Part shown: in pieces, positions 1-64,000 of the stretch | Layout of the letters: each line of letters starts with the position of its first letter | Numbering within the stretch: the stretch's first letter is position 1 | NCBI GenBank assembly: GCA_002104905.1 | Contig: MCFE01000438.1 | Location: forward strand, 1-64,000 | From: Basidiobolus meristosporus CBS 931.73 | Lineage: Eukaryota; Fungi; Basidiobolomycota | Direction: 5' to 3' | Length of the DNA: 64,000 bases | Notes under the pieces: generated by a model | The model's database searches: none | What the model was told of the DNA's origin: nothing | The model's input: the letters and a program-made list of their open reading frames with translations, nothing else | Program-made: the position numbers and the translations under genes

Positions 1-930
1 ATTTGCTTAAGCATTGAGGTATTGTTGTAGGAGGAAACTTGAATACAAAATGCTTTGTTGTCTTGCAAGAGCAGTAGAATGCTGTAAATAGGTGAGCATT
101 CGAGGTGGTTTGGAGGTTCCCAATCTCACTCTACATGACCACCTGTTGTGTATGTGTATGGCTCTACTAAGCACAATAGAACAGTTTCCTTGCTTTGAGC
201 TCATTGGTCAACTGGGTGGACCTGATACCTAGTCCATTATTTCACTTCAACAGCTGAAATTGAATTCATCTGGGACAGAGTCTGGCTTAATTTGCATAAT
301 ATGTGAGTTTGCTCAATGGAACTATTGCTTTAATTGACTTTTCAGTGAACTGCTACCCCTTGCCTAGCAGGAAGAGCACACCATATACCTCAAGTGTCAA
401 TATTACTCTTATACAAGATGTGTTCTCGCAGAGAATGATGTTGAGTCTGCTGCATTGATCAAAAGCGACAAGATTCAAATTCGATTGTTGAGAGGTTTTC
501 AAACTCGAAGTTATTATCAACCTCTGGTGGATTTATTTCAAGTAACGGTGTGACCGGCAGAGACGAGATTCCCTCTCCTTGATTTGCGTAACAGCCATTT
601 CTAGGAGTGATATGACTTGGGAATATTAGCGTGAACACAACAACAGTGTATGGTACGTTACGAGATAACTAGATCGCACTGATACATTTCTTCAGTATGA
701 TCGATTTCGTAAACACCTCACTCAAGTTATGTGTCATCTGTGACACTTAGGTTTGCTCAATTCTACAAATCGCAGTCTTCACTATAAATCTTTATTATTT
801 ACAAACAGCACATTGCAGCCTTTGTGATAAACGTTGCTTTATGATAGCGCACTTTCGGATCTATTCGAAAGCATAGATTCCAGATTTCATAATAGACGCT
901 ACTTCGGAGCTAACAGCAAGGCTCAAAATG

Positions 931-2976
931 CTAATTCTTTTCGTTAGTACATGCGATGTTCATTCGGGATTGAGCCAGTTCCTCGTCGATCTTGTCGTAA
1001 TGCCCATAAAAATACCAAAATAGAACACCAGTGACGGCATTCAAAATTGCAAATGATCCGTACATCCATACTTCCTGGGATACTGAAGATAGTGCCAAAT
1101 CAATGGCAGTAGCAACAGCTTGGGGTAGCAGCGACAGAGCGGAAACAAGTCCCTTCATCGATTGAGGGGTTCTGGTGTAGCAATACTCAAGTGGTGTAAC
1201 CATGACCAAGACTAGCTGGATGGTCAGTAATGATTCAGTTGAATGTTGAGTGGAAACATACTTTCTGACAATGCCATTAGGAAATATGTGGGAAGCTGCC
1301 ACCACACAGAAATTTGCGGAAGCCCCTGCTTGCTGTGCTTTACGATCTCGTTCTGCGCAATAGCCGAAGACATCATGGCCAGAGCTCCCAATATGAAGCC
1401 TACCACCATTCGCTTCATAGGACGAAACTCAATGTTGTGCCGCTCAAGATATGGATATACGATATACATCAATATAGGGACCAAAACGATCACAAAGAAC
1501 GAGTTGAAATTGAACATTATGTCATTCGGAATCCCGGTCGGCCTGCTCATTGATGATGCTTGCGATACCAAGCTAGATGTTACTTGATTGCTACCTAAAG
1601 CCCAAAGTGTTGTAGGGATCAAGACTATATAGAACCGTTAAGCACGAATAGCGCCGAAGCTCAAATCACCCAAAACTTACTCTTGCAGGCCCTCAAGGTT
1701 TCTTTGGCATTCTCCACAAACTCGTCGTCCCAGGTCTTCGCTTCCCTATCAGCCATTGATTCTGGAGGAACCCCCAGTGGCCCATTATCTTTGGAGCAGT
1801 CCAAGATTGACTCGGGCTTGGGGACCGAATGTTTATAGCGGCCATAGCCATATTTGAAGCATTTGTACAGCTTGACCACAGCTGAGTCTCCAGACGGGGG
1901 CACCTTGTGATACCTGTTTCGACATATGAAGAACATCGAGGTGGACGCTATAGTAAGGACCGCAGGAAACAAGTAACACACCCAGAAACCAACCCTATGC
2001 TCGATCTGTGGGGAGATCACCCCACCAACCAAGGAACCCAACTGCATCACGCCCATGAACCAATGATACACCTGCCGTGCGTTGATTTCCGGATCGATCA
2101 CAACCAGCTCTCCCTTGACTTCCTTAATCTTCATTGTGTCCTGCTGGAATTGATCAGCAGCCATGGGTTGTACGAAGCTCTTGATCCCGCCCGATCCGCA
2201 TGCTATGCGTAGTGAGTAATGATGACCGAAAGCAACCCAGAAAGTCAAGTGCCTTACCAATGATTATAATGGAAATGATGTAGCCAGGAAACCCTACTCC
2301 AGCCTCCAAGGAGGGCGGGATTGATGTCAGGGTCAACAAGGTCCACCCAATGCCAAATACGAAGCAGCAAAACATGATGGTTCGGTACTTTCCCCAGTAC
2401 TGATCGCACAGTATGCCCAAGAACAGGGGCCAGATGTAGCACATGAAAGCAAACACCTGCTTTAATGCGTATGCCGTGGTCTGTCCCTTCCCAAGAGCAC
2501 CGGCCTGATTTTTCAGATTGGGGGGAAACCTCACGTAGTTGATGAAAGTAATCACACCACCGCGGAAGGCGAAGCGCTCGCAAAATTCAACTACTCTGGT
2601 TAGCGGAAACTGGACCTTGATACACCCTAGTAGATACACACTTACTGAAAATGATGATCCAGGATGCCAAAGGGATTCGATCACTGGTTCGCCGAAGCGC
2701 TTGAATATCAATCTCTCGTTCGGACACTGCTTTCTCAAGCGCATCTTGCGTCGTCTCCCGTTGCTTGCCTCCGTTTGCACTATGGACCTCGGTCATTTTG
2801 CGTGCTGAGAGTTCGACGGCGCTCTCACTTATTAAATAATTGTCGGCTGAGACTCCATAGAGCAATTGGGGTTTGTTCTCATGGTTGATGAGAAGATCGG
2901 AAATCGGATCTAGGAAACGCTTCCATATTCCAGGGTCATCCATGTTTTCCGTAAACAAGTCCACGTACATGGTCAT
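931..2976 (-). CDS. PTR2: POT/PTR2-family proton-dependent oligopeptide transporter, 5 exons: 2646-2976 (or from ATG 2796), 2258-2590, 1681-2202, 1262-1624, 931-1211; 549 or 609 aa
   Basis: Spliced product has IEFCERF (ExxERF), GILCDQYWGKYRTI, GSGGIKSFVQPMAADQF, PNDIMFNFN and LEYCYTRTP motifs plus many TM helices. Four GT-AG introns of 50-56 nt restore one frame; exons from 2796 sum to 1650 nt. Start codon is uncertain. Confidence 0.93.
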
Positions 2977-5689
2977 CGTGGTGCTCCTGATTCTCCCATG
3001 GATTCATGAGAATATTACCATTGTTGGCAAGCATGATCAGTGGCTTCCATGCGATGTTCTACTCTATTCTTGCCGGTAGCACAATCGCTGTATGGCCAAC
3101 CCATGACTAATCTGTTGCTCCAACAAAAATAGCCCGCTTCCATGAATGTCGCTAGACTTTGGTGGTGATTCAATTTTGTCTGCCTTAAGGACTTACCCGT
3201 GAGGTACTGAATTTGGCTTACTGAGCCCAGCACCGCAAATGCCCATTTTTGACATCGACAAACCAATCTTTTCGATGGTGTGCAATAGGAAGTCCAACCG
3301 CGAAGGGTCCAGTTTAGATTCAATCCTCTGGGATGTTGAGCCCATATTTAGCCTTGATCTGATAGCACTGATGCTCTTCCTATTGGTGCATTGCAAGCGG
3401 GCCTGAATAGATTCAGAGCACTGACACAACGCCTACGCTCCATCCCTACAGGATCTTTCCTATGTTGAAAGCACTAGGCCATCCTGCCCAGTGTCCCTTC
3501 GGTGGCAAGGTATTGATAGGGGCATGCACAGCAATACGCGAGAGACGAGGAAACGGATACAGCCGCCATTGATCGCTGCCTCTACTCTCGGTGCTTACCT
3601 CTACTCTCGGTGCTTACCTCAGCAATCATCACATAACGGGAAGAAAGGCAGGGTGGAGTGTGGTAGTACTTATCTGATCAAGCATCTGATTCAGCAACGA
3701 GCAGATTGATAGGACGTTCTTGGCCATCAAACACCAAAGGCAACCGTTCACCGCTAGCAGAATGCCAGCTTGGGTAATCACGGAATCTGATTTGGATAGT
3801 AGAGGACCATGCTCCATTTTGAGGATCGGCTTCGCGAATAGTATGGATGGCCACAGTTGGCATTCTGGATTGGTGGATTGCCGTATTTGGGCATGGAATG
3901 CATTGCATTCATTTCCAAAGGAGGTTCCGCGCTGGTGACACAAAAGGGATCCAACAGGTTTGAGGGAGAATCTGGCAACTGGCACTGATGGTGCAATAAA
4001 AACAATCCGATCTTTGCGCATTTCCTTTAAAGCAAACATTCGTCTAGGATGCCACAGCCAGAGAATCAGCGTATATCAAGGAGAGGCAATCCTCCCCATC
4101 GATCCGTGGTCGATGGAAAGCCACCGCGTAGGGAGACGGGCCTGGGGTAGAGGTGGATGACGTAATAAACTTGGCCATGGAAGAGCCCTTCGTTGGTTGC
4201 TTACGTAGAGTGACATGTGTGAAAGTGCCGAATAGGTGTCCACAGTACTGATGGGATTCTAGTCGCTCTGTAAGTCGTTCTATTCAATGCGTCGTTTGGA
4301 AAGGAAACTCCGATGTAACCAATTAATCCACCAGGCATGGGTGAGCTCAAGCTTGCCACCTAACAAGGCATTGTGGACCCCACCAATGATACTTTTGATA
4401 GCTGTGGATGAGAGCCCAGGGTGCGGCCCCAACTTCCAGTCCTTCTAGCTTGCATGTCCATTGATTTGTAATCTGTGCATTAGTACTCAGAATATTCTCA
4501 GGTCTCGTGTAGATGCGAAGAGGAAAGTCACAGATCTTTGGTGCACAATAGCAAAGCTCCCGTTGAAGCTCAACTCTGATCAATGTATACTTCAACATCT
4601 CAGAGTGCCAGTGACCCTGCCCAAAAATTAGAACTCTACTGAGTATGGATATTGGAGGAGATGTTAACTGAGTCAAAGTGATTATGAATATAGGAGCTAG
4701 TAATCGACTATCAATAGTCTAGGCTACCAACACACCATCGTCCTCAATCCCTGATGCATTGCTTGATTCATATATGGTCAAGTCACATGAGGTTTCCTTC
4801 AAGTATTCTATTATGCTTATGGGTTACCACATGAAAAGGCCAATCCTTATCTCGGATTCGATGAAGCTGAGAGGTTGTCAGCACTTCAGACTTCTACGCT
4901 TTCTTTCCTGCTGTTTTCCGGGATGGGCATGTGGCTGACCGTATCCTCAATTACTTCCAAGCCCCCACTTTCACTTGCTCTTGCCATATCAACAGTGGTT
5001 GCGAGTGGGGACCTCTCACCCGTTCGTTTACTGATTAAAACTACATTCATGCGCCATTGATTGAATCGACATGGCTAAGGAAATGAGTGCTCTGCGGAGG
5101 TCATGGGAAGAGCAGTTACTATCCTGGAGAGTTTCTATCTATCCGCAGTATTGCTATATCCACAAATAGCCTTGGGAACAGCTTCCGTTTTTCTGCAGCT
5201 GGGGTACGTACTTGATGAGATATAGATAATCAATGCCCATACACCATACACATGAGCTACATATAGCCGTTTAAAGGAAACAACTAAATTCATGCTTGTG
5301 TACTGATCTGACCCAGATACTAGGCGTTGTATGCATGGAGTTGAGAAAAGGCTGGAAGGAATGGGACCAGGAGTTGGTGTTATAATGCAGCTGGGTGAAG
5401 GGGCATTGTGGTCCAATTCTTTGTCAAATATGAATCCGCACTTGGATATATTACGATTTATTTTTTCCCAATCGACTGGTGAGAGTCATGGAAACTGGGA
5501 TGGGGTGTAAGATTTGAAGCCCTTGAAATGCCCCCAAACTCTGCACACAGGTATCCTTGGCTTACCACAACAAACCCTTAATATATGAGCCATAATTGTG
5601 GAAAACCTTTAGTAGAATCCTAATTAGTCTGGAAGAAACGACAACACAGTCATTTGAAACATACATGCAAATGCGGAGATTTGAACAAG

Positions 5690-6805
5690 ATAACATCTAG
5701 CTCTCCGTATAGAATATGCTTAGGAAGGCCTCAAGTAGATGTGTGCGCAGTTTGGGGCTGTTTGAACAACAATGAGACTTTTCATATCCTGGTTACTTGA
5801 TGCTTTGATGAGATATTCTTTAAATCCCGTTAAAGCATTTGACCAGAAATCTCTAAAATTTGTACACTATGGTCTTGGTGACTGAGCTAAGTGAACACTT
5901 GGGTGTAATCACAGAGTTTAATACATTTTGGACAACTTTACAAGCTCTTATGACGTGGGTGATGGATACATTGGTCAAATATTTCAAATAAATCCCAACA
6001 AAATATTTGGTCAAGATACTTCAAGATTCATAGCTTACAACCCAAATGACCTGGTCAATGCAATATTTTGGTGTAACCACAAGAACCCTTTGAGTAAACT
6101 CAAGCTTGGAATTCATCTGCTTTTCAGCCAGCTTTCTGCTGGTATTCTACTGATATCATGCTGGTATTCAGCTGGTGTCTTTCTTTCAAATTTTCAGTTG
6201 CAATCTTTGCGGAAAATAGTGGTAAGAGCTTGAAGATATTGGAAGTGATTGGGAGGACAAGTAGATTATGTGGCTCTCACTTAATGATTTACTGGATGTA
6301 ATGATAGTATTTATACTTTACATTGTATAGGCAAAACAATCACTTGGAATATACTTAGTGAGGTCTCAACAATATGTGTGCAAGGATTGGGGCTGTTTAG
6401 ACAACCATTAAAAACTTCAGTTCTGGGTAAAAACTTCATGTTCTGGGTGCCTGATGCTTGATGTAAGAGTCTTGGAGATATTGGAAGTGATTTGGGAGAA
6501 CAAGTTGATTATGTGGCTTACACTTAACAATTTGTTGAATGTTAAAGGAATATTTATACTTTTACATGGTCTTGGCATAAAATATACATATAATGTTTAT
6601 GCAGGTCCAAAGAGCATGTGTGCAAAGTTTGGGGCTGTTTGGACAACTTTGAGAGCTTTCATGTACTGGGTACCTGATATTTTGGTGAAAATATTCCAAG
6701 TAAATCCTGACAAGGAATTTGGTCAGAATTCACTAAGATTTGTAGACAATGATCTGAGTGACTAAGTTAGGTGAATATTTAGGTGTAATCATGAGATTTA
6801 CGACA
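5690..6805 (-). mobile_element. Cluster of degenerate Copia LTR-A family copies; best copy about 6459-6805
   Basis: Reverse complement matches the 349-bp LTR at 30022-30370 and 61214-61562 (e.g. GTAAGAGTCTTGGAGATATTGGAAGTGATT, AAGTTTGGGGCTGTTTGGACAAC). Several partial copies; CpG-poor. Confidence 0.8.
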
Positions 6806-7815
6806 ATAATATCAGCAGAATTCCAAGTTTCTCCAAACTTACAACTCTCAATATGTCAGGTACTAGCTATTCGGCAGAAAGCAGACATATTCTCTAGGAG
6901 GAGGCTAGGCCAACTAGCATTCATGCCAAATTTGGTAATCGGCGACTCACTACCTCCACCAAGAATTCCAACTAAAAATTTGAAGGAAAAACACCAGCTG
7001 AATGCCAGCAAAATACCGTCAGAATACCGGCAGATTATCAGATGAATTTCAGGTTTGGGATTTTTCATAGGGGCTTGGTACGACCTTGAAAAATCATGGA
7101 GCCTCTAGTACTTTCACTATTTCATGTGATATCAATGATTATGTACTTCGAATTAGTACTCGCGAGAAAGTTTCGTACCAAGAAAATGCCATGTCTAGGA
7201 TATATGAATAGGTAGGTGCTTAACCAATCACTTGAAACAAAATCTGTGCTATGACTTAGGCACAACTTGCCTCAAAAACAAACTTGGTTTTGCTGGCGAT
7301 GATTTTGATTCAACCTGCTTTCAACGAACCACCTGAAAATCACAATACTTTATGCTTAATCTATCCTTCACCTTCAGACACATCAACTAGCCAATGTGTG
7401 TACGCCCTGATTTCAATGGAAACCTTTACCAAAGTGGTAGAGCCCTTTTGATTCAAGATCAATATTTACTGAATACACGTATGCTCTGAAGTGGGCAGGG
7501 TGTCTGGGCTATGAGTAGGGGTGTCAAGTTCTCAGAGAGTTAACATCATTCAGCACCAGGTACGGAATTGGTTGCCACACGTCTACGGGAATATATTCCG
7601 GATGTTTGATTGGTCACTGCTCTACATACGCTGCCATGGGGTGGCCAAGATGATTGGGTACAAATTCGTTCAAGTACATGCTGATTGGATGCGATGAGTC
7701 GCGTTTATTGACAAAGGAAACGTTAAGAAAATACATGATCAATCATAAAATAAAATATTAAACCAACAAAAACCGCAAAGTCAGACTTCAAAATGGGGAG
7801 GAGAAAGCATTCTTT

Positions 7816-8503
7816 TTAGGAATCAGTTTCCATCGATTGTAGCTCACCGTTAGCCTCCCGAGTGTTCATGTAAGCTTCTAATTCGTCATCCAAACGTGTC
7901 TTGGCAGTCTTCTCGTCTTTCATCATGAAGCTGTCCAACTCCTTATCCAGGTCATCTTTGGACTTTGGAGTTGTTCTGACATGTCCACCGCGTCCGCCAC
8001 GACCACCACGTCCACCGCGACCTGGTTTTCCTCCACGGCTGCCGCGCATTGGGGCTTGGTTTGCAGCAGCCCCACGAACTGAAATACTTCCTTTAACGTT
8101 GGTACGTCCCTTAGGTCCAGTGGCTGCTTTTTTGGCGATTCCTCCCCCAACCCGACTTAAAATCCCACTGGCATCTTTCTTGGAATTACCGAGTCTCTGT
8201 TGGATATCTTGACGTGTAGATGAGCCAGCGGGGATGGCACCTACACGACCTGACAGCTTGACACTGAAACGAGGCCCTTCGCTGGAATTCTTGGTATTCT
8301 CTAACTTACGAGCCTCTGCGATCTTGGAAAACCTAGTCAAAAGATATGGCTAAGTACTAAAACATCTTGTGCACGATATGCGAAACACTAGCTTACCTAT
8401 CGGAAAGAGAGGTTCCGGTAGAAGCGGGAGCGCTTGCGGTAGCAACCACCCGGCGGTTAACGGTGTTGCCGTTTCCTTTTCTGTTGTTGGGGTGTCCACG
8501 CAT
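7816..8503 (-). CDS. CHTOP/Friend-of-PRMT1-like RGG RNA-binding protein; exons 8397-8503 and 7816-8332; 207 aa
   Basis: GTAAGC..TAG intron 8333-8396 joins TSLSDR|FSKIA, like the SLNERF motif of CHTOP. RGG tract (RGGRGGRGGRGG). Duplicated C-terminal motif KSKDDLDKELDSFM / LDDELEAYM of FoP_duplication type. Confidence 0.8.
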
Positions 8504-11084
8504 ATCGAATATGTGTCCTTGAAGTATAACGATCTAATGTCGGAAGAGGTAGCATGAGCGAGAGAAAAAGAAAAAGTGAATAGATATTTTCTTGCAGCCA
8601 AAATGGTATTCCTCTTCATGAAACTCCAAATACTCAAGAACAACTCAGAATTCATTCAACATTCGTGCTACTGCATGCGATATGCAAGTTATTACTTCAG
8701 CGTCTCAATCTCTCCATCCCAAAGCCAGCAAGCTGAGTAATAGATGCAAAACGCGTCCACTCGTACTTCATCGGCATTCCGCTACACACGAGAACACGTA
8801 CTTGTGTTGCAGTACCATGGAATGCCTATGGATTGACCTATGAAGGTGTGAAGCAGCATCGAAGACAATGCAAAACTCACGCCATAGGTCCGTTGAAGGG
8901 TGGGTACAGGGTGCTGGTGGTGTTGGGGTGTCAAGGCACGTACTCGTTTGCTGATCCAAGGGTTGTTGCTTGACAAAACTAGCTTTGTACTCGAATTCCC
9001 TGATTCAGCAAGGTCTCCAAACGTTGCTCAGAAGACTCCACCGTCCCTGTATCCACAAGATGACCACTTCGACACAGCAACAAAGAGCCCAAAGGCTTGA
9101 GGCTATCGATTACTCAATAACAGAGTATACAGGCCATACACGGAACCGATTGCACTTATGGATCTTGTGAAGTATGCCCAAAAGATGACACGGAGATCAA
9201 GAGAAAACCCATTTGAGCAAGAAAATAGGGTATAGAAGGACCAAGTACCTTATATGTGCTGAGTGTCGAAGGAGATATAAGCTATACGCTTACTGTACTG
9301 CAGTTACGCTGAAGGTAGAATAGACAAGGAGTGTTTGAAGCTTCCAAGTGGATTTTCCAGAAAAACAGAATGTCTTCTGATTACGAAGGAAAATGGAATG
9401 CGCAGTGCGTTGTGCGCCTTTTCATAGAATTGATGAGGAATTTTTTCAACGAATCTGGTTGAGCTAAGCTGATGACTCACCCCTGACAATAACTGCCAAT
9501 CAGCCGGAGCTACTCCTGAAAACAATTTATATTGGCTTGAGTGAATTCGACATATCTTCATTATGGATTCCCCATCACGCGTCGATTCTGATTACGCAAA
9601 TTCAACGTAGGGGAGCATTGAATACAAACCGTTGTTTTCGGCTGCGGCAATGCCGTCCGGCTAGTGAATCAAATATGATGAGGAGATCCGTGGACCCAAT
9701 CGTCATCGTGTTTGAGTAGGCCAGGAGCTCTTGTGAGCTTGTCTCTGTTGTGCTTGGTGATCACGATCATGAGCGATAGTTGCTCACCAGATGAACTCCT
9801 GGGCAACATTGGGCGCACAATCCAGGGCGGTGTTTCACCTGGCTTCATGTGAGCCGATGCCCACGCTGGACCGGGGTGGCCATGGAGAGGCCCGGCGGGT
9901 TTGCATGCCCACCTGATCCCTCCAAACAGTGCGTCGTCAGGAAATCACGTTTGGCGCGGCCTGCGTGGATGATTGGCCTTACCATATGGATGGAGAAACT
10001 TCTTTCCAAAAGGGGGAATAAGTTCAGTTGTCCCTGCCAAGTTGCTGATTTCCTAAGCTTAAACCTAAACCCAACCCGAAATGCCTCTCGCACAGGCGGG
10101 TTCTGACTGGTTAATTACACACAGTCCCTTATGGAAACAACAAATCCAATGCATGCCTCTCCATACAACAAAAGGGATGCCAAGCGGGAAACAGACGGAA
10201 TTCGATAGCTGAAGCCGTTCGTCGCGATGCAATTGGCTACGAATTAATTGATTATCACCAAGCAGAATAATATGGTTCTGGCTGCATGCCGATCTCAGTT
10301 CATCTTGGGTCAAATCTTTTCTGCCACAAATTAATCAACAAGACCTCGTCTTCCACCCAGAAGCCTCGACTTGGCTTATGGCATGGCTAGCCAGCGCTGT
10401 GCCGCCGTGACTTTGGCGTAGCCTGGCTGTGTTATATATAAATCGGACTGAAGACTAGCCCGATGTACATTCAACCTCACCATCACAGTCTGAGACAGTT
10501 TCCGGCTCAGTGTTTAAAACGAATCTGAAGGTGAGGGTTTGTTTGGAAAAGTGGCGAGAAGCTGCGATTATTTCATGGAAGTTTCCGAAATGTCTATTTC
10601 ATCTCCACCCGCTCGATCTCCCAGTCGTCCTTTTCGTCACTCTTCTAACCTGATATTGTCACATCACTGAAACCTCAAACAAAATACGTATTTTATTCAT
10701 CTGGGTTTCTAACGCATTTACTTCAAGAATCATTAGTTTCTGTCTCATTCCCTCTTAAAACTGGGTTGATGGAGGATTTCTGGGAACCACGTCGCATATT
10801 ATATCATCTCAGGACCTGCTATATAATCGGGCCATTTCCCAGAGAAAGTCCTCTTATCCCTCTTATTTGAGAACAAGAGTGTCGGGATTGTTAGGGAATA
10901 TACGGCTTCCTCTAGTTCTTGGTCCTTTCGAAGAAAGTTCCTATTCGATCGTCACTTTATCGCTCAGCGTACGGATATAGCCATTGGACTTTGAGCGACA
11001 AAAGCTGCTTTGGTAGCTCCTTGGAGACCCTTAGTTTCATAGCGATCACTACTCCCTCATTCTTGCTTTGTCCTGACAGCCAGA

Positions 11085-13237
11085 ATGGGTCTTCGTCGGT
11101 ATTTGAGTGGGACCTTCATCGGTTCGTTTATGCGCACTCGGTATGTTCGGTTAATTAAAGAAGCGTGTAGAAGTATGAACCCAGAGAGCGAAAAAGAGGC
11201 TCTTTCCGAAGCCACTGATATATTGATCGCTCTATCCCAAGATGGTAAGCCGCCTTTATGTAGCACTCTCAGCTCTCAGTGACTGAAACTTCCCGATCTT
11301 TCATAGAAAGTGAGTTCGTGGAGATCGTGCTCACCATGATCGAGATCCTGGACGAGCAGGATCCTTTATCGTCGGCCTTCTTGTGCCACATCATAGGTAT
11401 TTACCATAAACTCGGAGCTTCAGACTTTCAGTCTGTTTACACTTTACTGTCAGAACTTGCGGCCTTACCTTCGGTGAGGACAGCGCACAAGATCAATTAC
11501 CAACTGTTACAAAAAACCAAAGCTTGTAAGTAGACAGCAGCATTCTTGCCAAGCGTAGGCACCAATGGTAACCGGGCTTCACAGCACCTTTGTTTAGATC
11601 ACATCTTCGCCAGAGATATCGGATCAACTCCTACATTGTATGGAGTGTCTTAGCCGAGCGCCTTGCGGGTATGCTCATCCTTTCCGTATGCGTTGAGGGA
11701 TAGTTTCGAAGAGAACTAACCATTCACTCAGGGAAAGTAAGCGCGATGATATTTACTGAGGAAATCCTAAATAGCTTGATTCATGGGCTATTGGATGAGA
11801 GCGACAAAGTCAAACTTGCTTCGTTGATCGCATTGGAGAAATTTGCCATGACTGGTAATGTTCTGAATGAGATCCATGAAGATCCTTTCCGTATCCTCAT
11901 CCTGCTTAATTTTAGGTGACAATAAATCGAAAATCCTGAAATCCAATGTTGTCCAGCACATCAGTGATGTCATGAAGAGACGAATCAAGTCCTCCCATGA
12001 GTCCAATAGTCTAGCCGAGCACCGACTGCGTGAGCTGAATCTATGTGCACCGTGGTCACTACGTCATGCCTTTGGTAGGTGGAGTGAGTCAGCCAGCGGG
12101 TAAGGCTTGTGGATGTGTTCTAATCGATTGCTGTAGCCGACCGGGAAAAGCCACGTTTTTGTCAAGATCAAGATCATAAGGCTAGCGAGGCACTGTTAGG
12201 AGTAAACGTTACATTGAATTGGTTAGATGCGACACCACGGCTCAAGTGGTTACCCTCAGGGTTGGAGGTTAGTTCGACATAGCTGCTCAATGCTGATCGC
12301 CTTCTCAAACGTCGTTGATGGCAGATACGCAACGACAACACAACCTTCGAATCTGCTCGAGGGACCATGTGCGCAAAAGAGGGGTCTTGGTACTACGAGG
12401 TGCAGCTGCTGACCGCGGGGATTATGCAAATCGGATGGGCTACGAAGTATACGGCATTCAGGCCTGAGGAGGGAGTTGGGGTGGGCGATGATGACCATTC
12501 GTTTGCTTTCGATGGCCGTAGAAAGTTGGCCTGGGTAAGTGTGTCCTGCATCATTGATAGAGTTGGGCGCTGATTTTCGATTTGCAGTCTGATGGCTACC
12601 CTATCCCTTATGGCGCGGTCAATTCCTGGGGTGAAGGCGATGTGCTTGGTGCGCTGCTTGACATGGACTACGGAATGATTCGATTCTATCTAAACGGGGT
12701 GGATCTAGGATCTGCCTTTGAATTCAGTGCCAGGCAGTTGTTGAAATTTGAGGAGGAAGGGGGCTTCTATCCTGCCATTTCCCTCACTTCGTTTCAGCAC
12801 GTGAACGTAAATTTTGGCAAAGAGCCGTTCAGGTAAAGCAGGATCTCTCGATTCTATCAAGCCACTCTGACTCACCATTTTGGCATTGTTCAAGGTTTCC
12901 ACCAACCCAACCCTTCCGAGCATTCAACGACTACGGGAAGCTACCCGAAAGTCTGCATCATACTAGTGTATATCCGACTGTGGGTCAGGAAAAGCTGACA
13001 AATCTGCCGCTTTCCGAGCTTGACCATCGTGAATATGTCAATCCTTGTTCAATATGCTTTGACGGTCAAGCAATGGTCACTTTATATCCTTGCAAACACG
13101 ATGGTCTCTGTTCGCTCTGTGCTATTCTTATCACCAGTTGTCCATTTTGTAGAACACCCATTAGCGAAAGGGTAACGCTAGCGGGGACAGATACAAACAG
13201 CCAGCCCTATCCAGTAGAAAGTTCGACCACAGCATAA
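11085..13237 (+). CDS. RSPRY1: RING finger and SPRY domain-containing protein 1 orthologue, at least 8 exons; 5' end may extend upstream of 11085
   Basis: Spliced segments match animal RSPRY1 in order: QDPLSS, SVLAERLAG, LIALEKFAMT, LCAPWSL, FESARGT..WYYEV..GIMQIGWAT..GVGDDDHSFAFDG (SPRY), FGKEPFRFPP..AFNDY, and C-terminal RING CSICFD..PCKHDGLCSLCA..CPFCR. GT-AG introns include 11245-11279 and 11526-11584. Confidence 0.92.
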
Positions 13238-14000
13238 ATTTTCCTGTCTGATGCGGATTCTGGCCGGACATACAAACCCCATTCATTCTAAAATTTGCGC
13301 AGTTGAAAAGTCCATCGACCGTATTGTATTTATACATAAACTATTGTTGCGGCCTAACTCCTTTGGCCTCTGGTTGTGGCGTTCTGCATTCTTCTCGAGC
13401 TGTCGGTGCAGCAATCTACTTGCCCATGACGCAACTAGAAACAGAGACGCGTAGCCGTGGGGGTTGGTTCGTAATGGCACGACAGGTGACATTCTCAAGC
13501 ATTCAACCGGAGTTCTAAAATTAGCCATGAAAATAAAGTAGAAACAAGAGCGCGACTGCGATTTACCTTGTGTTGTTCGCGCCCACATCCATTACATAAT
13601 AACATACTTACATAAAGCGCATGGTGTCCCACGTACTGCAGAAGAAATCATGACCTAGTCATAGGCGCCAGATCATGTCAAGTGGAGCAATTCCTTCATA
13701 ATATAGAGTACTTTTGGGCCGGCCCATCCGTTAGAACAACACAAACCCTAGGCACGATCATTGTTTGTGCCCATTACAGCAACACCAGCCTAAGCAGAAG
13801 TGCTTGTTGAGGCAGCTCACTGGGTACGGGTACAAGGTTAATGTGAACAGGTCAGGAATCTGGTTTAACCACTGCCGTTTATTGCGTGAATGCCCTGAAC
13901 AATTAGAGCAAAGTCTGGATGGAATACTAGGGTGATATATGGTAGAAATTAGAGTACACCTGACCAAGTATATGTAGTATTATAGATTCGTTCTAGGGAG

Positions 14001-15422
14001 TTACAGATATCTATTCCATAGCCCGATGAGGGGAATCAAAGTGGCCAGGAGGAAGGTTGGGGCATTGGTGGTTCCGTTGGACCCGCTCTTTCCATTGGCG
14101 GAGGCGCCCTTTCCATCGGTTCTGTTGCCATTGGAGAAGTCGATCGGCTTGCTGTTGTCGATGAATTTACAGGATTCGTTTTGACACAGGCAGCTGCAGG
14201 CAATCGGGTCCCACCATAGCGTATCGCAATTATCTGGGACTGGGCAGCGTGCACCTGAGGTTCCTGCCGCCTTGGCACGACCGGGGACGGGATTGGCTAC
14301 GCTGGGCTCCGTCGCTGGGCAGCCGTAGCATGTGCTGAACGACCCACCAGGGAAATTGCACATCTCTGGTAAACCGGCGTCGATCTGGCCACCCTTCACG
14401 TCTGCAACACCGTTACAGATCTCTTGGGTCTCGGCCTTGGTTTGACATTTGACAGCGGCGAAGTCGCCCATCTTCGTCTTATCCACAGGGTTCTTCATCC
14501 AGGACAACAGTTGCTGATTGGTCACGAACCAGACGTCAGCTTGTTGAGATGCCCACGAGGCGAATTCCTTGAGCATCCTGACCTGGTCCTGGGGGTAGTT
14601 GATGCCAGGGGATTTGGAGATATGCGCGGGATGGAGGTAGATTCCAAAGGGGGATCGGTTCCCGTTGTAGTGCCGGTTGAAGTTGTCCTTCAGCCACTGG
14701 AGAACGGTTTCCGGCTTGGAATCCAGATTCGGATCCATGAGGTGGGGCGTGGCGCCATCCATGACGGCGTACATGGGGATTTCCCAGAACCCAGGGACCT
14801 TCAATCCGCTGTCGCAGATTCCGGAGTAGCAGTCGTTGGCGATACCGTTGTCCAGGGTATACGGCCAGAAGGAGTCGGCTCCCAATGCAGTCAGGCTGGA
14901 GTCGTACTCGAAACCAAGCTCGGCAACGTTTTGGAAGGTGGCGGCCGAGTAGTTTAGGAAGGGGGAGCGGAAGCCCGCGAGCTTGCCTCGGGGGATCCCC
15001 GCGAACGAGTTGATAGCCATCCGCGAACCACCGATCTCTTCCTTGGGGGGGTTACCGACATGGTTCATAGTATGGCAGGCGACTTCGTTTCCCATTCCAT
15101 ACCATTGGGTGACTAAGTTGTAGTCGGTGTATTGGGTACTGACGAAGAATGTTCCAACAGCTGGGCAGCCATTGGGATTCTTGTGGCTGGAGAGTATATC
15201 AAGTGCGGCGGGGAAGGTGTACGCTTGAACAGCATCGTCAAAGGTGATGGTGACGAATTGGGGCGCGTTGGCGCCGGCTATCCCGCCAGGCGGGTTGACG
15301 GAAGCGCAGTTGCATTTCGGAAGTACACACGTGGAGGCGTCACAAGTGTAGGCAGCGTCCGAAACTCCAACCACAGCCAGGGTTACCAAAGCAGTGACCA
15401 ACTTCGACATAAGAGAAACCAT
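14001..15422 (-). CDS. Secreted CE4 polysaccharide/chitin deacetylase (insect-CDA-like subgroup) with probable GPI-anchor signal; single exon, 473 aa
   Basis: N-terminal signal peptide; Cys-rich CDASTCVLPKCNCAS; PQFVTITFDDAV; NPNGCP; metal-binding HTMNH; GFRSPFL; YDSS; WPYTLD; FGIYLH. Ser/Gly/Asn tail followed by hydrophobic FLLATLIPLIGLW. Confidence 0.93.
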   Translation of the reverse strand: MVSLMSKLVTALVTLAVVGVSDAAYTCDASTCVLPKCNCASVNPPGGIAGANAPQFVTITFDDAVQAYTFPAALDILSSHKNPNGCPAVGTFFVSTQYTDYNLVTQWYGMGNEVACHTMNHVGNPPKEEIGGSRMAINSFAGIPRGKLAGFRSPFLNYSAATFQNVAELGFEYDSSLTALGADSFWPYTLDNGIANDCYSGICDSGLKVPGFWEIPMYAVMDGATPHLMDPNLDSKPETVLQWLKDNFNRHYNGNRSPFGIYLHPAHISKSPGINYPQDQVRMLKEFASWASQQADVWFVTNQQLLSWMKNPVDKTKMGDFAAVKCQTKAETQEICNGVADVKGGQIDAGLPEMCNFPGGSFSTCYGCPATEPSVANPVPGRAKAAGTSGARCPVPDNCDTLWWDPIACSCLCQNESCKFIDNSKPIDFSNGNRTDGKGASANGKSGSNGTTNAPTFLLATLIPLIGLWNRYL

Positions 15423-15489
15423 TGTGTTTTTAGGGAAGTGAGTATTTTAGAGGGGGGGGGGCGGTGAGATTGTGTACGACCAGTGCCCT

Positions 15490-15501
15490 GGTATATATAC
15501 G
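15490..15501 (-). promoter_or_regulatory. Probable TATA box of the deacetylase gene
   Basis: TATATATA about 70 nt upstream of the ATG at 15422. Confidence 0.45.
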
Positions 15502-16861
15502 AATTCCCAAGCGCGTTCCCTTCGCAGACTTCCCTACCTGTGTATCCTATTTTCAGGAATGGAGAATATTCATCACCCACTCACAAATGATAGTGTTCCT
15601 GTGGTAAAGGTCGGGGTTTATCATTGAGGGAGAATTTTCCGTTCAGATAATCAAGGAGAGGCTTGCCGGATTGGCCACAATGGGCATTGTTGTAAGACCA
15701 CGATCTCAACTGCTAACGCGCACTTGAAGCTTAATGTAAGTTAGCGGTAGGATCAAGCAGAAAACATGTAGGCTGTGAGGATTTAATCTAATCCAAGTGA
15801 CCAGTTGGTGATACTCGATCGAGGTGATTTCAACGACCGACGTCAATGATGTATCGGTCCATATGATGTAGATGCGACTCCCTATATGTGCTTGCTGAAT
15901 TCCTGGGTCTTGATAGTCAAGACTGTGGGCTGCCCGTAAAAATGGCCGAGTGATGCTGGGACATCTTCAAAATTGATCTGCCCGTCGCCTCTGCAATCCC
16001 TCGCCATATAGCGTGGTTGGTGCCCAACGAAGATCGTAGTGGGATGCATGGTTCCTATCACCAAAGACATCTGCATCTTCCCTGAACTTGGCAACAGTCC
16101 CTTGAGTGAAAGTGCCGCTTTGGTAGATCTTTCTGCGTTTGTGCAGGTGCAGATCCAGATCCTGGTTAGGGTACTGGGGATCTGCGTCACGCCCGGATTT
16201 TGGCCGGTTGAACATTGCCTCGATCTACATACTCGATGTTTATCCTCTGCTCCTGCGTCCGATGCTCGGCAGGAGGTCCGATTATTGGTCAGCCCAACTT
16301 GCAAGTCAGATTGGCCAAAGATGTCGGTAGGACGCTGCTGCCAGATGGACACACTATGCAAGGGCGGGGCTGTTTGCGTCTTGCTCGGATTTATCAGCAT
16401 GTGCGTCACTGACTTGCCGCTGTCTTAGCCATAACAGAATGATGTCCGTTGACTCCACATCGCATTGCTCGGTTGGCAACTAGCTATGTGCGTAGGGTTC
16501 GGCCTGGGTGCTTCGTAATGTAAGCTACCAGCACACGGCCGAATAGTATATGCGGCGCACGTGTTCATTGGTCTGGGTCGCCAGAAAGGATTTATTTCGA
16601 ATCTCTATCATCGCATCTCAAACTATGGTATCACATCAGCCTCGAAGAATCCGACTACGGACTCACGTCTAGCTAAAAGGAAAGAGAGGTCTAAGGGTTT
16701 CAGCCACGAACACAGTGGTGGGAAACGAATCGTGCGCAGGGTGGGTGAGCTTGGTAGTGATTAGCAAACGAAGGATAAAAGAGTATACAAATGGCAGAGG
16801 GCGAGGGCGCGATGCAGAAAAGTAACATATAAACAAGCGAACGGGTCAAATAAATTACAGA

Positions 16862-19796
16862 TTAAAAGGCTGGGATCATCCCATCCTCAAGTTTGCTGCC
16901 GCTACCCATCTCCGATAACGGAAGGGTTCTAATTGCATTCTGTATGATGCTGGTATTCTTACAATCCATGTCAAGTGCTTTGGTGAACTCCATCAGTGCG
17001 TCGGACGTGTTGCCCAATTTCTGGAGGGTTTGGCCGGTTAGATAGCGAATACCAACTTCCCGGGGATATACCTCTTGCAGGTGCTTGAACAGGGGTAGCG
17101 CCTCCTAATGTTGATATCAGAAGTTAGCGTTTGATTCGACTTCACCAGTACCAGTCGTGCTACCTCATATCTTTCAAGTGCCAACAGGGCTTTGGCGATT
17201 TTCAGCTTCGGGAAGGGGCTCTTTGGGTTGTACTTTTGGGCAGCTTTGTACCACTGAAGTGCCTCGGACAGTTTACCAGACTTCTCCAAGACCTGTGGGG
17301 ATTCAATAGCAAAACACTAAGAAATCGTTGGGTGACGTCGGAAGTGGAAGGGGGCTGTACTTACAGTGCCTACGCAGCAAAGCAGGACGTTGTTGGTCGG
17401 GTTGATCCCTACTGCTTTGGAGAAGTAGTACTTGGCCGTGGGGATTTTGTCGGTTTTCATGGCAATGATTCCCATGCCATACCTGGAAGATCGAATGAGT
17501 GAAGGCGGCGTTTGAGTCAGAACGGGGGTGATTCGTACCATGCATTGTAATGCTTGGGATCTAAGCGTAGAGCATTTCTGAAGTGGATCATGGCATTATC
17601 GTAGTCTTCCACCGCGATAGATTCATGCCCACACAAAGTATGCCCATAAGCCATGCCTGGGTCTAATTGAATCACGCGCTTGAAACATCGGATCGCGGAT
17701 TGATGTTCTTGCTTTAGGCTGTAGCAGTTACCTATGGCCACCCAGGATTGTGGGGATTCTTTGTCCATAGCCATCAATTCGTGGCCGAGGTGGCTGAGGC
17801 CAACCTCTTTTTGCAAATGCCATAAAGTGGTGGAGTAGATCTCGAGGCCATCCAGGCGGTAAGGCTCGAGCAGTCTCATCTGCTCGAATTTCTCCTCAGC
17901 CTAGAAGAACGAAAATGGCATTAGTCAAGGTTCAGGTCAAATGCTTGAGCGCAGTTTCTAACCTCTCGGTACTTGGCCAACTCAAAGTAGGCCTTCCCAA
18001 CGCAAGAAAGCACCCATCCCGTATTAAACTGAGAGGCAGGAAGCAAGCCAAATGTCTCTAAAGCCTTGTTACAGTTGTAGCTGTGGAGTTGTAGCAATGC
18101 CTGACCGATTAGGCGTAATAAATTGATGATGATCTCGGTGCCTTTTTTACTGGAAAGTGTTTCTTGGTTCACACCTTGCGGTCCATCCAAGTCGGTGGGG
18201 TTCCCTCCTAGCCGATCTTTGACTGAAGTGAACTGAAGGGTTGCGGATTAATCACGGGATAAGGTACTCCAATGATGAAAAGTATCAAATACCGCTTCAA
18301 CTCGGACTTTTTTCCCGGTATCAAGGCTCAAGGCTTTGTTGGGCTCGAATCGAGTGCGCTTGGCTCGTTGAACATTAGCAACTCTCTAGAAAGGACGATC
18401 GTAAGTATGGAGAGGCTCGGGTTATGCTTTTGTCGTACTCACAGTCTGTGTATTTGTGGGCTTGGGTAGTTTGGATGCGTGTGTGGTTTTGGTGGGGGAT
18501 GTAGGCCCCCTCGCAAGGGCTCCTTTCTTGGTTTTCAACCCATCTGCGGTATTGGCCAGCAACTCCTTGGGCTTGCTATTTTCAAGATTCGTGCTCTAGG
18601 TTCAAGTGTTATTGAAGCCCATGGTGTTCTGAGGCAGGAAAAACTATACCTTGTTGGTAATGTTCACGTTCAATCCCTGTTTATTACGAAGTGATACAGG
18701 CCTCTGTTGTGCTGGTTTTGTTGCGCAGGATTCAATTGAAGCTTGACGAACTGCTGGCCGTGCTTTTGGTTGTGTGCTCGACGCACTTCTTTGAGGAGGG
18801 GGGGGGGTTACAGTTAATAACGAGTCGCCACGAATGTATCGTACTATAACCAACCTGCATCGTAAAGCGCTACCAGTCAACTCCCTGGCAATCGGAATTC
18901 TTGGCCTGGGCATTGTCACGTTACTCTTGACTTTCGACTCGGGTGGATCGGACGATATCTTAGCCTTCTGCCTCAACACATCCACCCCCTTGTCGCCATG
19001 GTTGGTGATTTGGAAAGCTTTGCTCACGTTGAAGATGCAGCTCACATCAATGCCAGCACCTATGGTGTCTATGAATACATACGCGTCGCGAAAGGGTCCA
19101 TGTCAGATTGACTTACCATTTTTGATAGAGCATAGATTCTCAAAGGCAGCCCAATGAAATGGATTGAGTTCAAGACACTTGGAGAATTGCTTCTCTGCAT
19201 CTGCGTGACGCTCCAATTTTCTTTAGAGTGCCGAGTATTAGTTACGGGTGGAAAATCTAGTGATTGGGAACAAGCGGACAAGCATACCTGTACACTAATC
19301 CCAGATTAAAATGCACTATGCTCTGGTCAGGGCACTTCAACCGACTCTGGTGATCGATCTTATCTTATGGATAAAACAGCCTATTAACAACCAAACACCA
19401 AATCGATAGTAGAAAGTTGGATAGCGATTGCCACCATTCGTATCCTCACTAACCCAGCACTATTTCCTCAGGCGTGAGAGTCTCGTCGCTGAGCAGAGAA
19501 AGTAGTAACCCTTCGGCCTCTTCTAGTTTGTTCAAGTATCTACAGCAACTGGCAAGCAGGAATTTACCAACAGCCGACTGGGGGTTGCGTAAGACATGAT
19601 AAGCACTATTGTACTTCTTACTTCGCAAGAAGCACTTGGCCAAGAGATAGTGTGTCTCTTCGTCTAATGTCGCATAGGCGTGTAATCGCTCAGCAAAAAA
19701 GGTTGCATTCTCTACCAGGTCATGGTCGAGATGGTACCACACCAAAGACTTGAACTGAGAGACCACGACTGAAGATATAGACATTCGGTTGCTCAT
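16862..19796 (-). CDS. CDC27: Anaphase-promoting complex subunit Cdc27/APC3 (TPR protein), multi-exon
   Basis: N-terminus LVWYHL..NATFFAERL..HYLLAKCF (ANAPC3 domain); low-complexity linker; FNTGWVLSCVGKAYFELAKY; EPYRLDGLEIYSTTLWHLQKEV; SPQSWVAIGNCYSLKQEH; AYGHTLCGHE; HYNAWYG; CCVG; last exon KALDMD..IQNAI ending TAA at 16862-16864. Confidence 0.95.
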
Positions 19797-21157
19797 TCTT
19801 TGAAAGCTGGGAACAAGAAAATGAATTACTGACACCGAAGTGATATCAAGGTAAGTACGGCACAGTAGGATTGGGGGAACTCTCGAGAGTAAGTATTCGA
19901 AAGAGTTCAAGCCCCTCTTGACAAAAGGTTAAATATCGATTTCTGCTGGTTTATCGAAAATGTTTGTTTTTCTCTAGAACTGAAGCGTCAGAGATAAACA
20001 TCGAACACGGCATATCATTGGTCTACCCAATTTCAAACAGTGACTGATTTCGATGTTACTGGGAGGTGCGCATCAAATATCATTTCTTGACTGAATTTGG
20101 TTCGATCGAATCAACAGTCACGAAGTACCGCAAGTCTGGTTGGATCGTCGCCTTGCCAGTGCGGAGAATCTTGGCCGAGTCCCCTACCAACTCTGCAGCA
20201 CATCTTTATCTGTCGGAGGCCAAATGTTACCTGACGAAGATGATGCAATCATGCATTGAGCATACGGGCCATAGTAAAACGCGCATGCCCTCCTATTTAC
20301 CATGACCAGCAACTCAGTAATGGCAGTGGAATGAATGCGTCGAATTGCGGCAAAGGCCGCCCAAGAAGACACACAACTCCGCGTCTTGATGGGCGCTGGG
20401 AAACACTTGCTTCTATGAGAAAAAGTAAAGGATTCGTGTATTTAAGCACGACGAAAGCGAGCCGTACGTTGCAGAGCGCGCCAGTCCAGTTGGAGACGGT
20501 CAATATATCCACTCATGTTCGGTGTGAGGAGCGGCGAATGCTGGAGGTATTTCGTGTATGTGGCAATGCGTTGCGCACCTTGCCGAAAGCCTACCACGGT
20601 CCAGTTGCTTTCCACTGATAACGACGAGTGGGTGTTCATCGGTTAGTATCACCAGCATTGCCATCGGCTATTATTAGCGATCCTAATGCAGAGAAAGCCA
20701 AACAAGTTTCTCAGCAACCCTTATTGTTATTTATTAGGAGGGAATATTGAATGGGTTCAAAAGCTGCTGCATAAGGTTTCATGGGTACGGCTCTGATTGG
20801 CGGCCAAACTCCGCTGTAAACGCATCCAGATATCGCACTGCTCCAGAACTGGGGCTGGGGCTGGAGGGTGGGAGGAAATCAGGAACAACCATTGTAATGG
20901 GAGTCAATATATGGCTAAAAGTATTTTCAGCATGACATATGGATAGATGGTGCTCCTCCGCCAATGGATCTCAGAATCGATCCTTGAATTATGAGAGCGC
21001 TGATGTTGAACAACAAGCATTAAGGTCTCAATATCTTATCAAATTTCCTGATGTCCCAAGCCAAATTAAATGCTAAATTGAGACCAACTTTCGTGATTCT
21101 GGGCGCTATAAAAGCGCCGGTTACACACCCCGTTGCAGCATTTCCCGGAAGCCTAAC

Positions 21158-22189
21158 ATGTGGCCAGCCAACTCCATCAGCCTTTGCCTTCAGAGCGAGA
21201 CTATTGTACTTCACGGCACAAGTGAATCGGCCCCAGGGCAGATATTGAGAGGTTCGGCAACCCTGGACATACAGTACCAAACCAAAATCTCCTCCATCAC
21301 GGTTGTGTTCAAAGGCACGGCGTATGCCTCGAGTAAGTAGCCCAGTGTCTTGACGATTTGCCCAGCCTCCATGCTCATGCTTTCTGTAGGGTCCAAGCAA
21401 AGTCGCGATGTCTTCTATCAAAGAGAGATAGAGTTTTTACGCACCATCGAGGTGGCCAAGAACTTCTCTCCTGGCCAGTACATCTACCATTTCGAGATCC
21501 CATTTTCAGGCGATCTTCCAGAATCCATCAGCTCGTCTCTATCTCACATCAAGTATGTCACCACTGCAGTGGCCAAGCGTGGCGGGTTTGCCAAGAACCT
21601 CAAGGACTCGAAGGTGGTCAACGTATTGCGACTATCACAGCCTGTTTCTGAGGTTGAGGAGTCCCAGTCACTGGTGAGGTTCGGTGAGCTTGAATCGGAG
21701 TTAGCTTTCTGCATATTCTCCCCCTCCATCGTATATAGTCCGGACAATGATATCCCCATCCAGATTGGCGTTGACTCTTTCAAGACGGATGTGAAGGTCA
21801 GTGAGGTCCAAGCAGCAATCTACGAGGTCATCAAAGCCACATCTCAAGATGGGCGATTCAAAGTGAGAAGGTCCAAGATACGTGAAGCCTCCTGCAGATG
21901 GAATACCAAATCATATGGAAAGATGTGGATTCAACCGATCACCCTTACTGCCAACAAAAAATCGACCGAGGTTTTCTCTGATCGGGAGAATGATTACGTG
22001 ACCGTACACCATGAGCTCAATGTTATCATCACCCTCGTCAAGCGGTCTAACATCCGGAAGCGAATCATTGTCAGAACTTCTCTCCAATTCGTTGACTCCG
22101 AAGCCTTAAGGATCGCTAAAGCATTACCTTGCTACGAACAATCATTGGTGGCGCCACCGTGCTATTTCCACTTGGATAAGAAGCACTAG
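21158..22189 (+). CDS. Alpha-arrestin (ART-like adaptor); exons 21158-21332 and 21390-22189; about 324 aa
   Basis: Arrestin-N pattern (ILRGSATL..ISSITVVFKG; GQYIYHFEIP..DLPESI..IKYVTTAV). 57-nt GTAAGT..TAG intron restores the frame. C-terminal PY-type motifs LPCY and PPCY. Confidence 0.85.
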
Positions 22190-22634
22190 GATCAAAAGCC
22201 TCCATTTTCAATATTTGTACATATTCTCTAGTAATCGGTGTAACATATTTCATTTTTGTCTACAAATACTGTAGCATTCCATTTCATAGCTTAATCCCCA
22301 GATCACCTCTCTACCCTACATTACCGTACCTGTAATCCTACCAAATACTAGCCCCACAGCCAATACCTTTCATTAAACGTAATACCTTGACGAACATTAG
22401 GCGGACATTTATGAAAAGCAACAAGAAAAGGGTAACCAATGCGATCATGCAAGTAGGGCAAAATGTCTCATATGAAGAGCTGGTGCACGTATTGGGGGAT
22501 AAGAATTGACTAAGGATTTTATTATCTATGATATATTCCAGGTTAATTGGAATTTGGAAATATTCGATAGGCTTTGGGAATGAAGTATTTGAAAAGAGAT
22601 TCAAGTGATACGATACATTGAGGAGCAATTGTCA

Positions 22635-25600
22635 CTACAAATGGAGTAGCATGGTTGTGTCGTAAGACCCTGCTCCGCCGTTTCCACCACCGTTCCCTCC
22701 TGGTCCGGAGGCGCCAGCACCAGCACCATTTCCGCCAGGCCCTTGGTAGGATGGAGCACCTCCACCACCGTTTCCATTACCTGCTCCGGCTCCATTCTCG
22801 CATTCCTCACCAGCTCCAGGTCCAACTCCTCCTCCATTGCCTCCAGCTGCCGGTCCACTTCCATATCCTGGGCCTCCGCTGTTTCCACCAGGACCTACAC
22901 CACCACCATTACCGCCTGCCCCAGGACCTGATCCACCCCCATTTCCACCTGGTCCTGAGCCGTTGCCATGGCCGCCAGCACCATTTCCAGTGTCATAGGC
23001 GCTTGGTCCTCCGTTGCCACCTGACCCGGAGTCTCCACCATTGCCTCCTGGTCCTTCACCTCCACCGTTGCCTCCGGCACCTGGCCCACTACCATAGCCT
23101 GGGCCTGAACCTCCCCCGTTCCCAGGCCCTGAGCCTCCTCCATTACCACCGGCGCCATTGCCAGTATCATAAGAAGTTGGGCCACCATTACCACCGGATC
23201 CGGCACCAGCTCCTGGTCCTTCACCGCCACCGTTACCTCCAGCTCCGGGGCCGCTACCATATCCTGGACCTGAGCCTCCACCGTTTCCACCAGGCCCTTC
23301 GCCACCACCGTTGCCTCCCGGCCCTGATCCATTGCCATTACCGGTATCATAGGAGGTTGGGCCACCATTACCACCGGATCCAGCACCAGCTCCTGGTCCT
23401 TCACTGCCACCGTTACCTCCAGCTCCGGGGCCGCTACCATATCCTGGACCTGAGCCTCCACCGTTTCCGCCAGGCCCTTCACCACCACCATTGCCTCCCG
23501 GCCCTGAGCCATTGCCATTACCACCGGCGCCGTTACCAGTATCGTAGGAGGTCGGACCACCATTACCACCAGATCCAGCTCCTGGTCCTTCACCACCACC
23601 ATTACCGCCAGCACCTGGGCCGCTACCATATCCTGGGCCTGAATCTCCACCGTTTCCGGGTCCAGAGCCTCCTCCATTACCACCAGGGCCGGAGCCATTG
23701 CCACCAGCACCGTTGCCAGTATCGTAAGAGGTTGGGCCACCATTACCACCGGATCCAGCACCAGCTCCTGGTCCTTCACCGCCACCATTGCCTCCAGCGC
23801 CTGGACCACTTCCATAGCCAGGTCCTGAGCCACCTCCATTGCCTCCAGCTCCAGGTCCACTACCATAGCCTGGGCCAGAGCCACCGCCATTTCCTGGCCC
23901 TGAGTCTCCAGCATTTCCACCAGAACCGTTTCCTGTATCATAGGAGGTTGGGCCGCCATTACCACCGGATCCAGCACCAGCTCCAGGTCCTTCACCGCCA
24001 CCATTGCCTCCAGCACCTGGGCCGCTGCCGTATCCTGGGCCTGAGCCTGCACCATTACCGCCGGGTCCTTCACCTCCACCGTTGCCTCCCGGTCCTAAGC
24101 CATTACCATTGCCACCGGCACCATTTCCGGTGTCATAGGAGGTTGGACCACCATTGCCACCTGATCCAGCACCAGCTCCTGGTCCCTCACCGCCCCCATT
24201 GCCTCCAGTACCTGGACCACTGCCATATCCTGGTCCTGAGCCTCCACCGTTGCCACCAGCTCCTGGTCCACTACCATATCCTGGTCCTGAACCTCCGCCA
24301 TTCCCAGGACCAGATCCTCCGCCGTTGCCGCCAGGCCCTGATCCATTTCCACCAGCGCCGTTTCCAGTATCATAGGAACTTGGGCCACCGTTATCTCCGG
24401 ATCCAGCTCCTGGTCCTTCACCGCCACCATTGCCTCCAGCGCCTGGGCCACTTCCATAACCGGGTCCTGAGCCACCTCCATTGCCTCCAGCTCCAGGTCC
24501 ACTACCATAGCCTGGGCCTGAGCCACCGCCGTTTCCTGGCCCCGAGTCTCCACCGTTTCCACCAGAACCGTTTCCTGTATCATAGGAGGTTGGGCCGCCA
24601 TTACCACCGGATCCAGCACCAGCTCCAGGTCCTTCACCGCCACCATTGCCTCCAGCACCTGGGCCGCTGCCGTATCCTGGGCCTGAGCCTCCACTATTTC
24701 CACCAGGTCCTTCGCCTCCACCAGCTCCAGATCCAGGACCTTCACCTCCGCCGTTGCCTCCTGCGCCGGGCCCACTGCCGTATCCTGGACCTTCACCTCC
24801 ACCGTTGCCTCCTGCGCCAGGTCCACTACCATATCCAGGACCAGATCCTCCGCCGTTGCCGCCAGGCCCTGATCCATTTCCACCAGCGCCGTTTCCAGTA
24901 TCATAGGAACTTGGGCCACCGTTACCTCCGGATCCAGCTCCTGGTCCTTCGCCACCACCATTACCTCCAGCTCCAGGTCCTGAGTCTCCACCGTTTCCAC
25001 CAGGGCCTGAGCCACCACCGTTACCTCCGGCACCAGGACCACTTCCGTATCCTGGCCCTGATCCACCGCCGTTTCCTGTTGGTCCTTCGCCTCCGCCCAA
25101 GCCGCCAGGTCCCCAAATATTGCTAACATCGTACACGCTGGGTCCAGAAGATCCAGTTCCTGGCCCTACACCACCACCATTACCTCCTACTCCAGGTCCA
25201 CTACCGTATCCAGGAGCTGAGCCTCCACCATTGCCTCCGGGTCCTTCACCGCCACCATTGCCTCCAGCACCTGGGCCGCTACCATATCCTGGACCTGAGC
25301 CTCCACCATTGCCTCCTGGTCCTTCACCGCCACCATTGCCTCCAGCACCTGGGCCGCTACCATATCCTGGACCTGAGCCTCCACCGTTTCCTCCAGGACC
25401 TTCAGATCCGCCGTTGCCACCGGCACCATTACCAGTATCGTATGAGGTTGGACCACCATTACCACCGGATCCTGCGCCAGCTCCTGGTCCTTCACCGCCA
25501 CCATTGCCTCCAGCACCTGGGCCGCTACCGTATCCTGGACCTGAGCCTCCACCATTGCCTCCGGGTCCTTCACCGCCACCATTGCCTCCAGCACCTGGGC

Positions 25601-26744
25601 CGCTACCATATCCTGGTCCTGAGCCTCCACCATTGCCTCCGGGTCCTTCACCGCCACCATTGCCACCGGCACCATTGCCAATATCGTATGAGGTTGGACC
25701 ACCATTACCACCGGATCCAGCACCAGCTCCTGGTCCTTCACCTCCGCCATTGCCTCCAGCTCCGGGTGCGCTTCCGTATCCTGGACCAGATCCTGGACCA
25801 GATCCTGGACCAGATCCTCCGCCGTTGCCTCCTGCTCCTGGAGCACCTCCATATCCTGGACCTGAGCCTCCACCATTACCTCCGGGTCCAGAGCCATTGC
25901 CGTTGCCACCAGCGCCGTTTCCAGTGTCATATGAGGACGGTCCACCGTTGCCACCGGATCCAGCTCCCGGCCCAGAGCCTCCACCATTGCCTCCAGCTTC
26001 TGGGCCACTTCCATATCCTGGACCTGAGCCTCCACCATTTCCACCAGGACCTTCACCACCACCGTTGCCTCCAGCTCCTGGGCCACTTCCATATCCAGGA
26101 CCTGAGCCTCCACCATTACCGCTGGGGCCTGAGCCATTATCACCAGCACCGTTTCCGGTGTCGTATGAAGATGGTCCACCACTACCGCCGGATCCGGCTC
26201 CTGGTCCTGAGCCTCCACCGTTGCCACCTGCTCCCGGCCCACTACCATATCCTGGGCCAGAGCCTCCACCATTTCCTCCAGGGCCTTCACCCCCTCCGTT
26301 TCCTCCAGCTCCTGGTCCGCCGCCATACCCTGGCCCTGATCCTCCACCATTTCCTCCAGGCCCCTCTCCTCCACCATTGCCTCCGGCTGCTCCACCACTG
26401 GCACATTCCTCTTCTTCTTTGCTGCCAGAACCCGACCCAGGCCCCTCTCCTCCACCATTGCCTGGTCCTCCATAGCCTCCGTTACCACCAGCTCCGGATC
26501 CGGAACCTGGTGAACCACCTCCGCCATTGCCAGGACCTCCATAGCCACCATTACCACCAGCACCAGATCCAGATCCAGGTGCTTCTCCGCCGCCACTTCC
26601 TAAACTACCCAAAATATCGGATATATCGTATGCTGGTTTGACTACATCATGGTCTTCGCCGTTGTGACGACGATGTAAAGCCGCACCGTTGATGGCGGAG
26701 ATACCAGAGAGCAAGAACAAAAGCTTAGGGGCGGAGATTTTCAT
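22635..26744 (-). CDS. Secreted 1369-aa Gly/Pro/Asn/Ser-rich repetitive (silk/elastomer-like) protein
   Basis: Uninterrupted 4.1-kb ORF. Signal peptide MKISAPKLLFLLSGISAING followed by a possible dibasic site (HRR). Repeats GPGGNGGGSGPGYGSGPGAGGNGGGEG and GGP(S/T)SYDTGNG. A-rich start context and upstream TATA. Confidence 0.9.
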   Translation of the reverse strand: MKISAPKLLFLLSGISAINGAALHRRHNGEDHDVVKPAYDISDILGSLGSGGGEAPGSGSGAGGNGGYGGPGNGGGGSPGSGSGAGGNGGYGGPGNGGGEGPGSGSGSKEEEECASGGAAGGNGGGEGPGGNGGGSGPGYGGGPGAGGNGGGEGPGGNGGGSGPGYGSGPGAGGNGGGSGPGAGSGGSGGPSSYDTGNGAGDNGSGPSGNGGGSGPGYGSGPGAGGNGGGEGPGGNGGGSGPGYGSGPEAGGNGGGSGPGAGSGGNGGPSSYDTGNGAGGNGNGSGPGGNGGGSGPGYGGAPGAGGNGGGSGPGSGPGSGPGYGSAPGAGGNGGGEGPGAGAGSGGNGGPTSYDIGNGAGGNGGGEGPGGNGGGSGPGYGSGPGAGGNGGGEGPGGNGGGSGPGYGSGPGAGGNGGGEGPGAGAGSGGNGGPTSYDTGNGAGGNGGSEGPGGNGGGSGPGYGSGPGAGGNGGGEGPGGNGGGSGPGYGSGPGAGGNGGGEGPGGNGGGSAPGYGSGPGVGGNGGGVGPGTGSSGPSVYDVSNIWGPGGLGGGEGPTGNGGGSGPGYGSGPGAGGNGGGSGPGGNGGDSGPGAGGNGGGEGPGAGSGGNGGPSSYDTGNGAGGNGSGPGGNGGGSGPGYGSGPGAGGNGGGEGPGYGSGPGAGGNGGGEGPGSGAGGGEGPGGNSGGSGPGYGSGPGAGGNGGGEGPGAGAGSGGNGGPTSYDTGNGSGGNGGDSGPGNGGGSGPGYGSGPGAGGNGGGSGPGYGSGPGAGGNGGGEGPGAGSGDNGGPSSYDTGNGAGGNGSGPGGNGGGSGPGNGGGSGPGYGSGPGAGGNGGGSGPGYGSGPGTGGNGGGEGPGAGAGSGGNGGPTSYDTGNGAGGNGNGLGPGGNGGGEGPGGNGAGSGPGYGSGPGAGGNGGGEGPGAGAGSGGNGGPTSYDTGNGSGGNAGDSGPGNGGGSGPGYGSGPGAGGNGGGSGPGYGSGPGAGGNGGGEGPGAGAGSGGNGGPTSYDTGNGAGGNGSGPGGNGGGSGPGNGGDSGPGYGSGPGAGGNGGGEGPGAGSGGNGGPTSYDTGNGAGGNGNGSGPGGNGGGEGPGGNGGGSGPGYGSGPGAGGNGGSEGPGAGAGSGGNGGPTSYDTGNGNGSGPGGNGGGEGPGGNGGGSGPGYGSGPGAGGNGGGEGPGAGAGSGGNGGPTSYDTGNGAGGNGGGSGPGNGGGSGPGYGSGPGAGGNGGGEGPGGNGGDSGSGGNGGPSAYDTGNGAGGHGNGSGPGGNGGGSGPGAGGNGGGVGPGGNSGGPGYGSGPAAGGNGGGVGPGAGEECENGAGAGNGNGGGGAPSYQGPGGNGAGAGASGPGGNGGGNGGAGSYDTTMLLHL

Positions 26745-26841
26745 TTTTTAGATAAACAAATTAAAATAAGGACAAACTGTAAGCAGGGAATCAATTGAAA
26801 GTTGCTTACTTTCACTGTTGGGGAATCGTCAAGGCGGGAAT

Positions 26842-26851
26842 GCTTTTATAA
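26842..26851 (-). promoter_or_regulatory. TATA box of the silk-like gene
   Basis: Minus-strand TATAAAAG about 100 nt upstream of the ATG at 26744. Confidence 0.55.
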
Positions 26852-27621
26852 CTCGTACCGAAGTGCCCGGCCATAATGTAGGTTGAATTAACCCCTTTCG
26901 TAGAATTGAAAATCCAATTATGTTCCTGTTGGATCGGATGCAGGGGAAATTCCCTTCACAATAGTTTCCATCGACCCCTCAACTCTGGAACAGGCGGATC
27001 CAAATCCGACCTCGTCGTGACAGGCAAACCTCATTTGCCAACCCCTTGGAGATGTGTGGGTTTCAGGACGAAATACGCAAAGATTGATCTCCCTCTACTG
27101 AATGGCCGCTTCCCCCCCATTTGCAGCCAAACCACAGTTGCATTGAAGATGGCTTACTGCCATTGAGCAAGCACGAAACAACCTGCTCTGAAGCAGATGA
27201 CGGCGATGCAGAAAATGGACGTGGTATGAAAACAATCCCCACCCATCCCCATTGGCCGGCAGGATCCAACCACGTTGAGCATGCAAATGATCTCGTTGTT
27301 CTGTTGTCAAGTCTCTCCCCTAAACAAACCAGATAGGGAAAGGCAATGAAAGCCAGCATGGAATCGGTTATGAGATGGCCGCCTCCTGGCGCTTTTCCCT
27401 ACTTTGAGTAATTTGATGATATCCCATTCGTCATCAGGTAAAACCCATTCCCCAGTACTGTCTAGTGTGCTTACATGCGTTGCAGATGAGCAGTCTAACC
27501 ACGATTTTGGAAGGTCTGCTCTTGCCACACGCAGCCATCGTCCATGAGGCGTGCAGCTTGGCTAATGGAAGCCCGGGCTGATCCACTGCTGGATACCCGG
27601 ATACTTTTCCAATCGGGATCG

Positions 27622-27993
27622 TTACAGTTTTGGCTTAGCTATCCAGGTTGCTGAGCCTAGATGCAGATTCCAATCTGAGTCATCGCTCAGATGGGGGCAA
27701 CTGGGTGAGATGTACGGTGACACGTGATGTGTCCCGTCTACCAGGGTGCCTTCGGGGTCCTCTGTTTCCATGGGTGTCCGTCCCAAAGACAGAAGCGCGC
27801 TCACCAGCCTGGTTTGAAGGGAGTGGTCTTCTTGGGAAAACTGCAGGTAGTTGAATTTCTGCTCGAAGGTCGATATCCATCGTCGGGTCCGGGTGAAACG
27901 GCGGTTCACTAGCTCAAGGAACAGCAACAGTTGCTGCCGCTTACCGGGTTCCATCTTCCCAGGTGCCCCTATGATAAGAGGCTTTTAGTTCCA
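27622..27993 (-). CDS. Candidate small multi-exon orphan gene (MELKASYHRGTWEDGTREPPFHPDPTMDIDLRAEIQLPAVFPRR...)
   Basis: CpG-normal DNA. Two short GTAAGC..TAG and GTGAGC..CAG introns join three segments in frame. No family recognised; 3' end uncertain. Confidence 0.3.
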
Positions 27994-28139
27994 TTCCTTG
28001 GTCACGTGTCCGGGATGGTACTCAGTCATCCCGGTTAACACTGGCACATAGATGATTGCCAATGAATCAGGCGGTGAGCAGAGTTGAATGGAGTGATGCA
28101 TCTTGTATATTATAACGGTCTCCTGATGGGATTGTGACG

Positions 28140-28900
28140 GCTGATCTGAATTGGATCCACCCACGGGGCCAAATTATGTTTCATAGGGTGCCCTTTTGAC
28201 ATGACTTTTGTGGCAACCCTTCAGCTGTATGCCATTGTTCATTCACTAATTTCCATATATCCTGGTCTTCAGCCAGCTCTATAAGGTCAAGCACCTCATT
28301 TGCCAATTCTTGCAATAAATCCTTGCAATATTCCAGTGCATTTTCTTGAGCACTGCTCTTGAAGAAGTACTGCAACCTTTTGCTGTCCCAGTTATTGCTC
28401 CAAAATTCCACTGTAGGCATTGTGATGGTCTTCTGAGTTCCTGCCATTGTTGCTTTGTCTGTCTGTGAGATCTCTGCTCTGTCTACAATTGGGGATGTGG
28501 AGGCTATGGTAAATAAAGTGCCTCTCTCTGCAAACTCATCTACCTCACTAGAATGTAGCTCAACTAGCTGCACCTCCAACTCCTGAGAAAGCAGCTGTAG
28601 TCTTGTTGGTATTTCTTCTTGGCTATCATGGGATTCAGCCTATTCCAGGCTTGTGACATTAATTAGTGAGTACTGCAGCTTCTTTCTTATGCTTCCCTGT
28701 CTCTGGCTTGGTTATACTTTTCCCCTTTACCCTTTCCTTTATCAATGCCAGATCTTTCACTGTTACTTTGTCTGAGTGCTTCTAGTATTGATCTATGTTT
28801 TCTCCTTGATAAATGCTGCACTGGTGAGTCTATTTCTGCCTGCTGTCCCTTACTAGCACTAATTGAAATCATAACATTGTGTAGAAGGTCAATAGTTTCA
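28140..28900 (-). pseudogene. Decayed accessory ORF of the CACTA/tnp2 family
   Basis: FFKSSAQENALEYCKDLLQEL..VLDL..LAEDQDIW, shared with 44298-44624 and 45382-45981; CpG-depleted. Confidence 0.7.
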
Positions 28901-29463
28901 AGCTGATGGCCTTATGACAGCCTCAGTGCAGGATCATGATGGCTAATTTGGATAGGATCAATACATGGGACCAAATTATATTTCATAGTAATATATCTTC
29001 TAAGCACAAGCTTAGTGGTCACTACCTTCTCTACCAAAAGCCACTAAAGACTTAGGTCCCACTACTCAGGGTCATTGAGGCTATCAGGATTGCATCCAAA
29101 AAATTGCCCCAAAGTAATCGCACCTTGAATTTCACAAAAAACCTAGTCAGAGTTCTTAACCTCAATAGGTCCTAAGTTATTTTTGATCAGCTGTCTTCCA
29201 TATCTCTTACTTTCTGATCCAAGACCCTCAGTCATCTCCTTCTAGTGTATATTGATTGGATAGTGTCTTTTTTTGACATTCCTTACTTACAGACTTGACT
29301 AGTACTCTTGCTTATCATGTATATGGACTATCTTATGCTCCATGAATCTTGAGATGTGACTCACCTGTAGATCAAGCATTTGTAAGCAAATCTCTATTCC
29401 CAGCAATATCACTGAGCCCAACCCACACTCAACAAGAAACTCCACCAAAGCTTACCATCTAAT

Positions 29464-32400
29464 TGTTGTAAAAACTTCCAATTCCACCTAAATATCTGCC
29501 TAGCACTGTCACTTAGTAATTGCCTACATATCAAAGATAATAACTGACCAAATTTCCAGTTGGGACTTAACTGGAATATTTTCACCAACATATCAGGTAA
29601 GCAGAACATGGAAATTATCAAAGTTGCACATATGCTCTTGAGACCTTCCTGGATCTATTCTACATGCTTGCTATGCCACTAGTATGTAATAGTATAAATA
29701 CTACATTTACAATCAATAAATCATTAGGTGATGACCACATCATATACTTGCACACCCAATCACTTCCAATATCTCCAAGACTCTTACAACAGATTATGAG
29801 CCCCAAGCTGTCATTCTTTGCAATGTCAACCACTGCATTATTGGAATCCTCCATCTTCTGAAGAGTTGGATGGATATAACTACCAAGTGTAGTAGGTTTA
29901 GATGAAGATGCTGCTACAAGAAAGAGGACTTTGAGATATTGCCATGGGAGAAGAATGCCCTCCTAATGACATGGGAGATGAAGTGCTAAAGTACCAGAAG
30001 AAAGAACAAAGTGCCCTTGACTGTTATAAAAGTTTGTAATTCCACCTAAATATTTACCTAACTTAGTCACTTATATCATTACCTTCAAATCCTAAAGAAT
30101 ACTGACTAAATTCCTTGTTGGGATTTACTTAGAATATTTTCACCAAAATACCAGGTACCCAGAACATGAAAATTTACAAAGTTTTCCATACTGCCCCAAA
30201 CTTTGCAAACTTGTTCTTGGGACCTTCCTTAGCCTATTCTATGTGTTTGTTATGCCAAGACCATGTAAAAGTATAAATACTAATTTTACATTCAATATAT
30301 CATTAAGTGAAAACCACATAATCTACTTGTCCTCCCAATCACTTCTGATACCTCCAAGACTCTTACAACATTAACCGCATTTGCTTTAATGCTAAAGATA
30401 AACTGCCAATTCAAGTGCAAAAAAAACAAAGAATGCCTAGAAGGCACTAGAAGATACCTTCAAGTCATGTTCAGCTGCTAACAGAATATGCTGTAGACAA
30501 TAACTCTTTACAACAAAGACCATACCAGTAGAAGAAACAAAAAACTCAATCAAGAGAATTACTCTGCTGGTGCATGAAATGGAATCTGTGGGCATACCAG
30601 CTACTGATGAGGATGTGATAGTTACCATCCCACATAGCCTGACAGATGAATTTCAGGGCCTTTTATCAGCCCTAGAGTCCAGAACTGAAGATTTGACCCT
30701 ATAATATATATATGGAAGGCTCCTGGATGAAGAATTAAGAAAATAAAGCACACACAAGAAGAAAGAACAAATGTTCTAACAAGCAATGATAACCAACAAA
30801 GGAGGTACCTAAGATCCTTTAAAGACAATAGCAACCTGTTCTTCAACTACTGCAGAGGACAAGGACACACATCAGACTGGTGCTTCAAAAAGTGAGATAG
30901 TCAGGAGAAAAGCCTATATATGTGAATGCTGAAACAATAGAAGATAGACTGTTTATATCTGCACTAAATATGACCACAAGCAAGGGTTCTCAGACATGGT
31001 AAGTTGACTCTGGAGCATCTCAACATTTTGCACAACAAAAAAAGCTTTACCCAACATCAAGAAATTCCAATCAAGAAGGTTTTCTTGGGTGACAATAGAA
31101 CACTTGATGCAGTGGGAGAAGGAACTAACCAAGTAAGTCCTAAAAGCAGTGAAGGGAACCGTACACTAACCTTCAAAGAAGTGCTCTCTGTACCAGAAAT
31201 AGCCAAGAACCCACTATATGTAAGCAAGGCAACAGCAGAAGAACTCAGTTTCAGCTATTCAATCTTAGATGCAGGATCACTGACCAAAATAATGCCCATA
31301 TTGCTTTAGATTTCAGGGATCAGAATCTACACAAATTAACTTACATACCATCATATCTGAAAGCCAGTCTAAGTAACTTCAATGAAGAATTAGCAGTGCT
31401 TAGGCACAGGAGATTTGGACAAATCAATTTTGATTATTTCACAAGATGATCAAAGATCAGCTAATTTCTAGTGTAAAAGTTAATATCTGAGCTAATTTAA
31501 AGCACTGTAAAGCCTGCATATACAGAAAATATGTCAGATAGCTGCTCAAGAGCTTGGGGTTAGTCATAACTAAGAAAAATTAGATCAATATTGCTCATAT
31601 CTGTGTGGACCTATGCAATATTAATTCTTTGGCAGAATAAAGTATTTATTCACTTTTGTTGATGATTATAGAAGATATATTTGGGTATACTTCAGAGAGA
31701 GAAAGGAAGAAGCTCTGTCAAAGGTCAGGGAGCTTAAAGCCATTATGGAGAGAGAAACTGGTGGAAATATCTGGAAATATGCTCTGACAATGGTAGAGAG
31801 TGTACCCCAAAACCTTTCATCCACTTCTGCAGAATTAATTGGATAAAGCAAGAGATTGTTGTACCATACTCCCCACAGCTAAATGGAGCAGCTGAATGTA
31901 TAAACAGATCAATAACTGATATGGGAAGATCTGTGATTCATGATCAAAATTATTGTATGTTTTGTGTACAGAATCAGTTGCCCCAACTGTACACCTTAAA
32001 TATAGGAGTTATAACAGAATACTTTGTGATTCAACTTTATTTGAAGCATGATAATAATACAGACCAAGTGCAGAACATCCAAGAATATTTGGGTGCACAG
32101 CATATGCAAAGTAGCTGCATACAAATCAGTCAAAATTTGAGCCAAAAAGTGTAAAATATATGTTTTTGGGCTGCTGAAACAAAAGTAAAGCATACAGACT
32201 CTCAAATAATAGAGCAAAAAAGCTGACCAACACCAAGGATGTGTTGTTTGATAAAAACTCAAATCTTCATAAAAAATGACATCAGATGATGATTTAAATC
32301 TGAACTCTATTCCAGCAATAGTCAGCATCAAATTGGAGCAAAAGAATGCAAGTATTTTCACTTTAGATGACTCTACAGCTATGGTTCAGCCTGAATTAGT

Positions 32401-32760
32401 GCTCAGCAATATCCTAGAAGTGATCATTCCTATATCACAAAGTAGGAGATTCAACCAGACAAGAAATAGCCCCAACTACTATATCAATGAGGGTACAAAC
32501 CTAGCCTATGCCTATTCAGTCCATATTAATGAGCCCCGTACTGTAAAAGAAGCCCTATATAGCCCTCAGAAAGAGTTTTGGAGATCTGCACAGACTGAGG
32601 AATATCTGACCCTGATGGAAAATCAAACTTGGAATTTAGTCTACCTACCAGTCAATAATGTAAAAACTACATTTTTGTATGGAAAACTTGATGAGGACAT
32701 GTATATAAACCAGCCTGATGGGCTTATTGACTAAGATAGCACTAATCTTGTATGTACTAA
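29464..32760 (+). mobile_element. Decayed Ty1/Copia element: 5' LTR-A 29464-29791, PBS 29792-29805, gag-protease-integrase-partial RT
   Basis: LTR TGTT..AACA followed by GATTATGAGCCCCA. Gag (LVHEMESVG..DEDVIVTI), zinc-knuckle relic, DSGASQHF protease, HRRFGQINFD pre-integrase, integrase relics (LFTFVDDY, YSPQLNGAAE), RT (EPRTVKEAL..W..A..EEY..L..NQTW; TTFLYGKLDEDMYINQPDG). Many stops. Confidence 0.9.
30022..30370 (+). mobile_element. Solo LTR-A (349 bp) inserted in the gag of a same-family Copia
   Basis: TGTT..AACA termini; flanks TTGAC / TTAAC (5-bp TSD with one mismatch). Confidence 0.8.
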
Positions 32761-33459
32761 TGATCAAGTAGTATATGAGGCATTTCAAGCTAAATGAGCC
32801 CTTCAACATATCAGAGAAATTTCAAAGAATTGGCAAGATACTACAGAGTATTGCTACCCTTAGTATATCTCATGGACTCTAATCAATAATCTTAGGCATA
32901 TGTAACAATACAAATGAAAAGACTGGACAAACTGGATATTTATTTATTTGAGTGGCATTCTGAAGCCATTCCTACCAGGAGTACATTAGAAGCACAGGGA
33001 GTCATATGTAGACATTGTAGGAATATTTATCTGGAAGTGGATCGCCAATGCCAACTTGATGCATCTACAGCTGTTGTGCAAGGAGTTTGTAACCGGAGTT
33101 GAGTGGCTATACCACAAGCATAAAGCTGAACATGTAGATCTCTGCTGCTACTGATTACATTCTCTACACTGCCTTGCATGGTGTGTGGAGAACATTAGGC
33201 CTTGCTGCACCTTTTGTGAGTTTCCCATGGAGCAGATGTGTTGGGAGATAGGAAGATGATTCAAACTGCAGATACTAGACTTGTTCCGTTGGATAGTGCC
33301 ACATAGTGCCAGCCGGTTTATAGTGCCGGATCAATCTGGCACTCTACGGCACTATCTGGCACTATAATTTCTACCATGATGCCAGTGGTATGATACAGTT
33401 ACTGGTAATTTTACTCAATCTTACTTATGTTGCTCAGAATAGTGCTTTCCTTGCTTTAT

Positions 33460-34344
33460 TTACTCTTCATAATGCTCCAGACACATTTCTCTCAGTGGAT
33501 GTCTTCTTGTATGAACATACTGTGCATTAATAAGTATCTTAACTATTTTACCTATTCTGCTGTTTTCACCTATATATGACTTTCCTCTGTATTTACCTGC
33601 CAATACGCTGAATCTCTTCAGATATCCAAATGTGTGCTCTACCCTTACTCTGAAATGATTAAATATCTCATTGTAGAGCTTCTGCTTCCTGCTAAGCACA
33701 CCATTCCTTGGCTTCCTATAAGCTGTAATACATCCTAATCTCTGACAATCCTCTCCTATATAGGCCAAGTCTGCCATACATTTCTCCCCTCTACTGAATT
33801 CAGGATGATTCTCTACCCAGAGTGCTTTGTCATGCCTACTTCCAGCAAATGGCCCACTAAACCAGATGATGTTACCCTCAATGTCAGACAGTGCTTGAAA
33901 CTTCACACAGTGTGCCTTGTACTTGCCAGAATAAAAGTGCCTCTGCTCTCTAGAAGGTCTGTTAATCCTCACTGTGAAGGTATCCAAAATACTCCTGATA
34001 TGGAACCTGTTGCTGAACACTCTGGGATATGGAAGTCTATTGGAGCTTCTGAACCTAGTATTCCAAGCTTGCTCTAAGTCATTCATACCCTCTGCAAGGT
34101 GGTTCTCCATTGCTGTCAGCTGGGAATGAAAGCTTCTAGGACTTTTGTTGCCATGGATGGTGGGATGAAACCTTGTAGGGCAATAGTTCTTGTAATAGCA
34201 GAGAAGCTTAACAAGGGATCTCCTTGAGTAGATTGGGGTTGATGGTCCACAGTACTTGGAATAGATCTCCTCCAGTGTGTCAAAAGGAAATTCAGTGGTA
34301 GTGATGGGATTGATGAGAAAAGACCATTCAGATGAGTAAGTCAT
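33460..34344 (-). CDS. DDE_Tnp_4 (Harbinger/ISL2EU/IS5-like) transposase, 294 aa, open frame
   Basis: ILDTF, FYSGKYKAHCVKFQ, FSGPFAGSRHD, MADLAY, YRKP, YN..FRVRVEHTFGYLKRF; putative D-D-E triad present. Confidence 0.93.
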   Translation of the reverse strand: MTYSSEWSFLINPITTTEFPFDTLEEIYSKYCGPSTPIYSRRSLVKLLCYYKNYCPTRFHPTIHGNKSPRSFHSQLTAMENHLAEGMNDLEQAWNTRFRSSNRLPYPRVFSNRFHIRSILDTFTVRINRPSREQRHFYSGKYKAHCVKFQALSDIEGNIIWFSGPFAGSRHDKALWVENHPEFSRGEKCMADLAYIGEDCQRLGCITAYRKPRNGVLSRKQKLYNEIFNHFRVRVEHTFGYLKRFSVLAGKYRGKSYIGENSRIGKIVKILINAQYVHTRRHPLREMCLEHYEE

Positions 34345-34796
34345 ATTAAAATTGATGGATGATTGTATGGAGGCGGTTTGAATCGATTTGGCGCAATCTG
34401 CGTTATTTATCTGATTTTAAACACATTATGGTTAAATCTCCATCAATTGCCATGTATCCCATCATTATGTCGCAAAAATCATCCGCAAACAATGCCTTGG
34501 TACTTTTATTGATGCTTTAATCATAGGTCTATAATCAAATAGGAAATCTGCGATTGATGTGATCTGATCCGTGTCAACGCGATCCAAGATGCATCATGCA
34601 TAATATATGGAAAATTCAACAATCACATTAGTTTTCATATATATTTCATATAAGACCAGGTTGATGCCAATATACTGCTGTATAAGTATCCAAATCCGTT
34701 GCTATGGTCCCCATACCAAGCCTCAACTCATCTTTAGTACAACCCAGACAAAACCCATCCCCCAGCTCACAAGCGCGGTCCGGACCAGAAAAGTCA

Positions 34797-35951
34797 ATGT
34801 CGGATCCGTTCAAGTTCTTGCCAAATGATTTTAGTATGGCCCAAGTGTCTATGATGAGCCTTCATGCAGATATTTGGGCACTACTGATTAATCTAGCACA
34901 ACTAGATACCTCAGAGAGTCAACAAAGATGGAAGAATTTGAGTAGAAAGCTGTGGCATGAGTTCTACATCAAGATGCCAGCCAATGTATGTAAAAAGATA
35001 TATAACAAGACAAGTATTGAAATCAAGAATGAGCTGAGAGTGAGGGGATTTGACGAGGAAGCCGCGCGGGAACGATTCCGCGCGCAATTTGCACAGTACG
35101 GGCCGGACACGTCCGTTTGTGCCTCAACTTTGGGAACCAAAGAGATTTTGAATGCATTTTTGCCTCAAATGACTAATGTACTACGTGATATATTAGTAGA
35201 GCTAAGTGGCTTCCAAGAGCAATATACACAGGACTCATCCAGGCAACAGCTCCAAAGTATCAGACAGAGGGTAAGTGAATACCTTGAGGAATCAGATGGT
35301 GAGCTTCAGGAGGAAGAATACAGACCGCAAGCAACATTGTCCAGATTGCGCCAGCACGCCTTGCTGGATTCCCTACCATCTCTTGCAACCACAGCGCGCC
35401 GGCGCACGTCAGTCCAGACTATGCCAACACCCTTTACCAGAACGCCCCGCGTCAAGTCAATGTGCGTCGGGTCAACGCGCGCGCTTCAGAGCAAAACTAC
35501 CAGAACTTGCCAAACTGCTCATTTAGACACAAGTCCATTGGAGCGGACCGAGTCACGTCAACATGCGGCATCACATTGAACTCAGCCAAGGGCCATCTCA
35601 ACGCGTCAAGGCGTGCCTGCGCGTGCCATTTTGCCTGACCATCAGCAAGTTACTTCTGGTGAACTGACTGATGATGACCAACATGAAGTGACTCAACCAC
35701 CGGAGCCCTTGGCAAGTAAAAGAACGCGTCAGCGCGTGGCACTACAGGCCGGTTCAGTTGGTTCAGTTGGAGCAATTCAGCGCGGCCAAGCTGCAGCATT
35801 GCACTCATCAACTAGGAGGCAAAATACTGATTACAAATACACAAGTAGCCAAGATGATAGTCAGCCAGGAAGTAGTATAGGTGTGCAAAGTGAGTCACTA
35901 CCAAATGCTTCAGTAGTAATCCCTGTGAGAAAAAAACCCAGGAGAAGATGA
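34797..35951 (+). CDS. Transposon ORF2 (385 codons, one in-frame TGA at 35577-35579); weak trihelix/Myb-like N-terminus, C-terminal NLS
   Basis: ORF-track entries 34704-35579 and 35613-35951 are in the same frame. IWALL..L....ESQQRWKNLSRK resembles SANT/trihelix helix 3. Ends RKKPRRR. Confidence 0.75.
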
Positions 35952-37699
35952 TGCGATTGCTTTGAATTGCTCACATTTGTAATGATCCCAACAACCCTTT
36001 TTTTTTGCGATTCAAATCGAGCCATCGCAAATCAGTGATCATCAAATTTTTGATATAAGTAATATCAAGGTCGTCTCACATTTGAGACAGAACCCCTATA
36101 AATAAACACCCTGCATATATATACGTCATCTGTAATACCAGTGCAGCTATTGGATCTGTTTTGCACCTACACGATTGCTTGCGTGCTAGCTATGACACCT
36201 TGCCCAATCACTAGGATCAGGGATTTACTTGCTCAATGGGCTAAATGGGATATTTGATGGCAAATCAGGTAGCTTTTTCAGTAGTCAATGAGCCAATTGA
36301 GGGCTGCCAGCTTCAGGATACTTTTGGACCAATTAACCACTGAGATACCGTCCAATTGGAGTGAGGGTGACCAAAATGGTAAGTATCAGTGTAGTTTATA
36401 GTGTGATACACATTTATTTCCATTTACATTAAAGAAACATATCCAAATACCGGATTTTACCTGCCATTATAGCGGTATCCAATTGCGCACGTGATGCAAG
36501 CATTACGAGTTGGCGCAATCATCCGCGCCAATCTCATCCTGTCAGATTGTGCCATAGTGTGCAAGATTGTCCCGCATAGTGCGAAATTGTCCAAGAACGA
36601 TCCAGCCTTCTGGCAGCTATAATATCACGCCCAATTGTTCTTTGCAACCGCGGATTGCGCCACGCGCCCTGGCACGGTAGGATGGAACAAGTCTACTACC
36701 ATATCCCAATCTCATCAGGAGTATTACCTTCAAGTTCATCATGGATGTGATGAGTTGGCCCATGGAGGACAGCCAGGAGGAGTTGGAAGATACTGAGGAC
36801 ATATGTGCATAGGGAGACACCCATGCCTACAGCATTAAGAAGCTAAGCAGCTCCAATGCATGGGTAAACAGTTAAGTAATGCTGAGTTGTGTTGAGTGCA
36901 ACAAGCAATTATGCTTTATTAGGAGTACTTTACCAAGGTATGCTGGATTTCTCCTAGTTACAGGCCAACTTCTACACCATTCAATATGGAATTGACACAA
37001 ACAAGAGCCAGAGCAAACCTATAAGGAGGACTAGAATCTGGCAGGCAGAAGGAATATATTGGCTATATACCAAGATGTGCTTTGCAGATACTCAGGAGGT
37101 ATTCATGGCAGAAGTGGCAACAACCAAGCATATGTTTGCAAGATGTATATGTTACCAGCAGTACAAGGTACATGGCAACTTTGCAAGTGCCACTCTAAAA
37201 AGCCATGAAGTTGAGGTGATAGAAATATGTTAATTGTGGCAGGTGTGTGCATTTCTAGAAATTAGTAAGCAGGAGGTCATAGCTTTTTTGATTCAAACTA
37301 TATGTGGAATAACCAAGGTAGTAGTGGGTAAGCAAATAGAGACAGGTGATTCAACAGTGGAATATATGGATTGCACAAGGTGAGGCAGAAAAAGGAAATA
37401 CCACTTGGTAAATTGGTATGGTAGCACTATAGAGAACTAGCTGTAGGTGGCCATAGTGCTGTAATAATACCATAAGGTTTATGGCCATATAAGGCAATAA
37501 GATGATCTGACCAGTTATATACATTCAAAATACTTGCAGAGTGCTCTAAGCCTGCAACAATGCCATGCAATTATTGCCACATCACCAATCAAACCCTGTC
37601 AAGTTTAATAACTTTATTTGGCAGCAAAATTAGCAAAACACTGTAGTGATCCTATCATAAGATTGTTAAGAAGGTCACTGATTCCAAGCTGCACATAAA

Positions 37700-39177
37700 T
37701 AGCCCTGTGAAAAGCAATTTGGTTCTGCAGATGAATCTATACCAGATCAGCTGTCAGGATCCTGTAATGAGACTGTCATAATACCTACAGCTAGAAATCC
37801 ATAACCCTCTACACAATCTTACAATGAGATTGTGACAGTGTTTTGCTGAATGTACCACCACTAGAGTTAAGATCTTGCTGGTGTTTTTGCAGTTGTTTGT
37901 CAAGAATTGCATGGCATTCTGATGGTCTTAATGTGCTCTGCATCTATTTGAGAGGGCCTAACCAGCAAATACATCTAATTGCCTAATACAGCAAGAAACT
38001 TAAAAGTGTTTTGACAGATAATAGTTGCATCATTGAGGACATCAGTTGACATTGTGATGGCTATATGGTGGCCTGCAGCTAGTTGTATACAATGCTACCA
38101 TGCCAATTCAACTGATGGTAATTCCATTTTCTATCTCCCCTTGTACCATTTGTATATTCCACTGTAAAATCAAGTTCATATATACAAGTTCATCCAGTCC
38201 TTGCAGTTGTATAGTTGCAAATACATGTGAAAACTGATTGGAGCTTGTGGAAAGTACATTAAGAGGTGGATACTTTGTAATATCTGCTGATTCTTTCAAA
38301 TCTCACTGGTATCTTAATGGGCACATTGAGGTTGGAATGCCCTATATACACTTGGTCATCAGTATAGGGATACAACTGCAGAGCAAATGCATTGCTCCCT
38401 GTGGAAAGCTTTTGCTCTAACAGATACCCCCTATCTTAAGTATCTCTGACTTCTGGTTAATTCAACAATCAGTTTGATGACTTATAGCTTGCCAGTTAAG
38501 CTGCAATTGCATGTTAACTTCTGGGTATTCTCTCTGTAGCAGAATATGGGCTTATTATTAGTGTTTGGGTAATAATAAGGTAATTGAATCATGGAGTAAA
38601 TTCCCTTAATCTCACACATTCCACAGCAATACCATCCATTGTGCCCAGAAAACTGTCTATCTTACTGATGGCTGGTGTATCTCCAATGCAGATATTAATA
38701 TGCGTATTCAAAGACAGCCATTTACTAGTATCCTGCTTGAAGCATGCAAGCTCATTCAGCAATCAATACAGGTAGCTACTCAGGTTTGGTCAGTGATTTA
38801 GGCACAGATGGCAGTTACACTACCCCAATGAAAAATAACTTGGTCCTGCAGATGGATTGAATCCAGATCAGCCATCAAGATCCCATGAGGAGACTGCAAT
38901 AATACCAGCAGCTTAGAATTAATGGCCATCTACACAATCTTATGACAAACTCACAACAGCATTTAGTTAACTTCACAGCCAAATAGAATCAGAAAACATG
39001 ATGGTGTTTACATGATGTTTAGTCAAGAGTAGCATGACATTGTTGCAGTCCTAGTGCACTCTATAACTATTATAGTGGATCTAACCAGCCAGTACATCCA
39101 ATTACCTTATATGGCAAACAGCTTGACAGTGTTTTGATTGCCTCATTGCAAGCCACTGATAGCACTATAAGGGTAGT
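37700..39177 (-). mobile_element. Decayed CACTA/tnp2 transposase copy
   Basis: Nucleotide similarity to 42040-42800 (e.g. CAAATGCATTGCTCCC..ATACCC.CTATCTTAAGTATCTCTG); many stops. Left boundary approximate. Confidence 0.7.
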
Positions 39178-41465
39178 AGACTTGTTCCGTTGGATAGTGC
39201 CACATAGTGCCAGCCGGTTTATGGCACTGGATTGATCTGGCACTCTACAGCACTATCTGGCACCATAATTTCTACCATGATGCCAGTGGTATGATACAGT
39301 TACTAGTAATTTTACTCAATCTTACTTATGTTGCTCAGAGTAATGCTTTCCTTGCTTTATTTACTCTTCATAATGCATAATATATGGAAAATTCAACAAT
39401 CACATTAGTTTTCATACATATTTCATATAAGACCAGGTTGATGCCAATATACTGCTGTATAAGTATCCAAATCCATTGCTATGGTCCCCATACCAAGCCT
39501 CAACTCATCTTTAGTACAGCCCAGACAAAACCCATCCCCCAGCTCACAAGCGCGGTCCGGTGTAGTGGGGTGACAGTGACACCCACTGACAGATGTGCTC
39601 ATTCCCTTATTTTCTACTTCCCTATATCTCTACTACACTTATTTTAGTTTTATCCCATTTGTCTTACCCAATCAGTACTATCCCATAAGCCGGTTGACTA
39701 TCACACCTGCTTACCTTATTGCATAAGTTACCCCTCACTTTATGTAAGATTACTAGCTATAAGTACTTCTATATTAGGCAAGTACCCGCACCAGTACCTG
39801 TGACACATGATCAACCTGTGTCACCATCCCTACCATTTCCATACCGTATATGGTATCCCCATGTTACACAGGTTTAAGAATACTGATCCCTGATTGGTTG
39901 GATGTGCTGTGCCTCTTAGAACCTTCCGGCACCTACTTAGAACATTCTTAGGTCATTCTGATGTCATTAAGATTTCTATTGATCTCCGGAACCTTCTGGA
40001 ACACCATGATTAGTAATCACTTAGCCAGTGAGAAAAGTATATAAGGGAGGCTATCCCTCAACAATAAATCATCATCCCTTTATCAATATACCAACTTGTT
40101 GATTAGTGTGATCACTGCTACCTGCTGCTACCTGAACTTCCAACCCCAGACCACAGGACACTCCCAGGAAACCACGCTGACAGCCAACTGACCTTGGAGG
40201 CACTACTTGTGAGGAATACTCAGAGTAGGTATCTTTTATTATATTTGATTCTTTCCCAAGTTTGTTCTTGTACAGGCAAAGATACTTTTCTGTCTTTGTA
40301 ACTATTGACCACAGCTGCATTCTTATCAAGTCCCTGCTGGTGGAGTTTACAGTTGTTTTGACTTTGGAAGCTTTAGTACATTGTCATCTCAAAGGATGCT
40401 GAACCCAGCACATACTTTTGTTAAGACGCCAACTAAGTTGGGGATTGTAGCTCAATAGTTTTCCCTTGACAAGCTTGTGGCTTTATTCCCCTTCACATTA
40501 GATTAGAGACAGAACCCAAGTATTCCTAGCAAGCTTTTGCCAGAGGTTATTGCACCCAGTGAACACCCCACACACAAAACACTTGAGAAGTGTTGGATGT
40601 ATCTCTCCCTTGAACCTATACACCACCACACCGGACCAGAAAAGTCAATGTTGGATCTGTTTGAGTTCTTGCCAAATCATTTTAGTATGGCCCAAGTGTC
40701 TGTGATGAGCCTTCATACAGATATTTGGGCACTACTGATTAATCTAGCAGTACTAGATACCTCAGAGAGTCAACAAAGATGGAAGAATTTGAGTAGAAAG
40801 CTGTGGCATGAGTTCTACATCAAGATGCCAGCCAATGTATGTAAAAAGATATATAACAAGACAAGTATTGAAATCAAGAATGAGCTGAGAGTGAGGGGAA
40901 TTGATGAAGAAGCCACGCGGGAACAATTTTGCGCACAATTTGCACAGTACGGGCCAGACGCATCTGTTTGTGCCTCAACTTTGGAAACCAAAGAGATTTT
41001 GGATGCATTTTTGCCTCAAATGACTAATGTACTACGTGATATGTTAGTAGAGCTAAGTGGCTTCTGAGAGCAATATACACAGGACTCATCCAGGCAACAG
41101 CTCCAAAGTATCAGACAGAGGGTAAGTGAATACCTTGAGGAATCAGATGGTGAGCTTCAGGAGGAAGAATACAGACCGCAAGCAACATTGTCCAGATTGC
41201 GCCAGAATGCCTTGCTGGATTCCTTACCATCACTTGCAACTTCAGCGTGCTGGCACATGTTATTCCAAAATATGCCAACACCCTTCACAAGAGTGCCCTG
41301 CATCAAGTCAATGCATGAGGGGTCAACATGTGCAAGATCGTCCCGCATAGTGCAAAATTGTCCAAGAACAATCCTTCCTTCTGGTAGCTATAATATTGCA
41401 CCCAATTGTTCTTTACAACCACAGATTGTGCCAGGTGCCCTGGCACGGTACAATGGAACAAGTCT
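39178..41465. mobile_element. PHIS element copy B, non-autonomous (two internal deletions, plus solo LTR insertion)
   Basis: Same TIRs; TSD AGT (39175-39177, 41466-41468). Transposase absent. ORF2 has a TGA at about 41065. Confidence 0.93.
39561..40630. mobile_element. Ty3-type solo LTR-C (1070 bp)
   Basis: TGTAGTGG..CCACCACA termini; 4-bp TSD CCGG; empty site visible in copy A at about 34778-34781; highly similar to 47267-48336. Confidence 0.92.
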
Positions 41466-41679
41466 AGTATGTAACTTAAAGCTAGTTCTGTATCTTTGGG
41501 CACTGTTGTGTGCTTCAAAGACTGTTTGTTGTCCCCCTGCTGTAACATTGGGAAATGGCTCAAATCATGGCTGTGATATTGAGCTACAAGAGTTCCTTCT
41601 TTGCAGCAAATATACTGCTTTCTCTACCTGGGATATTGATTTCTCTACACATATTATCCGCTTGTCTTGTCCTTAGTAT

Positions 41680-44600
41680 TTTTGAACACTTCCTGGCCAC
41701 CCTCCAGGTGCCAACTCATTGCATCCATGCCAGACATGAAGGTAATAATCTTGATGAGATTGGGATATGGTAGTACCTGCAACATGACTTTTTGTCCTAT
41801 CTTCCCACACATCAGCTCCGTAGGAAACTCCAAAAAGGTGGAGCAAGATCCAATATTATTAACACACCAAGCAAGATGGAGTAGCAAATGGATATAGTAG
41901 CAGCAGGGATCTATATTTTCAGCTTTATGTTTATAGTATAGGTGCTCAAAACCCATTACAAACTCTTTACACAAAAGCTGCAGATGAGCCAAGACAGGGT
42001 TTGTGATCCTCTTCTGGATAAGTATTCCTATAATGCTCATCTATGACTCCCAGTGATTCCAATGTACTCTTGGTAGAAATGGCCTCAGATAGCCACTTGT
42101 ATAAAACATATCCAGTTCATTCAGTCCTTGCACTTGTACTTTATATTTGTGTATGAATGTTGATTGGAGCCCTGAGAAGTACTTATGGTAGCAGGTGTTT
42201 GCTAATATCTTGCCAATTCTTTTAAATTTCTCTGGTATCTTGAAGGACTCATTTAGCTTGAAACACCCCATGTGCCAATTGGTCATAAATGTGGGGATAT
42301 TGTTGAACAGCAAATGCATTGCTCCCAGTGAAATGCTTTCTCTCCAACATATACCCTCTATCTTAAGTATCTCTGGTTTCCAATTAACACCATATTTCAG
42401 CCAATGGCTATAGCTTGCCAACTTTGCTGTAATTGCATGAAGTCTGCCATATGTTCTCTTTGTAGGAAGATGAAGTTCTTAGTGTTGGTGTTTGGGTATT
42501 AATAATGTGTGTGAGTTATGGAGTAAGTCCCAAGGATCTCACACAAACAAAAGCAATACCTTCCATTGTGTCCAGAAAAGCCAGCTATCTTGCTGATTGC
42601 TGCATTATCTCCAATGCAGATAATAATATGTGCTTTGATATAACAGTCATTTACTGTAATCCTGCTGGAAAGCATGCAATATTCATCCAGCAATGGATGC
42701 AGGTAGCTCTCCAGGTTGGATGGCAGCCTAGGACCAGATACAAGCTAGACTACCATCAAATTTTTGCTTGGATATTGTAAGATAGTTGGCAAACTCAGGT
42801 TGATGAGAATCAGTAGTCAGCAGGATTTGCTGGTAAAGCACTTGTTTAGTGAGAATCCATCAAATACCAAGGCAAAGGCATGGTCATACATACCTTCAAA
42901 ATAGCCTTTGCTTCTTAGCTATTTGTAATGCTTGCCTTCAAATATATCAGATATGTTTGCACTTGAATGATACTGGATATAGTACTTTATAGCTTCACAG
43001 TATCTGTTGGACTGCATGAGCTTCTGTAAAGAGGGTATTACCATAATATATCTGGAATAAAAGCAATGTTTTCCCCCAATGGTGGAGGATTACTGACAAG
43101 TTGGACACCTTGCAATGGTGGCATTTCTGATGTCAATGCCCTGTAGCTGTTGACACATACTGATATCAGGCCATTCTCTGGGTTGTATGTTGCCAGCTGC
43201 ATGACGGTTATTCATTAATACTATGTATATGGTAAGGTGGATACTTGGATGCTTTGGCAAGAAGTAGTGGTAAAACCTCAAAGCCCCATTACCAACATTA
43301 GTGGAAATGCACCACTTCTCTAGCCACAACATCACATCAATCACCAGTAGGTATGTTACTGGGCTCACTTGACTCCATAAGGAATACTAGGCATTTTTTT
43401 CCATGGGTGTTCTCTCATTGCATAAAGAAATATGGCCAGGCTCATGCAGGGTACTATTGTTAGGGAAGATAGGTGCACAATCCATCTGTGAACCAGCTTC
43501 TTCAGAGCTATCACTCTGCATGCCATATTCAGATGGCTTGGGTGAGCCTATAGGCATCACAAACTCACTTGACTCAGTTTGCACAAGGTGACAAGTGCTT
43601 TTAGGTGCTGTGATAGAGGTTTCAAGTGGCTGTCAAGATATTGCTGATAAAGTAGTACTGGTGAATGGTCATATATGACTTGTGTGGCAAAACACTGGCC
43701 GTGATCCAGGTAATACTTCCTATGCAGTCTGCTTATTTCATGGCTGAGTAGCTTGCTACAATTGCCACATGGTCTTTTTTCACTTCTCTTATGTCTTTGA
43801 TTCAAGTAGTATTGTCTATGGGTCAAGAATTTTGACACTCAGCAACAGAACACTATTATACCATTTTTTGTCAATACTCATCTAAGTTTAGGAGAGTCTT
43901 GTACTTGAGACATTGCACCTACATGAATGGAAGCTTCAATGATGACCCAGCATAGTAGGCATTATATACAAGGTTGTGACACCACATACACTCATATGTG
44001 TAACACCATTTCTCCTTTTGTTTGACTCACTTCCATATATATGCTGCCAAAAATTGAAGCAAAATCTTCAGGTTCCCAACCACATCCCACCACTGACAGC
44101 AGCAGAAGAGCAGTTGGACATCAGCATGCTTTGACAATTAGTGCAACAAGAAGGGCCAAAACTAAAAAACCCTGGGGACATTGTTCCCACCAAAGGTAAC
44201 AATGCATACTTCTCAGGCTTTCAGCCAAGTAGGCAATTGGGAATCTCTGCAGAGCTGCAAGCTGCCTGTTATGCTTATGCAGATGAGAATGTAGCAAATG
44301 CACTACTTGCACAATCCATGCTGTGAATTTTGGACCATTAAAAGGCACACCAAGTGGGTGCCACACTTCTTCAACAGCAGTGCTCAAGAAAATGCACTTG
44401 AATATTGCAAGGACTTATTGCAAAAACTGCCAGATAAGGTGCTAGACCTTGCAGTACTGGCTGAAGATCAGGATGTATGGGAACCAGTGAAGGAATGGTG
44501 TCATAAAGCCACAGGGTTCCTGCCAAAGTCATGGAAACCAAGCTTTACAACAGAAGTACTTATTGAGTGGTGGATTTTAATGGAGTTACTTGTTGAGAGT

Positions 44601-44700
44601 GGGTTAGGCTTAGTGTCAGTTTAGGGTATAGGGACTTGTGTAGGTCAGTATAGGTGGCAATTAAGGTACATCTGAAGTTTCAACAGGAATAAAACAATTT
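41680..44700. mobile_element. Decayed CACTA/EnSpm (tnp2) element: transposase on minus (about 41680-43840), accessory ORF on plus (about 44100-44700)
   Basis: IGDNAAISKIAGFSGHNGRYCFCLCEILG, AMHLLFNNI, IHLLLHL..NIGS..EFPTELMCG are typical tnp2/CACTA motifs. Fragmented by stops and frameshifts. Confidence 0.85.
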
Positions 44701-45019
44701 GTATGCATGTAGAGTAAGAGAAACAGTTTAGTCACAAAGTAGGGAGTGTGAAAAAGAGGCAATAGCCAATCAATGCACACAAATATAGGTGGTGATAGAG
44801 TGTTTGGGATCAGAAAGTGAGAAAAGTGGCAGGGAACCAATCAAACACCACTTTTGTATAATTGTGAGAAGAAAATTGACTGAGCATTTTATGAAATCTG
44901 GGGTGCAATTATTTTTTGACAGTCTTTGCACAGTGTCCTGATGAAACCAATACTTCTTAGTCACAGGACTTTAAATTTGGGATGGCCTTTTGATGGGACC
45001 ATCTCATTAATTATTCATA

Positions 45020-48000
45020 GGGTACCTTCAGATCTCTGCTCTAATACCACAAGGTTGGCAGCAGATTCAGGCTGATGAGAATCAGTGAACAGCAGGATTT
45101 GCCAGTAGAGAACTTGTTTAATTAGAATCCATCAAGTGCCAAGGCAAAGGCATTGTCATACGTACCATCAAAGAAGCCTTTGCTTTTCAGTTGTTTGTGA
45201 AGTTTGCCATCAAATATGTTGGAATTGTTAGGACTTGTTCAATTCTCCCTATGAAGAATTTTTGTGATGATTTTGCCTCCTTTTCACACTGCTGACTATC
45301 TGACACAACTGTTTAACTTACTCTACATGCATACAAGCTATTTTATTTCCATTGAAACTTCAGTTGTACCTCAATTACCAATTATACTGACCTATACAAG
45401 TCCCTATACCCTATATTAGCACTGAGCTCAACCCCATACTTAAGAAGTAACTCCATTAAGATCCACCACTCAATATGTATTTCTAATATAAAGCTCTGGT
45501 TCAATGACTTTGGCAGCAACCCTGTAGCATTATGCAATTGTTCATTCACTGGTTCCCATATATCCTGGTCTTCAGCCAGTACTGCAAGGTCCAGCACCTC
45601 ATCCAGCAGTCTTTGCAATAAGTCCTTGCAATATTCAAGTGTGTTTTCATGAGTACTGCTGTTGAAGAAGTGTGGCACCCTCTTGGTGTGCCAAAAAATG
45701 TTCCAAAATTCCACTGAAGGGACTGTGATGACTATTTGGGTTCTAGATGGTGTTACTTTGTCTGCCAGTGGGATCTCCACTCTGTCAACAATGGAGGACA
45801 TGGAGGCTGTGGTAGACAAATTACCTTTCTCTGCAAATGCATCTACCTCACTGAAATGTGGCTCAACTGGCTGCCCTTCCAGCCCTTGTGAAGGCAGCTG
45901 TTTTCTGGTGGGTAGTTTTTCTTGGCTATGATGAAATTCAGTCTGTTCCCAGCTTGTTGCTTTAACTGGCAAGAACTGCAACTTCTTTCTTATGCTCCCC
46001 TGTCTTGGGCTTAGGTAGACTTTTTTTTCATTACCTTATTCTTTGTCACTGCCAGGTCTTTCATTGATACTTTATGAGTCCTTCTTGTGCTGAACTATGC
46101 TCTCTCCTTGATGAATGCTGCTCTGATGCATCTGTATGGGCTTGATTGTCCCTTGCTGGCACTCTGTGGACAACCTGACGCTTCCTTTCTGCTTATTTCA
46201 AGCTCTCAGGGCATGCTGCAAAAGGCTATTGAGGTAGCCGCTAGTTTTGATCACTGCCAGGTCCTTCACTACTACTTTGACTGGGTGCTTCTTGAATAGA
46301 ACTACAACTTTCCCTTGAAAAATATTGTGCTAGTGCATCTGTGTCTTCCTGCTTTTTGCTTATTAGCACTCTTCCAGCTACCTGATGTCTCATTAATGCT
46401 TGTTTGGAGCTTTTGGCCCTGCTTGTATCAGGCTCTTCAGGAAGCTGCTGGTTGTTAGTCATCACACCAATTTTCTTCTCCCTTTGATAGTTTCTGCTAT
46501 TCTTGAGATACTTTCATAGCATCCCAATGCTGGCCCAAAATATGCTTGCTCATTTGAGTCCAGGATAATGCTCATGGAGCAAGTCAAGCACATCCTTCTT
46601 GGCCTTGAGTTCCAAGTGCTTCCATGGTATGCAGGCCCTAAGGTGCTAGCATACTAGACTTCTAAAGGCCTCTTGATTATTACACCATTTTTCATCATTG
46701 CACTCAGCAGCTATATGCATCTTCAATGTCTTTGATTATCAGGAGTTTATATCAACACTACATTTTCTCCCTTGCATGCAGTGATAAGTTTTTTTGTGGG
46801 CTGTATCTTTGGGTGCAGTTATTGTGCTTCAAAGACTGTACAGTGTTCCTCTGCTGCTACATTGGGAAATGACCCAACTTTGGCTGTGATATAGCGCTAC
46901 TTGAGCTCCTTCTTTGCAGCCAAGATACTGCTTTCTCTACCTGAGATATTGACTACTCTACACCTACTTTGTGTTCATCTGGTTTCTGCACTATTTCCTG
47001 CTTTCTCTGGGCCAGCGCATCTATCCTATCAGCAACTGCACCTAATTGCCTCATTAATGCATTAGTATAAGCTGACATCATACTAGCTGCTTTGGGTGGT
47101 GGTAATGTTATGACAGCCACTTGTTGGTCTTCAACTGCAGGTTCTGCGTTTGCTACATGCTCATCTGTATGAGCATTATGGTCAGCTTGCAGCTCTGCAG
47201 AGATTCACAATTACCTACTTGACTGATAGGCTGAGGAGTCCGCATCAATACATTCAGTGAACACGCTGTAGTGGGGTGACAGTGACACCCACTGACAGAT
47301 GTGCTCATTCCCTTATTTTCTACTTCCCTGTATCTCTACTACACTTATATTAGTTTTATCCCATTTGTCTTACCTAATTAGTACTATCCCATAAGCCGGT
47401 TTACTATCACACCTGCTTACCTTATTGCATAAGTTACCCCTCACTTTATGTAAGATTACTAGCTATAAGTACTTCTATATTAGGCAAGTACCTGCACAGT
47501 ACCTGTGATACATGATCAACCTGTGTCACCTTCCCTACCATTTCCATACCATATATGGTATCCCTATGTTACACAGGTTTCAGAATACTGCTTCCGGATT
47601 GGTTGGATGTGCTTAACCTCTTAGAATCATCCAGCACCTACTTAGAACATTCTTAGGTCATTGTGATGTCATTAAGATTGCTATTGATATCCAGAACCTT
47701 CTGGAACACCATGATTAGTAATCACTTAGCCAGTGAGAAAAGTATATAAGGGAGGCAATCCCTCAACAATAAATCATCATCCCTCTTATCAAAATACTGC
47801 CTTGTTGATTAGTGTGATCACTGCTACCTGCTGCTACCTGAACTTCCAACCCCAGACCACAGGTCACTCCCAGGAAACTGTACTGACAGCCAACTGACCT
47901 TGGAGGCACTACTTGTGAAGAATACTCAGAGTAGGTATCTTTTATTATATTTGATTCTTTCTCAAGTTTGTTCTTGTACAGGCAAAGATACTTTTCTGTC

Positions 48001-48672
48001 TTTGTAACTATTGACCACAGCTGCATTCTTATCAAGTCCCCGCTGGTGGAGTTTACAGTTGTTTTGACTTTGGAAGCTTTAGTACATTGTCATCTCAAAG
48101 GAAGCTGAACCCAGCACATACTTTTGTTAAGATGCCAACTAAGTTGGGGATTGCAGCTCAATAGTTTTCTTTTGACAAGCTTGTGGCTTTATTCCCCTTC
48201 ACATTAGATTAGAGACAGAACCCAAGTATTCCTTGCAAGCTTTTGCCAGAGGTTATTGCACCCAGTGAACACCCCACACACAAGACACTTGGGAAGTGTT
48301 GGGTGTATCTCTCCCCTGGACCTATACACCACCACAATGCTGTCCACAGGGATTTTTTTGGTTCTATCACTACTTATTATTCTAAATGTAAAATCAAGCT
48401 GTTGTTCAACTTTTCTTCTGCTACTGTCAGCAATGGGGTTTGGTTGGTAACCAGACAACTTTGCTTCATTGTTTGGCAGTATATATTTAAAAGTGATCAA
48501 GCTAAAGGGAAATGGTATTATACATATGTGTGTATGTAGTGACACAGCTTTATTTATAATGCTTATTATGCTGGATCATCATTGAATTTCACAACCATGT
48601 AGGTGCAATGTCTCAAATAGAGAACTTCCTAAATTTACATGAGTATTGACAAAAAAGTGATATTATTGCATT
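45020..48672 (-). mobile_element. CACTA family relics: tnp2 fragment (about 45050-45250) and long accessory ORF (about 45382-47266), plus intergenic segment 48337-48672
   Basis: 45382-45981 ORF matches 44298-44624. 47100-47260 and 48337-48672 are reverse-complement similar to 43850-44300. Confidence 0.75.
47267..48336. mobile_element. Ty3-type solo LTR-C (1070 bp)
   Basis: Same termini as 39561-40630; flanks ACGC / ATGC (TSD with a CpG>TpG change). Confidence 0.92.
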
Positions 48673-51600
48673 AGACTTGTTCTGTTGGATAGTGCCACAA
48701 AGTGCCAGCCTGTTTATAGTGCCAGATTGATCTGGCACTATCTGGCACTATAATTTCTACCATCATGCCAGTGGTGGGTTATAGTTACTGGTAATTCTAC
48801 TCTATCTTACTTTTGTTGCTGAGAGTAGTGCTTTCCTTGCTTTATTTACTCTTCATAATGCTCCAGACACATTTCTCTCAGAGGATGTCTTCTTGTATAT
48901 ATATACTGTGCATTGATAAATATTTTAACTATTTTACCTATTCTACTATTGTGTCCTATACATGACTTTCCTCTGTATTTACCTGCCAATATGCTGAATC
49001 TCTGCAGATATCCAAATGTATGCTCTACCCTCACTCTGAAATAATTAAATATCTCATTGTAGAGCTTCTGCTTCCTGCTAAGCACACCATTCCTTGGCTT
49101 CCTATAAGCTGTAATACATCCTAATCTTTGACAATCCTCTCCTATATAAGCTAAGTCTGCCATACATGTCTCCCCTCTACTGAATTCTGGATGATTCTCT
49201 ACCCAAAGTGCTTTGTCATGCTTACATCCAGCAAATGGCTTGCTAAACCAGATGATGTTACCCTCAATGTCAGACAGTGCTTGAAACTTCACACAGTGTG
49301 CCTTGTACCTCTCAGTATAAAAGTGCCTCTGCCCTCTAGAAGGTCTGTTAATCCTCACTGTGAAGGTATCCAAAATACTCCTTATATGGAGCCTGTTGCT
49401 GAACACTCTGGGATATGTAGGTCTATTGGAGCTTCTAAACCTATTACTCCAAGCTTGCTCTAAGTCATTCATACCCTCTGCAAGGTGGTTCTCCATTGTT
49501 GTCAGCTGAGAATGAAAGCTTCTAGGACTTTTGTTGCCATGGATGGTGGGATGAAACCTTGTAGGGCAATAGTTCTTGTAATATCAGAGTAGCTTAACAA
49601 GGAGTCTCCATGAGTAGATAGGGGTAGATGGACCACAGTACTTGGTATAGATCTCCTCTAGTGTGTCAAAAGGAAATCCAGTGGTAGTGATAGGATTGAT
49701 GAGAAAAGACCATTCAGATGAGTAAGTCATATTGAAATTTGAAAGGATTGGGCTGAGATGATTTGATTTGATTTGGCACAATCAGCTTTGTTTATCTGGT
49801 TTTCCATGCATTATGATTAAATCTCCATCAATTACCATGTATCCCATCATTATGTTGCAAAAATCATCCACAAACAATGACTAGGTATTTTTATTGATGT
49901 TTTACTTACAAGTACATATTCAAATAGGAAATCTGCAATTGATGTAATCTGATCCATGTCAATGCAATCCAAGATGCATCATGCATAATATATGGAAAAT
50001 TCAACAATCACATTAGTTTTCATATTTATCTCATATAAGACCAGCTTGATGCCAATACACCACAGTATAAGTATCCAAATCCATCACTATGGTCCCTATA
50101 CCAAGTCTCAACTCATCTTTAGCTCAACCTAGACAAAACCCATCCCCCAGCTCATAAGCACGGTCTGGACTGGAAAAGGCAGTGTTGGATCCATTTGAGT
50201 TCTTGCTGAATGATTTCAGTATGGCCTAAGTGTCTACAATGAGCCCTCATTCAGATATTTGGGCACTACTCATCAATTTAGCAGAACTAGATACCTTGGA
50301 GAGTCAACAGAGATGAAAGAGCCTGAACAGAAAGCTGTGGCATGAGTTCTACATCAAGATGCCAGCAGATGTATGTAAGAAGATAAATAACAAGACAAGT
50401 ATTGAAATAAAGAATGAGCTGACAGTGAGGGGATTTGATGAGGAAGCCACGCAGGAACAATTTCACGCGCAATTTGCACAGTATGGGCTGGACACATCTG
50501 TTTGTGCCTTGACTTTGGGAACCAAAGAGATTTTGAATGAGTTTTTGCCTCAAATGACTAATGTATTACGTGATATATTAGTAGAGCTAAGCGGCTTCTG
50601 AGAGCCATATACACAGGACTCATCCAGGCAACAGTGGCAAAGTATTAGACAGAAGGTAAGTGAGTACCTTGAGGAATTAGAAGTTGAGCTTCAAGAGGAG
50701 GAATACAGACCACAAGCAACATTGTCTAGATTGCGCCAGAATGCCTTGCTGGATTCCTTACCATCCCTTGCAGCTTCAGCATGCTGGCGCACGTCAGTCC
50801 AAGCTACACCAATACTCTTCACAAGAGTGCCCTGCATTGACTCAATAGGTATTGGGTCAACATGTGTGCTCCAGAGCAAAACCACCAGAACCCACCAAAC
50901 TGCTCAAAAAGACACAAGTCCATTGGAGCGGGCCCAGTCATGTCAACAAGCAGCATCACATTGAACTCAGCCAAGGGCCATGCCAGCGCATCAAGTCATG
51001 TCTGCGCATGCCATTACACCAGACCATCAGTGAGTTTCTTCTGGTGAACTGACAGATGATGACCCACATGAAGTGCCTCCACCACCAGAGCCGTTGGCAA
51101 GTAAAAAAACATGTCAGCACGTAGCACTGCAGGCCAGCTCAGTTGCATCATCCAGAGCAATTCAGCGCGGCCAAGCTGTAGCATTGCACTCATCAACTAG
51201 GACACAAAATACTGACTACAAATGCACTAGTAGCCTAGAGGATAGTCAACAAGAAAGTAGTTTAGGTCTGCAAAGTGAATCACTACCAAATGCTTCAGTA
51301 GTAATCCTAGTAAGAAAAAAGCCTAGGAGAAGATGATGCAATTGCATTAAATTGCTATTTTCTGTAATGATGCAAACAACTCATTTTTTTTTGCAATCCG
51401 CATCAAGCCATTGCTAATCAGTGATCACTAAATTTTTGATATAAGCAATGTTGAGGTTGTCTCACATTTGAGACAGGACCCCTATAAATAAACACCCTGC
51501 ATATTTATACATCATCTGTGGCACCAGTGCAGACATTTGATCTGATTTGCACCCATACAATTGGTTGCGTGCTTGCTATGACATGTTGTCCAATCACTAG

Positions 51601-52037
51601 GATCAGGAACTTACTTGCTTAATGGGCAAAATGGGATATTTGATGGCAAATCAGGTAGCTTGTGTATTAGTGAAAGAGCCAATTGGGGGCTGAAAGCTTC
51701 AGGATACTTTTGGACCATTCAACCACTGAGATACCATCCAATTGGAGTGATGATAACCAAATTGGTAAGTATCAGAGTAGTTTATAGTGTGATACGCATT
51801 TATTTGCATTTTCATTACAGAAACATACCCAAATACCGGATTTTACCTACCATAATAGCTGTATGCAATTGCGTATGTGATGCAAACATTACAAGTGGGC
51901 ACAATCTTTTGTGCCAACCTCATTGTGTCAGATTGTGCCATAGTGTGCAAGATCATCCCACATGGTGCATAACTGTCTAAGAGCAATCTTGCCTACTAGT
52001 AGCTACAATATTGCACCTGATTGTTCTTAAAGACTGC
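48673..52037. mobile_element. PHIS element copy C; frameshifted transposase (48846-49781, minus), ORF2 with stops; right end truncated
   Basis: Left TIR AGACTTGTTCTG preceded by ATT; colinear with copy A up to an inverted LTR-C end at 52038. Confidence 0.92.
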
Positions 52038-52164
52038 TGTGGTGGTGTATAGGTCCAAGGGAGAGATACACCCAACACTTCCCAAGTGTCTTGTGTGTGG
52101 GGTGTTCACTAGGTGCAATAACCTCTGGCAAAAGCTTGCTAGGAATACTTGGGTTCTGTCTCTT
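52038..52164. mobile_element. Truncated LTR-C end, inverted relative to the other copies
   Basis: TGTGGTGGTGTATAGGTCC.. is the reverse complement of the last about 127 nt of 47267-48336. Confidence 0.85.
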
Positions 52165-54066
52165 TTTTTAGTATCTGGGACACATAGTGATTAGCACAGG
52201 AGTAACCTTAGACCCTAAGACAATTGAAGTAATCAAATATATGAAGCAGCCCAATAGCAAATCAGAGCTTAAGTCATTCCTTGAAGTGGTTTCCTATTAT
52301 TGGAGATTTGTAATCTCCCTTGCAAGTATTGCAGCCCCTTTAACTGATGTCCTCAAGAAAGACAATATTGTGAGGTGGGATAGCCTGTGAAACTGCCTTT
52401 CAGATGTTGAAATAATTAGGAGTCTACCTAATTATTAGTATACTATGAACTAGCACTTAGTGAAATGATATATTTCAGATTATCAACATGGAAATTAGTT
52501 TGTAAGATATTTACTAATTATTAGGAATTAGAGAAGTACATAATTTTAGGAAAATCTGAAACTTGTCAAAATGAGCTGAGACTTGGCACATGTACTCCTG
52601 AGACTCCCCTAATAATGACCAAATAGTCACATTTACGTAGTTCTGGAATAAGTATAAATACTGTGTTGCAACTCAATAAAACATCAAGTGAATATCATAT
52701 AAATCTTCTAATTCTCCAATTTACTTCCAATATATCTCTCTAATATCTCAACAGGTTATGAGCCCCAAGCTTGCTTTATCTTGGTTGTCTACTTTGCTCT
52801 AGTGCTGTGTTGTTATTCTGGAAAAAGACTGCCTTGTCTACCTGAAGTTACAAAAGACAGAAAAGTACTGCTGCTGCAAAGAACTGCTAGATGGGATATA
52901 TTGTTTTGGAGAGAGAGGCCTTTGCCCTTAGAGAAGACACTAAGCAAAGAAAAAGGTCATATGTCAAGGAGATCATGTTGGACAAATTTCAAAAGTTATG
53001 GAATATGCAGAAGGATGAAGCTTTGAGAAAATGCGTAATCCCAGCAAGGAGTCAAAATCAATAAGGGGCATCTTACATGATATATGTATTAATGCTATGA
53101 TTCTTATTATCACCACATGATGGATCTATATTGAAGATCCACATATACCTGGGTTTGGATTAGACTATTTCAGTCAATGAAGTGCCCACATTGTTGCAGT
53201 GAATTTACATAAGTCTGTAGTAACTTGAAATGAAATGATGCGCAAACACTTTGATGCCACCTGCTGCCCTGGTTTGGAGTTGAATTTGCCAACAGATATA
53301 TGGATCAGCTTGCCCAAGCTCTGAGGATCAAAATGATATATAATATCTATATATTTGGCCAAAGATCAGTGATCTCAGATATGCCAACTTAGGAGTGGTA
53401 TGCATGATGTATCAGTGGTACTATTTCCACCACCAATGATCCTGAGGCTCTGTGAGACACTTATTAGACAAGCTACATGTCTACATCAAGTATGAGATAC
53501 AGTGGGAGGAGATACATCCATATATGTTGAAGCATGGAATTTCTACCACCATCAAGAAAAGTGCTTCCGGAGACCTTGACCAAAGTATATACATATAGTC
53601 TCTATATACACTATAGAATATGCATGAAGTACTATCAAGGAGTGTACTAGTTGCCCCACACTAGTACATATATCACATACATACAGTGATGAAAGATCAT
53701 ATATATTAGCATGGATCAGATGTTAATCATGCTATTTTGATCAGATCAAGTTACGTACAGCTCCCAGCTACGGGCCAAACTCCAATGATGATATCTGCCA
53801 CCAAGATGCTGAGAGAAATGGCTTTTTACGGAAGTTTATTTGATTAAATTTGATCAGGCCTGTGAAAAGTTATGCCAGATCCAAAGGATGACCAATTTGG
53901 TTGAAACATCTCAGAATAGATATGTTTTGAGGACAGGAGGTTCCTGAATACTCTGGGAGATCTAACAAACTGTGGATATGCTACCTGTATGGTCCAGATC
54001 TAGATCATTAAGGAAATTCCAGCAACCAGCATCTTTGAGACCAGATATGGAACAAAAACCTACCAC

Positions 54067-54870
54067 TGTGGTAGGGTAAATATACCTCCCACAGACAAGT
54101 TTATTCATATAGCCATTATGATATACTTATCCGTATTTTATCTTATCAGTATTATCCCATTCTTCTTTTGCCCATATTATCAGTATTATCCCCATATGAT
54201 GTTTACCCTGATTAGTTATTAGCATTAGTTATCCCAGATGTTATTGAGCTTTGTGATCAGTAGATGTATCTATATAAGGCAAGTACCCGTATCAGTACCC
54301 ATGACACATGACCTAGGTCTGTGTTACCATCCCTACCATTTCAATACCATATATGGTATTTCTATGTTGCACAGGTTTCAGACTACTGATTCCTGATTGG
54401 TTGAGAGTGCTGTGCCTTTTAGAACCTTCCAGGACATTCTTGGCATATTTTTAGCTCATAGTGATGTCATCAAGAATTCCACTTATACCTAGAATCTTCT
54501 AGAACCTTGTCATTAGTAATCACTTGGCAATCTGGAAAAGTATTTAAGGGAAAGCAATCCCTCATCAATAAATCATCCCTTCTATCAGTAACACTTCTAC
54601 CTTATTGATTAGCAGTTGATCACTGCACCTGCCTTCAACAGTACATCTCAGACCTGCCATCAAGGAGCTTTTGAGGGTAGTGCACAAGACACACAGAGGC
54701 CTTTAGAGACACTTGGAGCACCTAGGAAGCTAGAGAAGCAGGAGCTTTTACCATAGTGACATATTGACAAAGACACCAGCAGTTTAGACACAGAGGTTAT
54801 TGCACCCATCAGACACCTCACATACCTTGAGTTGTGTAGCTTCTCCCAGGAGTACCTCTACACCACCACA
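54067..54870. mobile_element. Diverged LTR-C subfamily solo LTR (804 bp)
   Basis: TGTGGTAGGG..CACCACCACA; shared internal blocks (TATAAGGCAAGTACC, AGAGGTTATTGCACCC); flanks CCAC / CCGC. Confidence 0.8.
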
Positions 54871-54979
54871 CCGCCAATAAGTTGCCAGTTTCTAAATGGA
54901 GTTAGGTGATACCTAGGCCAGATTTGGACTATCTAGCACACTAGATATGATCCAGTTATCCTACCACACAAGGATAGTG

Positions 54980-55700
54980 GAGTATTGCTGCTAAGGAAAG
55001 CAGCAGAGCAGTCCAAGAGAACCTACATACTCAGAGGCAACATCACAATTATGGTGAACAACGAAGTCAACTTACTTGCCGTGGAGGCTAGAGAAGTGGT
55101 ACCAAGGGCCAACCTAAGGGTTATAATGGGTCCAGAATATCATGGACTTGTCTATTTGCACTGTGAACCAAGCTCTATGCTGGAAAGTTCTATCAGAAGT
55201 AACAGTGGCTTATCAGAGCCATTATGGTAGATTTACTCAATTGGAAAGTGCCAGATCATGTTGTATGGTTCAAGCGCAATAGTACATATGAGACCATATC
55301 TATCCTGTTTAGGATTAGGCCTCTATGAATAGCTGCCAATCAAGCTGTGGTATGCTGTGGTACCAAATCAAGCCTATCAAGATGCAAAGGGAAGATCTGA
55401 ATACCGTAACAGTGATATCAGTCCAAGAAAGTTATGCCTAGATCAGAAAGATATGTATGATCTATCTCAGTCAGTTTTAGAAGGCAGGAAGCACCAGAAG
55501 ACGTAGCTTCAGTGGGAGTACAATATCCCAGATCAGGAATGAAGCAAAGCTAGGCTAGAAACCATTGAAGGCACTAGTCTGGAAGAGGAAATACTTGGTC
55601 AACTGGTGAAGAATAAGGCAACTACAATGCTGATCAATTGTTGGTCTCAACAGATCATATATGGAGTATACAAGGAAAGTTGCTATCCAGATCCAGTTAT
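54980..55700 (+). pseudogene. Heavily decayed Ty3 integrase and possible chromodomain relic
   Basis: Frameshifted NLLAVEARE..PRA and LETIEG..KYLVNW segments; weak match. Confidence 0.45.
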
Positions 55701-56729
55701 GGATATATGGAGGATAGTCTAAGTGAATTAGACTATAGACCAGAACCGTGGATGATCCAGATCTACTGGAGAGAAGACCACTTCCTAACTTTGCCAATTA
55801 TTGACCAATTTTACTCATATAAGAGACAGCAGAAAGCCTGAGAATGCAGCTCTCTGATGATACAAACTATGCCAGGATTTGATTAGTATCTGAGAAGTTT
55901 TTCCCCAATCAAATTGATGATACTCATTCATAGATATTTGTGATGAGATCAGAGTTCAGACTCAAAGCAATTTGATCTGAAGTATGTTATTAACAGTATG
56001 GACTTATACTTATTTATTACAGATAATATGCAATCCTTAACATATATTGGAGAATACATTAGTCCAATAGGTTATATGGTTAATTGCAGGTTTAATTTCA
56101 ACCGCAAGATGTACAACACCACAGCAAGTTCATAAGTATATGAATATATTATGTGAGTGGGAGTGTTGAAATAATTAGGAGTCCACCTAATTATTAGTAT
56201 ACTATGAACTAGCACTTAGTGAAATGATATATTTCAGATTATCAACATGGAAATTAGTTTGTAAGATATTTACTAATTATTAGGAATTAGAGAAGTACAG
56301 AATTTTAGGAAAATCTGAAACTTGTCCAAATGAGCTGAAACTTGGCACATGTACTCCTGAGACTCCCCTAATAATGACCAAATAGTCACATTTACGTAGT
56401 TCTGCAATAAGTATAAATACTGTGTTGCAACTCAATAAAACATCAAGTGAATATCATATAAATCTTCTAATTCTCCAATTCACTTCCAAAATATCTCTCT
56501 AATATTTCAACATCAGATGCTAAGGAATGAACTTGCTAAGCTGCCAAGCTTAAGAATACCTGACTTCAGAAATAGGTAACTCTGTGCACAGATGCTTCAG
56601 ATTATGCATTGGTGGAGTGTTGAGCCAAGAACACATGGGGAAGGACTGCCCAGTTGCCTTTGAATCCAGGAAAATTGCTTGTTCTTTGGCTTAGATCTGA
56701 TAATTTCTAAGGGAGATGCACAAAGGATT

Positions 56730-56990
56730 AATAACAAGTTTATATATGGAGCAACCAGCATTTTTTGCAAACCCAAAAGGCCTAAGTATGCTGTGTAGAA
56801 TTAGAAAATTGTTGTAAGGACCTAGACAGGTGCCTAAAGCATTGTCTATCCAGATTAACACAAATTTAGCAGAGATTGAATACAATGGTAACACAGCACA
56901 TCACAGTATATGTGTGAAGCAGCACACAAAGGGTGTGATCATCCTAGTTCTGTATACGGACAGTCTAATAATAGCTACAAATGGCTAGAA
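56730..56990 (+). pseudogene. Copia RT fragment
   Basis: LYMEQPAFF..LCRIRKLL*GPRQVPKA..IILVLYTDSLII, matching the Copia YMEQP..KSLYGLKQAPR..LYVDD pattern. Confidence 0.75.
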
Positions 56991-57129
56991 GGCACTCAGA
57001 CAGACCAAATCATATTTTCTTGGCAGGTTTGTGATGATAGTACTTTGAAAATGGAGCTATTTTCTTAAAATAGAAGTTTAATTTGACATACCTATGCTAA
57101 ACATTTTGCTCACAGACGCATAGAAGTAT

Positions 57130-57493
57130 TATGATCTGCTGCTTGAATGTTTAAGTTAGATCAGTTTTTATTCAAATCAATTAGTTATATGCTTAGGCTA
57201 TCAGTATATTAGTGTTATATATCAAATCAGTAGCATAAGTCAGCAAATGAATCTGCAGATCCTTATCAGACAGAAATAGATATATTAGGTAGAATCTTAT
57301 GAGGTAATGGTGCTGCTATCAAGTGAGTCATCTGCTACTATCTACATTAGGAAATCTAATTAGTCAGCAATTGATCTGGCAAAATGTATATAAGGAGCTG
57401 CTGGAATCTCAGAAAGATCAGTTCAAGTTTCAGTGAATACAATAGTGGCTAAACTCCCTATTCCTCTACAACTCTTATACAAAGACTTGTAAC
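57130..57493 (+). repeat. LTR-like repeat family D; other copies inverted at 58699-about 59160 and 62599-about 62985
   Basis: Three colinear copies sharing TAGTCAGCAATTGATCTGGCAAAATGTA..GGAGCTG and a common terminus GACTTGTAACA. Confidence 0.7.
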
Positions 57494-59259
57494 AAAAGTG
57501 GCAAACTGCTAGCCTGCAACAACCCCCATGGTCAACAAACTGAATTTGAGCAAATCTCTACTAGCTGTAGCTGAAGATAAATCAAGCATGATATGATCAT
57601 TCAACTAACATAGAATGTAGGACCTGACCTAATTACTGCAATTAAGCAAATCTTCAATTATCTGTATAATACCATCAATATTGTTCTGGATTACTCTAGA
57701 GCAGCTAATAGCTGTCAATTCAATGTTTAAAGTGATGCAGATTGAGGTAGGGATCTGATTTTCAGATGCTCTACTACCTGGTGTATATCTCTAAGTGTTG
57801 ATGCAACTATCACCTGGCACAGCTCTGACACTAAGTAAGGGGAGTTTTTTAGCACTTAGAAACAGTATTGAACAGTTTTAGAGTCAGTACATGATGTTTT
57901 ATAAAAGTGCTAATTTAATCTTAACAATAGGGAAATAATCACTGGATCATAGATCTGAAAACAGTGGCAAAGTTAGGACTATATGGTAACCCTAGAGTGA
58001 TCAAGACTAGTCCAGAATTGTCAAGTAAATTATTAGCTGCAGAATGGTACTAGATAGTTCAATATTTCAACAGTAACATGTATATTTTGCTAACAGACAA
58101 ATAATTGCTGCTACTTTTGCCATGAATACTGGTTGACTATCTGCAATGAGCATATGGGCATTTAGGCAATATATTTGTTCTCTCTGCTGGTTCGTAGTCC
58201 CCCTTACAGGTGTGCTCTGCACATCTTTGTATGAATTCCATATGCAAAGGTGTAGAGATTGGCTTATAACCTAGAGCAACCTGATACACCTTAGTAAAGT
58301 AGCCCTAATAAAATTAATTGCTTGTTGAGTCTATCCCAAAATTGCATTATTTAACTGGTTATCTACATATTGGTGCTGCTACGCTTCTTATTACCAAGCA
58401 CATAGGTGTTGCCATATGATTATCTGTTGTAACATTCTTCAACTCTGTGAAGTTCTCCTTCAGGTGCTGACATATCAACTTTATTACTGACTTAAGCATA
58501 TATTCCTGATGAGACTGAGATAAAGTGGTACCCACCACTTGATTAGTCTGTTTATTGCCCTACACCCTCACTCTTTAGAAATCTTCCAGAATGCAAGTAA
58601 AGCCCAATATTCTCCATACACAAAGTAATATGGAGTAGAAAATGGATACAGCAGCAGCAGAGATCTACAAACTCCACTTTATGCTTGTAGTATAGTTGTG
58701 TTACAAGTCTTGCTAAGAAGGTTATTGAGGAATAAGGAGTTTAGCTAGTATTGTATTCACTAAAACTTGAACTGATTTTATTAAGGTTCCCACAGCTCCT
58801 TATATACATTTTGCCAGATCAAATGCTGACTAATTAGATTTCCTAATGTAGATAGTGGCAGATGACTCATTTGATTACATTGTCATAACCCAATAAGATC
58901 CTACTTAATATATTTATTTCTGTCTAATAAGGATCTGCTGATTCTTTTGCTGACTAATGCTACTGACTTGATATATAACACTGATATACTGGTAGGCTCA
59001 AAACAAATCTAAAAGATTTGACTAAAAGCTGATCCAACATAAGTATTTAGCCAGTAGAACAAAACGTTATCCCCTACAAAGTTGAGAGGGTTCCCCTGAA
59101 TCTCTGTTCTTTTGATACCAATATCTTGATGGTTCAGTATTGTAAGCACGTCTTGCAAGCATGATTCAGTCTTGATCAACTAAACCCTCCTGAATATATG
59201 CTTATTTGTACACTAGCTGGCAAGTTGCAAATAGACATTTTCAGATGATCTTATATGGT

Positions 59260-60400
59260 GCCATCTATTGTGGCTCAAACATCTTCCAAACATTGTTTTC
59301 AGCAATACAACATTCCCAACTCCTTTGCTTCTGATGAAACAGTCTAATCAAATTGCTGTTCATCTTTTCTGCACCTTGAGATACTTTAGCCTCTGCCCCT
59401 TGACATCTTTGTTCCAGTTGCTGGTGTCTACTCAGCTGACTAAATTCATCTTCTGAGGTGTTTGTAAGCTTTGGTTGTGTTAGATCTCCTAGAATTGGTG
59501 GTTCACATCCATACACTAAGTAAATGGCAATTGTTGGGTGGTGTTGTGCCCTCTTACTCCACCGGCAAAGAGTGCTTGGTTTATATACTCATCCCATCTA
59601 CTAACAGCTCCAATTGAATACTTGGTTAAAATTCTTCTAAATAGTCCATTAAACTGCTCAGTGACTCCATTAGTCCTAGGATGATTACTGAGGTTTCCAA
59701 GTGTTTGATCTGCTGCATTCCCAGGTAGCTTTTGATGTCTTAACCATAGAGCTTTCTCCTCTATCAGATAAAGTCTTGGCAGGGCATCCAAACTCAAAAT
59801 GATCTCTTTGTAGATGAAACTTACAACTACTGTTCACTGGCTGCACATACAGCTTTAGCCACTGGCCATATGGTGGCATGGTATATCCTTCTCATGCACT
59901 GGATAGTTTGTTCCTCCAAGTTCAGTTTCTTGAGCACAAAAGCAACTGAGTAGTTCTTTCCCTCATGTTCTTTGCTCAGCACTTCACCAATTACATAGTC
60001 CAAAGCATCTCTGCACAGAGTAAACATCTTACTGAAGTCAGGTATTCTTGAGCCTGGCTACTTGGCTAGTTTATTGTTGAGCATCTGAAAGGCAGTCTCA
60101 CAGGCTATGTCCTACATCACAGTGCTGTCTTTCTTGAGAATATCAGTTAAAGGGGCTCAAATATCAAAGGGACCACTTTTTCAATTTGCCAAAGTAGATA
60201 TCTATACACATAAATGTATTATTGAACCTTTCCTTTCTGTCTGGGTGTCTTCAGCTTTCTGCTTAATAGTGTCTGCTAGTGGGGAGGCTCAAAGGCATGT
60301 TGAATTTCCAACACAAACTCATCACAGATAGAGAGAGTGGTGCATCCCATCCTAATTTCACAAATGTTTGTTGACTCTACCATGGTACTGGTTGACCTCA
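59260..60400 (-). pseudogene. Ty3/Gypsy pol relic (RT, RNase H, integrase), same family as 52166-56680
   Basis: APLTDILKKD..ETAFQML..RIPDF..DALDYVIGEVLS..VAF; HPRTNGVTEQFNGLFRRIL..WDEYINQALFA..PFT.LMYGCEP. Confidence 0.85.
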
Positions 60401-60522
60401 AGACTAAAATTTTTCTTGATAAGGCTTTGGTGACTCTGAGCCATGGTAGTCATATCAAGTTGCTGCTGGCTGAGGATCTGGAGTAACTGTTGCTGTTGGG
60501 CCAGGACTTGTGTATTGCATTA

Positions 60523-60869
60523 TGCTTTAAGAGTCTTGGAGATACTGAGAGTGATTGGGAGAACAAGTAGATTATGTGGTCTTTGCTCAATGATATACTG
60601 AATGTAAAGCAGTATTTATACTTTTGCCTGCTCTTGGGCATAACAAGCATGTAGAATATGTTTAGGAAGGTCCCAAGAACATGTGCACAAAGTTTGGGCT
60701 GTTTGGACAACTTCAAGAATTCTCATGTTCTAGGTACCTAGTAAATTGGTGAAATGTTACAAGTAAATTCTGACAAGGAATGTGGTCAGTATTCTCTGGG
60801 ACTTGAAGGTTATGATATAAGTGGTTAAGTTAGATGAATATTTAGGTATAATTACAAATCTTTACAACA
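60523..60869 (-). mobile_element. Degenerate solo LTR-A
   Basis: Reverse-complement match to 61214-61562; no matching TSD. Confidence 0.75.
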
Positions 60870-63800
60870 CAAAAAAGTACTCTAGGCACCAGAAATAGCT
60901 AAGAACCCACTATCTGTGTAGCAAAACCATAGCAGAAGGACTTAGTTTCTGCTTTGACAATTCTGAATGCAGGATCACTGATTGAAATGGTGCACATATT
61001 GCTTTAAGTATCACAGATCAGAGTTTTTATACGTTAATTTATATTCCTGTCATATCTGGCAGCCAATATAAGTGACTTAAAACAAGAAACTCAAATGCTT
61101 TGGCACAGGAGATTTGGACACATTAATTTTGATTATTTGCGCAAAATGATTAAAGATCAGCTAGTTTCTGGAGTAAAAATTGATCCCCCGCTAATGTGGG
61201 GCACTGTGAATCCTGTTTTAAAAATTGTAATTCCAACTAAATAATCACCTATCTTAGTCACTTAGATCCTTACCTTCAAATCCTAGAGAATACTGACCAA
61301 ATTCCTTGTTGGGATTTACTTGGAGTATTTTCTCCAAAATACCAGGTACCCAGAACATGAAAATTCTCAAGGTTGTCCGAACAGCCCCAAACTTTGCACA
61401 CATGCTCTTGGGCCTATCCTTGACCTGTTCTACATGTTTTCAATGCCAAGACCATGTAAAATAAATATATACTACTTTTACATTCAATAAATCATTAAGT
61501 GAAAACCACATAATCTACTTGTTCTCCAAATCACTTCCAATATCTCCAAGACTCTTACAACAAATCCTGAATATAGGAAGCAAGCCAGATAGCTGTTCAA
61601 GAGCTCTGGGCTAATCAAAACTGAGAAAAAATTTGATCTAATTTGCTCAGGTCTGTGTGGACCTTTGCCAAATTGATCCTCAGGTGGGATCAAGTATTCT
61701 ATCACTTTTGCTGATAATTTTACAAGATAGACATGGGTCTACTTTATGGAGAGAGGAAGAAGCTTTACCCAGCTACCTACCAGTCATGTTCGGCTGCCAA
61801 GAAAATGAATCTGAGACGAAAATTCTTAACTATAAAGATGCTGCCAGGAGAAGAAATGAAAAATCTAATTAACACAATTACCCTGCTGGTAGATGAGATG
61901 GAATCTGTGGGTGTACCAACTAATGATGAGGATGTGATTGTTACCATCCTGAATAGCCTGACAGACAAGTCTCAGGGCCTTGTATCAGCCCTTGGGTCCA
62001 AAACTGAAGATTCGAACTTAAATTATGTATATGGAAGGCTTTTGGATGAAGGATTAAGAAAATCAAGTGCCAATATGAAGGAAGAAGAAAATACTTTGAT
62101 AAGCAATGATAACCAATATACAAGGTACCCAAGACCCTACAAAGGCAACAGCAACCTGTTTTGTAACTACTGCAAAAGGAAAGGATACACATCAGACGGG
62201 TGCTTCAAAAAGAAAGATAGTCAGCAGAAAAAGCCTGAATATGGAAATGCTGCAAGAACTGATGATAGACTATTCATATCTGCACTAAATATGACCACAA
62301 ACAAGGATTCTCAGCCATGGTATATTGACTCTAGAGCATCTCAACACTTTACACACCAAAAGAACTTTTACCCAATATTAAGAAATTCCACTTAAGAAGG
62401 TTTTCATTGGTGACAATCGAACGCTTGATGCAGAGGGAGAAGGAACTATCCAAGTAAACCTAAGAAGCAGTGAAGGAAGCCATACACTGACCTTTATATT
62501 CATCATATTTGGAAGCCAATATAAGTAACTTAAATGAAGAAGCACCAATGCTTTGGCACAGGAGATTTGGGCACATCAATTTTGACTATTTGTGCAAATG
62601 TTACAAGTCTTGGTATAAGAGTTGTAGAGGAATAGGGAGTTTAGCTAGTATTGTATTCACTAAAACTTGGACTGATCTTTATTGAGGTTCCAGCAGCTCC
62701 TTATGTACATTTTGCCAGATCAATTGCTGACTAATTGTATTTCCTAATGTAGATTGTGACTGATGACTCATTTGATTGCATCATCATCACCCAATAAGAT
62801 CCTACTTAGTATATCTATTTCTGTCTGATAAGGATCTGCTGATTCATTTGCTGACTAATGCTACTGATTTGATAGATAATACTCATAACATTCTCCCCTA
62901 CTAAGGTTGAGAGGGTTCTCCTGAATCTCTTTTCTTGTGATACCAATATCTTGATGGTTCAGTATTATCAGCAAGTCTTGCAAACTTGAGTCTGTCCCTA
63001 TGCACTAAGTCTTTCCTAGACTATCATCCTAAGCCAGTCCAAGTATATCCAAGATATACCAAAGAAGTACCAAATTGAAGACTGTAAACTGGCAGCTGTC
63101 CTAAAGGAGACAAACCTTAACTTGGTCAAAACTCAACCAAATCAAGAGAGCTTGGTGCCATCTGAAAACCCTGGCTTTCCCTATCAATCTATGGTCAGAT
63201 ATCTGATGAATATCATGCTTAGAACACCTCCACATATCTCATATTTAGTGGGAGTTGTCAGCCAAAAAAATCAGAACTACGGATCTGATCATTTTGCAGC
63301 AGTTAAGCAGATTTATAGATACCTAAAAGGAGCTGCTGATATTTGCTTAAGATACACTTATAAGGATTCAGAGTAAGATCTTGTGGGATACTCTGATGCT
63401 GATTGGGGACAAAATTTGGAAGACAGAAGATCCACCACAGGATACACCTTTCTTTATTCTAAAGGAGCAATTTCATGGAATTCAAGAAAGCAACCAACTG
63501 CAGCACTTTCCACCACAGAGACAGTGTAGATGGCAGCCTGTGAATCTACAACAGATGCAATGTGGTTGAGAAAGCTTTCACAGATTTAGGCCCATGTCAA
63601 AAAACGCCTATGACTTTATTTCAAGATAGTTGAGAATGTATAGAACTAGGTAGAAATCCAACTTTTCATGCTAGAACTAATCAGATAGATATTTGACATC
63701 ATTTCATATGTGAAGCTATAGAAAATAACTTAGTTTGCTTAATTTACTGCCTTACAGATGAAATGATTGCAGACATATTTACCAAACCATTTACTAGAGA

Positions 63801-64000
63801 CTAGTTTGAATCTCTTAGGTCAAAATTAAGACTAGTCAGTATGAGCATTTAGCTGAGTGGGAGTGTTCTAAAAAGTTGTAATTCCATCTAAATACTCACC
63901 CAACTTAGTCACTTAGATTGTTGCCTTCAAATCCTAGAGAACACTGACCAGATTCCTTGTTGGGATTTACTTTGAATATTTTCACCAAAATACCAAGTAC
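60870..64000 (+). mobile_element. Rearranged Copia (LTR-A family) relics: pre-integrase/integrase, gag-protease (61733-62395), RT-RNase H (about 63000-63850), PPT 63855-63863, 3' LTR from 63864 off the window end
   Basis: LWHRRFGHINFD, HCESC, DLCGP, FADNF; gag LVDEMESVG..DEDVIVTILNSL with knuckle CNYCKRKGYTSDGC; WYIDSRASQHF; YQSMVRYLM, YSDADWG..RRSTTGY, IADIFTKP; GAGTGGGAG|TGTT. Confidence 0.9.
61214..61562 (+). mobile_element. Solo LTR-A (349 bp) inserted in a Copia pre-integrase HCESC motif
   Basis: TGTT..AACA termini; perfect 5-bp TSD AATCC. Confidence 0.92.

Follow-up and report, generated by a model that had tools for sequence, protein, structure and literature searches.

What does a fungus make from a reading frame that looks like silk? 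This question is raised by a long repetitive open reading frame in Basidiobolus meristosporus CBS 931.73, which lies within the 64,000-nucleotide stretch of DNA analyzed here (the window; contig MCFE01000438.1, assembly GCA_002104905.1) and which an earlier note had described as a secreted silk-like protein. Elastomeric and adhesive proteins built from Gly/Pro/Tyr repeats occur in animals (resilin, silks, cements) and in plants (glycine-rich wall proteins); the literature that we searched yielded no comparable family from fungi. The host is a fungus of frog and lizard guts and of dung, and not the insect pathogen that the earlier note had entertained.

The frame is a single uninterrupted ORF of 1369 codons with an ATG start, as the earlier note had said, and an in-frame TAA lies two codons upstream of the ATG. 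The NCBI annotation of the contig calls an identical single-exon product of 1369 amino acids, and the gene is convergent with an arrestin-like gene that ends at 22189 (+). The gene and its flanking signals are laid out as follows:

22635..26744, (-) strand: complete coding sequence in one exon, 1369 codons plus TAG, with TGA directly after
26843..26850, (-) strand: putative TATAAAAG box, 99-106 nt 5' of the ATG, read from the sequence as a eukaryotic core-promoter consensus
22510..22634, (-) strand: 3'UTR stretch with an AATAAA-like signal, common to B. ranarum by DNA alignment

The repeats give long ORFs in all six frames, and the coding frame was identified by several kinds of evidence. Between super-repeats, pS is 0.55 and pN is 0.088, giving a pN/pS of 0.16 in the Gly frame and of 1.5-4.3 in four other frames. 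In the antisense Pro frame, whose variable third positions are those of the Gly frame, the ratio is 0.22; pN/pS between repeats alone cannot separate these two frames, so that stop counts and the statistics of two-fold codons are needed too. Internal stops number 0 in the Gly frame and 4-84 in the other five, with 20 in the antisense Pro frame, which is also without an ATG or a signal. Two-fold codons stay within their class, with AAY:AAR at 111:0 (GGN follows 107 of these codons; P about 2e-25), TAY at 44:0, and AGY at 36:0. Moreover, 19 protein-identical 16-codon units differ on average at 7.8 of their 16 third positions, that is, synonymous divergence among the repeats is near saturation while the protein is conserved. 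Purifying selection acts on the Gly frame, and the 1369-residue ORF is a genuine coding gene; an antisense proline-rich product was rejected on its stops, its lack of an ATG or signal, the two-fold-codon statistics, and the breakage of the antisense frame in B. ranarum as well. Horizontal transfer from bacteria was likewise rejected, given the A/T-biased third positions, the putative TATA box, the eukaryote-type signal peptide, and the synteny conserved in the genus; the high GC content of the gene is no sign of bacterial origin, because it stems from GGN and CCN codons, while codon preference is for A/T endings.

The gene is single-copy and correctly assembled. An assembly artefact, which the earlier note had allowed for, and a collapsed repeat can both be rejected: the assembly is PacBio-based (PMC7466969), and unitigs from Illumina reads of the source sample agree with the ORF, showing 0 differences across about 84% of its length, at a depth equal to that of the flanks (about 100x). 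A second single-copy contig of the same genome overlaps 26688-26709 with four listed differences, all at third codon positions, which suggests a paralogue sharing the signal peptide; lower-identity contigs are present in that genome, one of them with the signal-peptide region in common. In B. ranarum, the gene is conserved in position and repeat grammar. The orthologue is syntenic (order CDA-APC8-arrestin-gene), is cut off by the end of its contig, and is annotated in the wrong frame; its 146-residue C-terminal fragment holds the same repeat units and NGS site, the EEC-Cys motif, and a terminal AYDT before the stop, and about 125 nt of 3'UTR are conserved. The terminal motif GEECENG, which the earlier note had singled out for searches in related genomes, appears there within GGGEECESG, and the TMLLHL tail is not kept. 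Another isolate, bearing the same species name, has contigs that reach into the gene from either side and are about 80-85% identical to it.

The encoded protein can be divided into five parts:

26679..26744, (-) strand: signal-peptide-like N-terminus, residues 1-22, with an MK..K n-region, the h-region LLFLLSGISAI, and an NGAA c-region
26604..26678, (-) strand: short N-terminal segment without repeats, residues 23-47, and the sole part that AlphaFold models with moderate confidence
26403..26603, (-) strand: Gly-rich region near the N-terminus, residues 48-114, containing YGGPGNGGG units and closing with KEEEEC (Cys114)
22989..26402, (-) strand: repeat core, residues 115-1252, with a less regular lead-in followed by 14 regular super-repeats (residues 197-1252)
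22638..22988, (-) strand: final super-repeat, degenerate, together with the C-terminus, residues 1253-1369; contains GAGEECENG and ends SYDT-TMLLHL

The putative signal peptide, which was assigned manually from hydropathy and the (-3,-1) rule and agrees with the earlier note, combines the n/h/c layout with an A-x-A-like cleavage context at residues 20-22; its residues 8-18 are the sole hydrophobic segment (KD11 2.44; elsewhere at most 0.86). Hydropathy along the whole protein revealed no transmembrane segment or C-terminal hydrophobic tail, and the C-terminus (...SYDTTMLLHL), not being hydrophobic, carries no GPI-attachment signal, all of which bears out what the earlier note had read. The only dibasic site is RR at 25-26. 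The composition is extreme (G 52.4%, S 9.8%, P 9.5%, N 8.5%, A 6.3%, Y 3.4%, E 2.8%), these seven residues making up 92.8% of the protein, in keeping with the roughly 1300 residues that the earlier note had ascribed to them. The mature protein of about 106 kDa has 65 Asp+Glu versus 6 Lys+Arg; its last Lys is residue 109, and residues 110-1369 are without Lys or Arg.

The repeats are hierarchical. Each regular super-repeat spans 58-107 residues and runs from GNGAGGNG..SGPGGNGGG through one to three copies of SGPGYGSGPGAGGNGGG(E/S)GPGGNGGG to EGPGAGAGSGGNGGP(T/S)SYDT. Tyr is carried by the units GPGYGSGPGAGGNGGG and GGP(S/T)SYDTGNG and occurs 47 times, at gaps of 17-36 residues (mostly 24-30), and 10 super-repeats contain an NGS sequon, a candidate N-glycosylation site. 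GPG occurs 103 times, GPGGN 25 times, and GPGY 26 times; the 27-residue motif quoted in the earlier note has 6 exact occurrences, and each of the termini quoted there is found once. When the core unit was written as a degenerate 47-nt pattern, it matched 27 times, always within the ORF, against 0 in 100 shuffles. The two cysteines (114, and 1315 in GAGEECENG, codon 22800-22802) each sit in an acidic EEC motif near the ends, about 1200 residues apart. AlphaFold2, run on residues 23-330, gave a pLDDT of 71-78 for residues 23-47, modeled as a beta-hairpin and a short helix, and of 33-42 throughout the repeats; the repeat region is thus predicted to be disordered, without a fold, and a folded polyglycine-II, antifreeze-like structure was rejected on the low pLDDT.

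No described family was recognized, as in the earlier note: Pfam (E<=1), NCBIfam, and a PDB sequence search (E<=10) gave no match, which also fits its claim that there is no globular domain. A word-indexed search with the whole protein returned 8000 low-complexity candidates, none at E<=1e-3, and one with the N-terminal 52 residues gave no match. With phmmer, residues 1-700 had 0 matches among 1.84 billion protein representatives; in a HMMER control at the same Z, the N-half as query recovers the C-half at E=3e-152, so this repeat type is detectable, but the collection itself is missing the 1369-residue protein even though NCBI and the ESM Atlas hold it, and the phmmer blank is therefore weak evidence of absence. 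Feature searches of the ESM Atlas gave no usable match, and a metagenome scan with the back-translated pattern YDTGNGAGGNG gave 0 matches. A literature search found no paper linking Basidiobolus to glycine-rich proteins or treating this gene, and among genes for cross-linking enzymes, no peroxidase, laccase, or tyrosinase was seen in the window. The case shows that short-read assemblies and protein databases systematically lose or mis-frame such genes, so that their apparent absence elsewhere is not to be trusted.

How, then, does the protein compare with known systems? Judged by its sequence, it belongs to none of the spidroin, resilin, and collagen families. GPGGX/GPGXX beta-turn repeats typify spider flagelliform and MaSp2 silk, and spidroin genes also prefer A/T-ending codons; the Basidiobolus gene resembles them in being long, single-exon, and repetitive, in its codon endings, and in its motifs (GPGGN 25, GPGYG 26). 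The silk likeness proposed in the earlier note therefore stands at the level of GPGXX motifs only: spidroin N- and C-terminal domains are absent (Pfam E<=1, PDB E<=10), the translation has no poly-Ala or (GA)n blocks, Ala being single in GPGAG and GAGAGS contexts, and the protein is, unlike spider silk, strongly acidic and Asn-rich. In wheat HMW glutenin, a beta-turn-type repeat center and terminal Cys give end-to-end disulfide polymers and elasticity, a layout similar to that of the Basidiobolus protein with its single Cys near each end, but glutenin is a Gln/Pro-rich storage protein with structured terminal domains and several Cys, and there is no homology. Metarhizium MCL1 is a collagen-like coat with true Gly-X-Y repeats and a GPI signal, neither of which the Basidiobolus protein has; a collagen-like triple helix was rejected, as Gly recurs at every third position for at most 9 triplets in a row and Pfam Collagen gave no match. 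Phytophthora PiLLP, with only 12.7% Gly and no signal peptide (PMC5298957), is like MCL1 a Gly-rich protein linked to cell or spore surfaces in a filamentous microbe.

Resilin and plant class I glycine-rich wall proteins are nearer analogues than silk. The repeats of Drosophila pro-resilin CG15920 are GGRPSDSYGAPGGGN and GYSGGRPGGQDLG (PMC9999432), and the Basidiobolus protein shares with resilin tandem Gly/Pro-rich units of ~13-15 residues with one Tyr each, as an analogue and not a homologue. Both are secreted and disordered, by prediction in the case of Basidiobolus, and come from organisms with a chitin wall or cuticle; both place Tyr at the end of P-S-x-S-Y, with GG..N after it, and in both the Tyr residues are regularly spaced, in Basidiobolus as candidate dityrosine cross-links. 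In contrast to resilin, the Basidiobolus protein has no Rebers-Riddiford (RR-2) chitin-binding domain (Pfam blank), no Arg in its repeats, a much higher Gly content (52%), super-repeats of 58-107 residues, and two terminal Cys, and no homology is detectable. Class I wall proteins such as bean PvGRP1.8 are extracellular and are believed to lend the wall extensibility and to be oxidatively cross-linked (PMC5298957). With its signal-like N-terminus, repetitive body of 52% Gly, and interspersed Tyr, the Basidiobolus protein can be placed among them, the class being compositional and membership descriptive, although those of plants consist of (GGX)n and are much shorter and Pro-poor.

These likenesses are of composition and motif, which are convergent and not diagnostic of function. 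The protein would probably serve as a component of some elastic or sticky material outside the cell. The reading that we lean toward, on somewhat better than even terms, is a secreted, disordered, polyanionic matrix protein, which would be cross-linkable through Tyr and Cys and would yield a wall or spore material with elastic or adhesive properties. After export, the chain might be trimmed by a Kex2-type protease at RR25-26 and N-glycosylated at the NGS sites; its GPG-rich length would remain hydrated and disordered and could act as an entropic spring, like resilin, elastin, and flagelliform silk. Tyr residues may serve as oxidative (dityrosine-type) cross-link points, while Cys114 and Cys1315 could link chains end to end in the manner of HMW glutenin. 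The absence of Lys and Arg from the repeat region would exclude Lys-based cross-links and confer resistance to trypsin-type gut proteases. In the wall, on the spore surface, or in mucilage, the product would be a hydrated protein network, either elastic or adhesive. Pro and Gly content plays a role in elastomers (PMC5703643), and the value found here (2P+G = 0.71) is of the kind reported for those that self-assemble, a high Pro+Gly content being what the earlier note had cited as favoring elastomeric over amyloid assembly. Basidiobolaceae form capilliconidia with adhesive material at the tip and discharge conidia by rupture of a swollen conidiophore (PMC13370150); candidate structures are the glue on capilliconidia, the elastic wall of the structure that discharges conidia, or a zygospore or gut-stage coat.

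The same features could instead describe a protective, protease-resistant, hydrated surface coat comparable to MCL1, and not a load-bearing elastomer or glue, which might shield spores or gut-stage cells in insect and vertebrate guts or hide wall polysaccharides from the host. The lack of tryptic sites after residue 109, the acidic excess, the 10 NGS sequons (the one within the available B. ranarum fragment being conserved), and the gut-associated habit of the fungus (PMC7466969) speak for such a coat, but regular Tyr spacing and two terminal Cys would be superfluous in a simple one, and neither a GPI or other wall-anchor signal nor collagen triplet periodicity is present. We consider a coat rather unlikely, and it overlaps with the matrix protein that we prefer, as a cross-linked coat is also a material. 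Low-complexity secreted proteins can also have non-structural roles, here perhaps as a soluble polyanion that captures cations or peptide partners, as a store of nitrogen, or as a precursor of small peptides. The acidity, with Glu and Asp regularly placed, and the dibasic site close to the N-terminus would suit such roles; yet 1260 residues are without internal processing sites, 52% Gly makes a poor nitrogen store, and the size and hierarchical repeats are typical of structural proteins, which makes this explanation unlikely.

That the protein stays inside the cell, for example as a scaffold for condensates with a hydrophobic N-terminus that is not a cleaved signal, is very unlikely in our judgment. 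The manual assignment of the signal peptide leaves room for it, and Gly/Tyr-rich disordered regions also cause phase separation inside cells; against this stand the secretory layout of the sole hydrophobic stretch, the paralogue contig whose four differences in the signal region are all at third codon positions, and the absence of RGG/FG motifs, of RNA-binding or other domains, and of basic residues. We give least credence of all to a silent or decaying locus, be it a coding-looking minisatellite or an unexpressed gene, or to the antisense proline-rich frame as the product. A search over runs of any kind found no RNA-labeled run holding the stretch, which would agree with silence, and the long ORFs in all six frames and the low antisense pN/pS have been set out above. 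The antisense and minisatellite versions are largely refuted by the stops and by the two-fold codons, and decay is contradicted by the near-saturated synonymous divergence of a conserved protein and by the frame, Cys motif, stop, and 3'UTR kept in B. ranarum.

A secreted, cross-linkable matrix protein might also act in company. It is conceivable, if improbable, that Basidiobolus has its own multi-protein extracellular material, which would coacervate by charge and then set by tyrosine oxidation into the capilliconidium-tip glue or the elastic wall that would drive conidial discharge; if true, this would be an independently evolved fungal counterpart of sandcastle-worm cement or resilin. The adhesive spore tip and the explosive spore launcher of Basidiobolus are poorly understood, and we know of no molecular components for either. 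The architecture described here, which combines hierarchical repeats devoid of Lys and Arg with terminal Cys, offers a new natural design for protein materials, and the gene and its relatives provide concrete, testable candidates for Basidiobolus adhesion and spore launch.

The glycine-rich gene is a single reading frame of 1369 codons on the minus strand, by far the longest ORF in the window, where long ORFs are otherwise scarce, as is typical of an intron-rich eukaryote. An in-frame TAA two codons 5' of the ATG makes an earlier start impossible, the frame closes with TAG directly followed by TGA, and the NCBI annotation of the contig (MCFE01000438.1, GCA_002104905.1) calls an identical 1369-aa single-exon product. 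This product consists of Gly (52.4%), Ser (9.8%), Pro (9.5%), Asn (8.5%), Ala (6.3%), Tyr (3.4%) and Glu (2.8%), seven residues that sum to 92.8%, and contains GPG 103 times. Written as a degenerate DNA pattern, the core unit matched 27 times, always within the ORF, and 0 times in 100 shuffles. The observation made in the earlier note, a secreted-looking Gly/Pro repeat ORF, is confirmed, and the 27-residue motif it described is present in 6 exact copies. The gene and its surroundings comprise the following features.

14001-22189 (L002:1225-10580 in B. ranarum): conserved gene order
22635..26744, minus strand: glycine-rich ORF, 1369 codons from an ATG (ORF scan)
26843-26850, minus strand: TATAAAAG box, ~100 nt upstream of the ORF (sequence reading)
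33460-34344, 48846-49496 and 61733-62395: transposase and gag ORFs
Residues 1-22, minus strand: signal-type N-terminus, n/h/c layout (hydropathy)
Residues 23-47 (26604-26678), minus strand: non-repetitive segment starting LHRR (AlphaFold2, sequence)
Residues 48-114: Gly-rich N-terminal region, ending in KEEEEC (Cys114)
After Cys114 up to residue 1252: repeat body
Residues 1253-1363: degenerate last repeat with GAGEECENG (Cys1315)

The 5 kb directly upstream of the glycine-rich gene (26745-31744) contain no called gene, and the ORFs listed farther upstream are two Harbinger/PIF-type DDE_Tnp_4 transposases and one copia-type gag.

The anatomy of the protein combines an export-type N-terminus, polyanionic charge, regularly placed Tyr, two terminal Cys and repeats free of Lys and Arg. 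Its sole hydrophobic stretch (residues 8-18) and the G-A-A that precedes the likely cleavage site fit the signal peptide proposed earlier, which hydropathy predicts at residues 1-22, and LHRR, which holds the only dibasic site (RR 25-26), is a possible Kex2-type processing site. Residues 23-47 are the only part modeled by AlphaFold2 with moderate confidence (pLDDT 71-78), as a beta-hairpin and a helix turn, and the repeats (pLDDT 33-42) lack secondary structure, so that the repeat body is disordered in these models. Between residues 197 and 1252 lie 14 regular super-repeats, 58-107 residues long and each built of a head (GNGAGGNG..SGPGGNGGG), a middle of 1-3 copies of SGPGYGSGPGAGGNGGG(E/S)GPGGNGGG and a tail (EGPGAGAGSGGNGGP(T/S)SYDT), and the protein ends in ...SYDTTMLLHL. 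Tandem-repeat analysis (TRF) of the gene detects periods of 24-51, 78, 180 and 246 nt nested in one another, with repeat identities of 60-95%. The 47 Tyr are spaced 17-36 residues apart with few exceptions, NGS sequons are present in 10 super-repeats, and 65 acidic residues stand against 6 basic ones (computed pI ~4), with every Lys and Arg within the first 109 residues, which leaves residues 110-1369 uncleavable by trypsin. A search across the protein for a TM segment, a GPI-type tail or collagen periodicity found none, in agreement with the earlier note on the first two.

The same repeats can be read on the other strand, where ORFs of 823, 451 (Pro-rich) and 399 aa at 22655-26641 mirror them, and the antisense, Pro-rich frame looks constrained by one common measure. 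In an alignment of 15 super-repeats (14 regular and the degenerate last), the Gly frame has synonymous differences (pS) of 0.55 and nonsynonymous differences (pN) of 0.088, a ratio of 0.16, compared to 1.5-4.3 in four of the five other frames; the Pro frame, however, reaches 0.22, since the variable positions are common to both frames and it mimics selection via shared third positions, which makes dN/dS alone a trap for frame calling here. What separates the two readings is that the Gly frame has 0 internal stops and the Pro frame 20, and that two-fold codons in the repeat region stay in class (AAY 111 versus AAR 0, TAY 44:0, AGY 36:0), with 107 Asn codons preceding GGN (P ~2e-25, these sites being free four-fold in the antisense reading). 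We therefore reject an antisense Pro-rich product and regard the three plus-strand ORFs as by-products of the repeats. Within the Gly frame, 19 protein-identical copies of the 16-residue unit differ at a mean of 7.8 of 16 third codon positions. An assembly artefact, which the earlier note had named as one of the outcomes that would undo its reading, is likewise rejected. The CBS 931.73 genome was obtained by PacBio sequencing (PMC7466969), and two same-sample runs contain 89% of the sampled 31-mers of the stretch; their unitigs cover ~84% of the ORF and match it there without a single difference, at a depth (~100-110) equal to that of the unique flanks, so the sequence is confirmed base by base and single-copy. 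Unitigs break in the ORF only at repeated 31-mers, and even the two closest super-repeats have diverged at 15% of their synonymous sites, and the repeats are thus old and distinct enough to assemble.

An orthologue in Basidiobolus ranarum places the gene in a conserved neighborhood, in which both species share the order chitin deacetylase-type gene, APC8/CDC23-like TPR gene, arrestin/LDB19-like gene, glycine-rich gene. The NodB-type deacetylase gene (14001-15422, minus strand) has an 83%-identical orthologue in B. ranarum and more distant relatives in Mortierellaceae and Mucorales. Directly past the arrestin gene, the last 441 bases of the B. ranarum contig (L002, JASJQH010006914.1) encode, in frame 1, the C-terminal 146 residues of the orthologue, convergent with the arrestin-like gene as in the window. 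The fragment repeats the GPGYG(A/S)GPGAGGNGGGEGPG units of the B. meristosporus protein, keeps the GGNGGP-x-SYDTGNGAGGNGNGSGPGGNGGG junction, NGS site included, and carries AYDT shortly ahead of the stop; the C-terminal EEC-Cys motif that the earlier note suggested seeking in related genomes is found there (GGGEECESG versus GAGEECENG), and conservation extends over ~125 nt of the 3'UTR. Between the species, pS is 0.69 and pN 0.23 in the Gly frame compared to ratios of 0.9-1.7 in the other sense frames, in an alignment built in, and hence biased toward, the Gly frame. NGS sites are conserved, and the grammar of the repeats is under purifying selection in both species. In L002:1-547 the contig ends inside the repeats, and the annotation places a 173-aa product (MVEVKV...) in a wrong frame over the 146 C-terminal codons of the orthologue, which explains why the family is missing from protein databases and shows that such genes are truncated and mis-framed in short-read assemblies.

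For a 2013 isolate also labeled B. meristosporus, one contig spans the promoter and 5' end (26392-27000, ~86% identity) and a further contig breaks off inside the gene, in its 3' part. The source genome itself contains another single-copy contig, which overlaps 26688-26709 with four listed differences. All four are at third codon positions, suggesting a paralogue whose signal peptide is the same. The glycine-rich locus and its flanks (22200-27000) are absent from one sequencing run filed under the assembly's own sample, and contigs of that run are 80-90% alike to the locus, one of them over the signal-peptide region; either the run comes from another isolate that carries the same label, or only paralogues are seen in it.

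Searches of Pfam, NCBIfam and PDB gave no match, in line with the earlier note, which saw no globular domain and recognized no described fungal family like it, and a word-indexed protein search was swamped by low-complexity candidates or blank. Exhaustive phmmer with residues 1-700 against 1.84 billion representatives likewise found no match, a result that bounds novelty weakly because the collection lacks the protein itself; in a control, the protein's own C-half was recovered at E=3e-152. Neither the ESM Atlas nor a pattern scan of metagenomes contributed a match, full-text searches returned no paper on Basidiobolus glycine-rich proteins, and the recorded matches of a run search with the stretch included no RNA run. 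Judged by its sequence, the predicted protein is a new, lineage-restricted form of a known kind, the secreted structural proteins with Gly/Pro/Tyr repeats, and lies outside the spidroin, resilin and collagen families.

Residues 724-937, a block of three super-repeats, recur as a copy at 938-1134 with 88% DNA identity (the two together at 23343-24575), compared to 76% against an unrelated block, so the gene grew by higher-order segmental duplication. Its codons are strongly A/T-ending (GCT 64%, CCA 57%, GAA 84%, GGG 4%, GCG 1%), and the two neighboring genes that make up the host sample (14001-15422 and 21350-22189) favor C- or G-ending codons. This usage is reminiscent of the wobble bias of spider silk genes.

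Once secreted, the protein would remain hydrated and disordered, as its Pro and Gly content (2P+G = 0.71) suggests; the roles of these residues in elastomers are discussed in PMC5703643. A network could then form via oxidative Tyr coupling and end-to-end disulfides; no gene for a cross-linking enzyme was found within the window. The earlier interpretation is partly supported, in that the abundance of GPG fits the analogy to elastic silks, but the closest analogue is resilin, whose unit GGRPSDSYGAPGGGN (PMC9999432) resembles GGP(S/T)SYDTGNGAGGNG and whose R&R chitin-binding domain is absent here. We lean slightly toward a structural role in an elastic or adhesive matrix. In Basidiobolaceae, the beak of capilliconidia is covered with adhesive, and conidia are discharged when the turgid conidiophore swelling ruptures (PMC13370150). 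The capilliconidial adhesive beak, the discharge apparatus or a gut-resistant spore coat could each make use of such a protein.
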